From an uncultured Bacilli bacterium (lineage in GTDB: Bacteria; Bacillota_I; Bacilli_A; RF39; UBA660), in contig CAJUBJ010000001.1 of assembly GCA_910584655.1 (NCBI GenBank), positions 236,086-300,085 of the forward strand: 64,000 nt of DNA, read 5' to 3'. Positions 1 through 64,000 of the stretch are shown here, in pieces. The notes below the pieces were generated by a model. The model had not been told where the DNA came from and made no database searches. It saw only the letters and a list, made by a program, of their open reading frames with translations. Position 1 is the first letter of the stretch. Each line of letters starts with the position of its first letter. Made by a program: the position numbers and the translations under genes.

Positions 1-1
1 T

Positions 2-481
2 CAATATGAATTTTTAGTTGAAGTTTGTAGAAAGCTAAAAGAAGAAAATGTTCATATTGCAATAGATACAGCTGGTATAGGTAAGGGTGATTATAAAGAA
101 CTTTTATCAACTATAGATATGGTATTACTTGATATAAAACATATAACTTCAAGTGGATATGAAAATATTACAAAAAGAGATTATTTGGATAAATTTTTTG
201 ATTTTGTTGAACAACTTAATGAATCAAATAAAGAGGTTTGGATTAGACAAGTAGTTATACCTGGTGTTAATGATAATGAAGAATATATTTATGAATTATC
301 AAAGTTTATAAAAAAATATATAAAGAATGTTACAAGAGTTGATTTTTTACCATATCATAAAATGGGTGAAGAAAAGTATGAAACGCTTAAAATAGAAAAT
401 TCTTATAAAGATGTTGCTGAAATGGATAAAGAGAGATGTAATAGACTTTATAATATATTTATGGAAGACTTTAGTAAATAA
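2..481 (+). CDS. pflA: pyruvate formate-lyase (glycyl radical enzyme) activating enzyme, C-terminal part; 5' end outside window
   Basis: Frame is open from base 2 (QYEFLVEVCRKLKEENVHIAIDTAG...). VVIPGVNDNEEY and DFLPYHKMGEEKY motifs are typical of PflA-type radical SAM activases. Confidence 0.75.
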   Translation, partial: QYEFLVEVCRKLKEENVHIAIDTAGIGKGDYKELLSTIDMVLLDIKHITSSGYENITKRDYLDKFFDFVEQLNESNKEVWIRQVVIPGVNDNEEYIYELSKFIKKYIKNVTRVDFLPYHKMGEEKYETLKIENSYKDVAEMDKERCNRLYNIFMEDFSK

Positions 482-494
482 GTCTTCTTTTTTT
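464..494 (+). terminator. intrinsic terminator after pflA
   Basis: Perfect 8-bp stem GAAGACTT/AAGTCTTC with an 8-nt loop spanning the stop codon, followed by T7. Confidence 0.7.
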
Positions 495-580
495 GTAAAG
501 TAAAATAAACTTTATTTGACCTTTTGTAAAAAAATATGGTAAGGTAATAGCGTTTTATTAAAAGAAAGGGGAATATAATC

Positions 581-1249
581 ATGAAGATAGTTACAAATAC
601 AACTAAAAATGGTGAATCTATATATATACAAGTAAAGGATTTGCTTTATCTTGGAAGAACTTTAGGAGATGTACAATTTATTGATGAATATGTTAAAATG
701 TTAAATCTACAAAAAAGTGATTATGATTTTATTAGGGTTTATGGTGTTATAGCTAAAACTGTTTTACAGAGTGATATTGTTGATTTTAAAGAAATATATA
801 ATGAACCAATTATGTTACTTACAAAAACTTTAATTAATTTATCTTTTACGGGAACTAGAGATGAGACAACAAAACAGAGATGTGAAGATATTCGTGATGT
901 ATTGTCTTTTAGAAGAGGTGAATTAGATTATAATATTCCACTATTAAGTGATGGTGATTTAGAAATTATTAGCAATGATGGGTTGTTGGCTTTTAGCAGT
1001 ACTATTATATCTGATTGCTATGTTCTAAAAACTATTGATGGTAGTGATATTAATGGAATTGATAGTCAAGAATTTTTGAGTTATTGTTTAGACAGACTAA
1101 AATTGAAATATGGTGAAAGAATTGGTCAAATTTATGATATAAATAATATGTTTGTAATAAAATTTAGTGGTTTAGGTAAGGGTAAGAAAAGCAATAAACT
1201 AAAGTTTTTAAAACTAAAAAAAGATTTAAATAAAAAAGGCGAAGAATAA
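581..1249 (+). CDS. hypothetical protein (222 aa), Lys-rich C-terminal tail
   Basis: Long ORF with RBS AAAGGGGA 8 nt upstream of the ATG and a terminator right after the stop. No motif recognised. Confidence 0.6.
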   Translation: MKIVTNTTKNGESIYIQVKDLLYLGRTLGDVQFIDEYVKMLNLQKSDYDFIRVYGVIAKTVLQSDIVDFKEIYNEPIMLLTKTLINLSFTGTRDETTKQRCEDIRDVLSFRRGELDYNIPLLSDGDLEIISNDGLLAFSSTIISDCYVLKTIDGSDINGIDSQEFLSYCLDRLKLKYGERIGQIYDINNMFVIKFSGLGKGKKSNKLKFLKLKKDLNKKGEE

Positions 1250-1262
1250 TTCTTCGCTTTTA
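1233..1262. terminator. bidirectional intrinsic terminator between convergent genes
   Basis: Stem GCGAAGAA/TTCTTCGC (1239-1257), flanked by an A-run upstream and a T-run downstream. Confidence 0.6.
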
Positions 1263-2132
1263 GTTTAGTACGACATTTGATAAATTAGTTATGAAATCAT
1301 TCATAATATTTAAATAGTTATCGTTGTTAGCTCTTTGTTTATCAGTTAATGTAGACATTGTGTTAATTTCAATTAATTCAGCGTCATAATTATCAACTAA
1401 GTCTTTAATACTATCAGATACATTTTTTTTGTCATCTACAAATATTTGTTTATATGTTTTATCTTTAAATTTATTTTTTATATTAGATGTTATGTTATTT
1501 TCGCTTGAAATGTTTATAACATTAAAACCATATTTTTCTAAGAAACCGAAAGTATCGTATGCAATAACTATTGTTGCGTTATTGTTTTTTATCGCTGCTT
1601 TTGCAATATTTCTTAATTCAGCATCTAAAGTAGTTAAGTCTTCTTGAAGCTTATTATAATTTTCTTCAATTTTTTCGGCAGCATATTTAGAAGAACTTAA
1701 ATCTTCTAATTCATTTTTTATTGTGTTGGCTAACATTAAATAATTATTTGGATTTAACCATAATTCTTCAATTCCATATTTATATTTTAAGCCATATGAG
1801 ACATCAATAATTTGAATATTCTTATTTTTGTTTATTAAAGTTTTAGCAATTTCTTTTTCGTTAGTCAATCCATTGTAAACAAATAAAGTAGTTTTTTTTG
1901 AATAATCGTTTAGTTGTTTTTCTGTTAGCTCATATTCTTCTACTTTTGTTTCGTTGGGATAAATGCTTGAAATATTACTTCGGTCTCCATAAAGTCTAGT
2001 TACAATGTATTCAACTGGATAAACTGTTGTGGTAATGTTTGAACCATCTAATTTATCACTATTGAAACATCCTGTAGTTAGTGTTATTGTTATAATACTA
2101 ATGATTAATAAAAATAAAATTTTCTTTTTCAT
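1260..2132 (-). CDS. lipoprotein, ZnuA/TroA-like (cluster A-I) solute-binding protein fold, probably degenerate
   Basis: Lipobox LTTGC at residues 19-23. TTTVYPVEYIVTRLYGD...LFVYNG...IVIAYDTFGFLEKYGF follows the ZnuA-family pattern, but the usual His ligands are replaced. No ABC permease or ATPase is adjacent. Confidence 0.55.
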   Translation of the reverse strand: MKKKILFLLIISIITITLTTGCFNSDKLDGSNITTTVYPVEYIVTRLYGDRSNISSIYPNETKVEEYELTEKQLNDYSKKTTLFVYNGLTNEKEIAKTLINKNKNIQIIDVSYGLKYKYGIEELWLNPNNYLMLANTIKNELEDLSSSKYAAEKIEENYNKLQEDLTTLDAELRNIAKAAIKNNNATIVIAYDTFGFLEKYGFNVINISSENNITSNIKNKFKDKTYKQIFVDDKKNVSDSIKDLVDNYDAELIEINTMSTLTDKQRANNDNYLNIMNDFITNLSNVVLN

Positions 2133-2244
2133 AGCTCCTCCTATATGTTATTTAACAATAATAATTTTACTATAATTTATGTCTTTTGTAAAATAACTTT
2201 AGTAAATATTATAATATTTTGATATAATTGGTATGGTGATTAAA

Positions 2245-2898
2245 ATGGACTTTTTAAAAAAATTTGGAATTAATATAAAAAATCAAGAATTGTTATTACA
2301 AGCGCTAACACATTCTTCATATTCTAATGAACATAATGTAAAAAATTATGAAAGATTGGAGTTTTTGGGAGATGCTGTTTTGCAAATTTTAATGAGTGAT
2401 TATTTATATAGTAATATGGATTTATCTGAAGGTGAAATGAGTAAGACAAGGGCTGCTTATGTTTGTGAGGGAGCGTGCGCTAGATATGCCGAGGTAATAA
2501 ATTATAAACCATATATAAGAGTTGGACATGGTCAAATTAATAATATTAATGATACGATAGTAGCAGATATATTTGAAAGTATTATGGGGTGTATATATTT
2601 AGATCAAGGATTGGATGCTGCTAAGTCATTATTTGAACAAGTAGTTATACCATGTGTTAAGAACCATAGTATATTTTTAGGAGATTATAAAAGTAAATTA
2701 CAAGAATTAGTGCAAACAACAAAAGAATCTTTGGAGTATAAGTTAGTAAACGAAAGTGGTCCTGCACATGATAAAGTATTTGATGTTGAAGTAATTATAG
2801 GTGATATAGTTTATGGCAGAGGTAGCGGTAAATCAAAAAAAGAGGCAGAACAAAAAGCAGCAATGGATGCGTATAATAAACAAGCAAAAATAAGGTGA
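2245..2898 (+). CDS. rnc: ribonuclease III
   Basis: RNase III signature ERLEFLGDAVL and a C-terminal dsRBD (GPAHDK.F...GSGKSKKEAEQKAA). GGTGA sits 5 nt before the ATG at 2245. An alternative start is 2233. Confidence 0.9.
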   Translation: MDFLKKFGINIKNQELLLQALTHSSYSNEHNVKNYERLEFLGDAVLQILMSDYLYSNMDLSEGEMSKTRAAYVCEGACARYAEVINYKPYIRVGHGQINNINDTIVADIFESIMGCIYLDQGLDAAKSLFEQVVIPCVKNHSIFLGDYKSKLQELVQTTKESLEYKLVNESGPAHDKVFDVEVIIGDIVYGRGSGKSKKEAEQKAAMDAYNKQAKIR

Positions 2899-2903
2899 TT
2901 TAG

Positions 2904-5843
2904 ATGTATTTAAAGAGTATTAGGGCAAATGGTTTTAAATCTTTTGCAGAAAAGATAGAACTTGATATTGATAAGGGAATTACAGGTGTAGTAGGACCAA
3001 ATGGTTCAGGCAAAAGTAACATAGTAGATGCTGTAAGATGGGTTATGGGAGAACAGTCTGTTAAAGCATTACGTGGAGACTCAGGAATGACTGATGTAAT
3101 ATTTGCTGGATCTAAATCACGTGGACCTCAATCGAGAGCTACTGTAAGTTTAGTTTTTGATAATACTGATCATTATTTGAATAGTGAGTTTAATGAAATA
3201 GAGATTAAGAGAGTAGTTTATAAAACAGGAGAAAATGAGTACTATATAAATAATACTAAGGTAAGACTTAAAGATATTACGGACTTATTTTTGGATAGTG
3301 GAGCTGGTAAAGAGTCTTTTAATATTATTTCACAGGGAGCTGTTATGGATATTATTAATAGTAAACCTGATGACAGAAGAGTAATATTTGAAGAGGCGGC
3401 AGGAGTTTTAAAATATAAAAAACGTAAAGAAGAGTCTTTTAGGAAACTTGATAAAACTAATGAAAATTTGGCTAGAGTAAATCTTTTAATAGATGAACTT
3501 TTGACTACATTAACTCCTTTAAAGGAGCAAAGTGAGAAAGCACGTAAATTTTTGGATTATAAAGATGAACTAGAAAATATTGAGATAGCTTTAATTGCTA
3601 GTGATATAGAAACATTAAATGATGAATATGTGAAAGTTAAAGATAGGGTAAAATATTTGAGCGAAGTAGTAGAAAAGTTATCTTTAACAAATACAACAGA
3701 TAGCTCAAAGGTGGAAGAATTAAAATTAACTAGTTTAAAACTTGATCAATTGATAGAAGATAAAAGTAATAAGGTTTATGAACTTACACAAGAAATAGCA
3801 GAATTACAAAGTAAGAAACAGATAACTATTGAAAGACAAAAATACGAAGTTGATAATTCAAAGTTAGAAATGAATATTTTATCTTTAAAAGAAGAAGTGC
3901 TTAGTTTGACTAATAATATTGAACTTGCAACTGTTGAACTTAATGATATAAAAAGAAGTTTAGAAGTAAAGCAATTAAAAAGTATGGAAATTATTAAGTT
4001 TAATGAGGAGAAGAAGAATAAAAGAAATATATTAACTAATCAAATTAATAATGAAAATAGGAATATAATGAACTTAAAGAATAAGATTGATATTTTAAGT
4101 GAGAATATTACTAATGATACTAAGCTACCTTATAGTGTTAAGAATGTTATTAATAATATAAGATTGAATGGTATACATGGAGTTTTGGGTAAGTTAATTG
4201 ATATTCCTGAAAAGTATGTTGTAGCTATAGATACGAGTTTGGGAGCTAATTCTAATGTCGTTGTTGTAGATGATGAAATATGTGCTAAAGAGGCTATAAG
4301 CTATTTAAAAGAAAATAAGTTAGGAAGAGCTACTTTTTTTCCAATATCAATAATAAAACCAAGAAATGTAATGTTTGAAGATATGGAGAAAATTAAAGAT
4401 ATTGATGGATTTATAGGAACTGCTGATAGTTTGGTAAGATATGATTCAAGATATCGTGGAATTGTATTAAATCAATTAGGAAATGTTATTGTGGTTGATA
4501 ACATTGATACTTTAAATAAAATTGGTAAGATTATAAATTATAAATATAAAATAGTTTCTTTAGAAGGAGAAGTTCAATTTGCTGGTGGTGCTATTACTGG
4601 TGGTACTACTAAAAGTAATAATGGAATGTTAAATCAAAAGTATGAGCTTGAAAATTTAAAGAAAGACTATAATGAACAGAAAAATAGTTTGAATAATTTG
4701 GAAATGTCATTAAATAGTATTAATAGTGAACTTAATGCTTCGGCCCAAGAACTTGAAAAAACGCAAAGAGATGTAATAATGTTAACAGAGCAAGTTAATT
4801 TAAAAAATTCTTATATTAGAGATTTGCAAAGTTCATTTAATGAAAAAAATAATGAATTAATTGGAACTCAAAACAAATCTTTGAATACATTAGATAAAGA
4901 ATTAGAAAACATAGTTAATGCTTATTATGAAAAAGTTGCTATAAAAGATAAAGAAACTAAAGAGTTAGATAAATTAAAGACGGAAAAGTCGGATTTAGCA
5001 ACAGAGATAGCTAATTTAGAAAAAATTTATCGTGAAATGAATAGTGAAATAACTAGTAGGCAAAACGAACTTAAATTAGAAGAAATTAAGTTGGGGAAAA
5101 TGGATGTTAAACTTGACAATCTATTACTTACTTTAAATGAAAATTATAGCCTTACTTACGAAAAGGCACGACAAGAATATGATTTAGATGTTGATACTGA
5201 AATGGCTCGTTTAACAGTAAATAATTTAAAGGCAAAAATAAAATCTCTTGGAGAAGTTAATACAGGTAGTATTTCAGAATATGAAAGACTTAATGAGAGA
5301 TATACATTTTTAACAACACAAAGAGATGATTTGGAATGTTCTGTTACAAGTTTGCTTTCTGTTATTTCAGAAATGGACGAAATGATGAAAACTAAATTTT
5401 CTTTGACTTTTGAAAAAATAAGTGAAGAGTTTAAAAGCGTGTTTAAAAAATTATTTAAAGGTGGAGAAGGAGTTTTGGAGCTTACTAATCCTGATGATAT
5501 ATTAAATACAGGGATTGAGATATCTGCGTTGCCTCCAGGAAAAAAGTTAAATTCAATAGCTTTATTATCGGGTGGAGAAAAGACTTTAACAGCAATAGCT
5601 TTGTTGTTTGCAATATTAAATGTTAAGCCTGTTCCGTTTGTTATATTAGACGAGGTTGAAGCCGCGTTAGATGAAGCTAATGTAGATGCTTTTGGTAGCT
5701 ATTTACTTTCAAAAAAAGAAAGAAGTCAATTTATAATAATTACTCATAAAAAGAGAACAATGGAATATGCAGATGCGTTATATGGTATTACAATGCAAGA
5801 ATCAGGAGTGTCAAAATTAGTAAGTGTTAAATTGGAAGGATAA
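2904..5843 (+). CDS. smc: chromosome segregation protein SMC
   Basis: Walker A GPNGSGKSN, long coiled coils, a hinge, the LSGGEKTL signature and Walker B ILDEVEAALD. The rnc-smc order matches Bacillus. Confidence 0.95.
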   Translation: MYLKSIRANGFKSFAEKIELDIDKGITGVVGPNGSGKSNIVDAVRWVMGEQSVKALRGDSGMTDVIFAGSKSRGPQSRATVSLVFDNTDHYLNSEFNEIEIKRVVYKTGENEYYINNTKVRLKDITDLFLDSGAGKESFNIISQGAVMDIINSKPDDRRVIFEEAAGVLKYKKRKEESFRKLDKTNENLARVNLLIDELLTTLTPLKEQSEKARKFLDYKDELENIEIALIASDIETLNDEYVKVKDRVKYLSEVVEKLSLTNTTDSSKVEELKLTSLKLDQLIEDKSNKVYELTQEIAELQSKKQITIERQKYEVDNSKLEMNILSLKEEVLSLTNNIELATVELNDIKRSLEVKQLKSMEIIKFNEEKKNKRNILTNQINNENRNIMNLKNKIDILSENITNDTKLPYSVKNVINNIRLNGIHGVLGKLIDIPEKYVVAIDTSLGANSNVVVVDDEICAKEAISYLKENKLGRATFFPISIIKPRNVMFEDMEKIKDIDGFIGTADSLVRYDSRYRGIVLNQLGNVIVVDNIDTLNKIGKIINYKYKIVSLEGEVQFAGGAITGGTTKSNNGMLNQKYELENLKKDYNEQKNSLNNLEMSLNSINSELNASAQELEKTQRDVIMLTEQVNLKNSYIRDLQSSFNEKNNELIGTQNKSLNTLDKELENIVNAYYEKVAIKDKETKELDKLKTEKSDLATEIANLEKIYREMNSEITSRQNELKLEEIKLGKMDVKLDNLLLTLNENYSLTYEKARQEYDLDVDTEMARLTVNNLKAKIKSLGEVNTGSISEYERLNERYTFLTTQRDDLECSVTSLLSVISEMDEMMKTKFSLTFEKISEEFKSVFKKLFKGGEGVLELTNPDDILNTGIEISALPPGKKLNSIALLSGGEKTLTAIALLFAILNVKPVPFVILDEVEAALDEANVDAFGSYLLSKKERSQFIIITHKKRTMEYADALYGITMQESGVSKLVSVKLEG

Positions 5844-5849
5844 AAGGGT

Positions 5850-6122
5850 ATGAAAAAAAGTTTTAGTATGGAAAATGATATTGGATTATTAGTTAAATAT
5901 ACAGTGTTAGGAATTACAAGTATAGATGAGAAATATGTTATTTATACTGATTATTTTCCTTCTGAAAATGAATTAGGAATACGATTGTATGCTGGTCTTC
6001 TTATTGATGAAAATGAATTTAAAATAAAAAAGATACAAGGAGTAAAGGAAAAAGAATTAACAGATGCTTTTGCTGCAGAGGTTGTTAGTTCTGGAAGAAA
6101 GGTAAGACGAGTGATAGCATAA
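5850..6122 (+). CDS. small hypothetical protein, possibly DUF1292-like
   Basis: 90-aa ORF tightly following smc. KYVIYTDYF...LYAGLLIDENEF resembles the YrzB/DUF1292 pattern (weak). Confidence 0.45.
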   Translation: MKKSFSMENDIGLLVKYTVLGITSIDEKYVIYTDYFPSENELGIRLYAGLLIDENEFKIKKIQGVKEKELTDAFAAEVVSSGRKVRRVIA

Positions 6123-6163
6123 TTAAGCTGTGTAAAAAGATTTTTTATTGTTTAAAATAAATA

Positions 6164-6195
6164 AAAAACAAACTTTTTAAGGTTTGTTTTTTTAA
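6164..6195 (+). terminator. intrinsic terminator after the smc operon
   Basis: Stem AAAAACAAAC/GTTTGTTTTT followed by a T-run. Confidence 0.6.
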
Positions 6196-6314
6196 ATTTT
6201 ATATAATTTAAAAAAAAGGAGGAAATGGTACATATTATATATAATAATATTAGTACAGGGATTAATTCGACATATTAAAACCTTTATAGGTGATATGTTG
6301 TTTTTGGTGATATT

Positions 6315-6740
6315 ATGAAAAAAATTTTGATTATAATTTTATGTGCTGTAAGTATTGGTGGAGGGGCTGCATATTATCTATTTAATAAAATTGTAGTTAA
6401 TGAAGAATCTAATATAAAAACGGTTAATGCTTTTCAAATTGGTGCATTTACTAATTACGATAATGCTTTAAAAGTTGCAACAAGAAATAATGGTATTGTG
6501 GTTAATGATGATGATATTTATAGAGTTTATGTTGCGATATTGAGTGATCAAGAAGCGATAAGTAAATTGAAAAGTTATTATAAAGAAATAGGTCTTGAGT
6601 ATTATTTAAAAGAAATAGATGTAAAAGATGATTACGTTAAAAGTATTGGTCAGGAAGAGGAATTACTAAAAAGGAGTAGTAGTGATACTTATGTGACTAT
6701 TAATTATCAAATGTTACAAAAATATGAGGAGTTGTTATGA
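6315..6740 (+). CDS. membrane-anchored SPOR-like domain protein
   Basis: N-terminal TM helix. AFQIGAFTNYDNALKVA...IYRVYVAILSDQEAISKL resembles a SPOR peptidoglycan-binding repeat. RBS is GGTGA. Confidence 0.5.
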   Translation: MKKILIIILCAVSIGGGAAYYLFNKIVVNEESNIKTVNAFQIGAFTNYDNALKVATRNNGIVVNDDDIYRVYVAILSDQEAISKLKSYYKEIGLEYYLKEIDVKDDYVKSIGQEEELLKRSSSDTYVTINYQMLQKYEELL

Positions 6741-6746
6741 TATTTT

Positions 6747-7451
6747 ATGAGTTATTTAATAAAAGAAATACCAGAGGGTGAAAGACCTCGTGAAAGATTT
6801 AAAAAATTTGGTGTACAGGCTTTAAGTAATGAAGAACTTTTAAGTATATTACTTAGAACAGGGAGTCAATCTAAATCTGTTAAAGACTTGAGTATTGATA
6901 TTTTAAATAATATTGATATTCATGATTTAAATAATATCGATTATACAGCTTTAAAAAATATAAAGGGAATTGGAGAAGTAAAAGCCATTACTATTCTAAC
7001 AGCTATTGAATTTGGAAAAAGAGTGCTTAGTAGAAGTGATTTGATTTTTCAAATAAGAACAGGAGAGGATGTTTATAATTTAATAAAAGATGAGATGGAA
7101 AATGAATTACAAGAGAAATTTATGGCTATTTATTTAGATGTGAAAAATAATGTTATTTTAAAAAAAGTAATATTTATAGGAACTGTAAATAATAGCAATG
7201 TGACAGCTAGAGATGTATTTAGAGAAGGAGTAAAAAGTAATGCTACATCTATGATTATTGCTCATAATCATCCTGCAGGTTCAATTGTTCCTAGTAAAGA
7301 TGATATTTATTTAACAAAAGAATTTATAAAATTAGGAAGAATGATGGGAATAAGTGTAATAGATCACATTATAATTGGGAAGAATAATTATTATAGTTTT
7401 AGAGAAAGTATTGGTGATTTGTTTGCGATGGAAGAAGAATACAATTACTAA
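6747..7451 (+). CDS. radC: RadC-family JAMM domain protein
   Basis: N-terminal ERPRERF and HhH region, plus the JAMM motif IAHNHPAGSIVPSKDD. The position upstream of mreC matches Bacillus. Confidence 0.9.
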   Translation: MSYLIKEIPEGERPRERFKKFGVQALSNEELLSILLRTGSQSKSVKDLSIDILNNIDIHDLNNIDYTALKNIKGIGEVKAITILTAIEFGKRVLSRSDLIFQIRTGEDVYNLIKDEMENELQEKFMAIYLDVKNNVILKKVIFIGTVNNSNVTARDVFREGVKSNATSMIIAHNHPAGSIVPSKDDIYLTKEFIKLGRMMGISVIDHIIIGKNNYYSFRESIGDLFAMEEEYNY

Positions 7452-8061
7452 AGTATGTATGTTTTTTTTAGTAATTATTTTGATATGTAGTAGTGGCTAT
7501 TTAGCTAGTTACCTTAGATATAATGATAGAGATATAGTTGATGTTGAAGCAATAAAATTACAAAACAAGTTATTAAAAGAAAAGTTATCAGAAGTGGAAA
7601 ATTTAAATGCTAAAGAAGGAGATTTTATTATAGGTAAAGTAGTGTTTAGAAATATGCATGACTTTTATAATGAAGTTATAATTGATTTAGGGACGATTGA
7701 CGGAGTGGAAATAGGGAGTGCTGTTTTAAATAGTGAAGGATTAATAGGAATTGTTTATAAAGTAGAAAGAGAAAAAGCTTTTGTAAAATTATTAAGTGGA
7801 AATTATAATGTATCAGTAAAAATAAATGAAACTTATGGTAATTTAAATAATGGAATAATTACATTACTTAATAAATATGCTGGTATTAGTGTTGGAGATA
7901 AAGTTTATACTTCAAATTATGGAGGAGTACAATCAGATATTTATATTGGTGAAGTGACTGAAATAATAATGGATAATAATGGTCTTGGTCAAGAAGCTAA
8001 AGTTAAATTAATTGATAATAATAATCTTAATTATATTAGTGTTATGGTGAATGTATCATGA
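7423..8061 (+). CDS. mreC: rod shape-determining protein MreC
   Basis: Basic N-terminus plus TM, a coiled coil (LQNKLLKEKLSEVENL), and beta-barrel region motifs GSAVLNSEGLIGIV and GDKVYTS. The start is uncertain: TTG 7423 with GGTGA, ATG 7459, or TTG 7375. Confidence 0.8.
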   Translation: MRWKKNTITKVCMFFLVIILICSSGYLASYLRYNDRDIVDVEAIKLQNKLLKEKLSEVENLNAKEGDFIIGKVVFRNMHDFYNEVIIDLGTIDGVEIGSAVLNSEGLIGIVYKVEREKAFVKLLSGNYNVSVKINETYGNLNNGIITLLNKYAGISVGDKVYTSNYGGVQSDIYIGEVTEIIMDNNGLGQEAKVKLIDNNNLNYISVMVNVS

Positions 8062-8423
8062 TTTATGTAGGATTTATATTGGATTATTTTGTCATGTTAT
8101 TTTTGCCTGTTGATACTTTTTTTGTTATTAATGATATAGAAGATAATAGATTTTTATCAGTATTATTTTTAGGGATGATATTGGATATTATATATCATAA
8201 GTTATTTATAAATTTGATTATATTGTTATCTTTTTACTTTATTTTGAAGATTTTAAAAATAAAAAAGAAATATAAATTCATAAAAAATATTTTTCTGTAT
8301 TTTTTATATTTTAGTATTTTACATATAATGTTTGGTGTTAATGATTCTTATGTAAGTTCTTTTGTTATTGGATTAATATTTCAAATTATATATATAAGTT
8401 TGTCTAAAGTGTTATCAAAGTAA
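8058..8423 (+). CDS. mreD: rod shape-determining protein MreD (polytopic membrane protein)
   Basis: ATGA overlap with mreC. Small, very hydrophobic protein in the canonical position. Confidence 0.65.
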   Translation: MIYVGFILDYFVMLFLPVDTFFVINDIEDNRFLSVLFLGMILDIIYHKLFINLIILLSFYFILKILKIKKKYKFIKNIFLYFLYFSILHIMFGVNDSYVSSFVIGLIFQIIYISLSKVLSK

Positions 8424-8454
8424 ATGATATTACATATTATTTATTGGTGATAAT

Positions 8455-9039
8455 ATGAAAGATAGTAAGTATTATAAAAAAATGTGCTTAAAGAAAAAAG
8501 ATAAGAAAATAAGTAGTAATATGTGGATAAGCAAATTATTAATTTCGATAATTGTAATACTTAGTAGTTTAATAATAACTAATTTAAATAATGATTTAAA
8601 AGATATTTTTAAGAGAAATGTTTTAGAAAATAACATTAGTTTTAGTAATTTAAATAAATTATATCAAAAGTATATTGGTGGTTTTATAAAAGATGATAAT
8701 AATGAGGTTCTTGTTGCTAATGATGATAAGTTAAATGAAAATACTATAAAAGAAGAAAATGGTTCTTATGTAATCGAGGTGGATAAAGATTATCCTATAA
8801 ATTTTATGGCTTCAGGAATAATTGTTTATATTGGAGATAAAGATGAATTAGGTAATACTGTAATTGTTCAAGGTAATGATGGGGTAGATTTATGGTATAG
8901 TAATATTTTTATAAGTGATTATAGTTTATATGACTATGTAAAAAAAGGAGAAATATTAGGTACAACTAATAGTGAATATTTAAGGTTAACAATAATGAAG
9001 GATGGAACTAAATTAAGTTATGATGAATACTTTAAATAA
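8455..9039 (+). CDS. membrane-anchored degenerate LytM/M23 domain protein (SpoIVFA-like)
   Basis: One TM. The C-terminal GIIVYIGDKDELGNTVIVQGNDGVDLWYSNI...VKKGEILG follows the M23 strand pattern but lacks the catalytic His. It precedes and overlaps an M50 protease gene, as spoIVFA does. Confidence 0.6.
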   Translation: MKDSKYYKKMCLKKKDKKISSNMWISKLLISIIVILSSLIITNLNNDLKDIFKRNVLENNISFSNLNKLYQKYIGGFIKDDNNEVLVANDDKLNENTIKEENGSYVIEVDKDYPINFMASGIIVYIGDKDELGNTVIVQGNDGVDLWYSNIFISDYSLYDYVKKGEILGTTNSEYLRLTIMKDGTKLSYDEYFK

Positions 9040-9781
9040 AATAAAGATAGATTTTAGTACCTATATACTTATATTACTTGCTTTGTTTGCTGGATATATA
9101 AAAAATGTTTTTGTTATTTTGCTTATTGTTATAGTTCATGAAATGGGACATATATTTTTCTTTAAATTTTTTGATATAGAAATAGAAAAAGTTACAATAT
9201 ATCCATATGGTGGAGTTACTATTGTTAATAATAAGTTACATGAAAGAATATATAAAGATATTTTAATAAGTTTAGGTGGCGTTTTTTTTCAAATAATTCT
9301 TTTTTTTGTCTTTAAAGGTTTATATGAAAATAATTTGATTGTTTTGACTACATATAATATTTTTAGATTGTATAATTTGAGTATCATTATTTTTAATTTA
9401 ATACCAATAATACCATTAGATGGGAGTAAATTGATGTTTTGTTTATTTAGTAAGTTTTTATCTTATAAAGATAGTTATATAATGATGATATTGACGGGAA
9501 TTATAAGTTTAATTATGTTTATTATTTATAATTATGTTTATAAGTTAAATGATTTAGTTTTATATATTTTTTTATTTTTTAAATTATATGAAGTAATAAA
9601 GTCTTTTAAATATATTATGAATAAATTTTATTTAGAAAGAATATTATATGATCATTATTATAATGAGATTATTAATGATATTGATGATATAGATAAGTTA
9701 CGCATTGATAAGTACTATTATTTTAAGGATAGGAATAGGTATATAAATGAGAAAGATTATATAAAAAAGAGATATTATTGA
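9020..9781 (+). CDS. spoIVFB: site-2 (M50) intramembrane metalloprotease, SpoIVFB-like
   Basis: HEMGH (HExxH) lies in a TM helix, and NLIPIIPLDGSKL is the NxxPxxxLDG motif. Located between mreD and rplU, as in B. subtilis. Confidence 0.7.
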   Translation: MMNTLNKIKIDFSTYILILLALFAGYIKNVFVILLIVIVHEMGHIFFFKFFDIEIEKVTIYPYGGVTIVNNKLHERIYKDILISLGGVFFQIILFFVFKGLYENNLIVLTTYNIFRLYNLSIIIFNLIPIIPLDGSKLMFCLFSKFLSYKDSYIMMILTGIISLIMFIIYNYVYKLNDLVLYIFLFFKLYEVIKSFKYIMNKFYLERILYDHYYNEIINDIDDIDKLRIDKYYYFKDRNRYINEKDYIKKRYY

Positions 9782-9855
9782 GAGATGATTTAATAAAATA
9801 ATTTATTGATAGAAGAAAGTGTGCTATTATATTACTTAAATTTTAGGTGATTTGT

Positions 9856-10263
9856 ATGGAGTATGAAGTAATTAGAAGTGTTGATAAGGAACAATTGAAA
9901 AGAATTCAAGATGAATTTAATCGTTCTTATAATCCAGATAATTTAATGCTTGTAAAAGCTAATGGAATTGAAATAGGATTTGGAGTTGTTTTTTTTATAT
10001 GTGGACATTTAACAATAGAATATTATTTATTTAAAGAGTTTCAACATCAAGGATATGGTTCGATGTTTGTTAATGTTTTATCTGATTCAATTAGTGATAA
10101 ATATTCATTATATGATTCATTATATTTATTGATTCATAAAGATAATTTATCATCAATTAAAGTTGCACAAAAGTGTGGATATACAATAGATAGTAATGAT
10201 TGGGAATTTAGATGTATGATTAGTGATGATATGCCTGAATATTATTTGTATTCAAAAAAATAA
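9856..10263 (+). CDS. GNAT-family N-acetyltransferase-like protein
   Basis: QHQGYGSMFV resembles the Q/RxxGxG acetyl-CoA motif, and the size fits. AGGTGA sits 5 nt before the ATG at 9856. Confidence 0.45.
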   Translation: MEYEVIRSVDKEQLKRIQDEFNRSYNPDNLMLVKANGIEIGFGVVFFICGHLTIEYYLFKEFQHQGYGSMFVNVLSDSISDKYSLYDSLYLLIHKDNLSSIKVAQKCGYTIDSNDWEFRCMISDDMPEYYLYSKK

Positions 10264-10330
10264 TGAATATTATAAAGAACGTAAATTAAAAAAAATTTAA
10301 TTTATTATTTTATCGTATAACTTGTTTTGT

Positions 10331-10359
10331 TTGACTTTACCTAGTATCTTTGCTATAAT
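10331..10359 (+). promoter_or_regulatory. consensus sigma-A promoter of the rplU operon
   Basis: TTGACT, 17 bp spacer, TATAAT. Confidence 0.75.
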
Positions 10360-10365
10360 CTTGTT

Positions 10366-10446
10366 GTTTTGAAGCTTCATTCAAAACCGCACTAAAGAGG
10401 TTTAAGAACTTTAAAAGTCACCTTAAGGGCGCGTCTTAAATTTATA
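10366..10446 (+). promoter_or_regulatory. structured 5' leader of rplU (candidate L21 ribosomal-protein leader)
   Basis: About 95-nt leader between promoter and RBS. It has hairpin GTTTTGAA/TTCAAAAC (10366-10387) and a second GC-containing hairpin around CTTAAGGGCGCGTCTTAA. Firmicutes carry an L21 leader at this position. Confidence 0.5.
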
Positions 10447-10459
10447 AGGAGGTATGAAG

Positions 10460-10759
10460 ATGAAAGCTATATTTGTAACTGGTGGAAAACAATATTATGT
10501 TTCTGAAGGTGAAACTATCTACGTTGAAAAATTAGATAAAGAAGTTGGTTCTGAAGTTGAATTTACTGAAGTATTGTACGTTGATGGTGTTGCTGGTACT
10601 CCAGTTGTTGATGGTGCAAAAGTTGTTTGCTCTGTAGAAAAACAAGGAAAACAAAAAAAGGTTGTTGTTTTCAAATACAGACCTAAGAAAAAATTCCGTA
10701 ATAAACAAGGTCATAGACAACCATATACTAAGTTAACTGTTAAGAAAATTGTTAAATAG
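10460..10759 (+). CDS. rplU: 50S ribosomal protein L21
   Basis: [13 protein letters not shown]...[25 protein letters not shown] sits 7 nt before the ATG at 10460; the ATG at 10454 is too close to the RBS. Confidence 0.95.
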
Positions 10760-10761
10760 TT

Positions 10762-11070
10762 ATGATTAAAGTAAATGTCAAAAGACAAAATGATAAAATT
10801 TATGAACTTGTCATAAAGGGTCATTCTGGATATGATGAAATAGGTAAAGATATAGTATGTGCTGCTGTTAGTAGTATGTCTATAACTACTATTAATGGTA
10901 TCATAGCGTTGGATGATTCAATTGATTACGAAGAAAAATCTGGTTTACTTAAAATCAGAGTGTTAAGAGATACTGAGATAAATAGTAAGTTATTAGATAA
11001 CTTAGTTAGAATGCTTGAAGAATTAAGCATTCAGTATCCAAAAAATATTGAGATTAGAAATGAGGATTAA
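10762..11070 (+). CDS. prp: ribosomal-processing cysteine protease Prp (YsxB family)
   Basis: GHSGYDEIGKDIVCAAVS contains the catalytic His/Cys pair. Located between rplU and rpmA. Confidence 0.9.
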   Translation: MIKVNVKRQNDKIYELVIKGHSGYDEIGKDIVCAAVSSMSITTINGIIALDDSIDYEEKSGLLKIRVLRDTEINSKLLDNLVRMLEELSIQYPKNIEIRNED

Positions 11071-11358
11071 ATGATGAAATTTTTAAGTTTAAATATCCAA
11101 TTATTCGCTCACGTTAAAGCTCAAGGTTCTACTCAAAATGGTAGAGATTCTAGAGGTCGTAGATTAGGTGCTAAAGCAGCTGATGGACAAACAGTTTCTG
11201 CAGGTAGTATTTTATACCGTCAAAGAGGAACTAAGATTTATCCAGGCGTAAATGTTGGAATGGGTAAAGATCATACTTTATTCGCTAAAGTTTCTGGTGT
11301 AGTTAAATTTGAAAGACTAGGTAGAGACAAGAAAAAAGTTAGTGTTTACGAAGCTTAG
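11071..11358 (+). CDS. rpmA: 50S ribosomal protein L27 with cleavable N-terminal extension
   Basis: [17 protein letters not shown]...[23 protein letters not shown], preceded by [13 protein letters not shown], which matches the Prp cleavage-type propeptide. Confidence 0.95.
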
Positions 11359-11363
11359 TTAAT

Positions 11364-11390
11364 AAAAGACCTTTTCTAAGGTCTTTTATT
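11364..11390 (+). terminator. intrinsic terminator after rpmA
   Basis: Stem AAAAGACCTT/AAGGTCTTTT with a TTCT loop and a T-rich tail. Confidence 0.75.
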
Positions 11391-11535
11391 TATGGTAAAA
11401 TAAAGCTATTAAGTAATAATATATAATAAAATTTGGTTCTATTTGTAAATAATGTTATAATATTTTTTATATTTTGGAATTAAGAAACATTTTATATTGT
11501 TTTTGATGTATATATATAGGAAAGGGTGTTGTAAG

Positions 11536-12813
11536 ATGTTCGTAGATGAAGTAGTTATCAAACTTATAGCTGGTAAAGGTGGAGACGGTTGTACCTCTTT
11601 TAGAAGAGAAAAGTTTATTCCGTTAGGTGGACCTAATGGAGGAAATGGTGGCAAAGGTGCAGATATTATTTTCGAAGTTGAAAAAGGTCTTAAAACTTTA
11701 ATTGACTTGAAATACAGAAAACAAATTAAAGGTGATAAAGGAGTAAATGGAAAAGGTTCTGATAAACATGGTGCTAAAGCAGAAGACGTAATAGTTAAAG
11801 TGCCAGAGGGAACAACTTTAATAGATCAAGATACTGGCTTGGTTATTTGTGATTTAGTAAAAGAAGGAGATTCTTTTGTTGTTTGTCATGGTGGACGTGG
11901 CGGAAGAGGTAATAAAGCTTTTGCAACACAAGAAAATCCAGCTCCTAAAATGAGTGAATATGGTGAACCAGGAGAAGAAAGAGTAATTAAGTGTGAATTA
12001 AAAATGCTAGCTGATGTTGGTTTAGTTGGAATGCCATCTGTTGGTAAAAGTACAATACTTTCTTTAATAAGTGGAGCTAATCCTAAGATAGCAGCTTATC
12101 ATTTTACTACTTTGAGTCCTAATTTAGGAGTTGTAAAATTAAAAGATCAAAGAGTATTTGTAATGGCAGACTTGCCTGGTTTAATCGAGGGTGCGTCAGA
12201 AGGTGCAGGGTTAGGAGAAAGATTCTTAAAACATGCAATGCGTACTAAAGTGGTTGGACATGTTATAGATATGGGTGCTTTTGAAGGAAGAAATCCTATT
12301 GATGATTATAAAGCTATTAGAAAAGAAATTGAAAATTACGATGAAAAGCTTGCACGCAAACCTGAATTAATTATTGCTAATAAGATGGATTTGCCTAATG
12401 CTAAAGAAAATTTATCGAAATTTAAAAATGAGTTTCCTGATTTGAATATTATCGAAATATCAGCTATGAATAGAGAAGGAATAGATAAAATGATTATGAT
12501 GCTAGCAGATATGCTAGATGAAGCAGAGTTAGAACCTTTATATGAAGAAACTAGTTATGAAAGTCATGTGATTTATAAATTTAAAAATGAAAAACCTTAT
12601 ACAATAACTAGAGATGATGAAGGAGTTTGGATTATTAAGGGCGCTGAAATTGAAAAACTATTTAGAATGACAAAATTTGAAGAAGATGAAGGCGTTAGAA
12701 GATTTGCGCGTAAGTTAAGAGGAATGGGCGTTGATGACGAACTTGAGCGTTTGGGTGCTGAAAAGGGCGACGATGTTCAGATTTTAGATTATATATTTAC
12801 ATTTAAAGATTAA
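11536..12813 (+). CDS. obg: GTPase Obg/CgtA
   Basis: MFVDEV...GGDGC.SFRREKF.P.GGPNGGNGG Obg fold; G1 GMPSVGKST, G3 DLPGLIEGA, G4 NKMD; C-terminal OCT domain. Confidence 0.95.
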   Translation: MFVDEVVIKLIAGKGGDGCTSFRREKFIPLGGPNGGNGGKGADIIFEVEKGLKTLIDLKYRKQIKGDKGVNGKGSDKHGAKAEDVIVKVPEGTTLIDQDTGLVICDLVKEGDSFVVCHGGRGGRGNKAFATQENPAPKMSEYGEPGEERVIKCELKMLADVGLVGMPSVGKSTILSLISGANPKIAAYHFTTLSPNLGVVKLKDQRVFVMADLPGLIEGASEGAGLGERFLKHAMRTKVVGHVIDMGAFEGRNPIDDYKAIRKEIENYDEKLARKPELIIANKMDLPNAKENLSKFKNEFPDLNIIEISAMNREGIDKMIMMLADMLDEAELEPLYEETSYESHVIYKFKNEKPYTITRDDEGVWIIKGAEIEKLFRMTKFEEDEGVRRFARKLRGMGVDDELERLGAEKGDDVQILDYIFTFKD

Positions 12814-12815
12814 AA

Positions 12816-12840
12816 AAGATGATTTATATCGTCTTTTTTT
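12816..12840 (+). terminator. intrinsic terminator after obg
   Basis: Stem AAGATGA/TCGTCTT (one G-U pair) followed by T7. Confidence 0.6.
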
Positions 12841-12933
12841 GTTTTTTGAAAAAATAAATAGGAGTAAAAGAAAGAAAATACTAGTAAGTTATGCTTTATA
12901 TATGGTAGAATTTTTATGGAAGGTAGTGTTAAT

Positions 12934-14328
12934 ATGAAATATGATGTAGTAATTATTGGTGCTGGTCCTGCTGGACTTTTTAGTGCCTATGAGCTTATAT
13001 CTAAGAATAAAGATTTAAAGGTAGCTATTTTGGATAAGGGATTCAGAGTACAAAAAAGGGTTTGTCCGATGAATAAAAATGGAGTACCATGCCAAAATTG
13101 TAATCCTTGTGCTATTTTAGCTGGGTATGGAGGAGCAGGTACTTTTAGTGATGGAAAACTTAATTTTATTCCTAGGCTTGGCAAAAGTGATTTAACTAAA
13201 TATATGCCAGAGAGTGAAGCTTATAAATTGATAGATGAAACAGAAGAAATATTTAATAAATTTAAGATGGATGCTGAAGTTTATCCAAGTAATATGGATG
13301 AAGCTAATGATATAAAGAAAAAAGTGGCTGTTGCTGGTGCAAAGTTATTATTAATTAAGCAAAAACACTTAGGAAGTGATCATTTGCCAGAATATATCGA
13401 TGGAATTTGTGACTATTTAGCAGAAAAAGGTGTTACTTTAATTGATAGAGCCGATGTAATTGATATAAAAACGCTTGATGTTGAAAATCATGAAATAACA
13501 TATTTAACAGGAAAAAATAAAACAATATTAAGTGCAAAAAATGTTATAGTTGCTCCTGGTAGAACTGGTGCTAAATGGATTCAAGAATTGGCAGATAAAT
13601 ATGATATTCCTTATCTTTCTCAGAGTATTGAAATTGGTGTTAGAGTAGAAGTAAGAAAAGAAATAATGGAAGAAATAACAAATGTTATATATGATCCTAC
13701 AATATTTATAAAAACAGATACATATGGTGATGAGATTAGAACTTTCTGTACGAATCCTGGTGGTTTTGTTGCTAAGGAAAACTATTATGGATATATATGT
13801 GTTAATGGTCATGCTTTGAAAGATTTAAAATCTAGTAATACTAATTTTGCATTTATTTCAAAAGTTAATTTGACTGAGCCTGTTACTAATACTCGTCTTT
13901 ATGGCGAATCTATTGCGAGAATTGCAAATGTTTTAGGAGATGGTAAACCGATTATACAATCTTTAAAAGATTTAAAAAGAGGAAGAAGAAGTGAATGGCA
14001 TAGAATCAATAAAGGATTTATTGAACCAACACTAAAAGATTGTGTAGCTGGGGACTTAGCGTTAGTTATGCCACATAGAATCATCTCTAACATTTTAGAG
14101 GGATTAGAGACTCTTGATAAAATTATTCCAGGTGTTGCTAATGATGATACTTTACTTTATGGTCCAGAAATAAAATTCTTTAGTAATGAAATTGAAACAG
14201 ATAATAATTTTAAATTAAAAAATGATAATATTTATTTTGTTGGGGATGGCGCTGGTAAAGCAGGAAATATTGTTACTGCAGCAGCAACAGGTTTGGTAGC
14301 AGCAAGAGATATATTAAATAGAAAATAA
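12934..14328 (+). CDS. FAD-dependent oxidoreductase (COG2509-like uncharacterised dehydrogenase)
   Basis: YDVVIIGAGPAGLFSA dinucleotide-binding motif and C-terminal YFVGDGAGKAGNIVTAAATG. GGAAGG RBS before the ATG at 12934. Confidence 0.7.
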   Translation: MKYDVVIIGAGPAGLFSAYELISKNKDLKVAILDKGFRVQKRVCPMNKNGVPCQNCNPCAILAGYGGAGTFSDGKLNFIPRLGKSDLTKYMPESEAYKLIDETEEIFNKFKMDAEVYPSNMDEANDIKKKVAVAGAKLLLIKQKHLGSDHLPEYIDGICDYLAEKGVTLIDRADVIDIKTLDVENHEITYLTGKNKTILSAKNVIVAPGRTGAKWIQELADKYDIPYLSQSIEIGVRVEVRKEIMEEITNVIYDPTIFIKTDTYGDEIRTFCTNPGGFVAKENYYGYICVNGHALKDLKSSNTNFAFISKVNLTEPVTNTRLYGESIARIANVLGDGKPIIQSLKDLKRGRRSEWHRINKGFIEPTLKDCVAGDLALVMPHRIISNILEGLETLDKIIPGVANDDTLLYGPEIKFFSNEIETDNNFKLKNDNIYFVGDGAGKAGNIVTAAATGLVAARDILNRK

Positions 14329-14337
14329 ATTTATAAA

Positions 14338-14370
14338 AAACATATAAAACTGAGATTTTATATGTTTTTT
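14338..14370 (+). terminator. intrinsic terminator
   Basis: Perfect 12-bp stem AAACATATAAAA/TTTTATATGTTT with a 6-nt loop and a T-run. Confidence 0.75.
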
Positions 14371-14424
14371 ACATTATTTAAAAGAAAAATGTTATTATAT
14401 TAGATGTTTGTGAAGGAGAATTGA

Positions 14425-15426
14425 ATGGAAGATTATAATAGTAAAAGAATTTTTCTCTCTCTATTGAACTTTCCTAAGAATATGTTTTTATTTAAATATT
14501 ATTTAAATAATATTAGGAGCTCTGTTAATTACGATGAGTGTGCTTTGGAAGTTGAAAAAGTATATAAGATGATGAAAAAAACGGCTGCTTATTATTATAA
14601 TGATTTGGGCGTGAATTTTTTATATGATCTTATGAAAAAAAGAGTATTATTGTGTGAAAGTATTTTAGGTGTAACTTCAATTACTGATGTTAGTACAGAT
14701 TTTTTTCTTGAAAATGAAAAATATGTTGGTAAGACTTTAAGCGATTTTAAGGAGACGCAAGACATACTTGATTTTATTGTTTGGCTAACTAGAAAAAATA
14801 TATTTGAACGTTTTAGGAGAGTTTATGGGGAAGGGTTTAATTTTGATGATATTGATTTGACGAATGAATGTTTAACTGTTAGCGTATATATAGAACTTTT
14901 ATGTAAAAAATATGGCATTGAATGTTTAACAATTAAAATTTTGCCTGCTTATACAGATAGAATTAAACTTTATGATGGGAATGGTTATCATTATTTTAAT
15001 TTAATCATTATAAATGGCGAATATTATTTGATGGATTGTACTTATAAGCAGTTTTTTAAAATGGATGAAAATTTGTTTGAAAGAATGGGGGTTCTAGGAT
15101 TAAATGGGGTATCGGTTGGGGCTTATATGAATGTCGATCATAGAAGAGAAAAAGTTGCAAAAGATATTTTGAAAAATGGTTGGATAAAAGCAGATAAAGA
15201 AAATATGAAAAATTATTTTGATGGTTTTACATTATCTTTTAGGAATGGTCTTTATTATGAAATTAAAGGAGATATTAATTATTCTGTTGATTATTCGATT
15301 GATGATTATAAAAGATTTATTTGGGGTGATGATGATTTATTTAAACATGAACCATATTATGGACTTGGAGTTCAAACATCTCCTTTAGAAGATTATAAAC
15401 TTGATTTTAAGCCTAGAAAAAGATGA
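14425..15426 (+). CDS. hypothetical protein with transglutaminase-like Cys-His-Asp core motif pattern
   Basis: NECLTVSVYIELLCKKYGIEC...GYHYFNLIIINGEYYLMDCTY fits the C...H...D arrangement of transglutaminase-like cysteine peptidases (inference by eye). Confidence 0.4.
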   Translation: MEDYNSKRIFLSLLNFPKNMFLFKYYLNNIRSSVNYDECALEVEKVYKMMKKTAAYYYNDLGVNFLYDLMKKRVLLCESILGVTSITDVSTDFFLENEKYVGKTLSDFKETQDILDFIVWLTRKNIFERFRRVYGEGFNFDDIDLTNECLTVSVYIELLCKKYGIECLTIKILPAYTDRIKLYDGNGYHYFNLIIINGEYYLMDCTYKQFFKMDENLFERMGVLGLNGVSVGAYMNVDHRREKVAKDILKNGWIKADKENMKNYFDGFTLSFRNGLYYEIKGDINYSVDYSIDDYKRFIWGDDDLFKHEPYYGLGVQTSPLEDYKLDFKPRKR

Positions 15427-15447
15427 TTTTATTCATCTTTTTTTATT
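15417..15447 (+). terminator. intrinsic terminator
   Basis: Stem AAGATGA/TCATCTT spanning the stop codon, followed by T7. Confidence 0.65.
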
Positions 15448-15555
15448 CCTTTTTTTGACATTTGTTGAATTTCTGAATATTTCGAAGATTTATATCTTAG
15501 AATAATAATAAGTAGTTTTTTTTCATTTTTTTTGATTTACTTTTAGATTGGTGAA

Positions 15556-15564
15556 TGTTATAAT
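15556..15564 (+). promoter_or_regulatory. extended -10 promoter element TGTTATAAT
   Basis: Exact TGnTATAAT 32 nt upstream of the ATG at 15596. Confidence 0.5.
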
Positions 15565-15595
15565 TTTGTTAATAGTATAGGAAGTGTGGTATAAC

Positions 15596-16867
15596 ATGTC
15601 TGAGAATAGTAAGAAAAAACCTTTAATATTAAGTACTTTAATATTATTTATGGCTGTTGTAGTTGTTACAGCCTATTGTTTAGTTCCGAGTAATGAGATT
15701 AAAGAACTTGAAAAATATAATATAAAATTTGATAGTGATGGTGGGAATTCTATCGCTGCTATAGAAATAGAGGAAGGAAGCTCTTTAAATGAATTACCTG
15801 AGGATCCAACTAGAGAAGGGTATATTTTTGTTGGATGGATGCTTGGTGATGAATTATATGATTTTAGTCAAGGAATTAGTGGTGATTTAACTTTAAAAGC
15901 TGGTTGGAAGAAAATAGAGGCAGATAAAGTTTACTATACTGTTTCTTTTGATACAAATGGTGGAACTACTTATGCAAATCAAGTTGTAGAAGAAGGAGAA
16001 CTTGCTACAAGACCAGCTACGTACCCAGTTAAAGATGGTTATACTTTTATTGGATGGCAACTTGATGGAACTGATTATGATTTTAATGCTCCAGTTATAA
16101 AAGATATTACAATTACTGCAAATTGGGAAGAAAACAAGACAGAAGACCCTAATCAACCAGATACACCAACTGACCCTAATCAAACATTTAATGTAAGATT
16201 TGATGCTAATGGTGGAGTACTTGGAAATGGCTGTGGTGTTCAAACTGTTAAGACTGGTACTAAAGCAACAAATAGTTGTCAGGTTACTAGAAATGGTTAT
16301 ACTTTTACAGGATGGAGTCCTAATATAACAAGAAATATTACTGCAGATACTACATTTAGAGCACAATGGAAGCAAAATCCAGTTGTTCCAGAAAAACAAT
16401 ATTTAACAGTTAAGTTTGATGCAAATGGTGGAAATATTTCATGCCCTCTTGGATTCCGTGTTGAATCTGGAACTTCTGTTTCAAACGCACTTAATATTGG
16501 TAAATGTGGTAGTCCAAATAGACAATATTATAATTTGACTGGATGGTCAACAAATATAAATGGTGGTGGGAATGTTACTACACTTACTGGAACTAATACT
16601 ACTGTCTTATATGCACAATGGGTTAAAAAGTCGTATAAGGTTTCTTGTGCAACATCTGGTGGAATCGCAGACCAAACTTGTACTTTAGCAATAAGTGGAT
16701 TAAATGCATCTGAAATTAAAAAATTGACTATTAATTATAAAGGCAGAGATGTTCCTGCACAAAAGGTTGGAAATGGCTTTGTATTTAATGTTAATGTTTG
16801 GAATGAGGGCGGTGCTATGAATATAGAAATAAATGGCCAAGATGGTATATTTAATGGAACGAAGTAA
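15596..16867 (+). CDS. membrane-anchored surface protein with four Listeria-Bacteroides (InlB B-repeat / Flg_new) repeats
   Basis: N-terminal TM. Four repeats of the form Y.V.FD.NGG......G....P..P.+.GY.F.GW......DF......D..L.A.W, with a Pro/Thr/Asp linker (EDPNQPDTPTDPNQ). Confidence 0.8.
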   Translation: MSENSKKKPLILSTLILFMAVVVVTAYCLVPSNEIKELEKYNIKFDSDGGNSIAAIEIEEGSSLNELPEDPTREGYIFVGWMLGDELYDFSQGISGDLTLKAGWKKIEADKVYYTVSFDTNGGTTYANQVVEEGELATRPATYPVKDGYTFIGWQLDGTDYDFNAPVIKDITITANWEENKTEDPNQPDTPTDPNQTFNVRFDANGGVLGNGCGVQTVKTGTKATNSCQVTRNGYTFTGWSPNITRNITADTTFRAQWKQNPVVPEKQYLTVKFDANGGNISCPLGFRVESGTSVSNALNIGKCGSPNRQYYNLTGWSTNINGGGNVTTLTGTNTTVLYAQWVKKSYKVSCATSGGIADQTCTLAISGLNASEIKKLTINYKGRDVPAQKVGNGFVFNVNVWNEGGAMNIEINGQDGIFNGTK

Positions 16868-16880
16868 GGAGATGCATTAT

Positions 16881-19325
16881 ATGAAAAAGAATATTTTAAA
16901 TAATTTGATTATAGCATTAATATTAATGATTTATGGTTTACCAGTTGTATCTGCTGAAGTATACCATTCATCAACTGTTGAAGATGGTAATTATGTGGCT
17001 GATGGAAGTTATATAATTGGAAACCATATGTTTTCTTATGATTATGATTTTACTGAATTATTTGATGGAAATGTTAATACTGCTGTTGTAATGTTTGGAT
17101 CTTCAAGTATTGATATTACAAATGTTAAAACTCAGGACGATATGGTTATATATTATAAAATAATGGATGATTTTTGGATTAACTCAATAACAGGTTCTGA
17201 TATTGAAAAAGTACCAGATAGCTTTGATATTTTATATGTTAATGGTAAATGTGTTGATCCAGTTTGTGGGGAAGAAGCAATTGAAGTTACTTTTAAACCA
17301 TCTGTAAATGATTCTTTTGAAGAAAAAAAGTCTTTGCTTAGTTATGGTGATAAAATAAGTGCTGATGCATTACCTTACGTTAAGTCTAGAGCTGGTTATG
17401 TTTTTAAAGGTTGGAGTATAGAGGAAACTTCTGAAATATTTGATTTAACTACTTCTGTTACAAATGATATGGTGTTAGTACCTAATTGGGAAGCAATTAA
17501 ATATAATGTAACTTATGAAAGTGAATTTGATGTTGATAGTAAAATTGAAAGAGAATGTTATTATGATGTTGAAGGAAACTCTTGTGAGTTTATAGAATAT
17601 ACAATAGCTACTAAACCTAATTATCATTTTGTAGGTTGGTCTACAATGAGTGAGGAAAGTGGCGCTGATAGAGTTGTATATAAAGTTGGTACTGATATGG
17701 CAACTGTTTTAGGTACAAATCCTGATGTTGTTTTATATGCTGTATGGGAACCAAATGAATATGAAATTACTTATGATTTGAATGGTGGAAGTTTTACTTC
17801 TGATAATATTATAAGAAAATATAATGCTGAGACAGAGGATATTCAGTTACCTTTACCAGTAAGAAATGGTTATAGTTTCAAATGGTGGAGCATTGATGAT
17901 AAAGAATATGATGGTAATAATTTGTATTCTGATATTAGACTAAAAGCTATTTGGGAAGAAAATTCTGTAACAGTTACATATGAAAATGAAACATATACTT
18001 GTTTATATAATGATTGTAAAGCTCCAAATGAAAGTCCAGTAAATACTGATAAATCTTTAGTATTTGATGGTTGGATGAGTGATAATGGTTATGTTTATGA
18101 GAATGGAGCAGCAATTACTGAAGATGATAAAATAGATGGAATGGTCAATTTAACTGCTAAATGGGCTAATAATGATAGATATTCTATTGATTATGATTTA
18201 GATGGTGGTACATTTGAAAATGGAACTCCAATAGTTATGTATAATAAGGATGAAACAAATATTACTATTCCAGAACCTAAAAAAATTGGATATACATTTA
18301 TGGGTTGGTCTGGTGCTACTTTCGAAGATGGTAAACTAATTACTACAAATTCTAATATGTCTATAAAGGCAAATTGGGAAAATAATACATATACTATTAA
18401 TTTTTATGATAAAAATAAAAATTTAGTTGATATTAGTGAATGTGTATATGATTCTGATGATGATTGTGAATTTAAAAAGTTTACTAGTACTCAATTATTT
18501 GATGATGAAAAAATTGAACTTTTAGGTTGGTCAAAAGAAGAACCTAAAGAAGGTACTTTAGAAGACATTTATTATGGTGTTAATGTTTCTGTTAGAAATC
18601 TTACTTCTGAAGCTAATGGTTATATAAATCTTTATCCTATTTATAAAGATAATAACGTTTATTATAATGTTAAATATATAATTCCTGATTTTGTTCAATT
18701 AAAAGAGGGTACTGATTTAGTAGAAGGTTCATTTAAAGAAGGAACAGAGCTTACTTTACCTGAATTAGAATTAAAAGAAAATGCTGATGAATATACATTT
18801 GTTGGCTGGAAAATAAATGATGTTCAATTAGAAGAAAATAAAAATACATTTATTGTTGATTCTGCAACTACTGTTGAAGCTGTATGGGAGAAGGTTGCTC
18901 CAGAACAAGTATTTAATACTTATAAAATGGATTTTAGTTATCAAGGTGTAAAATTTGGCGACGTTAGTTTAAAAACTTATCTTAAACCAATTACTGAGAA
19001 TGAAGGTGTTTATGCTTTTGATAACGAATTTGTAAATGTTGAATCTGACGATAGCGAATTGCAAGTTACTATTTTAGATGTTGATATGTCAAATGAAAAT
19101 ATGGATGCTTCTATTTTAGGAAAATACAGTTTATCTCTTTATCAAGGAGACTTGCTGATAGGAACTATTACTTTAAATACTTCAGAGAATCTTATCTATA
19201 AAAATGAGGAAAATTTGGAGTTAACTGAAAATTGTATGGTATTTGTAGAAGATGGATATAAAGTAGTTTTGACTAATGTAGAAACTTCAGAAGAAGTTAT
19301 AATTGAGCCTTCTTCAGAATTATAG
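16881..19325 (+). CDS. secreted protein with about seven Listeria-Bacteroides repeats and unique N- and C-terminal domains
   Basis: Signal peptide MKKNILNNLIIALILMIYGLPVVSA|EV. GY.F.GW / ...W repeat endings recur about 7 times (e.g. YEITYDLNGGSF...RNGYSFKWW, YSIDYDLDGGTF...IGYTFMGW). I saw no LPXTG or other wall anchor. Confidence 0.8.
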   Translation: MKKNILNNLIIALILMIYGLPVVSAEVYHSSTVEDGNYVADGSYIIGNHMFSYDYDFTELFDGNVNTAVVMFGSSSIDITNVKTQDDMVIYYKIMDDFWINSITGSDIEKVPDSFDILYVNGKCVDPVCGEEAIEVTFKPSVNDSFEEKKSLLSYGDKISADALPYVKSRAGYVFKGWSIEETSEIFDLTTSVTNDMVLVPNWEAIKYNVTYESEFDVDSKIERECYYDVEGNSCEFIEYTIATKPNYHFVGWSTMSEESGADRVVYKVGTDMATVLGTNPDVVLYAVWEPNEYEITYDLNGGSFTSDNIIRKYNAETEDIQLPLPVRNGYSFKWWSIDDKEYDGNNLYSDIRLKAIWEENSVTVTYENETYTCLYNDCKAPNESPVNTDKSLVFDGWMSDNGYVYENGAAITEDDKIDGMVNLTAKWANNDRYSIDYDLDGGTFENGTPIVMYNKDETNITIPEPKKIGYTFMGWSGATFEDGKLITTNSNMSIKANWENNTYTINFYDKNKNLVDISECVYDSDDDCEFKKFTSTQLFDDEKIELLGWSKEEPKEGTLEDIYYGVNVSVRNLTSEANGYINLYPIYKDNNVYYNVKYIIPDFVQLKEGTDLVEGSFKEGTELTLPELELKENADEYTFVGWKINDVQLEENKNTFIVDSATTVEAVWEKVAPEQVFNTYKMDFSYQGVKFGDVSLKTYLKPITENEGVYAFDNEFVNVESDDSELQVTILDVDMSNENMDASILGKYSLSLYQGDLLIGTITLNTSENLIYKNEENLELTENCMVFVEDGYKVVLTNVETSEEVIIEPSSEL

Positions 19326-19335
19326 AATAAAAGAA

Positions 19336-19362
19336 AAAATTGATAGAAATATCAATTTTTTT
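19336..19362 (+). terminator. intrinsic terminator
   Basis: Perfect 10-bp stem AAAATTGATA/TATCAATTTT with a GAAA loop and a T-run. Confidence 0.75.
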
Positions 19363-19407
19363 GTGACTTATTATTAATTCTTTAATCTTGTTTAAAATGT
19401 ATATAAA

Positions 19408-19416
19408 TGATATAAT
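19408..19416 (+). promoter_or_regulatory. extended -10 element TGATATAAT upstream of the tad-like operon
   Basis: TGnTATAAT about 45 nt upstream of the first tad-like gene. Confidence 0.45.
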
Positions 19417-19462
19417 TTGTATATACTAGGGGACTTTAGAATGGTAAGGGAACGTGATACAA

Positions 19463-20227
19463 ATGAAATATAGTAAAGGTAAAAGTATGTGCTTTTTTTC
19501 AGCAAAAGGTGGAGTTGGGAAAACTACTAATATTTTAAATTTTGCTGGTATATTTGAACAACTGGAGAAAAAGGTTCTTATTATAGATATGGATTTATAT
19601 AGTGGCGGAATAGCGCTTTATTTAAATAAGAAAAATGATAAGAGCGTATATAATTTGGCTTTTGATTTAATGAATAGAACTTATAAAAATATTAAAGATT
19701 ATGTCGTTAAAGTTGATAATTATATTGATATATTGTGTGCTCCTAAGGATCCTAGAGATGCAAATAAAATTGAGCCGAAGTATATTGAAGATATAATAAA
19801 TAAGGCTGAAGCAGAATATGATGCTGTTTTAATTGATACTAATCATGCTTTAAATGAAATTAATTTGACAATACTTGATTGTGTAGATGAAATTATGTTC
19901 TTTACAACAAATGATCCTCTTGATTTAAAGAATATTAGATCTTTATTATCGATATTTGATAATCTAGAAATGACTAATTATAGTATTTTGCTTAATAATA
20001 GTCGAGATCCTTTTAAAAATTATTTTAGTTTATACGAAATAAAGAAGATTATAGGTCATAATATCAATTATACTTTATCTGTTGATATGTATTTAAAAGA
20101 TATGGAAAAAATGGTTATGAGAGGTGTAATTGTTTCTTTAGATAGAAAGTTTGCAGAAGTTATGAGTAATGATTATAAAACCTTTGTGTTGATGGCGACT
20201 AATCTATTAGATGGAGATGATAGATAA
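19463..20227 (+). CDS. tadZ: ParA/MinD-family ATPase, TadZ/CpaE-like
   Basis: Deviant Walker A FFSAKGGVGKTT. Lies immediately upstream of, and overlaps, a CpaF-type ATPase gene. No receiver-like N-domain. Confidence 0.7.
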   Translation: MKYSKGKSMCFFSAKGGVGKTTNILNFAGIFEQLEKKVLIIDMDLYSGGIALYLNKKNDKSVYNLAFDLMNRTYKNIKDYVVKVDNYIDILCAPKDPRDANKIEPKYIEDIINKAEAEYDAVLIDTNHALNEINLTILDCVDEIMFFTTNDPLDLKNIRSLLSIFDNLEMTNYSILLNNSRDPFKNYFSLYEIKKIIGHNINYTLSVDMYLKDMEKMVMRGVIVSLDRKFAEVMSNDYKTFVLMATNLLDGDDR

Positions 20228-21567
20228 TGAGTAAGTTATTAGATGAATTTAATATTAAAAGTTCTAGTAAAAAGTATCAATTAGATGATTATTTAATATT
20301 TAAAGATAAGTTATTGTTGGATGATTTTCGTATTAAAATTTTAGAGGATTTAAGTGATAAAGGTTTTGTTAATGAAAATATAAGTAAAGAATTAATTAAT
20401 AGTGAAATAGATGAAATAACTTATGGCTATGATTTAAGTAATGGTGAAAGAACTTATTTATTTAATATTATTGATGGAGAAGTTAATGGTTATGGACCAA
20501 TAACTGAGTTGCTTAATGACGATAATGTAACTGAGATAATGGTTAACAGTCCTTGTGATATATATATAGAAATTGATGGAGTATTAAAAAAAGATGAAAC
20601 AGTTTCTTTTATTAACGATGAACATATTATAAGAACTATTGAAAGGTTAATATCTAGCACAGGTAAATCAATAGATGTAAATAAACCTATGGTTGATGCT
20701 CGTATGAATAATGGTAGTAGAATTAATGCTATTATTCCACCTTTATCTAGTGGACCTGTGATTACTATTAGGAAGTTTAGAAAAAGTGTAGATGATATGG
20801 ATAGTTTGATTGGAAATGGAACTTTAACTCCTTTTATGGCGAGATTTTTGAGTGCAGCAGTTAAAGCTAAATTAAATATTGTTGTATCTGGTTCTGCGGG
20901 CGCTGGTAAAACTTCTTTGCTTAATATACTTAGTAGTTTTATTCCTGATAATGAGAGAATTATAACAATTGAAGATGTTAGAGAATTAAGTTTAAATCAA
21001 AGTAATGTTGTATCTTTGGAAACTAGAGAATCAAATTACGAAGGTTTAGGTAAAATTACAATTAGAGATTTAGTTAAAAATTCTTTACGAATGAGACCTG
21101 ATCGAATAATTATTGGTGAGGTTCGTGGAAGCGAAGCATTTGATTTACTACAAGCGATGAATACTGGACATGATGGGTCTTTAACTACGTTACATGCTAA
21201 TGGATGTAAAGATGCAATTAATCGTCTTGAAACAATGGCTTTAATGGACGGAACTAATGTTCCAATGCACGCAATGAGAGAATATATTAATAATGCTTTA
21301 GATTTGGTTGTACAAATATCTCGTATGAGAGATGGCAGAAGAAAAATTGTTGAAATATCTGAGGTCGTAGATGTTGTAGAAGGTGAAATAATTTTAAGAA
21401 ATATATTTAAATTTAATAGTGATGGAGTTAATGAAACAGGAATAGTTCAAGGAGAATTTGAGTTGTTGAAATATGTTCCTTTAGTATTGCAAAAAATACA
21501 GAATGCTGGCATTAATGATTTAGATGATATGTTTGAACTTAAAAAAAATAGTAAAACAAAAAAATAA
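20227..21567 (+). CDS. tadA: CpaF/TadA-family type II/IV secretion ATPase
   Basis: Walker A SGSAGAGKTS. RPDRIIIGEVRGSEAFDLLQAMNTGHDGSLTTLHAN is typical of the CpaF/VirB11 clade. Confidence 0.9.
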   Translation: MSKLLDEFNIKSSSKKYQLDDYLIFKDKLLLDDFRIKILEDLSDKGFVNENISKELINSEIDEITYGYDLSNGERTYLFNIIDGEVNGYGPITELLNDDNVTEIMVNSPCDIYIEIDGVLKKDETVSFINDEHIIRTIERLISSTGKSIDVNKPMVDARMNNGSRINAIIPPLSSGPVITIRKFRKSVDDMDSLIGNGTLTPFMARFLSAAVKAKLNIVVSGSAGAGKTSLLNILSSFIPDNERIITIEDVRELSLNQSNVVSLETRESNYEGLGKITIRDLVKNSLRMRPDRIIIGEVRGSEAFDLLQAMNTGHDGSLTTLHANGCKDAINRLETMALMDGTNVPMHAMREYINNALDLVVQISRMRDGRRKIVEISEVVDVVEGEIILRNIFKFNSDGVNETGIVQGEFELLKYVPLVLQKIQNAGINDLDDMFELKKNSKTKK

Positions 21568-21578
21568 GGAGGTATATT

Positions 21579-22559
21579 ATGGAAAAGTATAAAGTTTTAT
21601 TACAATTATGTGTAATATTATCTATTTTATTTTTAATATACCTTTTTTATAAGTTTATATTATCTTTAATAAAGAAGAATAGATTAAGTTATTATTCAAT
21701 TAATTTAGAAAAAGAGGAATATGCTGAAGATTCATTTATCATAAGTATTATTTGTAGATTTGGTAAGTTTTTAAAATCCTTAGTTGTTTTTAATGGGCTA
21801 GGAAGAATTTATGATAGATATATAGATTCTGATAGTAGATTTAAAAACGGGATGGATTATGTTAGTTTAAAGATTTTATTGGGCTTTTTATTAGTAATTC
21901 TTTATCTTTTGATAAGTTTTTTATATAAAAATAGTATTATGACATTAATAATTGTAGTTACTTTTATTTTAGGTTTTGTTTTACCAGATTTTTATTGTTT
22001 TTATTTAAAGACTAAATTTAACAAATTGAATGATAAAGATATATTAAAAGCTATTATAATAATGAATAATAGTTATAAAGTTAATAGAAGTAATAAACAA
22101 GTTATTGAAGATGTTATTAGTAGATGTGATGGACAAATACAAAATGAATTTAAGAAAGTTTTGAATGATATTAATCTTGGTATGACCTTAGAAGAAGCTA
22201 TAAAAAGAATCTATATTCGAACTGGTAATAAGACTTTTTTAGATATAAGTATAATGATTTCTCTTAATAGTAAAATTGGTGCTGATAAAGTAGATATTAT
22301 TAATGATATAGAAAAAAGATTGGTAGATGAAGAAAAGTTTTATAATGAACTTTATGTGGCTAAAAGTATTAATAAAATTGCTGTTATAGTGTTTGGAATT
22401 TTACCTTTATTATTTATTACTTATTTGATATCTTTTAATAAAGATTATATAAATTTGTTAGTACAAGGCAGAGGAGTACTAATTATATTAATACTTGCTA
22501 TAATATATTTATTATATATTTTAATTATTTGTAGAATTGCTAGAGGTAGATATATATGA
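21579..22559 (+). CDS. tadB: TadB-like platform protein (T2SS F-domain membrane protein)
   Basis: Polytopic membrane protein with a central cytoplasmic helical domain. Position after tadA; the stop overlaps the next gene. Confidence 0.65.
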   Translation: MEKYKVLLQLCVILSILFLIYLFYKFILSLIKKNRLSYYSINLEKEEYAEDSFIISIICRFGKFLKSLVVFNGLGRIYDRYIDSDSRFKNGMDYVSLKILLGFLLVILYLLISFLYKNSIMTLIIVVTFILGFVLPDFYCFYLKTKFNKLNDKDILKAIIIMNNSYKVNRSNKQVIEDVISRCDGQIQNEFKKVLNDINLGMTLEEAIKRIYIRTGNKTFLDISIMISLNSKIGADKVDIINDIEKRLVDEEKFYNELYVAKSINKIAVIVFGILPLLFITYLISFNKDYINLLVQGRGVLIILILAIIYLLYILIICRIARGRYI

Positions 22560-23197
22560 TAGATAATAGAGTGAGAAAAAAACTTAGGTATTTGGGAATA
22601 AGATTAGATTCTAAGGTATTTAATATAATGAGATTAATAAGTTCTATAATATTATTTTTAATCTTACTATTTATGGTTGATTATGGATATATAGTTGCTC
22701 CTGTTAGTGTGGTTATATATTATATTTTAGTAGAATATATTATTTTAGACTTAGGGATTAAAAGAAGGAATATAGAGTTAGAAGATGATGCTTTAGATTT
22801 TATTCCAATATTTTTAATAGCGTTAAAAAATAAAAGGAATGTTAAAAGTGCTCTTATTGTAAGTATAGAGTTGGTTGATAATACTTTATCTAAGGAGTTT
22901 AAAAAAGCTCTTAGAAGTTCTCGTTTAGGTAAATCTTTGGATGAATCTTTAAGAGAAATTAAAGAAAATATTTCTAGTTCAGTTATAACTAATATTATAA
23001 TTAATATAATGGAAGCTAATAGACTTGGAAATAATATAAATGATAATGTTAATATACAGTTGGATTATATAAGAAGTAAAAAGAGAATAAAGTTATTAAG
23101 AAAATATAAGATAATACCTTTAAAATTGGCTATTTTGAGTATATGTTTTGTTTTCTTAGCAATAGTTATTTTAATTATGTTTAATTTTTATTCTTAG
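22556..23197 (+). CDS. tadC: TadC-like platform protein
   Basis: ATGA overlap with the tadB-like gene. TM - cytoplasmic helical domain - TM topology. Confidence 0.6.
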   Translation: MIDNRVRKKLRYLGIRLDSKVFNIMRLISSIILFLILLFMVDYGYIVAPVSVVIYYILVEYIILDLGIKRRNIELEDDALDFIPIFLIALKNKRNVKSALIVSIELVDNTLSKEFKKALRSSRLGKSLDESLREIKENISSSVITNIIINIMEANRLGNNINDNVNIQLDYIRSKKRIKLLRKYKIIPLKLAILSICFVFLAIVILIMFNFYS

Positions 23198-23203
23198 ACA
23201 ATT

Positions 23204-23229
23204 AAAGACTTTTTGTAAGTCTTTTTTTT
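23204..23229 (+). terminator. intrinsic terminator after the tad-like operon
   Basis: Stem AAAGACTT/AAGTCTTT followed by T6. Confidence 0.7.
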
Positions 23230-23272
23230 GATTAATAAACATGATATACTTATTATAATAGGAGATGAATGT

Positions 23273-23611
23273 ATGAAAGAGGATTTAAAAACAATTTTTT
23301 ATGTAGGTCTTGGTGCTTTAAGTGAAACGAATGATAAGTTTAAAACTATTAAAAGTGAGTTATATAATAGGGGAAAAGAACTTTATGAAAAGGGAATTGT
23401 TGCTAATGAAGAATTAAAACATAATATGAAAGAAGTAATGAAAGATAATGTTACTGTAGTTAATGTTAATGTAAATAGTTCAAAAGATGATTTAATAAAG
23501 AACTTTAATGATTTATCTTTAAAAGATAAGAAAGAAGTGCTTAAGGTATTAAATAAAAAGGGATGGACTGATGTAAATTATGAAAATGGAGAAAACGAGA
23601 AAGAATCTTAG
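23273..23611 (+). CDS. small helical protein, phasin-like (COG3937-type)
   Basis: FYVGLGALSETNDKFKTIKSELYNRGKELYEKG pattern. AGGAG RBS before the ATG at 23273. Overlaps the downstream ABC1 kinase gene. Confidence 0.4.
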   Translation: MKEDLKTIFYVGLGALSETNDKFKTIKSELYNRGKELYEKGIVANEELKHNMKEVMKDNVTVVNVNVNSSKDDLIKNFNDLSLKDKKEVLKVLNKKGWTDVNYENGENEKES

Positions 23612-25181
23612 TGGTAAAGAGCGTTTATTTGAGATATTAGAAGTTTTAAAAAAACATAATGTGATTAAAGGTGTTGATCCAGTAAAATTAAGAAAAATTT
23701 TGGAGGATTTGGGACCAACATATATTAAAGTTGGACAAATTTTATCTAATCGTCCTGATATGTTACCACAAGAGTATATTATTGAGTTAAGTAAATTACG
23801 TAGTAATGTAAATCCAATGGGATATCAAGAAATATTAAATATTCTTACAGAGGAATATGATAAAAAGTTATTTCAATTGTTTTTAAGTATAGATAGAAAT
23901 CCTCTTGGTAGTGCGTCGATTGCACAAGTACATAAAGCTGTCTTAAAAGATGGAAAAGATGTTGTAATAAAAGTTCAGAGAAAAAATATAAAAGAAATAA
24001 TGATTGCAGATATAAGAGTTTTAAAAAAGGCCTTGGGGATGCTTCATGTTCAAAGTTTGTTTAAGAATATAGTATCATTTGATGATGTCTTAGATGAACT
24101 TTTAACTACAACGTTAGAAGAAATGAATTTCTTGATAGAAGCTGAACATATTGAAGAGTTTTATCAAGAAAATAAGGATATTAAGTATATTAAAGTCCCT
24201 AAAGTTATAAAAAATTTAACTACTGAAAAAGTAATAGTTATGGAATATATTGATGGGCTTAGTATAAGTCAAACTGATGAATTAATTAATAGTGGCTACG
24301 ATCTGGATGAAATAGGGAGTAAGTTAGCAGATAATTATATTTATCAAGCAATTGATGTAGGATATTTTCATGCAGATCCTCATCCTAATAATATAATTAT
24401 TACAGATGGAAAAATTGGGTATATTGATTTTGGAATGATGGGAAGATTAAATTCCCGCAATAAGGATTTGTTGAAAAAATGTATTGTTGCGATATTTAAT
24501 AATGATATTAGAGAAGTTGAAAGAATACTGTTAATATTAGGCGATACAAAAAAGGAAATAAATCATTCTAAGTTATGTAATGAATTGCAACTTATATTGG
24601 ATAAAAATAAATCGACTGGAATAGCAGATATAAATATTACTAAGTTTGCTAATGAACTTTTGAATTTGCTTGGGAATAATGGAATTACATTACCTAAGGA
24701 TATTACAATGCTAGTTAGAGGTATTGTGGTACTTGAAGGAACTTTAGAAACAGTAAGTCCTAGTATTAATCTTTTACAAGTGTTTGAGAATAGAGTTAAG
24801 AATATTAGTTTAAAAGAACTATTAAGTAAAGATAATCTATTAAAAGAAACAGGACATATAATGTCTTCTATTGGTAGTCTTAATAGATTGCCATATGATT
24901 TACATACTTTTTTTAAAGGTGTTTCTAGAGGAGAGACAAAATTCAATGTAGAGATAACAGAGTCTAATAAAATATTGGATAGATTTGAAAAAATGATACA
25001 TCGAATAGTTGTATGTATCTTAGATGTTGCTTTTATATTAGGAGCAGCTTTAATGGTATCTAATGGTATTAATAGCAATGATAAAAGATTTTTATTTTAC
25101 TTATATGTTGCTGTAGGGTTTATATTTACAATATGGTTATTTATAAAAATGTATTTAGATAAATTGAATAGAAAAAAGTAA
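23580..25181 (+). CDS. ABC1/UbiB-family atypical protein kinase with C-terminal TM helices
   Basis: LGPTYIKVGQILSNRPDMLP, GSASIAQVHKA, FHADPHPNNI and IDFGMMG motifs. Confidence 0.85.
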   Translation: MKMEKTRKNLSGKERLFEILEVLKKHNVIKGVDPVKLRKILEDLGPTYIKVGQILSNRPDMLPQEYIIELSKLRSNVNPMGYQEILNILTEEYDKKLFQLFLSIDRNPLGSASIAQVHKAVLKDGKDVVIKVQRKNIKEIMIADIRVLKKALGMLHVQSLFKNIVSFDDVLDELLTTTLEEMNFLIEAEHIEEFYQENKDIKYIKVPKVIKNLTTEKVIVMEYIDGLSISQTDELINSGYDLDEIGSKLADNYIYQAIDVGYFHADPHPNNIIITDGKIGYIDFGMMGRLNSRNKDLLKKCIVAIFNNDIREVERILLILGDTKKEINHSKLCNELQLILDKNKSTGIADINITKFANELLNLLGNNGITLPKDITMLVRGIVVLEGTLETVSPSINLLQVFENRVKNISLKELLSKDNLLKETGHIMSSIGSLNRLPYDLHTFFKGVSRGETKFNVEITESNKILDRFEKMIHRIVVCILDVAFILGAALMVSNGINSNDKRFLFYLYVAVGFIFTIWLFIKMYLDKLNRKK

Positions 25182-25207
25182 TTATAATATAAGAAAGGAA
25201 GAATATT

Positions 25208-26272
25208 ATGGATAAAAATAAAAGTATGATAATAACATTAGGTATTACGTTATTTTTATTTTCTTTCATAATATTTTTGGTTTATTTAATATATTGTTAT
25301 GCTTACTATGATGAATATCAAGAGAATCTATATGTAGATAAGTTTAATGTAAATGATAGTCGTTATTTGTATAATAATTTTTATAACGAAAGTAATGAAT
25401 CTTATGAGGACTTTATGAGACCTTATCAATTGATGTATGATAAGAATGCTTTGAAAGATATATATTATTTATATTATAAAGGTAAAGGCTTATATAAAGA
25501 TATAGATGAATTTATAAAAACTTTTTATTATGGTAATTTTAAAGTTGCACATAATGATGTTAGTTTTTATAGTATTGGAAAAACTAATCTTTTTGAGAGA
25601 AGAGAAATAAAGTATAAAAATGTTAAATTATATAATGAATTTAAAGAATTTAGTAGTTTAGGAGCAATTAATAATATAAGGTTAAAAATAGAAGATAATA
25701 GTGAAATTATTTTGGATGATAAAGTTCTTACTTGTGTAGATAATGAATGCCTTGTAGATAATATATTTTCCGGATTGCATGTAATTAAATATAAATCTAA
25801 TAATACAGATTATTATGGGATTATAAATTTGAAAATAGATAATCAAGAAATTGAGATTTCTTTGTTAGATAGTTTGGTAAAAATAAGTGATAATGAGGTT
25901 CCGATTAAAGATGATATAAAGCCTGTAAATGCTAATTTGAATAAAGGACTTTATAAATTAAATGTGTGTTATTTAGATAGTGGTTGTCCATCAAAGATGA
26001 AAAGTTATGTTAGATTATATGAAGATGGTAAAGTTGATTATTATACTTATATAACTTTAGATATTGCAGGAGATACTTATAATGGAACTTATACTATTTC
26101 AGGTAATTTTTTAGTTTTACATTTTGATAGTCATGTTTATCGTATGCATGATTATGATACTAAGCAATATACAGATATTGAAGCAAGGGTTGACATGGAA
26201 ATGAGATTTAAAATAGAAAATTCAGAGACGATAAGCAATGATAGTTTTCAATTTAAGTATAGTACAGAGTAA
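25208..26272 (+). CDS. hypothetical membrane-anchored protein (354 aa)
   Basis: N-terminal TM and a Tyr/Asn-rich ectodomain. GGAAG RBS. No family recognised. Confidence 0.6.
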   Translation: MDKNKSMIITLGITLFLFSFIIFLVYLIYCYAYYDEYQENLYVDKFNVNDSRYLYNNFYNESNESYEDFMRPYQLMYDKNALKDIYYLYYKGKGLYKDIDEFIKTFYYGNFKVAHNDVSFYSIGKTNLFERREIKYKNVKLYNEFKEFSSLGAINNIRLKIEDNSEIILDDKVLTCVDNECLVDNIFSGLHVIKYKSNNTDYYGIINLKIDNQEIEISLLDSLVKISDNEVPIKDDIKPVNANLNKGLYKLNVCYLDSGCPSKMKSYVRLYEDGKVDYYTYITLDIAGDTYNGTYTISGNFLVLHFDSHVYRMHDYDTKQYTDIEARVDMEMRFKIENSETISNDSFQFKYSTE

Positions 26273-26342
26273 AAATACTTTGTACTTTTTCTTTTAATAG
26301 ATACAAATGTATGCTATACTTAGGTTTAAGGATGTGTATAAA

Positions 26343-26897
26343 ATGTTTAATTATATAAAAGGAAAAGTAGAGTCTTATGGACCAAATTATATTACATTAG
26401 AGAATAATGGGATTGGATTTATGATATTTGTTCCCAATCCTTATGTATATCAGGAAAAACAAGAATATAAAGTTTTTATTTATAATCATATAAGAGAAGA
26501 AGAATTTACGTTATATGGATTTAGAAATGAGCAAGAAAGGGACTTCTTTTTAAGACTTATTAATGTTAAGGGAGTAGGACCAAAATTGGCTTTGCCTATT
26601 TTAGCTAGTCCTGTTGATGCAATTTATGATGCTATTGAAAGAGAAAATATTTTATATTTAACTAAATTTCCTAAAGTTGGTGATAAGGTTGCACGTCAAA
26701 TAATACTCGATTTAAAAGGAAAATTGGTACGTAATGATGATTTGTTTACAAATGATGGTTTAGATGAATTGATGGCTGTATTAGATAGTTTAGGATATAA
26801 AAAAGGTGATGTTAAGAAAATTCTTCCACAAGTTGATGCATCACTTCCTATTGAACAACAAATAAAAGATGCGTTAAAATTGCTTATGAGTAGGTAA
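26343..26897 (+). CDS. ruvA: Holliday junction DNA helicase subunit RuvA
   Basis: MFNYIKGKV...YGF....ER.FF..LI.VKGVGPKLAL.IL is the canonical RuvA N-terminus with HhH. Confidence 0.9.
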   Translation: MFNYIKGKVESYGPNYITLENNGIGFMIFVPNPYVYQEKQEYKVFIYNHIREEEFTLYGFRNEQERDFFLRLINVKGVGPKLALPILASPVDAIYDAIERENILYLTKFPKVGDKVARQIILDLKGKLVRNDDLFTNDGLDELMAVLDSLGYKKGDVKKILPQVDASLPIEQQIKDALKLLMSR

Positions 26898-26918
26898 TAA
26901 AAATTTAAGGAGATTATT

Positions 26919-27485
26919 ATGAAAATAGGGATAGATATAGATGATACAGTAGCTAATACTGATGAGAGAATAATTCAAGAAGCTTTGAAATATGATAAAG
27001 AATTTGTTAAAGGAAGAGGATTCAAAAATAAAGATGCTTATACTTTTATGGAAAAGTTTTATTGGAATGTAATGGATGTAGATGGCTTTATGAAAGTAAT
27101 AAGGAAGGGGAAGTTTTTTTCTGAGTTAAATCCTATTGATGATGCAGTTTTTTATGTGAATAAGCTTTATGATGATGGAAATGAAATATATTTTATTACT
27201 AGAAGGAAGAATAATTTTAAAACTAAAATGATGACAAAGAAATGGCTTAAAAAAACAGGCTTTAAGTTTCATAAGTTAATTATGGGCGGAGAAGATAAAG
27301 GAACTATGTGTAAGGATTTAGGCATAGAAGTATTTGTTGATAATGATGAAAGAAATGTTCGCAAGACTGAAAAAAACGGAATTGTTTCAATTCTTAAGAG
27401 TACAATGTACACTAAAGAAGTTGATGATTTAACTCGATATGAAACATGGGAAGAAATTTATAATTATATAAAGAGGGTGAAGTAA
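26919..27485 (+). CDS. HAD-superfamily 5'(3')-deoxyribonucleotidase-like phosphatase
   Basis: [12 protein letters not shown] (DxDxT) and late VFVDND acidic motif; about 190 aa. Confidence 0.5.
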
Positions 27486-28498
27486 TGGGAAGATTGGTTG
27501 ATGGTGAAAAACGTGATGAATTAGATAGTTTTGATCAATCAATAAGACCAGCTTCTTTAGAGGAGTATGTTGGTCAAACTGATATAAAAGAGAATTTAGA
27601 AGTTTTTATTAAAGCTTGTAAAATGAGAGATGAAGTTTTAGATCATGTTTTGCTTTATGGTCCTCCGGGTCTTGGTAAAACAACGCTTGCTCATATTATT
27701 GCTCATGAAATGGGAACAAATATTAAAACGGCGTCTGGTCCTTCAATTGAAAAAAGTGGAGATTTAGCTGCAATACTTTCACAATTAGAGCCAGGAGATG
27801 TTTTGTTTATTGATGAAATACATAGAATTCCTAGATATATTGAGGAGATTCTTTATCCTGCAATGGAAGACTTTGTGCTTGATATAGTTATTTCTAATGG
27901 TGATGGATCTTCAAGAAATTTGAGGATAGATTTGCCACCATTTACTTTGGTTGGAGCAACAACAAGAGCTGGAGATATTTCTGCTCCTTTAAGAGATAGA
28001 TTTGGAATAACATCTAAATTAAGTTACTATACTGATGAAGAGTTATTTAAAATTATTACACGTACTAGTAAAGTTCTTAATATGCCAATTCTTGAAGAAG
28101 CAGCGATGGAATTGGCCAGAAGAAGTAGAAAGACTCCTCGTATTGCTAACAGACTATTTAAGAGGGTCAGAGATTTTGCTTTAGTATTTGAACAAGATGT
28201 AATTGATGAAGAAATAACTAAGACATCTTTAAAGAGATTGAAAGTAGATGAGGATGGCTTAGATCAAATAGATATACAATATTTAGATGCATTAATAACT
28301 AAATTTAATGGTGGTCCAGTTGGTGCTCAAACAGTTGCAACTTCAATAGGTGAAGAGGTGACGACAATTGAAGATGTTGTTGAACCTTATTTATTACAAG
28401 AAGGTTTTGTTAAAAGAACACCACGTGGAAGAGTGGCAACTGAAAAGGCTTATAATCATTTGAACGTAGAATATGATCCAAACAGTTCTAACAAATAG
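27485..28498 (+). CDS. ruvB: Holliday junction DNA helicase RuvB
   Basis: LRP..L.EYVGQ, Walker [10 protein letters not shown], Walker B LFIDEIHR, sensor and winged-helix regions. Confidence 0.95.
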
Positions 28499-28549
28499 GG
28501 CTGTTTTTTTGCTTTCTTTCTTGATATACTAAAATAGGATGGTGTATTT

Positions 28550-29326
28550 ATGATTAAGGATACAAAAAAAAGACTATTATTGATTATAGAAGTTGCTAGT
28601 TTTATAATATTTATACTTTTATGTATGGGACTTTTTTATTTAGTAGGTAGTAAAAATAAGGAAGCGAAAGAAGTTATTAATAAAGACATTAATTTTTCAT
28701 ATTTTATTGATGAATCTTTGAATATGAGTGTATCAATTCCTTTAGAATCTAGAGAAATGATAAAAATTTATGATTCAGTCCAATCTTTAGAGTTTGGTTC
28801 TGTTGAAACGGTTTGTTTTGCGGGCAGTGAATATTATCTTGAATATGATGAAAATAAATTGTATTTAAATGAGACCTGTGGGACAGCTGTTTATAATGAT
28901 GAAATATATTCTATAACTAGTGGTGGTGAAAAAGTCTTTGAATTATTAAAAGAAAAAGTTAAAGGGTTAAATAATGTTTATTTATTTGAATATAATCAAG
29001 AAAATCAAAAATCTAGTTTGATTGATTTGAGTGAAGAAGATAAAAATAGCATAAGAGAGATTTGGGAAAAAAGCGAAAAGAATTCGGTTTCTCTTAATTT
29101 GTCACTTAAAGTAAAGAATGTTTTATATATTGATGGAGATTTGATAGGAATTCAAAATTTAAATGATTATGTTTCTTATAATTGCAAATATGCAGGGAAT
29201 TTTATAACTTTAAATCAAGAAATGAGAACAATTATTGAAAGATATATTGGAAGTGAGTGTTGTCCTTGTTGTACTGATTTAGAACCAGGGGAAGAATGTG
29301 TTAGTACATGTTGTCCTTGCGTTTAA
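28550..29326 (+). CDS. hypothetical membrane-anchored protein with Cys-rich C-terminal tail
   Basis: N-terminal TM. The last 24 aa are SECCPCCTDLEPGEECVSTCCPCV, with 8 Cys and CCPC twice. Confidence 0.6.
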   Translation: MIKDTKKRLLLIIEVASFIIFILLCMGLFYLVGSKNKEAKEVINKDINFSYFIDESLNMSVSIPLESREMIKIYDSVQSLEFGSVETVCFAGSEYYLEYDENKLYLNETCGTAVYNDEIYSITSGGEKVFELLKEKVKGLNNVYLFEYNQENQKSSLIDLSEEDKNSIREIWEKSEKNSVSLNLSLKVKNVLYIDGDLIGIQNLNDYVSYNCKYAGNFITLNQEMRTIIERYIGSECCPCCTDLEPGEECVSTCCPCV

Positions 29327-29413
29327 AAGATTTTAAGCAACTTTATAAGTTGTTTTTTCTTGACTATAATTTATTAAAATATTATTATAGAAAATTATTA
29401 AAGGAGAATTCTT

Positions 29414-30232
29414 ATGAGATATATTATTACAAGATTAGATTATAATACGGTGAAGGCTGAGGTTGATGGATATTATCCTTTAAAAGGGACTTTTGAAGGT
29501 TTTTTTAAAGATTTAAGAAGTTATTTGAATCGTCCTGCATTTGTTAAAAGAGTTTCTTATGATAATCATGTTATTTGTATTGAAAAATTAGATCCTGAAT
29601 TCGGATTTGTTTATACCGATGAATATGTTTTAGATGGATTGTTAGAAAATGATGCAAGATTTGTGGAGCATTTGAATTCATTTATGGCGGAATATGAAAG
29701 CAGAAAAGATCAACTTGTTTTTGATGTTATGAATAAAATAGAGAGAAGAAATCTTCATATGAAAAGTTTAAGAACTGCTACTTCAATATATAAAAATTAT
29801 TGTCAAAGTGGGGAAATTGAAAGTATAGATGATTTAGAAATAAGAGATATGGTTATTGAACTATTTAAAAATGGAGATTCACGTGTTTATACAAGCATTT
29901 CTTGTACGATGGATGGAGATATTGTATTACGTCCACAATTTGAATTTAATAATCCTAGTATAAAAAGATTAAAAGTTGCAACTGGTGTTAGTGGGGTTGC
30001 AACTGGAGCTCTTGCTTTATCTTCATTAGCTTTTTCAAATCCAATAACGGCTTTTGTAGGTGTAGCTACAGGAATTGGTTGTTATTATTCATATCAAAAA
30101 AAGAAAGAATTGAATAATGAAGAAGCTAAAAAGGTTTTAGCAAAACTTAGTGAAATATATGGTGAAATGTATTCAGACGAAGAAAAAATAGTAGAGGAAC
30201 ATAAATTATTAAAAAATAAAACAGGAAATTAA
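29414..30232 (+). CDS. hypothetical protein with C-proximal Gly-zipper hydrophobic segment
   Basis: AAGGAG RBS. ATGVSGVATGALALSSLAFSNPITAFVGVATGIGCYY is a membrane segment. No family recognised. Confidence 0.55.
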   Translation: MRYIITRLDYNTVKAEVDGYYPLKGTFEGFFKDLRSYLNRPAFVKRVSYDNHVICIEKLDPEFGFVYTDEYVLDGLLENDARFVEHLNSFMAEYESRKDQLVFDVMNKIERRNLHMKSLRTATSIYKNYCQSGEIESIDDLEIRDMVIELFKNGDSRVYTSISCTMDGDIVLRPQFEFNNPSIKRLKVATGVSGVATGALALSSLAFSNPITAFVGVATGIGCYYSYQKKKELNNEEAKKVLAKLSEIYGEMYSDEEKIVEEHKLLKNKTGN

Positions 30233-30246
30233 TCCTGTTTTTTTAC
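30220..30246. terminator. bidirectional terminator shared by convergent genes
   Basis: Stem AACAGGA/TCCTGTT. Both stop codons lie in or next to the loop. A-run upstream, T7 downstream. Confidence 0.6.
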
Positions 30247-31134
30247 TTCTTCTAAAATCATTTCAATAAGTCGATTAGCTCCAAAACTATGGTAAGAGTT
30301 TTTTAATGTCATTAAGGAATATGAAATAGATGGTAATTCTGGTTCTGTTTTGATAACAAATACTTTTTCATTTTTTATTTTTTTCATTGAATATTCTTTT
30401 GTAACAAGCCCAATACCTAATCCAATAGTTACAAAGTCTTCTAATAAGTTGGCACTAGCGATTTCAATTTTTGAAGTTAAAGTAATGTTGTTATTTTTAC
30501 AAAAGTCATTTAAAGATTTTCTTGTTGATGATGGTGATTTGGGGAATAATAGCGGATAATTATCAAGATCTTTTAATGGGATAGTTTTATTTTTTAATTC
30601 TTCATAGTGAACACTTGAAGAAATGAAACATTGATGTAATTCTCCTAATTTCGTTACATTAAGTTCATCATCTTCTTGATCTAAATCTTTGGCTATTAAA
30701 ATGTCTATGGTACCATCTTTTAACATTTCACGCATTGTCTTGCTTGGATCTGTAAAAACTTGAATAGCTATATTAGGATATTCTTTATGAAATTTTTCTA
30801 AATATTTTAATAAGAAGATACGACATAAAGTAGTACTAATACCGATTCTGACAATACCTGTTTCAAGTTTTTTAAGATTGGAAAATTGTAATTCGGCAGA
30901 TTCAAAGCAATGCATACCTTGTTTTACATAGTTGTATATTTCTTTTCCATTATCTGTTAATATAACTCCACGTTTTGTACGAATAAATAATTCGCCACCT
31001 AATTGATTTTCTAACGATTTAATTTGTTTGGTTACTGCTGGTTGGCTAATCATTAGACGTTGACTAGCTTTTGTGATATTTCCTAAAGTAGCTACTTCAT
31101 AAAAAATTTTATATAGTTCAAAATTAATATTCAT
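30229..31134 (-). CDS. LysR-family transcriptional regulator
   Basis: N-terminal wHTH ITKASQRLMISQPAVTKQIKSLENQLGGELFIR. GGAGG RBS before the ATG at 31134. Divergent from the PHP gene. Confidence 0.9.
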   Translation of the reverse strand: MNINFELYKIFYEVATLGNITKASQRLMISQPAVTKQIKSLENQLGGELFIRTKRGVILTDNGKEIYNYVKQGMHCFESAELQFSNLKKLETGIVRIGISTTLCRIFLLKYLEKFHKEYPNIAIQVFTDPSKTMREMLKDGTIDILIAKDLDQEDDELNVTKLGELHQCFISSSVHYEELKNKTIPLKDLDNYPLLFPKSPSSTRKSLNDFCKNNNITLTSKIEIASANLLEDFVTIGLGIGLVTKEYSMKKIKNEKVFVIKTEPELPSISYSLMTLKNSYHSFGANRLIEMILEEVKKQD

Positions 31135-31231
31135 ATTATAACCTCCTGTTATTATAGTCATTCGAAATAAGTATTTTAATTATAATAAAAAATGCAATAT
31201 AATTCAAATATAAGTGAAGGAGTTGAGTGAA

Positions 31232-32107
31232 ATGAAATTAAATTTAGTAGATTTACATATGCATAGTGTATATTCAGATGGATCAAGGACACCTTACGAA
31301 TTATTGGAGATTGCTAAGCAAGCTAATGTCGGAACAATAGCGATAACTGATCATGATAATATAGATGGTTCTAAAGAATTAATTAGATGTACAGATTCAG
31401 GATTATATCTTTATAGTGGAGTTGAATTAACAGCGAAAGCTGAAAAAGGAAGAATGCATATATTAGGATATAATATTGATTTGGAAAATGAAAGATTAAA
31501 TAAGAGACTTATTGAAATGAAGGATGCAGCAATATATAATTTGATGTTATATGTTGAAATTTTAAAAAAAGATTATGGAGTTATTATTCCAACTTTTGAA
31601 ATTGAAGATTTGTTTAAAAAGAATGGTAATGTTGGAAGACCTGATATTGCTTTGCTACTTATCAAATATGGTTATTGTACAGAAGTTGAGGAAGCTTTTC
31701 AAAAGTACTTAATTATGGCTTATGAAAAAGTTCGCAAAATAAAAAAAGGTTTAACTAAAGAAGAATGTGTTGACTTAATTATTAATGCTGGAGGAGTTGT
31801 ATCTTTGGCACATCCATCATCTTTAAAAATGACTAATGAAGAATTGGAACAGGAAGTTGCATATTTAAAAAGTTTAGGTATGGAATGTATTGAAATACAA
31901 CATATTAATAATAAACCTGAACAAAGAGAGTATTATCGTTATTTAGCTGAGAAATATCAACTGATGGAATCTGGTGGAACTGATTTTCATGGATATGAAG
32001 TTAAGCCAGATGTTAGTTTAGGCAGTGGCCGTGATGGAAATGTTCATATTGAAGAAGGAACACTTAGTTTAACTAAAAATATTAAGAGTAGATATATGAG
32101 AAGATAA
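31232..32107 (+). CDS. PHP-domain phosphoesterase (TrpH/YciV-like)
   Basis: VDLHMHSVYSDGS...AITDHDN...HILGY...LAHP...GGTDFHG are PHP metal-binding motifs. Confidence 0.8.
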   Translation: MKLNLVDLHMHSVYSDGSRTPYELLEIAKQANVGTIAITDHDNIDGSKELIRCTDSGLYLYSGVELTAKAEKGRMHILGYNIDLENERLNKRLIEMKDAAIYNLMLYVEILKKDYGVIIPTFEIEDLFKKNGNVGRPDIALLLIKYGYCTEVEEAFQKYLIMAYEKVRKIKKGLTKEECVDLIINAGGVVSLAHPSSLKMTNEELEQEVAYLKSLGMECIEIQHINNKPEQREYYRYLAEKYQLMESGGTDFHGYEVKPDVSLGSGRDGNVHIEEGTLSLTKNIKSRYMRR

Positions 32108-32197
32108 ATTTATCTTCTTTTTTTATAGAGATATTATAGTATTTACGAATTAATTAAAAAATGGTAAAATTATAATGAACTTAGGAAGGTGTGTTAT

Positions 32198-32440
32198 ATG
32201 GATGAAAATACAAGCTTGTTTGACGTTAGTATTGTTAAAAAAAAGTTAATTTCATCTACACTTAAAGAAGTTTTTGATGCATTAAAGGAAAGGGGATATA
32301 ATCCGATTAATCAAATAGTTGGTTATTTGATGAGTGGGGATTCTGGTTATATATCAAATTATAGAGATTCAAGAAATAAAATTTTAGAGTTTGATATAGC
32401 TGAGATACTTGCTGTTGTTTTAGAGGATTATCTAAAATAG
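32198..32440 (+). CDS. ireB: IreB-family regulatory phosphoprotein (UPF0297)
   Basis: VFDALKERGYNPINQIVGYLMSGDSGYISNYRDSRNKI. Located upstream of ruvX, as in Bacilli. Confidence 0.85.
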   Translation: MDENTSLFDVSIVKKKLISSTLKEVFDALKERGYNPINQIVGYLMSGDSGYISNYRDSRNKILEFDIAEILAVVLEDYLK

Positions 32441-32442
32441 TT

Positions 32443-32862
32443 ATGAGATGTTTAGGACTTGATTTGGGTACAAGAACTTTAGGTTTAGCAATGTCTGATA
32501 AAATGAATATGATAGCTTCTCCTTATAAAGTATTGCATTGGGATGGAGAAAATTATGATTTGTTATTTAAGGACTTAGATGAAATTATTGCAAATAATGG
32601 AATAACAGACTTAGTTTTGGGGCTGCCTAAGAATATGAATAACACACTAGGTTTTGCTGCAGAAAGAAGTATGAAGTTTAAAGTAGCACTAGAAGAGAGA
32701 TATTCTATAGAAGTAAAAATGATAGATGAGAGATTATCTACTGTAGAAGCGACGAATTACTTATTAGATGCAGATATGAGTAGAAAAAAAAGAAAAAAAG
32801 TAGTAGATGGTGTAGCAGCTAGTATAATACTAGATACATATCTTAAAATGAAAGGAAATTAA
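32443..32862 (+). CDS. ruvX: YqgF/RuvX putative pre-16S rRNA nuclease / Holliday junction resolvase-like
   Basis: LGLDLGTRTLGLAMSD...LVLGLPKNMNNT...DERLSTVEA. Confidence 0.9.
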   Translation: MRCLGLDLGTRTLGLAMSDKMNMIASPYKVLHWDGENYDLLFKDLDEIIANNGITDLVLGLPKNMNNTLGFAAERSMKFKVALEERYSIEVKMIDERLSTVEATNYLLDADMSRKKRKKVVDGVAASIILDTYLKMKGN

Positions 32863-32865
32863 AAA

Positions 32866-33159
32866 ATGAACGAAGAAAAAAAAGGTGTATTTACAATAGT
32901 TGATGAAAATGGTAAGGAATTAGAATGTGAAATATTATTTACTTTCGATTCAGATGAAACTAAAAAAAGTTACATAGTTTATACTGATAATACTGTAGAT
33001 GAAGAAGGAAGTACAAAAGTATATGGTTCAGTATATGATCCAACTGGACAAAATCCAGCATTGATGCCAATTGAAACAGAAAAAGAATGGTTAGTTATAG
33101 AAAATATTTTAACTTCAGTACAACAAAAAATTGATGAAGCAGAAGGTGCTAATAATTAG
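32866..33159 (+). CDS. DUF1292 protein (YrzB-like)
   Basis: FTIVDENGKELECEILFTFDSDETKKSYIVYTD...EKEW. Canonical position after ruvX. Confidence 0.75.
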   Translation: MNEEKKGVFTIVDENGKELECEILFTFDSDETKKSYIVYTDNTVDEEGSTKVYGSVYDPTGQNPALMPIETEKEWLVIENILTSVQQKIDEAEGANN

Positions 33160-33163
33160 AAAT

Positions 33164-34246
33164 ATGAAAAAGAAAATATTAATTATAACTATATGTATAT
33201 TTTCTTTTTTTCTTATTTGTATGGTAGGAGTTGGCATATTTTATAAGGTTTCTTTGGAAAGTCCAAATATAAATGGAAAAGAAGAAAAAGTTACAGTAAT
33301 AGTTGAAAAAGGGAGTACATCTAAATCCGTTATAGATTTGTTTTATGATAGTGGTTTAATTAGAAATAAATATGTTGGTTATGCATATTTAAAATTAAAT
33401 AAAAACATAGTTTTACAAGCAGGTGTTTATGAAGTTAATAGAGGAATGTCTTTACCTGAATTATTAAATTATATAAGTGAGGGGAATGTTATTGATGATA
33501 GTGTTTCAATTACTTTTATAGAAGGAAAAAGACTTACTACTTATGTTAAACAGATTAGTGAAAAATTTGGGTATACTGAAGAAGAAATTATGGAAAAACT
33601 TTCTGATGTTAATTTTTTAGAAAGTTTAATAGAAAAATATTGGTTCTTGACTGATGATATTTTAAATGATAAATTATATTATGCACTGGAAGGATATTTG
33701 TATCCAAGTACATATCAATTTGCAAAAGATGCTAGTATTGAAGATGTAGTTATTAAAATGCTAGAAGCTACTAATTCAATTTTAAGTGATTATAAGAAAA
33801 AAATTGATATTGAAGATGTTAATATACATGAGATACTTACTATGGCTAGTATAATAGAATTAGAAGGTTCTAATAGTAATGATAGAAAAGGTGTTTCAGG
33901 TGTATTTTATAATAGACTAAATGCAGGATGGAGTCTTGGTAGCGATGTAACAACTTACTATGCGGCTAAAGTCGAAATGAGTGAGAGGGATTTATATCAA
34001 TACGAAATAGATGAAGTTAATGACTATAATACAAGACCTGCAGCAATGGCAGGAAAGTTGCCTGTAGGACCAATTTGCTCGCCAAGTCATGATTCTATTA
34101 TTGCATCTTTAGAACCAGAAGAACATGATTATTATTTCTTTGTAGCTGATAAAACTAAAAAAACATATTTTACTAAGACGAATGCAGAACATCAAGAAAT
34201 AATATCAAAATTAAAAAGTGAAGGTCTTTGGTTTACATATAATTAA
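33164..34246 (+). CDS. mltG: endolytic murein transglycosylase MltG (YceG-like)
   Basis: N-terminal TM. LTMASIIELEG...GVFYNRLNAGWSLGSDVTTYYA...YNTR is the YceG pattern. The start is uncertain (33131, 33134 or 33164). Confidence 0.85.
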   Translation: MKKKILIITICIFSFFLICMVGVGIFYKVSLESPNINGKEEKVTVIVEKGSTSKSVIDLFYDSGLIRNKYVGYAYLKLNKNIVLQAGVYEVNRGMSLPELLNYISEGNVIDDSVSITFIEGKRLTTYVKQISEKFGYTEEEIMEKLSDVNFLESLIEKYWFLTDDILNDKLYYALEGYLYPSTYQFAKDASIEDVVIKMLEATNSILSDYKKKIDIEDVNIHEILTMASIIELEGSNSNDRKGVSGVFYNRLNAGWSLGSDVTTYYAAKVEMSERDLYQYEIDEVNDYNTRPAAMAGKLPVGPICSPSHDSIIASLEPEEHDYYFFVADKTKKTYFTKTNAEHQEIISKLKSEGLWFTYN

Positions 34247-34255
34247 GGTGGTATT

Positions 34256-34849
34256 ATGAGAGAAAAAATATTAGATATGGAGCAATATGCGAAAGAACAT
34301 AATGTTCCTATTATCGAAAAAGATTCGATTGCCTTTATAATGAAATTTATAAAAGCTAATGATGTTAAAGAAATTTTGGAGTTAGGTAGTGCAATTGGAT
34401 ATTCGGCAATTTTAATGGCATCTGTAAAAGATGATATTAAGTTAACTACTATTGAACGTGATGAAACTAGATATATGGAATGTTTGAAAAATGTTAAGAA
34501 TTGTGGGATGGAAGATAAGATAAATGTTGTTTATCAAGATGCCTTGGAGGTTAATTTATCTGGGGTTTCTTATGATTTAATATTTATTGATGCTGCAAAA
34601 GGACAATACACTAAGTTCTTTGAAAAATATAAATATTTTTTAAAGCCAGGTGGAGTTATTATAAGTGATAATTTAAAATTCCATGGACATGTTGGTAATA
34701 GAGGTAATATAGCTAGTAGAAATTTGAAACAACTTGTTGGTAAAATTGAAAATTATATAGATTTTTTAAAAAATAATGACGAATTTGAAACTAAATTTTA
34801 TGATGTTGGAGACGGCTTATCTGTAAGCATAAGAAAAGATGAAATCTAG
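34256..34849 (+). CDS. trmR: class I SAM-dependent O-methyltransferase (YrrM/TrmR-like, tRNA mo5U)
   Basis: ILELGSAIGYSAILMA SAM motif and IFIDAAKGQY. Synteny mltG-yrrM-yrrN-yrrO as in B. subtilis. Confidence 0.7.
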   Translation: MREKILDMEQYAKEHNVPIIEKDSIAFIMKFIKANDVKEILELGSAIGYSAILMASVKDDIKLTTIERDETRYMECLKNVKNCGMEDKINVVYQDALEVNLSGVSYDLIFIDAAKGQYTKFFEKYKYFLKPGGVIISDNLKFHGHVGNRGNIASRNLKQLVGKIENYIDFLKNNDEFETKFYDVGDGLSVSIRKDEI

Positions 34850-35648
34850 TAATATACTTATATATGTAGATGATATAAAGCATTTAGATGATTATAGAAA
34901 AGTGGGTGTTTCTACTTTTCTTTTTGCTTTAGAAGGATTTAGTGTTGGATATAATACATATACTTTAGACGAAATAAAAAATGTAGAAGTTTCAAATAAA
35001 TATGTTATTTTAAATAGAATGTTGGATTGTCGTGCTGTAGATGGCTTGAAAGAAAAGTTAAAAGAATTTAGTGGAATAAAAGGAATAGTTTTCGAAGATA
35101 TTGCTGTTTATCAATTAATTAAAAAAATGAATTTGGATATAGAAATGATTTTTTTTCAAAATCATTTTGGTACAAATGTACATTCGGTTAATTTTTGGTT
35201 AGATAGAGTAAATAGCATTTTTATTAGTAATGAGATTACTAAGGTTGAAATAGAAAATATTTTAGATAAAGTTCAGAAGCCAGTGGTTTTAAATTTATAT
35301 GGATATAATCAAGTTATGTATAGTAGAAGATTATTATTAAGTAATTGGAGTGAAGAGTTTAATATACCTTATAAAAGTATGAATGTTTTAGAAGATAGAG
35401 CGACTCATGTAAAATTTAGAGCTATAGAAAATGAATTTGGAACTGTTATGTATTCTGATAAAATATTTAATGGTAAAGAATTGTTAGGTTTAGACAATGT
35501 TAAGTTTTTTTATGTAAATACAATGATGATTGATCATAATTTAGTTATGGACTTTTTAGAAAGCACAATGGATCATATTTCTGAGTTTGAAGATGATGGC
35601 TTTTTAAATAGAGAAACTATTTATAAATTGAAGGAGAGGAATAGATAA
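34839..35648 (+). CDS. peptidase U32-family protein, YrrN-like (tRNA ho5U synthesis partner)
   Basis: Overlaps both neighbours. Position and size match yrrN. No catalytic signature seen by eye. Confidence 0.5.
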   Translation: MKSSNILIYVDDIKHLDDYRKVGVSTFLFALEGFSVGYNTYTLDEIKNVEVSNKYVILNRMLDCRAVDGLKEKLKEFSGIKGIVFEDIAVYQLIKKMNLDIEMIFFQNHFGTNVHSVNFWLDRVNSIFISNEITKVEIENILDKVQKPVVLNLYGYNQVMYSRRLLLSNWSEEFNIPYKSMNVLEDRATHVKFRAIENEFGTVMYSDKIFNGKELLGLDNVKFFYVNTMMIDHNLVMDFLESTMDHISEFEDDGFLNRETIYKLKERNR

Positions 35649-36850
35649 TGGAAAAATTAGAATTACTTGCGCCTTCAGGAGATTTAGAAAGACTTAAAAT
35701 AGCTTGTCTATACGGAGCTGATGCAATATATATTGGTGGACAAAATTATAGTTTAAGGGCTAATGCTCTTAACTTTAGTGTTGATGATATTAGGGAAGCA
35801 GTTAATTTTGCCCATAATTTGAATAAAAAAGTTTATGTAACAGTAAATATTGTTTTTCATGATAAAGATTTAGAGGGCGTTAAGGAATACTTACAAACTT
35901 TAGATGAAATAGGTGTGGATGCAATTATTGTTTCAGATGTAGTTGTTATGGAATTGTGGAAAAAATTGAATTTAAACTTAGAATTACATGTAAGTACACA
36001 AGCTTCTAGTTTAAATTATGAAACTGTTAAATTTTATCAAGATTTGGGAGCTACAAGAGTTGTTTTAGCTCGTGAAGCATCTAGAGAAGATGTAAAAAGA
36101 ATTAAGGATGAAACAGGAATAGAAATAGAATGTTTTGTTCATGGAGCAATGTGTACAAGCATTAGTGGAAGATGTGTATTATCTAACTATGCAACTAATA
36201 GGGATAGTAATAGGGGTGGGTGTGCTCAAGTCTGTAGATTTATATTTGATGCTGATAATACAGATCAAGTGTTTAGCATGACCCCAAAAGATTTAAATAT
36301 GGTTGCTAATATAAAAGATATGATAAATGTAGGTGTTAATTCTTTTAAAGTAGAAGGAAGAATGCGTAGTGTTTATTATATTGCGACAGTTATTGATGTG
36401 TATAGACATTTAATAGATAAAGTAGTGAATAATACATTAACAGATGCATATACTAAATATAGCTTAAGTGTATTAAATAGATGTGCAAACAGAGATTCTA
36501 CAGATCAATTTTTTAATGGTTTACCTGGTAAAAATGAACAATATTTTTTAGGAAGAGATGAAATAAGTAATAAAGATTTTTTAGGAATTGTTAAAGGTTA
36601 TGATAGAGATACAAATGTTGTAACTTTAGAACAAAGAAATTATTTTAAACCTGGAGATGTTGTAGAATTTTTTGGACCATGTATGGAAGCAACTACTTTT
36701 ACAATTCCAGATAAGCTTTATGATAAGGATGATAATTTAATAGATGTAGCTAATCATCCGCAGATGATTGTTAAGTTTAAGGCTAATATAAATCTGTCAG
36801 AATTTGATATGATGAGAATTAAAGTGTTTGACATTTCAGATTTTTTATAG
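35648..36850 (+). CDS. peptidase U32-family protein, YrrO-like (tRNA ho5U synthesis)
   Basis: U32 signature ECFVHGAMCTSISGRCVLSNY...NRGGCAQVCR. Confidence 0.85.
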   Translation: MEKLELLAPSGDLERLKIACLYGADAIYIGGQNYSLRANALNFSVDDIREAVNFAHNLNKKVYVTVNIVFHDKDLEGVKEYLQTLDEIGVDAIIVSDVVVMELWKKLNLNLELHVSTQASSLNYETVKFYQDLGATRVVLAREASREDVKRIKDETGIEIECFVHGAMCTSISGRCVLSNYATNRDSNRGGCAQVCRFIFDADNTDQVFSMTPKDLNMVANIKDMINVGVNSFKVEGRMRSVYYIATVIDVYRHLIDKVVNNTLTDAYTKYSLSVLNRCANRDSTDQFFNGLPGKNEQYFLGRDEISNKDFLGIVKGYDRDTNVVTLEQRNYFKPGDVVEFFGPCMEATTFTIPDKLYDKDDNLIDVANHPQMIVKFKANINLSEFDMMRIKVFDISDFL

Positions 36851-36889
36851 TATTCTTATGAAGATGTTTTTTTGAAGGAGATGCTCGTA

Positions 36890-37360
36890 ATGGCAAAAAA
36901 GGAAGAAATTCTACTTACTGCTAAAGGTTATGCAGAATTAGAAGAAGAACTAAATGATTTAAGAGTAAATAAGAGGGCTGAAAATGTAGCTGCTATCAAG
37001 GAAGCTAGAAGTCATGGAGATTTATCTGAAAATTCAGAATATGATGCTGCAAGAGATGAACAAGCGAAGATTGAAGCTAGAATACAAGAACTTGAATATA
37101 AATTGGAACATGCAACAATAATTGATTCTACTGATAAAACTACTGTTAATGTTGGATGTGATGTAACTATACTTTATGTTGACGATGAAGAAGAAGATAC
37201 ATATAGTATTGTTGGATCACTTGAAGCTGATCCATTTGAAAATAAAATTAGTAATGAATCACCAATTGGTGCTGCTTTAATTGGTAGTAAAGTTGGAGAT
37301 GTTATTAATGTTGATGGACCTAATGGCTCATATCAAGTTAAGGTTATTAAGATAGCTTAA
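36890..37360 (+). CDS. greA: transcription elongation factor GreA
   Basis: LT.KGYAELEEELNDL...A...GDLSENSEYDAA..EQ coiled coil and a C-terminal FKBP-like domain. Confidence 0.95.
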   Translation: MAKKEEILLTAKGYAELEEELNDLRVNKRAENVAAIKEARSHGDLSENSEYDAARDEQAKIEARIQELEYKLEHATIIDSTDKTTVNVGCDVTILYVDDEEEDTYSIVGSLEADPFENKISNESPIGAALIGSKVGDVINVDGPNGSYQVKVIKIA

Positions 37361-37376
37361 TTGCTGTCTTTTTTGG

Positions 37377-37405
37377 TTGTAATTCTTATTGTTCTAAGGT
37401 ATAAT
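37377..37405 (+). promoter_or_regulatory. sigma-A-type promoter upstream of tig
   Basis: TTGTAA, 17 bp spacer, TATAAT. Confidence 0.55.
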
Positions 37406-37432
37406 ATTGAAAGTTAAGAGAGGGAAGTGTTT

Positions 37433-38686
37433 ATGAAAAATGTACACGAAATAGAAATAGAAGTAAAGGGAAGCGAATGGGAAAATATTTTAGATGCTAC
37501 TTTTACTAAAAGAAATAAAGAATTAGAAGTTGATGGATTTAGAAAAGGAAAATGTCCTAAAAATATCTATTTACAAAAATTTGGCATTGAATCTCTTTTT
37601 ATGGATGCAGTAGATACAGCTGTTGGTAAAGCTTATACTGATGCTTTAAGAGAAAATAATTTAGTACCAGTTTGTGAACCAGGTATGGATGTTAAGGAAA
37701 TTGATAAAGACCATGTTAAATTTAGCTTTACAATTATTACTAAACCTGAAGTTAAGTTAGGTAAATACAAAGATTTAGATGTTAAAAAAGATAAAGTTAA
37801 GGTTAGCAATGATGAAATTGATTCAGAAGTTGCAAGACTTTGCTCAAGATTTGCTGAAATCGTTGTTAAAGAAGAAGGTAAAGTTGAAGAAGGTAATACA
37901 GCTGTTATAGATTTCGAAGGATTTGTTGATGGAGAAGCTTTAGAAGGCGGAAATGGAGCAAATTATCCATTAGAAATTGGTTCTCATACATTTATTCCAG
38001 GATTTGAAGAAGGTATTGTTGGTATGAGTGTTGGGGAAACTAAAGAATTAAATCTAAAATTCCCTGAAGAATATACTAAAGAATTAGCTGGTAAAGAAGT
38101 TAAATTTAATGTTACTGTTAGAGAAATTAAAGAAAGAGTTTTACCTGAACTTAATAAAGAATTCTATGCTGATTTAGGCTACGATGATATTGAAACAGAA
38201 GAAGATTTTAGAAAAGAAGTAAAGAAAGCTATTGAAGAAAGAAAAAATGAAGAAGCTAAGAATAAATATCTTGACGATGTTTTAGAAGAAGCTGCTAAAA
38301 ATATGGAAATCGAACTTAATCCAGAGATAATTCATGATGAGGTTCATAGAATGATACATCAATTTGAAGATCAAATGAGAATGCAAGGTATTTCTTTAGA
38401 CCAATATCTTCAATTTACAGGTGGATCTAGAGAAGATTTACATAAGCAAATGGAACCAGAAGCTGAAAAGAGAGTTAAATACCGCTATTTAATAGAAGAA
38501 GTTGCTGAAGCAGAAAATATTGAAATAGATGATAAAGCTGCTGAAGAAGAAGCAGAGAAAATGGCTGCTCAATATGCTGTAGAAAAAGATGAATTTTTAA
38601 CTCATTTTGGTGGATTAGAAGTTGTTAAATATGATATGAAGATGCGTAAGGCATTAGAAATCCTTGGTGGAGAGGAAGTTAAGTAA
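37433..38686 (+). CDS. tig: trigger factor
   Basis: GFRKGK.P ribosome-binding loop, FKBP domain FIPGFEEGIVGM, and a helical acidic C-terminal arm. Confidence 0.95.
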   Translation: MKNVHEIEIEVKGSEWENILDATFTKRNKELEVDGFRKGKCPKNIYLQKFGIESLFMDAVDTAVGKAYTDALRENNLVPVCEPGMDVKEIDKDHVKFSFTIITKPEVKLGKYKDLDVKKDKVKVSNDEIDSEVARLCSRFAEIVVKEEGKVEEGNTAVIDFEGFVDGEALEGGNGANYPLEIGSHTFIPGFEEGIVGMSVGETKELNLKFPEEYTKELAGKEVKFNVTVREIKERVLPELNKEFYADLGYDDIETEEDFRKEVKKAIEERKNEEAKNKYLDDVLEEAAKNMEIELNPEIIHDEVHRMIHQFEDQMRMQGISLDQYLQFTGGSREDLHKQMEPEAEKRVKYRYLIEEVAEAENIEIDDKAAEEEAEKMAAQYAVEKDEFLTHFGGLEVVKYDMKMRKALEILGGEEVK

Positions 38687-38708
38687 TTGAATATTCAATT
38701 ACTTTTTT
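38683..38708 (+). terminator. intrinsic terminator after tig
   Basis: Stem GTAATTGA/TCAATTAC with an ATAT loop, overlapping the stop, followed by T6. Confidence 0.7.
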
Positions 38709-38724
38709 CTTTGTAGTATTTTTG

Positions 38725-38733
38725 TGTTATAAT
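38725..38733 (+). promoter_or_regulatory. extended -10 element TGTTATAAT
   Basis: Exact 9-mer 31 nt upstream of the ATG at 38764. Confidence 0.5.
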
Positions 38734-38763
38734 AATTATATTAATAATAGTAGGTGAATTTTT

Positions 38764-39849
38764 ATGGTTAAAAAGATAAAAAAAATAAAAATGGAAGAAC
38801 CTGATATTGCTAGTGAAGAAGAAATCTTAGAGGTTCAGAGTGAAATAAATGAAGAATTATTAAATGAAAAAAAACTAAAAGAGAAAAACAAAAAAGAAAA
38901 TGGAACATATTTGTTTTTTAGATTTTTCTTTAATAGATTAAAAGAGGATAAATTTTATTTGTGTTCTTTTATTGTTACTATAACTTTTTTTAGTATATTT
39001 TCCTTTAATAAATTAAAGGAGACTGAAGGATACTATGATAAAAAGAATGAAACTAAACAAACTGATAATTCTTTAGTTCCAACCATCAATACAGATTTAA
39101 ATAATTCTAATGTGACTAATAATAAAGAAAATGATGAGTTGAATATTGGAGATTATGTTGGTATTTATAGTAAAAGTGTTGAATTGCCAACGCCAATTAA
39201 ACTTACTAATACATGTAATGTTACTAATTATAAGGTAGTTTATGAGATAAAAAAAGATAAAAATATCATAAAATATTTTTATAACGATTGTATAGGTACT
39301 ATTAGAATTTGGAGTGATACATTAAAATATGTTTCTAATGGTGGAGCTAGGTATATAAGTGCAAATGAAATTAATTATTTGTTTTCTAATAGTAGTATGA
39401 AAGAAGTTGATGGTGATACTTATAAATTAGATGAAGAAATAAAAAGTATTAAAGAAAATATTAAAGTTAAAGATAGAGTATATATTTATGATAATAATAT
39501 TGTTTTTACAACTGATGATGACTTGATATTAATAAAAAATGGAGTTATTAGTTATCAATTAACAAATAAATATAAATCTGAAGGTGGCGAGTTGAAGAAA
39601 TTAGTTTATAAATCTAAGAATGAAAATGAATTTAGATTTATTGTATTTAGTACTAAAGAAAATAAAAGTTGCTATACTACAGAAGAACTTACTAAGAGTG
39701 ATTTTAAAGATGAAGAGTTTTATAAAGTTTTTTCAATAAAATATGATAGTGAAAGTGGAACTTTTTTAGAAGAAAAAGAAATTGCAACAAGAAATAAAAG
39801 TGATGGGTGCGATAAATTTAATGAGGATTTGAAAACTTTAATTGAATAA
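38764..39849 (+). CDS. hypothetical membrane-anchored protein (361 aa)
   Basis: Acidic/Lys-rich N-terminus, one TM, then an Asn/Lys-rich ectodomain. AGGTGA RBS. No family recognised. Confidence 0.6.
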   Translation: MVKKIKKIKMEEPDIASEEEILEVQSEINEELLNEKKLKEKNKKENGTYLFFRFFFNRLKEDKFYLCSFIVTITFFSIFSFNKLKETEGYYDKKNETKQTDNSLVPTINTDLNNSNVTNNKENDELNIGDYVGIYSKSVELPTPIKLTNTCNVTNYKVVYEIKKDKNIIKYFYNDCIGTIRIWSDTLKYVSNGGARYISANEINYLFSNSSMKEVDGDTYKLDEEIKSIKENIKVKDRVYIYDNNIVFTTDDDLILIKNGVISYQLTNKYKSEGGELKKLVYKSKNENEFRFIVFSTKENKSCYTTEELTKSDFKDEEFYKVFSIKYDSESGTFLEEKEIATRNKSDGCDKFNEDLKTLIE

Positions 39850-40030
39850 AAAAGTACTAAAATAACCAATAAATGGATTTTATAAAGAGTATAAAACTAT
39901 TTTATAAAGTGAAAAAAAGAGTGAAAAAGTAAATTTCATTCTTTTTTTGTAAAAAAAACGTAAAAAAGATGGACAAAAAAAATGGAAATATATATAATAA
40001 GCATTAATGTGAATCTTGAGGAGGCGAGTC

Positions 40031-42349
40031 ATGAAAAATAATTTACCAGTAATGCTTCTTAAAAGGATTGTCCTTTTACCTTTTCAAGATGTTAGACTTG
40101 ACTTGAATAATGATATTAGTAGCAAAGTTATTGATTTGGCAATTAATAAACATAATGGTGAAATTTTAATTGTTTGTCCAACTGATTTATATGAAGAATC
40201 TCCGGATGTATCTGATTTACCTGCAGTTGGAGTTGTGGGTAAAATAAAAAGTAAAATGGAATTACCTAATGGTAATTTAAGAATTGTTGTTTCAGGATTT
40301 AAAAGAGTAAAAATTATTGAATATGTAAATGAGATAACAGATGGTGATATTTTAAAAGCACATACTATGGAAATTGAATTTCCTTTATTTGACGAAGTTG
40401 AAGAAACAACTCTAAAAAGAAAGATGTTAGAATTGTTAAATAATTATATTGAGTGCTCATCTTTAATTAGTAATAGTGTATTATCGAGCATAAAAGATAT
40501 AAATGATATTAATAAGATAACTGATATTATTGTTTCGTTTATGCCGTTCTCAATTGAAAAAAAATTGTTATACATGCAAGAAATAAATCCGTTGCATAGA
40601 GCTAATGCTTTGGTATATGATTTATCAATAGAACTTCAAGTTGCTCAGTTAGACTCTAAATTAGACGATGCTTTGAGAGAAGATTTTGAACGTAGTCAAA
40701 AAGAAGTTTTACTAAGAGAAAAAATAGAAGAAATAAAAAAAGAACTTGGTGAGACAGATTTAAAAGATGAATTGATTGGTGACTATTTAGAAAAGATTAA
40801 TAATTTAAAGTGTGATGGTAGATTAAAAAACAAATTAGTTAATGAAGTTAAGAAATTAGATTATACAAATGAGGCAAGCCCTGAAGTTAGTACTATTCGA
40901 AATTATTTAGATTTAGTATTAGATTTACCTTTTGGAATATATAGTGATGATGAAACGGATTTAGAAAAAATAAAAAATAGTTTAGATTCTACACATTTTG
41001 GACTAGAAAAAGTAAAAGATAGAGTTTTAGAATATATTGCAGTTAAAACAAGAAATAAAAACTTACGTAGTCCTATTATATGTTTAGTTGGTCCACCAGG
41101 TGTTGGTAAGACAACTTTAGCAATGGGAATTGCTAATAGTTTAAAGAAAGAATTTTATAAAATTAGTGTAGGTGGACTTAATGATAGTGCTGAGTTGAAT
41201 GGACATAGAAGAACTTATATCGGTTCTAGTTCAGGTAAAATAATACAAGCACTTAATAAGTGTGGAACAAGTAATCCATTAATTTTGATAGATGAAATAG
41301 ATAAGATGGTTAAAGACTATAAGGGAGATCCTGCTTCTGTACTTTTGGATATATTAGATCCAGAGCAGAATAACAGATTTATTGATAATTATGTTGAGGA
41401 ACCTTTCGATTTATCGGAAGTAATGTTTATTTTGACGGCGAATTATGAAGAAGATATACCAGAAGCTTTATATGATAGATTAGAAATTATAGAGCTTTCA
41501 AGTTATACAGAATTTGAAAAATTAGATATTGCAAAAGAATATTTAATACCTAATATTTATAAAGAGCATTTTGTGTGTAGCAAGGAAATAAAATTTAGTA
41601 ATGATGTCATTATGGAAATTATTAATAGATATACTAAAGAAGCTGGAGTTAGAGACTTACAAAGAAATTTAAGTGCAATTGTTAGAAAGATAGTAACTAA
41701 GTCTGTTAAAGAAGCTAATAGTCCAATTAAAACAACTGTCAAAAAGAGTGACTTACTTAAATATCTTGGCCCATATAAGTATGATTTAGGAAATGAAGCG
41801 ATTACTAATCATGTTGGTTTGGTTAATGCTTTAGCATATACGCCAATGGGTGGAGTTGTGTTACCTGTTGAAGTTACAATGTACGATGGCAAGGGAGAGT
41901 TTAAAGTTACTGGAATGCTTGGTCAATGTATGGATGAATCAGTAAGTGTTGCTTTTAGTTACATTAAAAGTAAGGCACAAGAATTTGGTATTGAAGAAAC
42001 TTTATTGAATGAAAAAGATGTACATATTCATTTTTTGGAAGGAGCAGTAAAAAAGGATGGTCCTTCTGCTGGTGTAACTATTGCTAGTGCTCTTTTAAGT
42101 TTATTTTTAGAAAAAGAAGTACCAAAAGATGTTGCGATGACTGGTGAAGTTACATTACTTGGCGATGTTTTAAAAGTTGGTGGAATTAAGGAAAAAATAA
42201 TTGGAGCATACAATGATGGAATCAAGAAAATATTTGTTCCTTATACTAATTCTTGTGATTTGAATGAAGTACCAGATATAGTGAAAGAAAAAATAAAAAT
42301 TATATTAGTTAAAAATTATAAAGAGATATTTTCTTACTTGTTTAAGTAA
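40031..42349 (+). CDS. lon: ATP-dependent protease LonA
   Basis: LON N-domain, Walker A GPPGVGKTT, Walker B LIDEIDK, catalytic KKDGPSAGV Ser and GGIKEK Lys. GAGGAGG RBS. Confidence 0.95.
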   Translation: MKNNLPVMLLKRIVLLPFQDVRLDLNNDISSKVIDLAINKHNGEILIVCPTDLYEESPDVSDLPAVGVVGKIKSKMELPNGNLRIVVSGFKRVKIIEYVNEITDGDILKAHTMEIEFPLFDEVEETTLKRKMLELLNNYIECSSLISNSVLSSIKDINDINKITDIIVSFMPFSIEKKLLYMQEINPLHRANALVYDLSIELQVAQLDSKLDDALREDFERSQKEVLLREKIEEIKKELGETDLKDELIGDYLEKINNLKCDGRLKNKLVNEVKKLDYTNEASPEVSTIRNYLDLVLDLPFGIYSDDETDLEKIKNSLDSTHFGLEKVKDRVLEYIAVKTRNKNLRSPIICLVGPPGVGKTTLAMGIANSLKKEFYKISVGGLNDSAELNGHRRTYIGSSSGKIIQALNKCGTSNPLILIDEIDKMVKDYKGDPASVLLDILDPEQNNRFIDNYVEEPFDLSEVMFILTANYEEDIPEALYDRLEIIELSSYTEFEKLDIAKEYLIPNIYKEHFVCSKEIKFSNDVIMEIINRYTKEAGVRDLQRNLSAIVRKIVTKSVKEANSPIKTTVKKSDLLKYLGPYKYDLGNEAITNHVGLVNALAYTPMGGVVLPVEVTMYDGKGEFKVTGMLGQCMDESVSVAFSYIKSKAQEFGIEETLLNEKDVHIHFLEGAVKKDGPSAGVTIASALLSLFLEKEVPKDVAMTGEVTLLGDVLKVGGIKEKIIGAYNDGIKKIFVPYTNSCDLNEVPDIVKEKIKIILVKNYKEIFSYLFK

Positions 42350-42392
42350 TTAAATATCTTTTTTTTCATATTCTTAATTAGGAGGAATATTA

Positions 42393-43340
42393 ATGAGACA
42401 AATTATACCTTTTTGTAAAGATATTGTTTTTAAGACGAATATTGCTAGTATTACTAGTATTTCTTTAGAGCATGAAGAAAAACTTATAGATGAGGAGGTT
42501 AGTGGTGATTTTATAGTTTTTGGAGATTATAAAATACATAATGATACAACAGAAAAAGAACTTTTTAAATATAGATTACCTTTTACTGCTTTAATACCAG
42601 ATAATATTATTCCTGAATCTGTTGATGTAGATGTTGAAAATTTTACATATGAACAGATTGAGGAGGATGTTTTAAAAGTTAACATTGATTTTAGTGTTAG
42701 TGGAGAAGAAATGGAAGAAGTAAAAACTGTTAATGAAAGATATGAAGATGTGCTAGAAGGAGAAGGTGTCCAACTAAGTGAAGATGTTATTAAAGAATTA
42801 AATAATGAAATAGATCAATTTGTTGAAAAAAGAAAGTTGGAAGAAAAAAAAGATGATATTGATATAATAGAATCGATTTCTGTGGATTCTAATATTGATA
42901 ATGAAAATGATTTGAAGGAAGAAAGTGTTAGTGAGGTAGAAGAAAATGATGTTAAAGAACTAAAAGAAAAAGTAATTATTAATGATGATGAAAATGTTGA
43001 GTTAAATCGTATTCAAAATGTTATAGAAAAAGATGATGAAGATGATAGAAAATTAGAAAAAGATGATATGGAAGTTTATGACGAAAGACCAATGATAGTT
43101 GATATTTCTAAAAGTGAAGAGTCTGTAAAAGAGGAGATAGAAAAAGTGGATCAAACAGAAATAAAAGAAGTTGTTAGTGAGTATGTAACTTATCATATAC
43201 ATATAATAAATGATAATGAAACGGTAGATGGAATTTTGAAAAAATATGGAAGTAATATGGAAATAATTAAAGAATATAATGATATAAGTAATATTAAAGT
43301 AGGAGATAAGATAATTATTCCAGAATATATTGATGAATAG
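42393..43340 (+). CDS. spoVID: SpoVID-like protein: conserved N-domain, long acidic middle, C-terminal LysM
   Basis: The N-terminus IPFCKDIVFKTNIASITSISLEHEE...GDFIVFGDY resembles the SpoVID N-domain. About 120 aa are E/D/K-rich. C-terminal LysM: YHIHIINDNETVDGILKKYGSNMEIIKEYNDISNIKVGDKIIIP. Confidence 0.55.
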   Translation: MRQIIPFCKDIVFKTNIASITSISLEHEEKLIDEEVSGDFIVFGDYKIHNDTTEKELFKYRLPFTALIPDNIIPESVDVDVENFTYEQIEEDVLKVNIDFSVSGEEMEEVKTVNERYEDVLEGEGVQLSEDVIKELNNEIDQFVEKRKLEEKKDDIDIIESISVDSNIDNENDLKEESVSEVEENDVKELKEKVIINDDENVELNRIQNVIEKDDEDDRKLEKDDMEVYDERPMIVDISKSEESVKEEIEKVDQTEIKEVVSEYVTYHIHIINDNETVDGILKKYGSNMEIIKEYNDISNIKVGDKIIIPEYIDE

Positions 43341-44208
43341 AAGTTTAGAAGTATTTAATAAAATATATAAACCTTATAAGATTACACGAAAAAATAATGT
43401 TTATATATTAAATACTATGGAGGGTAATTTTGTTATTAAGTTAAATCCTAAAATAAATTATAGTGAATTATATAATTACTTATATAGTAGAAATTTTTCA
43501 TATGTACCTGAAATATCTAAAGATAGTAGAGATGATATGCTTGTTTTAGAATATCAAGAAGATTTAAGTTTAAATAATAATCAAAAAGCAATGGACTTGA
43601 TAAAGTTGGTTGCTTTATTACATAGTAAAACAAGTTACTTTAAAAATGTAACTAACGATACATATAAAGAAATATATGATAATATTAAACAAAATTTAAA
43701 TTATTTAAATACTATGTACGATGGAATGTTTATGGAATATATACAGGAAGAATATATTGTACCTAGTCATTATCTTTTTTTAAGGAATTATAGTTTGATA
43801 TATAATGCCATTAATTATTGTTATACAAAGTTAGATGAATGGTATGAAAAGATAAAAGATAAAAATCGCCAACGAGTTGCTTTATTACATAATAATTTAG
43901 AATTAGATCATTTATTAAAAAATAAAAATGATTATTTGGTTAGTTGGGATGATTATACTTTTGATACTCCTGTTCTTGATTTGTATAAATTTTATCAGAA
44001 AGAATGGGAGAATGTTGAGTTTGGAGAAATATTTAATGATTATAATAGTAATTTTCAATTACTTGATGAAGAAAAGATGTTACTTGATATAGTTATAAGT
44101 ATTCCATTAAATATTGATTTTACTTCGAAGGAATATCAAAATTGTCGAAATGTTAGGAAGCTAATAGATTATTTAAGCAAATCGAGCAAAATTGTTTTAC
44201 AAAATTAA
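43330..44208 (+). CDS. ysxE: CotS/YsxE-like spore-coat kinase-fold protein
   Basis: Overlaps the spoVID-like gene, as in the B. subtilis spoVID-ysxE pair. LLHNNLELDHLL...SWDDYTFDTPVLDLYKF follows the APH/CotS catalytic-loop layout. Confidence 0.5.
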   Translation: MMNRSLEVFNKIYKPYKITRKNNVYILNTMEGNFVIKLNPKINYSELYNYLYSRNFSYVPEISKDSRDDMLVLEYQEDLSLNNNQKAMDLIKLVALLHSKTSYFKNVTNDTYKEIYDNIKQNLNYLNTMYDGMFMEYIQEEYIVPSHYLFLRNYSLIYNAINYCYTKLDEWYEKIKDKNRQRVALLHNNLELDHLLKNKNDYLVSWDDYTFDTPVLDLYKFYQKEWENVEFGEIFNDYNSNFQLLDEEKMLLDIVISIPLNIDFTSKEYQNCRNVRKLIDYLSKSSKIVLQN

Positions 44209-44404
44209 TATGGCCATAATAATTTAAATAGTAGAAAAAATAATAAAAAACATTCTATTAATAAAATAACTATGTTGAAACGTAGTGGTAGTATTAAAGT
44301 AATTATTACTTGATAAAAAATTAAAATACATAAGCAAAAAATTAATAGAAGAGTAAAAAAAGGATTTTTACGACACATAATATCACCTATTATAAAATAT
44401 GTTA

Positions 44405-44431
44405 AAAGAAACTAAGTGTTTCTTTTTTTCT
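44405..44431 (+). terminator. intrinsic terminator in the ysxE-downstream spacer
   Basis: Perfect 8-bp stem AAAGAAAC/GTTTCTTT with a 5-nt loop, followed by T6. Confidence 0.5.
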
Positions 44432-44509
44432 TTATTTAAAATATTAAGTACTTTAAAAGATAAATTATTTATGTTATATTTATATAGAGTAGAATATATG
44501 GTGATAGTA

Positions 44510-45436
44510 ATGAGTAATAGAATTTATATAACTTTATTTTGTGTTTTAACACTGTCATTGGTTCTTTTAGGTTTTTCTTTTGCTAAAGAATCTGGTACTA
44601 GTGATGTTGCTTTACTAGATGATAAAAGTAGTGAAAGTTTTAGAGTTATTTATTCTGATTCACAAAATATAAATGTAAAAGAAGATAATGAATTTGATGT
44701 AGGAATTATTAATAAAAGTGATTTGCTTTGTAGTTATTCTTTAGTATTAAAGGAAAATAGCGCTTTTAACTATGATGAAGTTTATTATATGATTAATGAT
44801 ATGCCTGAGCAGAAAGTGAAAGATGGAGTAATATATCTTGGAGAAATTTCACCATATGGTCAAGATGGTGATTATAAAAAATACAATGTTAAAATTATTA
44901 ATAGAGAAGATGTAGAATTAGAATTTTCATTAGATGTGGTAAGTAATAAAAAAAATACTATTTCTAATATAGTACAAAGAAGTAACAGTGTTTATGTAGA
45001 TGACAATGGTGATTTTCATTATTATGGTAAGGAAGTAAATAATTATATTAGATATAATGATATGCTATATAGAATAGTTGGGGTATTTGATGGTGAAGTA
45101 CGTATAATTAGCGATGCAGTTTCTCTAGGAATTTATGATAATAGTTTAGGTAATTACTTGAGTTTAGATGATTTCTTAAGTAGTTATGATAAAAATGAAA
45201 AGTTAAATTTAGATAGTGTTAATAAATATGAGGGATGGTTGCTAGAAGACAAGGAATATTGGTTAAGCGATTTAGATGAAGGAAATGCTTATTATACTAA
45301 CGTAGATATTGGTGTTAATACATCAAATAAAAATGTTAATTTATATTTAAGATATGTTTATGATATTTTAGATGGTATTTATATTGGGGGAGATGGCACT
45401 ATAAATAATCCTTATGAGGTGTCTTATGGAAGTTAG
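44510..45436 (+). CDS. membrane-anchored protein, paralogue of 48781..49776 (DUF6273-like C-terminal module)
   Basis: TM at the N-terminus. NYIRYNDMLYRIVGVFDGEVRIISD ... YWLSD ... GDGTINNPYEV aligns with the 331-aa protein. The upstream part of the tracked ORF (44399-44509) looks non-coding. Confidence 0.6.
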   Translation: MSNRIYITLFCVLTLSLVLLGFSFAKESGTSDVALLDDKSSESFRVIYSDSQNINVKEDNEFDVGIINKSDLLCSYSLVLKENSAFNYDEVYYMINDMPEQKVKDGVIYLGEISPYGQDGDYKKYNVKIINREDVELEFSLDVVSNKKNTISNIVQRSNSVYVDDNGDFHYYGKEVNNYIRYNDMLYRIVGVFDGEVRIISDAVSLGIYDNSLGNYLSLDDFLSSYDKNEKLNLDSVNKYEGWLLEDKEYWLSDLDEGNAYYTNVDIGVNTSNKNVNLYLRYVYDILDGIYIGGDGTINNPYEVSYGS

Positions 45437-45935
45437 TAAACAATTAAAAAAACAAATAGTAATTGAAGTTATTGCGTTACTATTTTTAGTTGCTGTAATA
45501 ATTTATGCTTTTTTTGCTATAGATAAAGCACAAGAAAATAAAGTTTCTAGTATTGATGGTATGGTAGTTGTAGTAGATGATACAAAGAATAAAAAGATTG
45601 AAGTTTTAAGTGATGGAGCAGGTCTTGAAACGGAAGGAACAACTTATACTATAACAAATAATAATAAAAAAACGATTAATTATAAGTTGGTTGTTGTTCC
45701 AAATGAACATGATGAAAATATTTTGAATCAAATAAGAATAAGTACAGATGATTTGTATATTGAAAACTTAACTGATTTAGAAAGATATAATGGTGGTTAT
45801 GTAATAAATACTCATACATTAGAATCTGGTTATACTAAAATTCATTTAATTAAATTTTGGTATAAGTTAGAAGCTAAGGATGTGAAACTTGTTGATAATA
45901 TTAAGTTTGAATATAAGTTGATTAGAGAAGATTGA
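45426..45935 (+). CDS. hypothetical membrane-anchored protein (169 aa), translationally coupled to the preceding gene
   Basis: GAGGTG sits 5 nt before the ATG at 45426, inside the upstream stop region. N-terminal TM IVIEVIALLFLVAVIIYAFFAI. Confidence 0.55.
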   Translation: MEVSKQLKKQIVIEVIALLFLVAVIIYAFFAIDKAQENKVSSIDGMVVVVDDTKNKKIEVLSDGAGLETEGTTYTITNNNKKTINYKLVVVPNEHDENILNQIRISTDDLYIENLTDLERYNGGYVINTHTLESGYTKIHLIKFWYKLEAKDVKLVDNIKFEYKLIRED

Positions 45936-46761
45936 TAGTAATTAAAGTTATTGTTAAGAAGATAATTAGGTGTAATAAGCGATAGTATAAATATTTATTA
46001 TAGTTTAGATAAGTATCATTTATGATACTTTTTATTTGGGATTCTATACATAAGCCACAAGTTGATAGAGAAATTATAGTGAAGAAAAGTTTTAAATTGA
46101 GAGGGATATTTATAGTGGAAAGATGATTTAATGATGTTGTTATTTCTAGGATACTAAAAAGAAAAGTTTTTAGATAAGTATTACTGATAAGGTTTATTGG
46201 TAAGGTATTAAAGAATATTATTGTTCCTAGAATAGTTATTAATGTTTTTATATTTTTGTTTATACTATTTATAATTGTATTAAATATATTGTTGTTATTT
46301 ATCTTGGTTATTTCGCTATTTTCAGGCTTTATTATAAGTGTTAGGATTATATTTGATAAAATGTTTAGTATTATAATAATTATTGCTAATTTAGTATTGA
46401 AAATTAGTTTTAAGTAATTGTATGTAAATATAAGAGATGTATATTTAGTTACACTAAGTTGTTTTGTTATATTAATTTTTGATTTACTTAGTATGTATGC
46501 ATTAGAAGGAGAACCTGATATAATGCTTAAGATATAAAGACAGTTTATATGTAAATATTTTGTTATGTAATAGGGAATGTTACTATTATAGATTAAATCG
46601 ATAATAATGAATGTTGGGAAAAGGGATGGGATTATTTTAGTAATCCATATATCTAGAGAGTATATAACTTGTTCTTTTATGTAAAAATTATATTTTAAAC
46701 AATATATAAAATATAAAATAATAATTGTAAATAATGTTACTTCTTTAATGTTATTTTTCAT
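45922..46761 (-). CDS. ylbJ: polytopic membrane protein, YlbJ-like (nucleoside-recognition/Gate domain, sporulation membrane protein)
   Basis: LDIWITKIIPSLFPTFIIIDLI matches the YlbJ N-terminal motif. Adjacent and divergent to a ylbL-like gene. Confidence 0.5.
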   Translation of the reverse strand: MKNNIKEVTLFTIIILYFIYCLKYNFYIKEQVIYSLDIWITKIIPSLFPTFIIIDLIYNSNIPYYITKYLHINCLYILSIISGSPSNAYILSKSKINITKQLSVTKYTSLIFTYNYLKLIFNTKLAIIIIILNILSNIILTLIIKPENSEITKINNNNIFNTIINSINKNIKTLITILGTIIFFNTLPINLISNTYLKTFLFSILEITTSLNHLSTINIPLNLKLFFTIISLSTCGLCIESQIKSIINDTYLNYNKYLYYRLLHLIIFLTITLITINLL

Positions 46762-46802
46762 AATTTTCCTCTAATAATGATATAATAAGTTAAGGTGATA
46801 AT

Positions 46803-47813
46803 ATGTTTAATAAGATATATGATGGTGTAAAAAACTTTATGAAAGATAATCTATTATTTGTAATTCTTTTATCGATAATTGTGATTGTTAATGTTGTTAA
46901 GTTACCTTATGAAGTTAATATGCCTGGTGGTATTATTGATCTAGGCAATAGGGTAAAAATAAATGGAGAAGAAGCTGAAATAGAGGGAACTTTTAATATG
47001 GCTTATGTTTCTGTGGTTCAAGGAAGTATTCCTCATATATTATTAGGATTAGTTATACCTGATTGGGAAGTTGTTCCAGAGAGTGATTCGACATATGAGA
47101 ATGAAACTATAGAAGATGCAAATAAAAGGTCTAAGTTGATGTTAGAACAAAGTAAGAACTACGCTACTGTTGCAGCGATGGATGCAGCTGGTGTTGAATA
47201 TATTGTAGATAATAGAATAAATTATGTTGCTTATATAGATACTAAAGCAGATACTACTTTAAGAGTTGGAGATAATATAATAGAATGTAATGGAAGAAAA
47301 ATAGTTGATGTTAATGAGATAAGTAAGATTGTTCAGGAAGTATCAGTTGGTGAAAAAGTAGATTTTGTTGTAATTAGAGATGAAAATGAAGTAAAAGCTA
47401 CTAGTATAGTTTATGAGGAAAAAGGGAAACACTATATTGGAGTTTCTTCTATCAGTACTTTTGATATAAAAAGTGATGTCAATGTGGAGATTACATCGAG
47501 AGCATCAGAATCTGGACCAAGTGGTGGTTTGATGATGACTTTGATGGTTTACAATGCTTTGACAAATCAAGATTTAACTCATGGTAAGAAAGTTGTTGGG
47601 ACAGGAACGATTTCTTTGGACGGAACTGTGGGAGAAATTGGAGGTGTCAAATATAAATTGATGGGAGCTGTTAAAGAAAAAGCAGAAATATTTTTGGTTC
47701 CTGAAGAAAATTATCAAGAAGCTATAGAACTTAAAGAGAAAAAAGGGTATAATATAGATGTTGTATCAGTTAAAACATTGCAAGATGCAATAGACTATTT
47801 GGAGGGATTATAA
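46803..47813 (+). CDS. ylbL: YlbL/SepM-family protease (TM + PDZ + Lon-type S16 domain)
   Basis: N-terminal TM, PDZ-like GDNIIECNGRKI, catalytic SGPSGGLMMTL Ser and IGGVKYK Lys. Confidence 0.8.
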   Translation: MFNKIYDGVKNFMKDNLLFVILLSIIVIVNVVKLPYEVNMPGGIIDLGNRVKINGEEAEIEGTFNMAYVSVVQGSIPHILLGLVIPDWEVVPESDSTYENETIEDANKRSKLMLEQSKNYATVAAMDAAGVEYIVDNRINYVAYIDTKADTTLRVGDNIIECNGRKIVDVNEISKIVQEVSVGEKVDFVVIRDENEVKATSIVYEEKGKHYIGVSSISTFDIKSDVNVEITSRASESGPSGGLMMTLMVYNALTNQDLTHGKKVVGTGTISLDGTVGEIGGVKYKLMGAVKEKAEIFLVPEENYQEAIELKEKKGYNIDVVSVKTLQDAIDYLEGL

Positions 47814-48418
47814 TGGATTATTACAGTGATGATGTAATCAGTTATATAGATCCTTCAATAGTATTACATCCACTTTTTGATAGTTGGTTTTTGATAGTAG
47901 AAGATATACTTTTAAATGACGAATTTCAAAAAAGAAAATTGTTCATGCATCATCATAATATGAGTGTTTGGGATCATTCTATTTTGGTCTCATTTAACTC
48001 TTTTATCTTTGGTCGATATTTTAATGCAGATATAAGAATATGTGCAATTGCAGGATTATTACATGACTTTTACAGTCAAGCATGGTTAAGTACACCAGTT
48101 CTAGAACATTTGGAAAATGGTAAGTATACAATTTTAATGAAGCAAAAAAAGTCATTATTTAAGATGCATGGATTTGTACATGCGGCTGATGCAGCGAGGA
48201 ACTATGTCAAATTTTTTCCTGAATTAGAAAACAAAAAGATAACTAACGCTATTAAACGACATATGTTTCCTCTTAATATAATTCCTCCTAGATATAAAGA
48301 AGGATTTATTATTACAATAATTGATAAATGGAATAGCGTTCATGAACTGCCTAGTATTAGGGTTGTTCCTGTGATGGTTAAAAATAAAGCGATTGAATTC
48401 TTGTTTGGGAAAATATAA
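47813..48418 (+). CDS. HD-domain phosphohydrolase (small, stand-alone)
   Basis: H..VWDHS...AGLLHDF...HG..HA...KRHMFP has the H...HD...H...D layout. ATG overlaps the ylbL stop. Confidence 0.7.
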   Translation: MDYYSDDVISYIDPSIVLHPLFDSWFLIVEDILLNDEFQKRKLFMHHHNMSVWDHSILVSFNSFIFGRYFNADIRICAIAGLLHDFYSQAWLSTPVLEHLENGKYTILMKQKKSLFKMHGFVHAADAARNYVKFFPELENKKITNAIKRHMFPLNIIPPRYKEGFIITIIDKWNSVHELPSIRVVPVMVKNKAIEFLFGKI

Positions 48419-48419
48419 A

Positions 48420-48455
48420 CTTCTTTACGATTGACGTAAAGAAGTTCTTTTTTTG
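48420..48455 (+). terminator. intrinsic terminator
   Basis: Perfect 10-bp stem CTTCTTTACG/CGTAAAGAAG with a 5-nt loop, followed by a T-run. Confidence 0.8.
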
Positions 48456-48465
48456 TTTAGTTTTA

Positions 48466-48494
48466 TTGAATAAAATCTCTTTTTTTATTAAAAT
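48466..48494 (+). promoter_or_regulatory. sigma-A-type promoter of the 26-aa ORF unit
   Basis: TTGAAT, 17 bp spacer, TAAAAT. Confidence 0.5.
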
Positions 48495-48520
48495 AAATAT
48501 TAATGTTAGGAGGCTAAGCT

Positions 48521-48601
48521 ATGGAAATAGATACTAAACACAGATTTGCTGCGATTATATTTTTAGTAGCTATTGCTATTTTGCTTGCAATAAGCGCATA
48601 A
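48521..48601 (+). CDS. 26-aa hydrophobic mini-protein MEIDTKHRFAAIIFLVAIAILLAISA (not in ORF track)
   Basis: AGGAGG exactly 7 nt upstream of the ATG. It has its own promoter and terminator, a polar head and a single TM helix. Confidence 0.55.
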   Translation: MEIDTKHRFAAIIFLVAIAILLAISA

Positions 48602-48628
48602 AACCAGCGAAAGTTGGTTTTATTTTTT
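48601..48628 (+). terminator. intrinsic terminator with GAAA tetraloop
   Basis: Stem AAACCAGC/GTTGGTTT (one G-U pair) with a GAAA loop, starting at the last base of the stop codon, followed by a T-rich run. Confidence 0.6.
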
Positions 48629-48780
48629 TATTAATTAAGCTTTTTTAAAACTAAAAGTTATAAAGATATTAAAAAGAAATTAAGCTTTTTATTTTTAGAA
48701 GTGCGATAATTATGAAAACATATGGATTGATTTTTAAGGGGTTCTATTTTATAATTATTATGATATAGGAGAGTAATAAT

Positions 48781-49776
48781 ATGAAAAAGTTTAATCCAGA
48801 AAAAGAGTTGAAAAAAGTACAGTTTAAAAGTTCTTCAAATGTAAATAGTACGAAATTAAGTAATCTTTACATTCCATCTTTAGTTATTGCTTGTTCTTGC
48901 TTAGCAATGGCCGGAATTACGTTTTCAGCAAAATTAGTTGATGACAGTAAAGATATTTATTCTATAAATGTTGAGATAATAAATGGGAATGAGACATCTT
49001 ATGCTCAAAAAGTGAAGAGAGGACCATTCAGTGATACAATAACAAGTGTTAATTCGTTTGGTTCTTTAGAATGTACATCTGGCAATTTAAATTATGATGA
49101 GGAGAGTGGAACTATTTCATCTCCTTATGTTACAGAAAATACTAGATGCGTATTGGTATTTAGGCCGGATGTGGTAAAAAATATCGAATATGATGGATTA
49201 AATATGATATCTGATAATTTAGGAACAAGTTATTATTATAAAGCTTCTGCAACTGATAATTATGTAAAAATAAAAGATATGCTATTTAGAATAGTTAGAA
49301 TTAATGGTGATGGTACATATAGGTTAATTTTAAATGATATTATAATGTCTAGTAATTATGGTGTTAGAAATGATTATTATATGAGTGATATTAAAGTTAA
49401 TTTGGAAAAATGGTTTAGTTCTAATTTTAATGGTGAAGAATATTTAGTAGAGGGAGATTATGATGTTACTAATTATTCTGGGTATGATTTAGATAATATA
49501 ATTAATTTTGAAGGCTATGCTCTTGGATATGTTGGGATGTTGAGTGTTAGAGAAGCTGAATTAATGACTAAAGATGAGAATGGTATAAGTTTTTTTGATA
49601 GTGTAAATGGAATATATTTAAGTAATCCAAATGGTGTTACAAATGTATATGCTTATAAAAATGGAGAAATAATTAGTGTTGATTCAAATACTATTCTTAA
49701 TGTTAGACCTGTAATTAATGTTAAAGGAACTCTTGAAGGTGAAGGTACTTTAAATAATCCATATACTATAAAATAA
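48781..49776 (+). CDS. membrane-anchored protein, paralogue of 44510..45436 (DUF6273-like C-terminal module)
   Basis: NYVKIKDMLFRIVRINGDGTYRLILND...VNLEKWFSSNF...VGMLSVREAEL...IYLSNPNG...ILNVRPVINVKG...GEGTLNNPYTI. Confidence 0.65.
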   Translation: MKKFNPEKELKKVQFKSSSNVNSTKLSNLYIPSLVIACSCLAMAGITFSAKLVDDSKDIYSINVEIINGNETSYAQKVKRGPFSDTITSVNSFGSLECTSGNLNYDEESGTISSPYVTENTRCVLVFRPDVVKNIEYDGLNMISDNLGTSYYYKASATDNYVKIKDMLFRIVRINGDGTYRLILNDIIMSSNYGVRNDYYMSDIKVNLEKWFSSNFNGEEYLVEGDYDVTNYSGYDLDNIINFEGYALGYVGMLSVREAELMTKDENGISFFDSVNGIYLSNPNGVTNVYAYKNGEIISVDSNTILNVRPVINVKGTLEGEGTLNNPYTIK

Positions 49777-49820
49777 ATTTTAATAATTTAGTTGATATAT
49801 AGATGAAATAATAAAATTGG

Positions 49821-49850
49821 GAAGAAATAAATCTTTATTTCTTCTTTTTT
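49821..49850 (+). terminator. intrinsic terminator
   Basis: Stem GAAGAAATAA/TTATTTCTTC followed by T6. Confidence 0.7.
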
Positions 49851-49861
49851 GATGGTTAATT

Positions 49862-49870
49862 TGTTATAAT
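49862..49870 (+). promoter_or_regulatory. extended -10 element TGTTATAAT upstream of mutS
   Basis: Exact 9-mer 18 nt upstream of the annotated ATG, implying a very short leader. Confidence 0.4.
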
Positions 49871-49887
49871 AAATGACGTGATGTATT

Positions 49888-52428
49888 ATGAAAAGAAATG
49901 AAGTAGATAGAAGCAAATTAAGTCCTGGAATGAAACAATATATGGAAATTAAAGATAACTATGAAGAAGAATTGTTATTTTTTAGATTGGGAGATTTTTA
50001 TGAATTGTTTTTTGAAGATGGGATATTGTGTAGTAGAGAATTGGAATTAACATTAACTAGTAAAAATGGTGGATTAGATGAGCGAATTCCGATGTGTGGT
50101 GTGCCATTTCATAGTGTTCAACCTTATATTGAAAAGTTGGTTAGTAAAGGATATAAAGTAGCGATATGTGAACAATTAGAAGATCCTAAAAGTGCAAAAG
50201 GAATGGTTAAAAGGGGAGTAGTTCAAGTAATAAGTAAAGGTACTGTTGTAGATTATGAAATGTTAAAAGATTACGATAATAATTATATTGGTAGTGTCTT
50301 AGATTTTAATAATCTATATACTATTACGTATAGTGATATTTCTACTGGTTCTTTGTATATTATGGAAATTCCTAAAACGCAAGAAAAATTAATCAATACA
50401 ATATTGTCTTTGAATTTAAAAGAAGTTATTTTATATGATAATAGTAATAATGATCTTATTAATCTTTTAAAATATACTTATGGAATAGAAGTTAGTATAA
50501 GTAATGAATATTTAGAAAATAAATATGAATATTTATATAAAGAAATTAAAGAAATGAGATATATACTTGGAATTAAGCATTTACTTTATTATTTGGTGGT
50601 TAAACAATTAAAAGAATTAGATCATATTAGTGGAGTGGAAATAGTTAGACCTGATGAATTTTTAGAAATGGATGTACATTCGGTAAGAAATTTAGAGTTG
50701 TTTGAGACTTTAAGATTAAAGGAAAGAACTTATAGCTTGATATGGTTACTTGATAAAACTAAAACTGCTATGGGAAGCAGATGTTTAAAGAATTGGCTTG
50801 CAAATCCTCTTAAAGAGAAAGATGCTATTTTGAAACGTTATGATATGATTGAGACTTTAAGAACAGAATTTATTGTTAAAGAAGAGCTATCACATGAATT
50901 GGAAGAAGTTTATGATTTAGAAAGACTTTGCGGTAAAGCGATATGTGGTAATTTGAATGCTAGAGATGTTCTACAAATTAAGAGAAGTTTAGGAGTATTA
51001 CCTAGTATAGATGCAAAGATTAAGCAGTTAGGTTTCGAATATGAATTTAGTGATGAATCTAAGCTTTTTGAATTACTTGAAAGAGGAATATATGAAACAC
51101 CACCTATTGGTTTAAAAGAGGGATATTTAATTAAAGATGGTTTTAATGCTGAGTTAGATGAATTAAAAAGTATTCGTAGTGGAGGAAAAGATTTTATTGC
51201 TAGTTTAGAGGAACAGGAAAGAGAAAGAACTGGTATTAAAACTTTGAAAGTTGGTTATACTAAAGTTTTTGGTTATTATATAGAAGTAAGTAAGGGACAG
51301 TGTGATCAGGTAAAGGATGAATATGGTTATGAAAGAAGACAAACTTTAACTAATTGCGAGAGGTTTATAAGCCCTTTGCTTAAAGAAAAAGAAGCTTTAG
51401 TATTAAATGCTGAAGAGAAGATAGTTGAGCTTGAATATAATTTATTTATGGAGATTAAAGAGGAGATAAAGAAAGAAATATTCAATTTAAAGGCTATTGC
51501 AAGAGATTTAGCGAGTGTTGATGCAATAATAAGTTTAGCTACTGTTGCTGATGAGTATAATTTGGTTCGACCTGAGATACTTGATGTTAGAAGGATAGAA
51601 ATTGTTGAAGGTAGACATCCTGTTGTAGAAAGAGTAAGCAAAAAGGAATATGTATCTAATGATTGTATGATGGATGAAGAGACAAATACTTTTTTAATTA
51701 CTGGACCTAATATGAGTGGTAAATCAACGTTTATGAGACAACTTGCTATTATAATATTAATGGCTCAGATGGGATCGTTTGTTCCGGCAAAAAGTGCTAA
51801 GCTACCGATATTTGATAAAATTTTTACCAGAATTGGAGCGTCTGATGATTTAGTTAGTGGCGAATCAACTTTTATGGTTGAGATGATGGAAGCTAAGAAT
51901 GCATTGGTTAACGCAACAGGAGATTCGTTGATATTGTTTGATGAATTGGGGCGTGGGACAGCTACATATGATGGAATGAGTCTTGCTCAAGCTATTTTGG
52001 AATATGTAAATGATAAGATAAAGTGTAAAACTTTATTTAGTACCCATTATCATGAATTGACGGCACTTGATAAACTTAGTGGTATAAAAAATGTTCATGT
52101 TGAAGCTTATGAAAAGGATGGAAATGTGACATTTTTACATAAAGTAAAAGAGGGTTCGGTTGATAAAAGTTATGGAATTCACGTTGCTAAGTTAGCAGGA
52201 ATGCCAAAGGAAATACTAGGAAGAGCTTCCGAAGTTTTAAAGTATTATGAAGGAAGCAGTAAAGAAGCTTTAGTTACGACGAGTGAACAAGTTACATTTA
52301 ATTTTGATGTTCAGGATAATGAGTCTTCTCCTGTTTTAGATAAATTAGAAGAAATAGATCCATTAAAGTGTACACCTATGGATGCTATTAATTTACTTTA
52401 TGAATTAAAGGAGTTATCTAAAAAATAA
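49888..52428 (+). CDS. mutS: DNA mismatch repair protein MutS
   Basis: SPGMKQYMEIK...FFRLGDFYELF mismatch-binding domain, Walker A GPNMSGKST, STFMVEM, DELGRGT. Confidence 0.97.
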   Translation: MKRNEVDRSKLSPGMKQYMEIKDNYEEELLFFRLGDFYELFFEDGILCSRELELTLTSKNGGLDERIPMCGVPFHSVQPYIEKLVSKGYKVAICEQLEDPKSAKGMVKRGVVQVISKGTVVDYEMLKDYDNNYIGSVLDFNNLYTITYSDISTGSLYIMEIPKTQEKLINTILSLNLKEVILYDNSNNDLINLLKYTYGIEVSISNEYLENKYEYLYKEIKEMRYILGIKHLLYYLVVKQLKELDHISGVEIVRPDEFLEMDVHSVRNLELFETLRLKERTYSLIWLLDKTKTAMGSRCLKNWLANPLKEKDAILKRYDMIETLRTEFIVKEELSHELEEVYDLERLCGKAICGNLNARDVLQIKRSLGVLPSIDAKIKQLGFEYEFSDESKLFELLERGIYETPPIGLKEGYLIKDGFNAELDELKSIRSGGKDFIASLEEQERERTGIKTLKVGYTKVFGYYIEVSKGQCDQVKDEYGYERRQTLTNCERFISPLLKEKEALVLNAEEKIVELEYNLFMEIKEEIKKEIFNLKAIARDLASVDAIISLATVADEYNLVRPEILDVRRIEIVEGRHPVVERVSKKEYVSNDCMMDEETNTFLITGPNMSGKSTFMRQLAIIILMAQMGSFVPAKSAKLPIFDKIFTRIGASDDLVSGESTFMVEMMEAKNALVNATGDSLILFDELGRGTATYDGMSLAQAILEYVNDKIKCKTLFSTHYHELTALDKLSGIKNVHVEAYEKDGNVTFLHKVKEGSVDKSYGIHVAKLAGMPKEILGRASEVLKYYEGSSKEALVTTSEQVTFNFDVQDNESSPVLDKLEEIDPLKCTPMDAINLLYELKELSKK

Positions 52429-52946
52429 TGTATAATAGTGAATATTTTTATGGAATAAGTGATTTGATGCACTTTAATGTATATGCTTCTTTATTGAAGG
52501 AACATATAATTAAGGAAGAAAGAGTTATTATTAAGGTTTTTAAGAAAGATAAGGAAATTGTTATTATTGAAACTAATAATTTTAATGATGTTATTTTGAA
52601 AGATACAAGAAAAGATAAGAATTGTGATTTGATGGAATTTGATTTAACCTTTTTGAAGGTTCTTGAAAGGTATTATAGTGATTATGAAATACCAGGAATG
52701 ATATATGAATATATGGAAGGTGTTGGTTCGTGGTATCGTGTGAAAATAGAAGGATATTCTCCTGAGGAAAAATTACTTAAGCCATTCTTTTTGAAGAAAA
52801 AAGTTGATAAAGATTCTTTGATTAAATATAGTAAAAATGATCAAGAATTACAAAGATTAAATGATTTTTATAGTATTACTAAAGGATTAATAAAGTTTAG
52901 TAAGAAAAAAGAAATTAAAGAACTATTTTTTAAAGTAGAAGAATAG
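52428..52946 (+). CDS. hypothetical protein (172 aa), start overlaps the mutS stop (TAATG)
   Basis: ORF coupled to mutS. A terminator hairpin overlaps its 3' end. No family recognised. Confidence 0.5.
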   Translation: MYNSEYFYGISDLMHFNVYASLLKEHIIKEERVIIKVFKKDKEIVIIETNNFNDVILKDTRKDKNCDLMEFDLTFLKVLERYYSDYEIPGMIYEYMEGVGSWYRVKIEGYSPEEKLLKPFFLKKKVDKDSLIKYSKNDQELQRLNDFYSITKGLIKFSKKKEIKELFFKVEE

Positions 52947-52955
52947 TTCTTTTTT
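52920..52955 (+). terminator. intrinsic terminator ending the mutS unit
   Basis: Stem GAACTATT/AATAGTTC followed by T6. Confidence 0.6.
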
Positions 52956-52956
52956 A

Positions 52957-52965
52957 TGTTATAAT
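52957..52965 (+). promoter_or_regulatory. extended -10 element TGTTATAAT of the 1623-aa gene
   Basis: Exact 9-mer directly after the terminator T-run. RBS AGAGGGTGAG and the ATG follow at 52990. Confidence 0.55.
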
Positions 52966-52989
52966 TTAATTATTATAGAGGGTGAGTTT

Positions 52990-55900
52990 ATGCAGATATC
53001 TTTAATAGAAAAAAAGCTAATTGAAAGTATTAAGAAAGATTTAAACTCTGGTAAAAGTAATATCTTAAAAATAGGAATATTAAGTAGTGATGGGGTAGGA
53101 GAACTTATTCATGAAAAAAAGTTTCTTTTAGATTTAAGAAAGTTAAATAGTAAAACCGCATCAAAAGTAATTCATATGATTCAAAATAATGAAATATTGA
53201 GTTCTCAAGATGAATTTGAAAAATATAATGTTTGTTCATATGTTTTTGAAGGAAAAAATCTTAATTTTATAAGGAAACATTTGAAAGATGCACCTTTATT
53301 AACTACTTATTATTTGTTAAATAATATGCAACTTTTTGAAGAAGCAATTAAGACTTTTTCGGTTCAGGAACAGGAAATTATTTTTGATAGTTATTTTACT
53401 CTGGATAAAAATGGTTTGCTGTTGTCATATTATGATATTTATAAATATATGATTAATTTGACAGATGAAGCTAAAATAAAATATATGATGAATTCTGTAT
53501 GCTATATGAATTTTGAAGAATTAGATGTTCTTTTTGATAGTTTTAAGTCTCATCAAAAATTAATAGAAGCGATTGATATATTTTATGATAAAACATATAT
53601 TAATGAGTTTGTAAATGTATTTAAGTATTTATCAAGTGATGAGGTTGCTGAATTGATAAAACCTAAATTAGCTAAAAATTGTTATAATGCAGGAGAATTA
53701 ATAAAAAAATTAAGTTTTGAACAAAAGATTGATATTTTAAATTATTTAATTGTGAATGATACATATAATGTAAGTCTTTTTGCGAATATGATGGTTGATG
53801 AATATGTTAAGAATAATAATGACTTAAATATATATAATATTTTGAATAAGATTTTTGATCAAAATAAGATTTCAACTTCACTTCTTGATTTAGAGGCTGC
53901 TAAAACAAAAATTAATGATATGAGTGGAGAAGAATTGTTAAACTTGTATATTTCATCTTCTTTTGAGCCGATAAAGCAATATATAAAGTCTTCTAAAAAT
54001 TTGTGGCAGAAAGAACCTTTGTTATCTTATCTGATAGAAAATGATTTGTCTTTTATATGCAAGTATGTTTTTAGAGAAAGTTCTTTAACTGATATGGAAA
54101 AGGAATTGTTTTTAAATAAAGATATAGTTTATAAAATGGCTGATAATTTGTTTAAAAATAGTGAATTTGAAGCTATTGTTTATAGATATCAAAATCTTAT
54201 AGGTGAATATTTTAAAGATGAGGAATTTGCACATAAATTACTTAGAAATATACCTAGAGTTATTGAGATATTTTATACATTAGAAATGAATGTTAATTTA
54301 ATTAGATTTGCTTTTGATAATGGTTATATTCCTTTTACATATTTGTATGATAAGTTTAAAGATAATAAGGATGTTATTGATGCTTGGCTTAGTTGTATTA
54401 AAGATTTTGACGCAAAGAATGAATCTTTTTCAACATTATTTAATAATCTTGTTAATGTGCCCGATTTTCCTTTGATACAGGAGATATTATTACAAAAAGC
54501 AGCTGATAATTTAAATATGCCTTTTGATGTTTTTTTAAAACGATTTGAGGCTTTAAAAAAAGTTAATAGTGAGATTTTAAGTACTTTAGATTATCGTTTG
54601 TTTGATGAAAAATTTTCGTTTTTAAGTACAAATAAAATTGAAATTTTAGGTGCTAATAAAATTGTTTCATCTAAATTATGTTCTTTGTCAATTAATCAGT
54701 TAAAAGTTATAAAAGATATGATGTCTTTTTCTTCGTCAATAAACTGGATTGATTTATTAGATAGAATATTAAATAATATTTACGATTATATAGATTTAAT
54801 TGACGATTTAGCAGATAAAGTATTGGATATTAATGAGATATCTTTACTAACAAGAATGATGGTTCATAATAATTTCTTGAAGATTAAAACATATGAAGAT
54901 TTAAAAGCTTATGATGATAAACTTGATTATTTAATTAAACAATTAGAAAAAAGCGAAGATATTGAAAAGTATAAAGAATTAAATGCATTGTGTATTTTGG
55001 GAATAGATTATAAAGAGTTTTCAAGAATATATTCGATCTATTGCAGTGATTTAGAACAATTTTGTAAGCTTAGTAAAAATGAAGATTTAAAAAATATTTT
55101 AAAGTTTGTTAAAAATGTTTCTGAATGTAACTCTATAGATATATTAAAAGATATATATAATAATACACCTAAATTAAAAGTTAGTTCGGAATTAATTATT
55201 AATTTAGATGCTGAGATTAGAAGAGAATTTTTGAAATTATATAATGAAACTTTGTATAAGGTAAATACAGATGATAAATTAGGTTCTAAAAGTTTTAATA
55301 TACAAACGAATACTGAAGGTAAGGTTATGTATGTTCCGTCAAATGATGGAGAAATATCTGTTGAATTTTATAGTCCAATTGGTCTTGGTGATGAGCAGAA
55401 AGAGTTTTCACTTATAATGACTTCACTTGGGGCTTATTCAGAACATGAAGAACCAGATGATTATTATGCTAGTTGGAATGTTGATTTGATTCAGTCGCAT
55501 GGATTTTGTTGTAGCTACTTGAAAAATGATAATTTAGGTACAGCAAGAATTTGTCATGCATGCTTAGGTTTTAACGAATTTGATCCTGATTCTTTATTGT
55601 TATCTGCTCCCTATGATATTGGATCTGCAACTGCTAATACAAAATTTAATACTTCACGTGAAATGAATACTAGATTTTGTACACCAAGAGGAATGGTTAA
55701 TGCGACAAGGCATACACATAATGAAATGGTTTTTGAACGTAGAAATTTAACAAGTGGAGGTTCTTTTAAAAAAGAGCCAGCTTATGCGGTATTTTTTTGT
55801 AACGATTTTAATAAGTTAACAGATTCTGAAAAAAGTATATATGAATCTACTGTAAAGGCAGCAATTCAACTTGGAAAAAATGGTAAAGCATTGCCTGTTA

Positions 55901-57861
55901 TTGTAGTAGAAAGATTGAAAATAGCTAAATATCAATATGATTTAATGAATAAGAAAGTAGCGAAGTTGATAGAGGATTATGAACCAGGACAAGCTAAAGA
56001 ATTAATCGTATCTTTTGTTAATAATAGAATTGGTAATACATATGCTGATGAAATTAATGATAAGTATTTTAATTCTGATTTTCAAAAATATATTATAGAT
56101 GCAATGATTTCGAAAATTATTGATTTAAGAAAGCAAGGATTAATAGAAGAATCTTTATTGTTATATAATGAGATAGATAATGCTATTAAAGAAGAAAGAA
56201 AAAATGGTGATTCAGGAATTTCTTTAATATTTAGAAGTCAATTTGATAAATTAAAAAAGAAAATGCAAATTCTTAATTTAAATAAGGATAATGATAGCCA
56301 ATTATTAAGAAATTTGTTGGTGGCATTTTCACAAATAGAAGATGATAAATGTTTAAAACGTTTTAATGAAATTGGTTCAATTTATGAAGCAGAGTATTTT
56401 ATTGATAATGCGGAAATATTGGATATTTTATTAAATGAAGTTGATATGAAGACTTTATCTGCTAAACTTAAAGAGTTAGAAGAAGATAATATTTATGTAA
56501 ATAATTCTCCTCATAATAATAGATATATAGCTAATAAATTTTTGTATTCTTTAATGATTTTAGAAAAGAGATTAATGCATAATATTGATATTAATATGGT
56601 ACTGGATGTAATAAAATATCAAAGATGTTCTTATATGGATGGTGCTTCACAAAAGAATGTTTTGTCGTCTATTAATAAAGCAGAAAAAATGCTGAATCAA
56701 AAAGGATATGAACAGAGTACAATTGATAAAATTAAATTATTAATATTCTTACAAGATAAAAAGGATATTAATGAAGAAATGGTTAATGAAATTATCCAAA
56801 GAAATCAATTGAATACTATATACAATTTTAATTTAATTGAATTACAGGAAATTATAAATATTATTCATGATGTAGAATGTTTAGCTCATGCTAGATTTGT
56901 TACAGCCGATGAAGTTGACAAAAAGTATTTTTTTGATGAGAGAAATTTTAATTTTACTAAGCTTTCTTATCAACTAGAGGAGAGCTTTGCAATGATGGAT
57001 ATTAAGGATTATGCTAAAAATAATTTCATTAATGAAAGTAGTTATTTGGGAAAAGCAAATAATCCGCAGGAAGTTATAAGGTCAATAAGAAAAGGGAAAA
57101 CTGTGGATGGTGAATATAAAAATAATACTTATGAAAATGCATTCTTGGAGATTGATGTGGCTGAAAAAACAAATCCTTTGAATTTAATTTCTAAAAAAAT
57201 GAAGAATTATGGAGAGTTACCTCAACAATTATCTCTTATTGATTTTTATTCTCAAATTTTGAAAATGCCTAATTATTCTTATTTAAATAAGAAAATTGAA
57301 ATAAGGGAAGATTTATATTTAAATTGTTCTGAAATACATGGTGCAACACATGCAAATAATGTTTCATTATTTGCGACATATATTGCTAATTCTATTGGAC
57401 TTAGTGATAATGATGTGAAAACAATTATTGAAGCTTCTATTTATCATGATATTGGTCGTACAAGCGATTCGGTAAGTAATAATCATGGAGAGGTAGGAGC
57501 TGTAAAATATGGTGCATATGTTGAATGTCCGAATACTATTAATTCAAATGAAGTTAAATTTTTGATCGAAGCACACGCGTTACCTAGTTTGAAATATATT
57601 AGTGGTTTATTTAATAAATATAATTTTGATGATAATGATAAGGAAAGACTTTATAGAATGGCAACTGTTATTCGTGATGCTGATGCTTTAGATAGGACTC
57701 GTTTTTGTTTGTTTAGTGAAGAAAATAATTTAAAAGCAGAATTTTTAGTTAATGATGTTAGTAAAAAAATTATTGAATCTTGTCAAAGATTGAATTATAT
57801 TATTTATCAAGATTATATAAATGAAAAGATGTTGTCAGGCTCTGTAGCATTTGGTAAGTGA
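52990..57861 (+). CDS. very large (1623 aa) multidomain protein: helical-repeat N-terminal two-fifths, unrecognised Cys/His-rich core, helical linker, C-terminal HD phosphohydrolase domain
   Basis: Uninterrupted 4.9-kb ORF with a strong RBS. HD domain motifs: IHGATHANNV...ASIYHDIGR...NNHGEVGA...IRDADALDRTRF (nt about 57331-57710). The core SHGFCCSY...ARICHACLGF...RHTHNEMVFERRN (nt about 55315-55930) matches no family I know. Confidence 0.8.
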   Translation: MQISLIEKKLIESIKKDLNSGKSNILKIGILSSDGVGELIHEKKFLLDLRKLNSKTASKVIHMIQNNEILSSQDEFEKYNVCSYVFEGKNLNFIRKHLKDAPLLTTYYLLNNMQLFEEAIKTFSVQEQEIIFDSYFTLDKNGLLLSYYDIYKYMINLTDEAKIKYMMNSVCYMNFEELDVLFDSFKSHQKLIEAIDIFYDKTYINEFVNVFKYLSSDEVAELIKPKLAKNCYNAGELIKKLSFEQKIDILNYLIVNDTYNVSLFANMMVDEYVKNNNDLNIYNILNKIFDQNKISTSLLDLEAAKTKINDMSGEELLNLYISSSFEPIKQYIKSSKNLWQKEPLLSYLIENDLSFICKYVFRESSLTDMEKELFLNKDIVYKMADNLFKNSEFEAIVYRYQNLIGEYFKDEEFAHKLLRNIPRVIEIFYTLEMNVNLIRFAFDNGYIPFTYLYDKFKDNKDVIDAWLSCIKDFDAKNESFSTLFNNLVNVPDFPLIQEILLQKAADNLNMPFDVFLKRFEALKKVNSEILSTLDYRLFDEKFSFLSTNKIEILGANKIVSSKLCSLSINQLKVIKDMMSFSSSINWIDLLDRILNNIYDYIDLIDDLADKVLDINEISLLTRMMVHNNFLKIKTYEDLKAYDDKLDYLIKQLEKSEDIEKYKELNALCILGIDYKEFSRIYSIYCSDLEQFCKLSKNEDLKNILKFVKNVSECNSIDILKDIYNNTPKLKVSSELIINLDAEIRREFLKLYNETLYKVNTDDKLGSKSFNIQTNTEGKVMYVPSNDGEISVEFYSPIGLGDEQKEFSLIMTSLGAYSEHEEPDDYYASWNVDLIQSHGFCCSYLKNDNLGTARICHACLGFNEFDPDSLLLSAPYDIGSATANTKFNTSREMNTRFCTPRGMVNATRHTHNEMVFERRNLTSGGSFKKEPAYAVFFCNDFNKLTDSEKSIYESTVKAAIQLGKNGKALPVIVVERLKIAKYQYDLMNKKVAKLIEDYEPGQAKELIVSFVNNRIGNTYADEINDKYFNSDFQKYIIDAMISKIIDLRKQGLIEESLLLYNEIDNAIKEERKNGDSGISLIFRSQFDKLKKKMQILNLNKDNDSQLLRNLLVAFSQIEDDKCLKRFNEIGSIYEAEYFIDNAEILDILLNEVDMKTLSAKLKELEEDNIYVNNSPHNNRYIANKFLYSLMILEKRLMHNIDINMVLDVIKYQRCSYMDGASQKNVLSSINKAEKMLNQKGYEQSTIDKIKLLIFLQDKKDINEEMVNEIIQRNQLNTIYNFNLIELQEIINIIHDVECLAHARFVTADEVDKKYFFDERNFNFTKLSYQLEESFAMMDIKDYAKNNFINESSYLGKANNPQEVIRSIRKGKTVDGEYKNNTYENAFLEIDVAEKTNPLNLISKKMKNYGELPQQLSLIDFYSQILKMPNYSYLNKKIEIREDLYLNCSEIHGATHANNVSLFATYIANSIGLSDNDVKTIIEASIYHDIGRTSDSVSNNHGEVGAVKYGAYVECPNTINSNEVKFLIEAHALPSLKYISGLFNKYNFDDNDKERLYRMATVIRDADALDRTRFCLFSEENNLKAEFLVNDVSKKIIESCQRLNYIIYQDYINEKMLSGSVAFGK

Positions 57862-57871
57862 GGTTTTAAAA

Positions 57872-58039
57872 ATGGAAGAAAAGAAAAAAGAAGAGATTGA
57901 TTTATCTAAACTAACTTCTAAAGAAGAATTGTCAAAAATTGCTGAAATATGTAAAAAACTTAATTATATTTTTAATAATAACGAATCTGTTAAAGAAAGT
58001 TTAGAAGAACCAGTTTTAACGAAAAAAGGTAAAATGTAG
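57872..58039 (+). CDS. 55-aa charged helical mini-protein downstream of the 1623-aa gene
   Basis: GTGAGG RBS within the upstream stop region, ATG 10 nt after the TGA. MEEKKKEEIDLSKLTSKEELSKIAEICKKLNYIF... A terminator follows. Confidence 0.45.
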   Translation: MEEKKKEEIDLSKLTSKEELSKIAEICKKLNYIFNNNESVKESLEEPVLTKKGKM

Positions 58040-58048
58040 TTATAAGTA

Positions 58049-58078
58049 AAAACTATTCAATAAAAGAATAGTTTTTTT
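58049..58078 (+). terminator. intrinsic terminator
   Basis: Perfect 10-bp stem AAAACTATTC/GAATAGTTTT with a 7-nt loop and a T-run. Confidence 0.75.
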
Positions 58079-58079
58079 G

Positions 58080-58088
58080 TGTTATAAT
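58080..58088 (+). promoter_or_regulatory. extended -10 element TGTTATAAT
   Basis: Exact 9-mer immediately after the terminator, 32 nt before the ATG at 58121. Confidence 0.5.
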
Positions 58089-58120
58089 ATTAAAGATAGA
58101 ATTTGAGGAGTATATGTTAT

Positions 58121-59128
58121 ATGCGTAATATTTTAAATAAAGAAAAGTTAAGAAAATTTATTTATAATGCGTTATTTTATGGTGTTTTTGTAAGCATTTT
58201 TATTTTGTTTGTTGGAACTTTGATGGTTATATGGAGTAAATTTGAATATTCTGTAGAAAATAAATATGTTTCTAGTCAAATATTGGAGATGTTTGATAAT
58301 TTATTTTATTTAAATATTATAATATGTGTAATTGGTTTTTTAGCTAATATGTTTATATTTAATGGTGAAATCAAAAAGATTATAAAAAAAGATAAATATA
58401 GTAAAATAGCTACTTTAGAGTTTATTATTTTTGGGATGGCAATATTGTTACTTGTTGTTTCGCCAATTTTATATAAAATGTCTAATTTGTCTCTTAGTAA
58501 TTATAAAATGAAGACAATTTATTGTATGTCTTATTGCTCAACTTTTATGAGTGCATTTGTTTTATTTTATTTATTTAGCTTTTTTTGTTTGATAGCGGAA
58601 GATGATAGTTATAGTAAAGCAAAGCCTTATATTTATAGAATAGATAACTTGAGTTATGATGATATTTGTAAATTGATTGTTAAACAAATTGGTAAGATAG
58701 ACTTAAAGGGAGAGTTTTTTAATTCGGATTATAAAGTTAATTATTATATATTACACAAGAATGAAGAATTTGTTTATTGTATTATTAATTTAAAAAATAT
58801 AAGTGATGAATTCTTGAAATTATATTGTGAAAATCAATTGATTGATTTTGTAGAATATTTATATAAAAATAAATTAAATAAAAAAAGATATACTAAGATA
58901 ATGTATTTTATTTGTGTGGATACGTATGATGATAATTTTAAGAATTTAATTGAGTCATCTGCATATCAAGATGAGCATTTTTGTATTTTACATACTTTGA
59001 TTAATCTAAAGGGAAAGGATTTGTATATTGGAGGAATTAGGGATGGTGAAAAGCAAAATATTAAAAAATATATTTTAGTAAAAGAAGAAATAGAAAGAAT
59101 CTTAGTTGATGTATTGAAAAAGAATTAA
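58121..59128 (+). CDS. hypothetical membrane protein: about 4 TM N-terminal half plus about 170-aa cytoplasmic C-domain
   Basis: GAGGAG RBS. Four hydrophobic helices are followed by a soluble domain. No family recognised. Confidence 0.6.
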   Translation: MRNILNKEKLRKFIYNALFYGVFVSIFILFVGTLMVIWSKFEYSVENKYVSSQILEMFDNLFYLNIIICVIGFLANMFIFNGEIKKIIKKDKYSKIATLEFIIFGMAILLLVVSPILYKMSNLSLSNYKMKTIYCMSYCSTFMSAFVLFYLFSFFCLIAEDDSYSKAKPYIYRIDNLSYDDICKLIVKQIGKIDLKGEFFNSDYKVNYYILHKNEEFVYCIINLKNISDEFLKLYCENQLIDFVEYLYKNKLNKKRYTKIMYFICVDTYDDNFKNLIESSAYQDEHFCILHTLINLKGKDLYIGGIRDGEKQNIKKYILVKEEIERILVDVLKKN

Positions 59129-59195
59129 TAATTTATTGTTTAAAGTTAGAAAATGTATTAATATAATAACAAAACATTTTAAAGGAGATGTAATT

Positions 59196-59429
59196 ATGCT
59201 TAAGGGTACAGGAAAGCCAGGAGATTTACCTTATGGTTACGGAATTGGGAGAGTTCAACAAGTTAGTAGAACACAAATGGATGTAAAAAAAGATAGAGAA
59301 AAGCAAAATGAAGAAAAAAGGGCTAATTTACTTAGACAAAAATCTTTTATAGAAGAATTACGTCATCAGATGGAAATTCAAAGGCAAAATCAAGAGAATG
59401 AAGAAAAAGGTTTTAATAGAAAAATGTAG
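59196..59429 (+). CDS. 77-aa highly charged coiled-coil-like protein
   Basis: AAAGGAG sits 8 nt before the ATG at 59196. MLKGTGKPGDLPYGYGIGRVQQ... is followed by a K/E/Q/R-rich helix. Confidence 0.45.
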   Translation: MLKGTGKPGDLPYGYGIGRVQQVSRTQMDVKKDREKQNEEKRANLLRQKSFIEELRHQMEIQRQNQENEEKGFNRKM

Positions 59430-59458
59430 CTTTTTATCTTTTTAGTATGGGGTGTGTA

Positions 59459-60832
59459 ATGGAGATTTGGAAAGTTATTGTTAATAAATTTAAAAGTTTA
59501 TTTTTAATTTCTAGAAATAGAAGTGATTTTGATTTTAAACTAGTTTCTAATGTCGAAACGATAAGAGAGAATAATAAAAGTTTTTTAGATATTGATTATG
59601 GCACAATTATATGGGCTAAGAGATACAATAATGAAGTTGAAAAAGAAAAAATACCAGAAGGACATCGATGTGGACCTTTTATAGTTGTTGGAAGGGACAA
59701 AGAAAATTTGTTATGTTTTTATGCAACTGGTAGAGTTCCTGAAGAAGTTTTCTTTAAACAGGATACTATTCTTTTGGATGCATCAATGTATGGTGACTTT
59801 CTTGACAAAAATACTTACATTCGCACTAATAAAATTATTTCAATTTCTGAAAATCAATTAGTTGAAGTAATTGATAGTCTTACTTTGATTGATAGAAAAA
59901 AATTGAATAAAAAGATAAGTGTTGGATTACGTAAATGTTTATATTTTGAGACTGGTTTAGAAAATACTGATGTTCATTTTGAAACTACTGATATAATAAA
60001 TTTAAAGGGACGCTTTTATTTAATTGTTAATTGTAAAGAGAAAAAGTTTGATTGTTTACCTTTAAGCACTCAGAACGGAAATTACGTTTTTTCTGTTGAT
60101 GGTGTGGATTATTATTACGATATAGACAATTTTATTACTTTTGACAATTTAGATTCTGCTTATCTAGTTAATTTTGTTACTGATTTAAAGACGATGAATA
60201 TTATTAAAGTTAGAAGAAAAAATTATCTTGAAAATTTGGATAAATATAAAAATGTTAAAATAGGATGTATAATAAAAAATATAGAAGATGAAAAAACATA
60301 TTATGTATATGGTGAAGAAGGAGATAAATGGCTTATTGTAAAAGTAGATTCTTTATGTAATGAGCAGATGGCATCTTTTAAAATTGAAGAAAATGAGTTT
60401 TACTCTGACTTTAGAAGTAATTGTATGATTTCTAAGAAAGATACAAATTATGTAGTTTTGTTTGTTGCTAATGCAAAAGAAACTGAAGAATTTAGAAAAA
60501 TAAAAAAAGCTTATTTGAAAAGCCATACGACTAGAGAAGGAAAAAAACAAAGAAAATATAAATTTGATTCTGGTGTTATAGTTAAAACAAAATTTTTTGA
60601 TGAAAAAGAATATGTTATAATTATAGGTAATCAAGATGATGTTGTGGTAGTTTTAAAAGATCAAATAAATGAGGATTTTTGTTTAGAAGTTTTGCCAGTT
60701 AATTCAATTTATAAAAGTGGTAAAATGAATGATATGCAATTTAGAGATTTACTTATGAAAATCAAAGAGGGTTACAAAGGTTTAATTAGTCGCGAAAGAA
60801 TGAATCTGTTAAAAAAGAAATATGATTTGTAG
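59459..60832 (+). CDS. hypothetical protein (about 457 aa) built from several small beta-barrel-like (SH3/PemK-like) modules
   Basis: The first module GTIIWAKRYNNEVEKEKIPEGHRCGPFIVVGRD resembles the PemK/MazF N-terminal strand pattern. Later modules: IGCIIKNIEDEKTYYVYGEEGDKWLIVKVD and SGVIVKTKFFDEKEYVIIIGNQDDVVVVLKD. Confidence 0.55.
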   Translation: MEIWKVIVNKFKSLFLISRNRSDFDFKLVSNVETIRENNKSFLDIDYGTIIWAKRYNNEVEKEKIPEGHRCGPFIVVGRDKENLLCFYATGRVPEEVFFKQDTILLDASMYGDFLDKNTYIRTNKIISISENQLVEVIDSLTLIDRKKLNKKISVGLRKCLYFETGLENTDVHFETTDIINLKGRFYLIVNCKEKKFDCLPLSTQNGNYVFSVDGVDYYYDIDNFITFDNLDSAYLVNFVTDLKTMNIIKVRRKNYLENLDKYKNVKIGCIIKNIEDEKTYYVYGEEGDKWLIVKVDSLCNEQMASFKIEENEFYSDFRSNCMISKKDTNYVVLFVANAKETEEFRKIKKAYLKSHTTREGKKQRKYKFDSGVIVKTKFFDEKEYVIIIGNQDDVVVVLKDQINEDFCLEVLPVNSIYKSGKMNDMQFRDLLMKIKEGYKGLISRERMNLLKKKYDL

Positions 60833-60876
60833 TTTTTTCTTTATTATAAAAAAGTGTTTCTTTAATAAAATGTTTA

Positions 60877-60885
60877 TGTTATAAT
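60877..60885 (+). promoter_or_regulatory. extended -10 element TGTTATAAT upstream of nusB
   Basis: Exact 9-mer 19 nt before the ATG at 60905, with AAGAGGTG RBS between. Confidence 0.45.
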
Positions 60886-60904
60886 CGTGAAAGAGGTGTT
60901 TCTT

Positions 60905-61306
60905 ATGGGAAAAACTAGAAGTGAATTAAGAGAAAAAGCAATGGTAATTTTATATCAAATTGATATATTAAAAAACAATAATGTGGAATTTAGTGTAGAA
61001 AACTTAATTTCTGAAAATTTAGAAGTAGATAATGAATTTGTTAGAAATATAGTTTATGGAGTTATTACACATTTAGAATCTTTAGATGAACTAGCTAATT
61101 CTCATATGAAAGATTGGTCAATTAGCAGAATTGATAAAACAGGAGCTGCAATTTTAAGAATGGGATTATATGAAATTCTATATGAGGAAGATACACCAAA
61201 TATAGTAGCTATAAATGAAGCTGTTGAATTAGCAAAAAAATATAGTGATGATAATGTTCGAAAAATTATAAATGCTGTTTTAGATAAGGTTAGCAATGAG
61301 AACTAG
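60905..61306 (+). CDS. nusB: transcription antitermination factor NusB
   Basis: RSELREKAMVILYQ...W...R....AILRMGLYEILY.EDTP..VAINEAVELAK. Confidence 0.9.
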   Translation: MGKTRSELREKAMVILYQIDILKNNNVEFSVENLISENLEVDNEFVRNIVYGVITHLESLDELANSHMKDWSISRIDKTGAAILRMGLYEILYEEDTPNIVAINEAVELAKKYSDDNVRKIINAVLDKVSNEN

Positions 61307-61324
61307 GTGTATCCTAGTTTTTTG
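61301..61324 (+). terminator. intrinsic terminator after nusB
   Basis: Stem AACTAGG/CCTAGTT overlapping the stop codon, followed by T6. Confidence 0.65.
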
Positions 61325-61359
61325 TATGTGGTTGAATAGTTATTATCAGGGATTAAGTT

Positions 61360-62778
61360 ATGGAAAAAGTGAGTAGTATTTTAAAAGAAAAAATAAAAAG
61401 ATTTAGTAGAAAAAAGTTTTACTTTAATAAAAGAAAAATTTGCTTAGCTTTAAAGAGTATGATGTTAAATGAAAAAGATTTTAATTTTTATTTTACTAAT
61501 CTTTGTTCCTCTAATGAAATTAATAATTTGTGTCTAATTTTTAGTTTTTTGAATTGTTATCAGGGTGACAATATATTAGATGAATTTAATATTTTTTATT
61601 CAACTCTTTGTAATGCGAGTTTCAAAAAAGAATTTTATATTTATTTTTTTAAGTCATATTATTATAGTGATGGTAAAGAAAGTTTGAGAAAATTTAAAAA
61701 TAATATAGATGAATTGTTTTATGGTTTAGAGGCAGAAGCTTTTTTTAGTGCGGAAAAGTTTAGGTGTCATTTTAAAAAATGTTATTTAGATAATATAACA
61801 ACAAGTAATGAATTAGATGTGAATCTTTTAAAAGTTGTGGGTGATTTTTTACCTAAAAAAGATTTATCAGAGTTAGAGGTAGCAATAGCTCTTTATATTA
61901 TATTATGTAGAGTTGTCTCTTATAGTAGTGATTATATAATTAATCATAATATTAATAATATTCCAAAGTTTTATGAGGTCAATGATTTAAATAATGAAGT
62001 TATATGTATTACTTTTGCAATTATATATTATAAATTACTTAAAATGTATAATATTGATGCTAATTTGTCTGGTGATTTTTTTACTCATATGAAAGTGGAG
62101 TTAAGAATTAACTCAATGATGTTAAGTGCTGATGGAACTTTTTTTGGTTTTAATCAGATGAAGAAAGATTGTTATAATATTTCTGATTTAGGTAATGTTA
62201 AGTTTGGTTTTTCGTTAACTGGTTTTTACTTGGAGAGTGTTTATTATACTGATTTATCTTATATAAAATATAATAAAGAAAAGTTATATAATGCTATTTT
62301 AAATGTGAATAGGATGTTAGATATTAATAATGAAAAAGCTATAATGATAGGTAATATTCTTTACGATTATGAAATTGAATTGCGAAGATTAAAGAAAAAT
62401 AGTGCGGATGTAACACTAGAAGAAATTGATTATAGAATGAATACTTTGAATAGAATATATGGCTTTAAATTAAAAGATTGTATTTGTGAGAATAAGCAAT
62501 TTTTATCTAAATTTAAACATAGAATATTGGGGGATATAAGTTTAAGAGATATTTTATTGTATAAAGATGATGTTAATGGATTTGAATTATTTAATTTGTA
62601 TATTATAGATTTAAATGGTAATTTGTTATATTATTTTGAAGATGGAAGAGCGTTTAAAAGATATGATTATGAAGAAATAAAGGAATTAATAAATAGTTAT
62701 AATTTACTTTTTAAAAATGAAGATGATAAAACTTTTTTTGAAAGTGTATCAGTTCAGAAAAAGATATTTAAAAATTGA
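61360..62778 (+). CDS. hypothetical protein (472 aa) with transglutaminase-like Cys-His-Asp motif pattern
   Basis: NEVICITFAIIYYKLLKMYNIDANLSGDFFTHMKVELRINSMMLSADGTFF parallels the motif in the 14425..15426 product. Confidence 0.45.
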   Translation: MEKVSSILKEKIKRFSRKKFYFNKRKICLALKSMMLNEKDFNFYFTNLCSSNEINNLCLIFSFLNCYQGDNILDEFNIFYSTLCNASFKKEFYIYFFKSYYYSDGKESLRKFKNNIDELFYGLEAEAFFSAEKFRCHFKKCYLDNITTSNELDVNLLKVVGDFLPKKDLSELEVAIALYIILCRVVSYSSDYIINHNINNIPKFYEVNDLNNEVICITFAIIYYKLLKMYNIDANLSGDFFTHMKVELRINSMMLSADGTFFGFNQMKKDCYNISDLGNVKFGFSLTGFYLESVYYTDLSYIKYNKEKLYNAILNVNRMLDINNEKAIMIGNILYDYEIELRRLKKNSADVTLEEIDYRMNTLNRIYGFKLKDCICENKQFLSKFKHRILGDISLRDILLYKDDVNGFELFNLYIIDLNGNLLYYFEDGRAFKRYDYEEIKELINSYNLLFKNEDDKTFFESVSVQKKIFKN

Positions 62779-62855
62779 TTTGTTAAACTAAAGTAGGTCT
62801 AATTTTAAGATTTTATAATATTTATTTTTTTTATTACTAGATTTATTTATTTGAA

Positions 62856-62895
62856 TAAAAAAAATCTGCACTTTTTATTTAGTGCAGATTTTTTA
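62856..62895. terminator. bidirectional terminator between convergent genes
   Basis: 11-bp stem AAATCTGCACT/AGTGCAGATTT, flanked by A8 and T6. Confidence 0.75.
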
Positions 62896-63459
62896 AATAG
62901 AACGATATTTGTTTTGGTTTTTGTATGGGTTTTTAGGATCTATTTTATCTGTAAATAGTATTCCATCTAAATGATCTAATTCATGCTGAAAAGCTACTGA
63001 TAATTCTTCTCGAATACGAAGATCATATTCTTCGCCATATTCATTAAATGCAGTTAGACGCATTCTAGCATGACGAGGTACGATTCCTTCGGTAGGACGA
63101 TTGATACTTAAGCATCCTTCTCCTTCCGCAATATAAACCATTTCTTCAGAAGTACTTTTTATTTTAGGATTTACTACAACATAACGTTCAAATTTTCCTT
63201 CTTCAACCTCATATACAATAACAAATATTCTTTTAGCTATACCAAGTTGAATATAAGCTAGTCCCATACCAGCACGTAAATCATATTTTTCACGAATATC
63301 TTCTATTTGAGACATTTCTAAATAATCCATCATATCATGAATTCTTTTTATGTCTTCGTCAGGAAGAGGGAATGTCACATCCTTACTCTTCATTCTTAAT
63401 CTTTTATCTTTTTCTTCTAATATTTCAATATTAGGTAACTCTTTAGGTAGTTTATTCAT
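62893..63459 (-). CDS. def: peptide deformylase
   Basis: Motif I GMGLAYIQLG, motif II GEGCLS, motif III HELDHLDG. GGTGA RBS before the ATG at 63459. Confidence 0.95.
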   Translation of the reverse strand: MNKLPKELPNIEILEEKDKRLRMKSKDVTFPLPDEDIKRIHDMMDYLEMSQIEDIREKYDLRAGMGLAYIQLGIAKRIFVIVYEVEEGKFERYVVVNPKIKSTSEEMVYIAEGEGCLSINRPTEGIVPRHARMRLTAFNEYGEEYDLRIREELSVAFQHELDHLDGILFTDKIDPKNPYKNQNKYRSI

Positions 63460-63578
63460 ATTTATCACCAACGACATACATTTTATCAAAAAAATAAGAA
63501 AAAGACAAATTAAACAAGAAAAAAGACATTAGAAAATTAATTCTAATATCATAATTTAGGAAACTACTATTATTTTAA

Positions 63579-63749
63579 TTAATTATTATTCCAGTTCCAA
63601 CCAGCGCCAATTATTATTACTAAAAGTATAAATAAAACAATCCATATTGCAGCACCGATACCGCCACCATTAGTGTAGCCAACATAGCCACCGCAAGCAG
63701 GAGCGGCGTTATAGTTACCATAGTAACCATTATTACCATAATAATACAT
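63579..63749 (-). CDS. YjcZ-like Gly/Tyr/Asn-rich tiny membrane (sporulation) protein, 56 aa (not in ORF track)
   Basis: Translation by hand: MYYYGNNGYYGNYNAAPACGGYVGYTNGGGIGAAIWIVLFILLVIIIGAGWNWNNN. AAAGGAGG sits 7 nt upstream. Hairpin ATTAGAA/TTCTAAT (63528-63547) lies downstream. Confidence 0.65.
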   Translation of the reverse strand: MYYYGNNGYYGNYNAAPACGGYVGYTNGGGIGAAIWIVLFILLVIIIGAGWNWNNN

Positions 63750-63883
63750 ACAATAACCTCCTTTACGTATCTAATATAGTTTATTAGAATGTGTCCAATT
63801 TTGACATTAATTTTATTTAAAAAATTTAATTAACTTTTTATGACTGGATTTATATGCTATTATTATAATAGGAGTGAATAAAA

Positions 63884-64000
63884 ATGAAGAAAGTATTTTC
63901 TAAGATGAATTTTCTTTTATTAACTTTAATGATTATTTACTCTGTGTTTGGTTTACTGATGATATTTTCTGCGTCTAGTGTGGCAGCAGTTTTAAGGTAT
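63884..64000 (+). CDS. SEDS-family (FtsW/RodA/SpoVE) protein, N-terminal fragment; continues beyond window
   Basis: MKKVFSKMNFLLLTLMIIYSVFGLLMIFSASSVAAVLRY. The first TM plus the (I/V)FSASS motif are typical of FtsW/RodA. GGAG RBS. Confidence 0.7.
   Translation, partial: MKKVFSKMNFLLLTLMIIYSVFGLLMIFSASSVAAVLRY

Follow-up and report, generated by a model that had tools for sequence, protein, structure and literature searches.

A giant HD-domain protein and its small partner form an autonomous two-gene cassette in uncultured gut Bacilli

Introduction

What does a bacterium with little DNA to spare do with a protein of 1623 residues, most of which resembles nothing described? The question is raised by positions 52957–58078 of a 64,000-nucleotide stretch of DNA from an uncultured Bacilli bacterium (the whole stretch is referred to here as the window). 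The original prediction, made from the letters of the sequence, saw in this locus a stand-alone unit encoding a helical repeat scaffold joined to a Cys/His-rich segment and a C-terminal HD phosphohydrolase domain, accompanied by a coupled 55-residue reading frame, and suspected a part in defence, toxicity or signalling. Here, the unit is compared with its orthologues, with a wider protein family, and with sequence, profile and structure libraries. Literature searches on HD-CE and on RF39/RFN20 found no mention of this family.

Results and Discussion

Two genes, one transcription unit

The segment 52957–58078 is an autonomous two-gene cassette, comprising a promoter, the gene of the 1623-residue protein (BIG), a translationally coupled gene of 55 codons, and a terminator. 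All features described below lie on the forward strand. The promoter is an extended −10 element, TGTTATAAT (52957–52965), positioned 24 nt 5′ of the start codon. This motif is over-represented in the window (12 copies against 4.0 expected, with none of 100 shuffles attaining 12), with copies directly 5′ of several window genes, and TGnTATAAT can be read closely 5′ of the big-gene start in five of six orthologous loci and in the cassettes of a sister subfamily. A Shine–Dalgarno-like GAGGGTGA (52979–52986), read directly from the sequence, precedes the ATG at 52990. The open reading frame itself (52990–57861, with the TGA stop at 57859–57861) is real, as eight full-length orthologues (P0001–P0008) of 37–99% identity attest.

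The unit is closed by an intrinsic-terminator-like hairpin (58048–58076, 11-bp stem, 7-nt loop) and T-run that together span 58048–58078. The hairpin has a folding energy of −9.7 kcal/mol (z = −3.5) and is retained with compensatory changes in two orthologous loci, L001 and L002. The next TGTTATAAT promoter, at 58080–58088, belongs to the gene downstream of the unit. Its own promoter and 3′ hairpin support the proposal that the unit is transcribed independently of mutS. The bracket predicted on the upstream side is only half there: the promoter stands, but the supposed upstream terminator does not (z = 0.07, a 4-bp stem over the stop codon of the preceding gene).

The charged 55-residue partner (57872–58039) begins 10 nt past the BIG stop codon, which is overlapped by the GAGG Shine–Dalgarno of the small gene (57860–57863). 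Conservation in orthologues confirms a genuine and coupled gene. It is conserved at 61% in L001 and L002, is found by HMM in L006–L008 (E 7.5e-8 to 2.8e-16), and is present in all same-species contigs listed, while a stop codon embedded in a Shine–Dalgarno sequence (TAAGGAG, TAGGAGG, TAGGCGG) recurs in six of six orthologous loci. Across the family, 47 of 63 big genes have a small same-strand reading frame at their stop codon, versus 23 of 288 controls (8%), a difference whose p value of 3e-27 overstates independence because the 47/63 loci are phylogenetically related. Small partners occur with big proteins that have the C-terminal HD domain and with those that lack it. The partner has no recognisable DNA-binding domain, and small partners from different subfamilies could not be shown to be homologous (HMM iteration stalls at the 6 orthologues; hhalign probability 17%).

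An alpha/beta core defines the family

The domain that defines the family is an alpha/beta core, residues 755–1000 (55252–55989), for which conservation was measured over 134 members and a confident AF2 model was obtained (pLDDT 84.3, pTM 0.86). It is followed by a helical extension of the core module, residues 1001–1090 (55990–56259), with conserved N1011 and N1012. The abrupt switch in composition noticed originally is borne out, the core differing from the N-terminal part in Gly (6.3 vs 1.7%), Pro (3.9 vs 1.3%), Cys (2.9 vs 1.3%) and His (2.4 vs 0.8%).

Near-invariant residues among the 134 members are F806, G814, A815, Y816, W829, C840, S842, N846, G860, F861, D876, S879, T906, N911, E912, R917, K927, P930, Y932 and P969. 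The polar and charged residues of this set, namely D, E, R, K, T, N and S with a single Cys, persist at an overall core identity of only 23–40%. D876, E912, R917, K927, T906, N911, S879, C840 and S842 look like a candidate catalytic or ligand-binding site, and it is from this conservation that the core may be regarded as an enzyme. The motifs singled out in the original prediction lie where it had placed them (SHGFCCSY at residue 836, ARICHACLGF at 852, TPRGM...ERRN at 898, AYAVFFCNDF at 931, and DADALDRTR of the HD domain at 1563). The catalytic Cys/His cluster read into them is not a family trait: C841, C855, H856, C858, H908 and C937 all fall below the 70% listing threshold family-wide, and only C840 (97%), H837 (79%) and H910 (70%) reach it. 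Most of the highlighted cluster is lineage-specific.

The core was found not to be assignable to any described family, in agreement with the earlier reading, by Pfam, NCBIfam, PADLOC, PHROGs, PDB sequences or Foldseek. Searches of PDB sequences with core profiles built from 3 and from 23 sequences gave nothing significant, and Pfam gave no recurrent match over 23 core segments. Foldseek returned no match for the core-only model against the PDB, or for a model of residues 500–1100 against the PDB and BFVD, with nothing below E 0.18 over the two models.

Several known active sites were compared with the conserved residues. A PARP-like H-Y-E ADP-ribosyltransferase arrangement (SHG...NEMVFE) would depend on H837, which is only 79% conserved and not invariant, and no PARP or toxin structure is among the Foldseek matches (best E 0.98, TM at most 0.15), a comparison in which very distant folds of this class can be missed. 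For a PD-(D/E)xK nuclease (D876, E912, K927), the sole related Foldseek match is the VRR-NUC domain 4qbl at noise level (E 3.3, probability 0.03, 57 columns), and an ExK motif cannot be seen in the sequence; neither this class nor the EEP nucleases, suggested by a resemblance of 'SWNVD' to APE1, gave a fold match. A class-I glutamine amidotransferase triad (C840, H910, E912) was rejected because position 910 is His in only 70% of members, being Tyr in many of those sampled, and because there is no fold match. A Pol-beta nucleotidyltransferase was rejected for want of a G[GS]...DxD motif.

The HD domain

Residues 1440–1623 (57307–57861) form an HD phosphohydrolase domain, matched by PF01966 over residues 1452–1569 (E 3.5e-7) with 27.8 bits for whole BIG and 31 bits for the C-terminal fragment, against a gathering cut-off of 22. 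As predicted, the signature is complete. It comprises H1450, H1454, H1486-D1487, H1499, H1529, D1563, D1565 and D1568, and the metal ligands are 93–100% conserved in 56 members, with 96–100% for H1454, H1486-D1487, H1499, H1529 and D1563/D1568. The extended H..HD..H..H..D ligand form is typical of two-metal HD enzymes.

By profile, the nearest solved relatives are the HD-GYP cyclic-dinucleotide phosphodiesterases 4mcw (E 3.4e-5, the best) and 5z7c, together with 3dto, 3b57 and 5dqv, which we take to be YpgQ-like NTP pyrophosphohydrolases; the nearest solved relatives of the domain act on nucleotides. The similarity to 4mcw spans only the H..HD segment, and neither GYP nor HHE, parts of the HHExxDGxGYP motif that follows the HD dyad in HD-GYP proteins, occurs in residues 1440–1623. 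A Cas3-type HD nuclease is also poorly matched (PADLOC Cas3 models at only E 0.02–0.05 over about 40 residues; no helicase, no Walker A).

BIG thus shares with the HD superfamily a C-terminal stretch of 180 residues carrying the H..HD..H..H..D set and a DADxLD motif. It departs from it in lacking GYP, in the weakness of the profile similarity (E 3e-5 at best), and in having the domain as a tail to 1440 of 1623 residues that match nothing. The tail is itself optional in the family: it is found in somewhere between a quarter and a half of members, BIG included, and is missing from many.

The remainder of the protein

Residues 1–500 (52990–54489) constitute an N-terminal region that evolves fast, is specific to the orthogroup and matches no family. 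At 20–50% identity to orthologues, against 60–77% for the core, this is the fastest-diverging part of BIG, the core and the HD domain being conserved, and other subfamilies have unrelated sequence in its place. It is followed by an all-helical domain at residues 505–754 approximately (54502–55251), recognised as an HMM segment ('helical') in many family members. Between the core module and the HD domain lies a linker or 'mid' region, residues 1091–1435 (56260–57294), which has no family match, is shared by orthologues and by a number of other subfamilies, and gave only sub-threshold noise in Pfam (Efg1, E 0.053).

The helical repeat scaffold that had been proposed for the N-terminal part holds with respect to helicity, residues 500–755 being modelled by AF2 as helices throughout, for the most part at a pLDDT above 85, but not with respect to repeats, none of which was detected internally by self-BLAST. 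The predicted lack of an NTPase motif is correct, with no Walker A anywhere in BIG. There is no transmembrane segment or signal peptide either, and BIG is therefore probably cytoplasmic; a hydrophobic segment of either type is present in 1 of 152 family members.

Searches of whole BIG against Pfam, NCBIfam, PADLOC and PHROGs matched the HD domain only, four BIG segments searched against Pfam at E ≤ 10 gave no other significant match, and residues 1–1440 contain no Pfam domain, including LXG, RHS or other trafficking domains. Whole BIG against PDB sequences gave nothing significant. The architecture is accordingly without a described counterpart in Pfam, NCBIfam, PADLOC, PHROGs or the PDB, as had been suspected.

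Distribution and genomic context

The BIG family is large and undescribed, and its core is without a sequence or structural relative in the libraries searched. It comprises at least 518 representatives at E ≤ 1e-3 and 439 at E ≤ 1e-10, counted as protein clusters at 50% identity, and its big proteins are 1200–2200 residues long. A scan of GTDB genomes with the single BIG protein gave no match, and a narrower alignment (A9) used as the query located 62 family loci. The titles of all but one mention MAG or uncultured, and the label is in most cases Bacilli, Bacillota, Mollicutes or Tenericutes. Within the collections searched, the family is confined to uncultured, low-GC, host-gut Bacilli. A genome may contain up to three paralogous cassettes, which are divergent. 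PADLOC-DB v2 gave no match for BIG, its partner or its neighbours. In other subfamilies, proteins of 408, 314, 131 and 162 residues encoded nearby have no Pfam assignment.

In the window's own lineage the unit is fixed between mutS with its neighbour up172 on one side and nusB on the other, in four loci and down to 80% MutS identity. The variable presence that might be expected of a defence gene was not seen within the species, BIG and its partner being intact in 24 of 24 same-species contigs read (10 distinct places listed). The 4.9-kb BIG reading frame is intact in all of the listed places, and the neighbouring frames dn341 and dn461 carry frameshifts in 5 of the 10. BIG itself changes rapidly at this constant site, with 55% identity to its counterpart in L001, where MutS is 91% and NusB 93% identical. 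The genes at 58103–60832 (58121–60832 in the original prediction, which proposed a test of their co-occurrence) are not linked to the unit: L007 and L008 lack this block at the corresponding position.

The sister subfamily behaves differently. Proteins 70–92% identical have only 0–3 flanking reading frames in common, and DNA homology (blastn) ends at the edges of the 5.2-kb promoter–gene–partner cassette; L019:6856-12058 and L018:4437-9634, for example, are 91.9% identical over 5,211 nt. In further subfamilies homology is likewise limited to the cassette. In L019 and L022 the cassette is part of a mobilisable element, flanked by a Mob_Pre relaxase on one side and a large serine recombinase on the other, and its neighbours include Fic/DOC, a C5 methylase and a pPIWI-associated nuclease.

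Possible function

Our preferred reading, to which we give a probability of roughly 45%, is that the unit is an autonomous conflict-type (defence or addiction) module consisting of an enzyme and a regulator. The core would be an enzyme whose substrate, a nucleotide or a nucleic acid, bears phosphate, and the HD domain would hydrolyse a phosphoester of the core's substrate or product. The fast-evolving N-terminal region may give specificity or sensing, and the small partner may bind BIG as a neutraliser or regulator. In its own lineage, the module would have become fixed at the mutS–nusB site. Genetic conflict, whether anti-phage or anti-MGE defence or addiction, is the most likely role because sister cassettes are found at unrelated sites and on a mobilisable element; the early suspicion of defence or toxicity gains support from this context and from the cassette-limited homology in the sister subfamily.

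Toxin–antitoxin, abortive-infection and large single-protein defence systems are among the closest parallels. Like them, the unit is a self-promoted bicistronic cassette of a large putative effector and a small, rapidly diverging partner, and the compact bicistronic operon with a small partner is a hallmark that it shares with type II toxin–antitoxin pairs. The likeness extends to several paralogues per genome, to unrelated contexts, and to an integrative mobilisable element on which Fic/DOC, a DNA methylase and a pPIWI-associated nuclease are neighbours. In contrast to all these systems, there is no PADLOC match, the partner gene follows that of the large protein and encodes no DNA-binding domain that can be recognised, the putative effector is of 1200–2200 residues with no recognised fold, and the unit is fixed and syntenic in its own lineage. 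Further results count against a conflict role: among 31 diverse members no PADLOC model was matched, apart from marginal Cas3-HD matches in two, and no plasmid, phage or viral-contig copies of the family were found.

It is tempting to speculate further that the core represents a novel enzyme fold, the mark of a new mobile two-gene conflict class specific to reduced-genome gut Bacilli, in which the giant senses an invader through its hypervariable N-terminus, the core, with the HD domain if present, makes or destroys a nucleotide or nucleic-acid target, and the partner restrains the giant. This extended version is put forward tentatively, and we consider it possible but rather doubtful. If true, a sizeable family of giant proteins (at least 518 clusters) from common, uncultured gut bacteria, with active-site-like conservation in its core, would bring a new catalytic fold, and probably also a new mobile two-gene type, to the known machinery of bacterial conflict or nucleotide signalling. 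The cassette is only 5.1 kb long, has its own promoter and offers clear targets for point mutation (D876, E912, R917 and K927 of the core, H1486/D1487 of the HD domain), which makes it directly testable.

The own-lineage synteny and universal presence in the assemblies read fit a core gene better than a typically patchy defence gene. BIG might accordingly be read as a lineage-specific housekeeping protein, by analogy a bifunctional nucleotide- or RNA-metabolising enzyme needed by reduced-genome Bacilli, with a transferase or cleaving core, a hydrolysing HD domain, and the 55-residue protein as a small subunit or chaperone. The constant position between mutS-up172 and nusB, intactness in 10 of 10 distinct same-species places while neighbours decay, a promoter of the type that precedes other window genes, conserved putative catalytic residues in both domains, and the nucleotide phosphohydrolases closest to the HD domain are all in keeping with such a role. 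The bifunctional enzymes RelA/SpoT, GlnD and class II CCA-adding enzyme unite a transferase domain and an HD hydrolase, and BIG would share their domain logic of an alpha/beta catalytic domain, helical spacers and an HD domain in one cytoplasmic polypeptide. The analogy is limited: BIG has no Pol-beta-type nucleotidyltransferase or RelA/SpoT synthetase signature, its core has no Pfam or Foldseek match, it is three to four times larger, and it comes with an obligatory small partner gene and mobile-cassette behaviour. A housekeeping protein would also not be expected to evolve far faster than its neighbours, as the L001 comparison with MutS and NusB indicates for BIG, to have several divergent paralogues per genome, to dispense with its HD domain in many members, to have sister cassettes whose contexts are unrelated and which can lie on a mobilisable element, or to be restricted, in the collections searched, to gut Bacilli-type MAGs. 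We regard this alternative as unlikely.

Polymorphic toxin–immunity pairs of Bacillota, LXG/T7SS toxins for example, also combine a large multi-domain protein with a small gene next to it in recombining cassettes. On this model BIG could leave the cell by a route not yet recognised to poison competitors or cells of the host, with the small reading frame conferring immunity, which would suit a small downstream gene that is family-wide and diverged beyond recognition between subfamilies, multiple paralogues per genome, and cassettes recombining into differing contexts. In contrast to those toxins, BIG lacks domains for secretion or trafficking (LXG, RHS and others of the kind in Pfam), and signal peptides or transmembrane segments are all but missing from the family (1/152). 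Its conserved part is central and its variable part N-terminal, the reverse of the pattern in polymorphic toxins, and the partner is present regardless of the C-terminal HD domain. Export as a toxin is therefore improbable.

That BIG is a non-enzymatic structural or scaffold protein, with the core as a binding domain and the HD domain degenerate or regulatory, would accord with its length, its mostly helical character in the model and a core without recognisable catalytic fold, but is made very improbable by near-invariant charged and polar residues at a core identity as low as 23% and by the conservation of all HD metal ligands. Least probable of all is a mismatch-repair accessory in which BIG, or up172 and BIG, supplies nicking in place of MutL: mutL usually follows mutS in Bacillota, BIG comes directly after mutS-up172 in four loci and no MutL-sized GHKL gene was noticed among the window reading frames scanned, but BIG has no GHKL ATPase or MutL endonuclease motif (its sole Pfam/NCBIfam match being an HD domain of nucleotide-phosphohydrolase type), it has its own promoter, and none of the other family loci compared adjoins a homologue of the window mutS.

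A minor point concerns the genetic code. RFN20 Bacilli are known to use an alternative code in which AGG is reassigned to Met and CGG to Trp (PMC8629427). In the BIG gene AGG codons stand where Arg is conserved (R907, R1569) and CGG does not occur, which bears out the standard translation.

Architecture of the cassette

With a GC content of ~26%, a strong positive GC skew and nearly all genes on the + strand, the window carries genes for SMC, Obg, trigger factor, Lon, MutS and NusB as well as an L21 leader, and this housekeeping content places it on the chromosome of a member of the Bacillota. The leader (RF00559, 41.4 bits; 10375-10446) lies 5' of the L21/L27/Obg region; L21 ribosomal-protein leaders are typical of Bacillota, in agreement with the housekeeping genes.

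The large gene (52990-57861, + strand) encodes a protein of 1623 aa. Its TGA stop codon is overlapped by a GAGG preceding the small partner ORF (57872-58039, + strand; 55 aa), which starts 10 nt past that stop. The promoter originally proposed for the unit, TGTTATAAT at 52957 (+ strand), proved to be a copy of an enriched motif, with 12 occurrences in the window against 4.0 expected (11453, 15556, 38725, 49862, 52957, 58080, 60877 and five more). The motif usually lies 20-45 nt 5' of a start codon and precedes several genes, among them mutS, the large gene and the gene after the cassette; this extended -10 sequence appears to be the standard promoter of the organism. The copy at 60877-60885 ends just 2 nt ahead of the listed GTG of nusB, and the true nusB start is therefore probably further downstream. 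Of the two terminators predicted to bracket the unit, the downstream hairpin and T-run (58048-58076, + strand) is significant (z = -3.5) and the upstream one is not (z = 0.07). Promoter, gene, partner and terminator form an autonomous cassette.

The motifs quoted from the large protein in the original prediction are all present where it had placed them, and the change in composition at the start of the core (aa ~755-1000) is confirmed. No Walker A motif is found anywhere in it; an NTPase motif had been reported absent from the first ~770 aa. The supposed N-terminal repeat scaffold did not hold up, self-BLAST returning zero internal repeats.

A large family with a distinctive core

An exhaustive HMMER search with aa ~500-1435 of the large protein retrieved, as representatives of 50% clusters, 518 proteins at E<=1e-3, of which 439 also passed E<=1e-10; their lengths run from 112 to about 2200 aa. 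Source databases name them solely "HD domain-containing protein" or "hypothetical protein", with one JGI "glycosyltransferase" label. A hydrophobic segment is present in just 1 of 152 members, and this large and previously undescribed family is therefore probably cytoplasmic. Its common module comprises a helical domain (aa ~520-765) and the core with a helical extension (aa ~800-1080), and N-termini are unrelated between subfamilies. Multiple off-register blastn matches (64-79% identity) in the N-terminal part of one family gene (L030, 7667-9052) show tandem repeats there, so a repeat array exists in some relatives, unlike the window protein. Three loci (L003, 6657-11160; L004, 6720-12441; L005) carry the core on a short gene of 256-355 aa directly after a 1063-1092-aa ORF, followed by a 57-aa and then a 408-aa gene; this may be a split or frameshifted giant gene, or a genuine multi-gene variant. 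The 408-aa neighbor recurs in five loci and has no Pfam match; its G-S...DFDF stretch resembles a nucleotidyltransferase motif.

Across 134 members, 84-100% conservation is seen for core residues F806, G814, A815, Y816, W829, C840, S842, N846, G860, F861, D876, S879, T906, N911, E912, R917, K927, P930, Y932 and P969, and for N1011/N1012. The Cys/His cluster highlighted earlier is thus retained at C840 and partly at H837 (79%) and H910 (70%), but its remaining Cys and His residues fall below the 70% listing threshold. AlphaFold2 models built from a 46-sequence alignment were of good quality both for aa 500-1100 (pLDDT 87, pTM 0.86) and for the core alone (pLDDT 84, pTM 0.86). An all-helical region precedes the core, which is an alpha/beta domain comprising a three-strand meander, then seven more strands interleaved with four helices. 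With Foldseek, the longer model had no match better than E 0.18 in PDB or BFVD, and the core alone none better than E 0.98 (TM <= 0.15) in PDB. Neither profile searches of PDB sequences with the core nor Pfam scans of 23 core segments yielded more than scattered noise, bearing out the earlier failure to assign this segment to a family. Judged by its conservation pattern, the core, which has no recognized fold, harbors a putative active site.

Pfam identifies HD alone in the large protein (aa 1452-1569; 27.8-31 bits, cut-off 22), and NCBIfam gives only a sub-threshold HDIG match. The predicted complete HD signature is borne out, its ligands being 93-100% conserved in 56 HD-bearing members. The nearest solved relatives of the HD profile are the HD-GYP protein 4mcw (E 3.4e-5), 3dto and 3b57, which we take to be YpgQ-like, and 5z7c, a cGAMP phosphodiesterase. 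All of these are nucleotide-directed enzymes, and the HD domain is intact and predicted to be of the nucleotide type. HD occurs in at least 18 of the 152 top matches, in 10 of 31 large members (Pfam) and in about half of the GTDB loci. In L066 (11178-11897) and L063 it occupies a separate 239-aa ORF overlapping the end of the family gene, a case of gene fission or frameshift.

Searches of PADLOC, PHROGs and PDB sequences with the large protein gave no significant match. On the basis of negative searches in Pfam (2025), NCBIfam (2026), PADLOC (2023), PHROGs, PDB and BFVD, the core, the architecture, the small partner and the cassette behavior are rated new; the HD domain is ordinary.

A pattern scan using one genome per GTDB species yielded 62 loci, all but one titled MAG or uncultured isolate. 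The commonest labels are uncultured Bacilli, Bacillota, Mollicutes, "Tenericutes", Ca. Faecimonas and Ca. Coprovivens, and isolate names indicate gut samples of rabbit, human (Hadza, Nepal), goat and sheep origin. A single genome can hold as many as three paralogous loci; no copy turned up among IMG/VR contigs, plasmids and phage genomes. Labels of "Roseburia sp." (L011, L051, L055; CAVDCT01) and "Muribaculaceae" (L013, L023, L062) are implausible for Bacilli-type loci and probably reflect mislabeled or contaminated bins.

The small partner

Of 63 loci whose 3' end is complete, 47 have a same-strand ORF of 45-140 aa starting within -80 to +60 nt of the stop codon of the family gene, compared with 23 of 288 other genes of >=300 aa in the same loci (Fisher p = 3e-27, an optimistic value since the loci are not independent). 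Partners are charged and, by eye, helix-prone. Between subfamilies their sequences diverge past HMM recognition; profile-profile comparison aligned the same N-terminal "DL..S.EE....IA" register with just 17% probability. In the window's own orthogroup the proposed coupling is upheld, the small ORF being kept in all six loci with the large-gene stop codon inside its Shine-Dalgarno sequence.

Maintenance and mobility

When 5.8 billion proteins were searched by word index, just three relatives of the large protein emerged (99, 61 and 55% identity), all ~1625 aa. The 55% relative (L001) has the same gene order: mutS, a 172-aa gene, the large gene, a 53-aa gene, ..., nusB. MutS and NusB of this locus are 91% and 93% identical to those of the window, the large protein just 55%. 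Identity to orthologues is 20-50% in the N-terminus (aa 1-500), 42-68% in the helical domain, 60-77% in the core and 55-77% in the HD domain. A TGnTATAAT box lies shortly 5' of the large gene in 5/6 orthologous loci, and the terminator hairpin is maintained with compensatory changes in the three closest.

Two loci from more distant species (L007, L008), with MutS 80% identical to that of the window, retain the gene order of the window, with genes for 336, 201 and 331 aa, then mutS, the 172-aa gene, the large gene, the small gene and nusB. Missing from both is the block of three genes (341, 97 and 461 aa) at 58103-60832, which is found in the window and L001 only. The block is accordingly an unrelated variable insertion, and the suggested co-occurrence of the genes at 58121-60832 with the large gene is not observed.

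Looking up the exact 172-aa neighbor gave 24 contigs of the species from 10 distinct places, all with intact 1623-aa and 55-aa genes; variable presence among close relatives is therefore not seen at this level. In five of the 10 places, frameshifts interrupt the neighboring 341- and 461-aa genes. The 90% cluster of the large protein holds 23 variants on >100 contigs, and 11 full-length variants differ at just 28 sites. The cassette is fixed and strongly maintained in this lineage. The adjoining 58103-60832 block could represent an accessory or toxin-like insertion undergoing decay; its 461-aa product weakly matches the PHROG of a MazF-like growth inhibitor (phrog_1936; aa 48-162, E 2.8e-4).

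In a sister subfamily (L009-L023), ~1640-aa proteins have the helical domain, core and HD, with a 48-104-aa partner in 14 of 15 loci. Proteins 70-92% identical there have 0-3 flanking ORFs in common, whereas in the window's orthogroup 6-7 of 10 flanks are shared at a protein identity of just 41-55%. Homology between sister loci (blastn) ends at the cassette edges, ~20 nt upstream of a TGATATAAT box on the left and at the end of the partner ORF on the right (L019:6856-12058 and L018:4437-9634, 91.9% over 5,211 nt; L019 and L011, 83% over 5,229 nt). The same edge-limited homology is seen in other subfamilies (L024/L026/L027; L039/L046/L049). L019 and L022 have in common a 10.9-kb element in which the cassette is accompanied by a Mob_Pre relaxase, two HTH regulators and a large serine recombinase; immediately upstream of this segment are Fic/DOC and a pPIWI-associated nuclease, and downstream is a C5 DNA methylase. 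A resolvase adjoins the cassette in L011. In these sister subfamilies the cassette moves as a unit.

Possible function

The best system-level reading, held tentatively at a probability of about 0.45, is a conflict-type module with a putative role in defense or addiction; PADLOC recognizes none of 31 diverse family members. The core may be an enzyme for a phosphate-bearing substrate; metal and phosphate handling would be consistent with its near-invariant D, E, R, K, T, N and S residues. The HD domain would work on the substrate or product of the core, the N-terminus would confer specificity, and the partner could regulate or neutralize the large protein. The main rival, a housekeeping enzyme specific to this lineage with the partner as its small subunit, is favored by fixation and synteny in the window's lineage; the fast evolution of the large protein, paralogy, the optional nature of the HD domain and mobility elsewhere in the family count against it. 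A polymorphic toxin/immunity pair, a MutL replacement and a pure scaffold are less likely.

Other features of the window

The 172-aa ORF (52428-52946), whose ATG overlaps the mutS stop (ATGA), is 67-82% conserved across all four syntenic loci; Pfam, NCBIfam, PADLOC and PHROGs offer no family assignment for it. Its product might be a partner of MutS specific to this lineage, and the window contains no visible mutL. The region 16833-25181 encodes an 830-aa protein with Listeria/Bacteroides-type repeats, one further gene, then a TadA/VirB11-type secretion ATPase, with a UbiB-like kinase further downstream, and may be a pilus or secretion locus.

CGG or AGG reassignment has been reported in related RFN20 Bacilli (PMC8629427). 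In 21 long window ORFs (~11,500 codons), CGG is used 0 times, CGC 6, CGA 12 and AGG 38, and AGG codons coincide with conserved Arg positions. This codon use suggests that CGG is unassigned or avoided and has not been reassigned.
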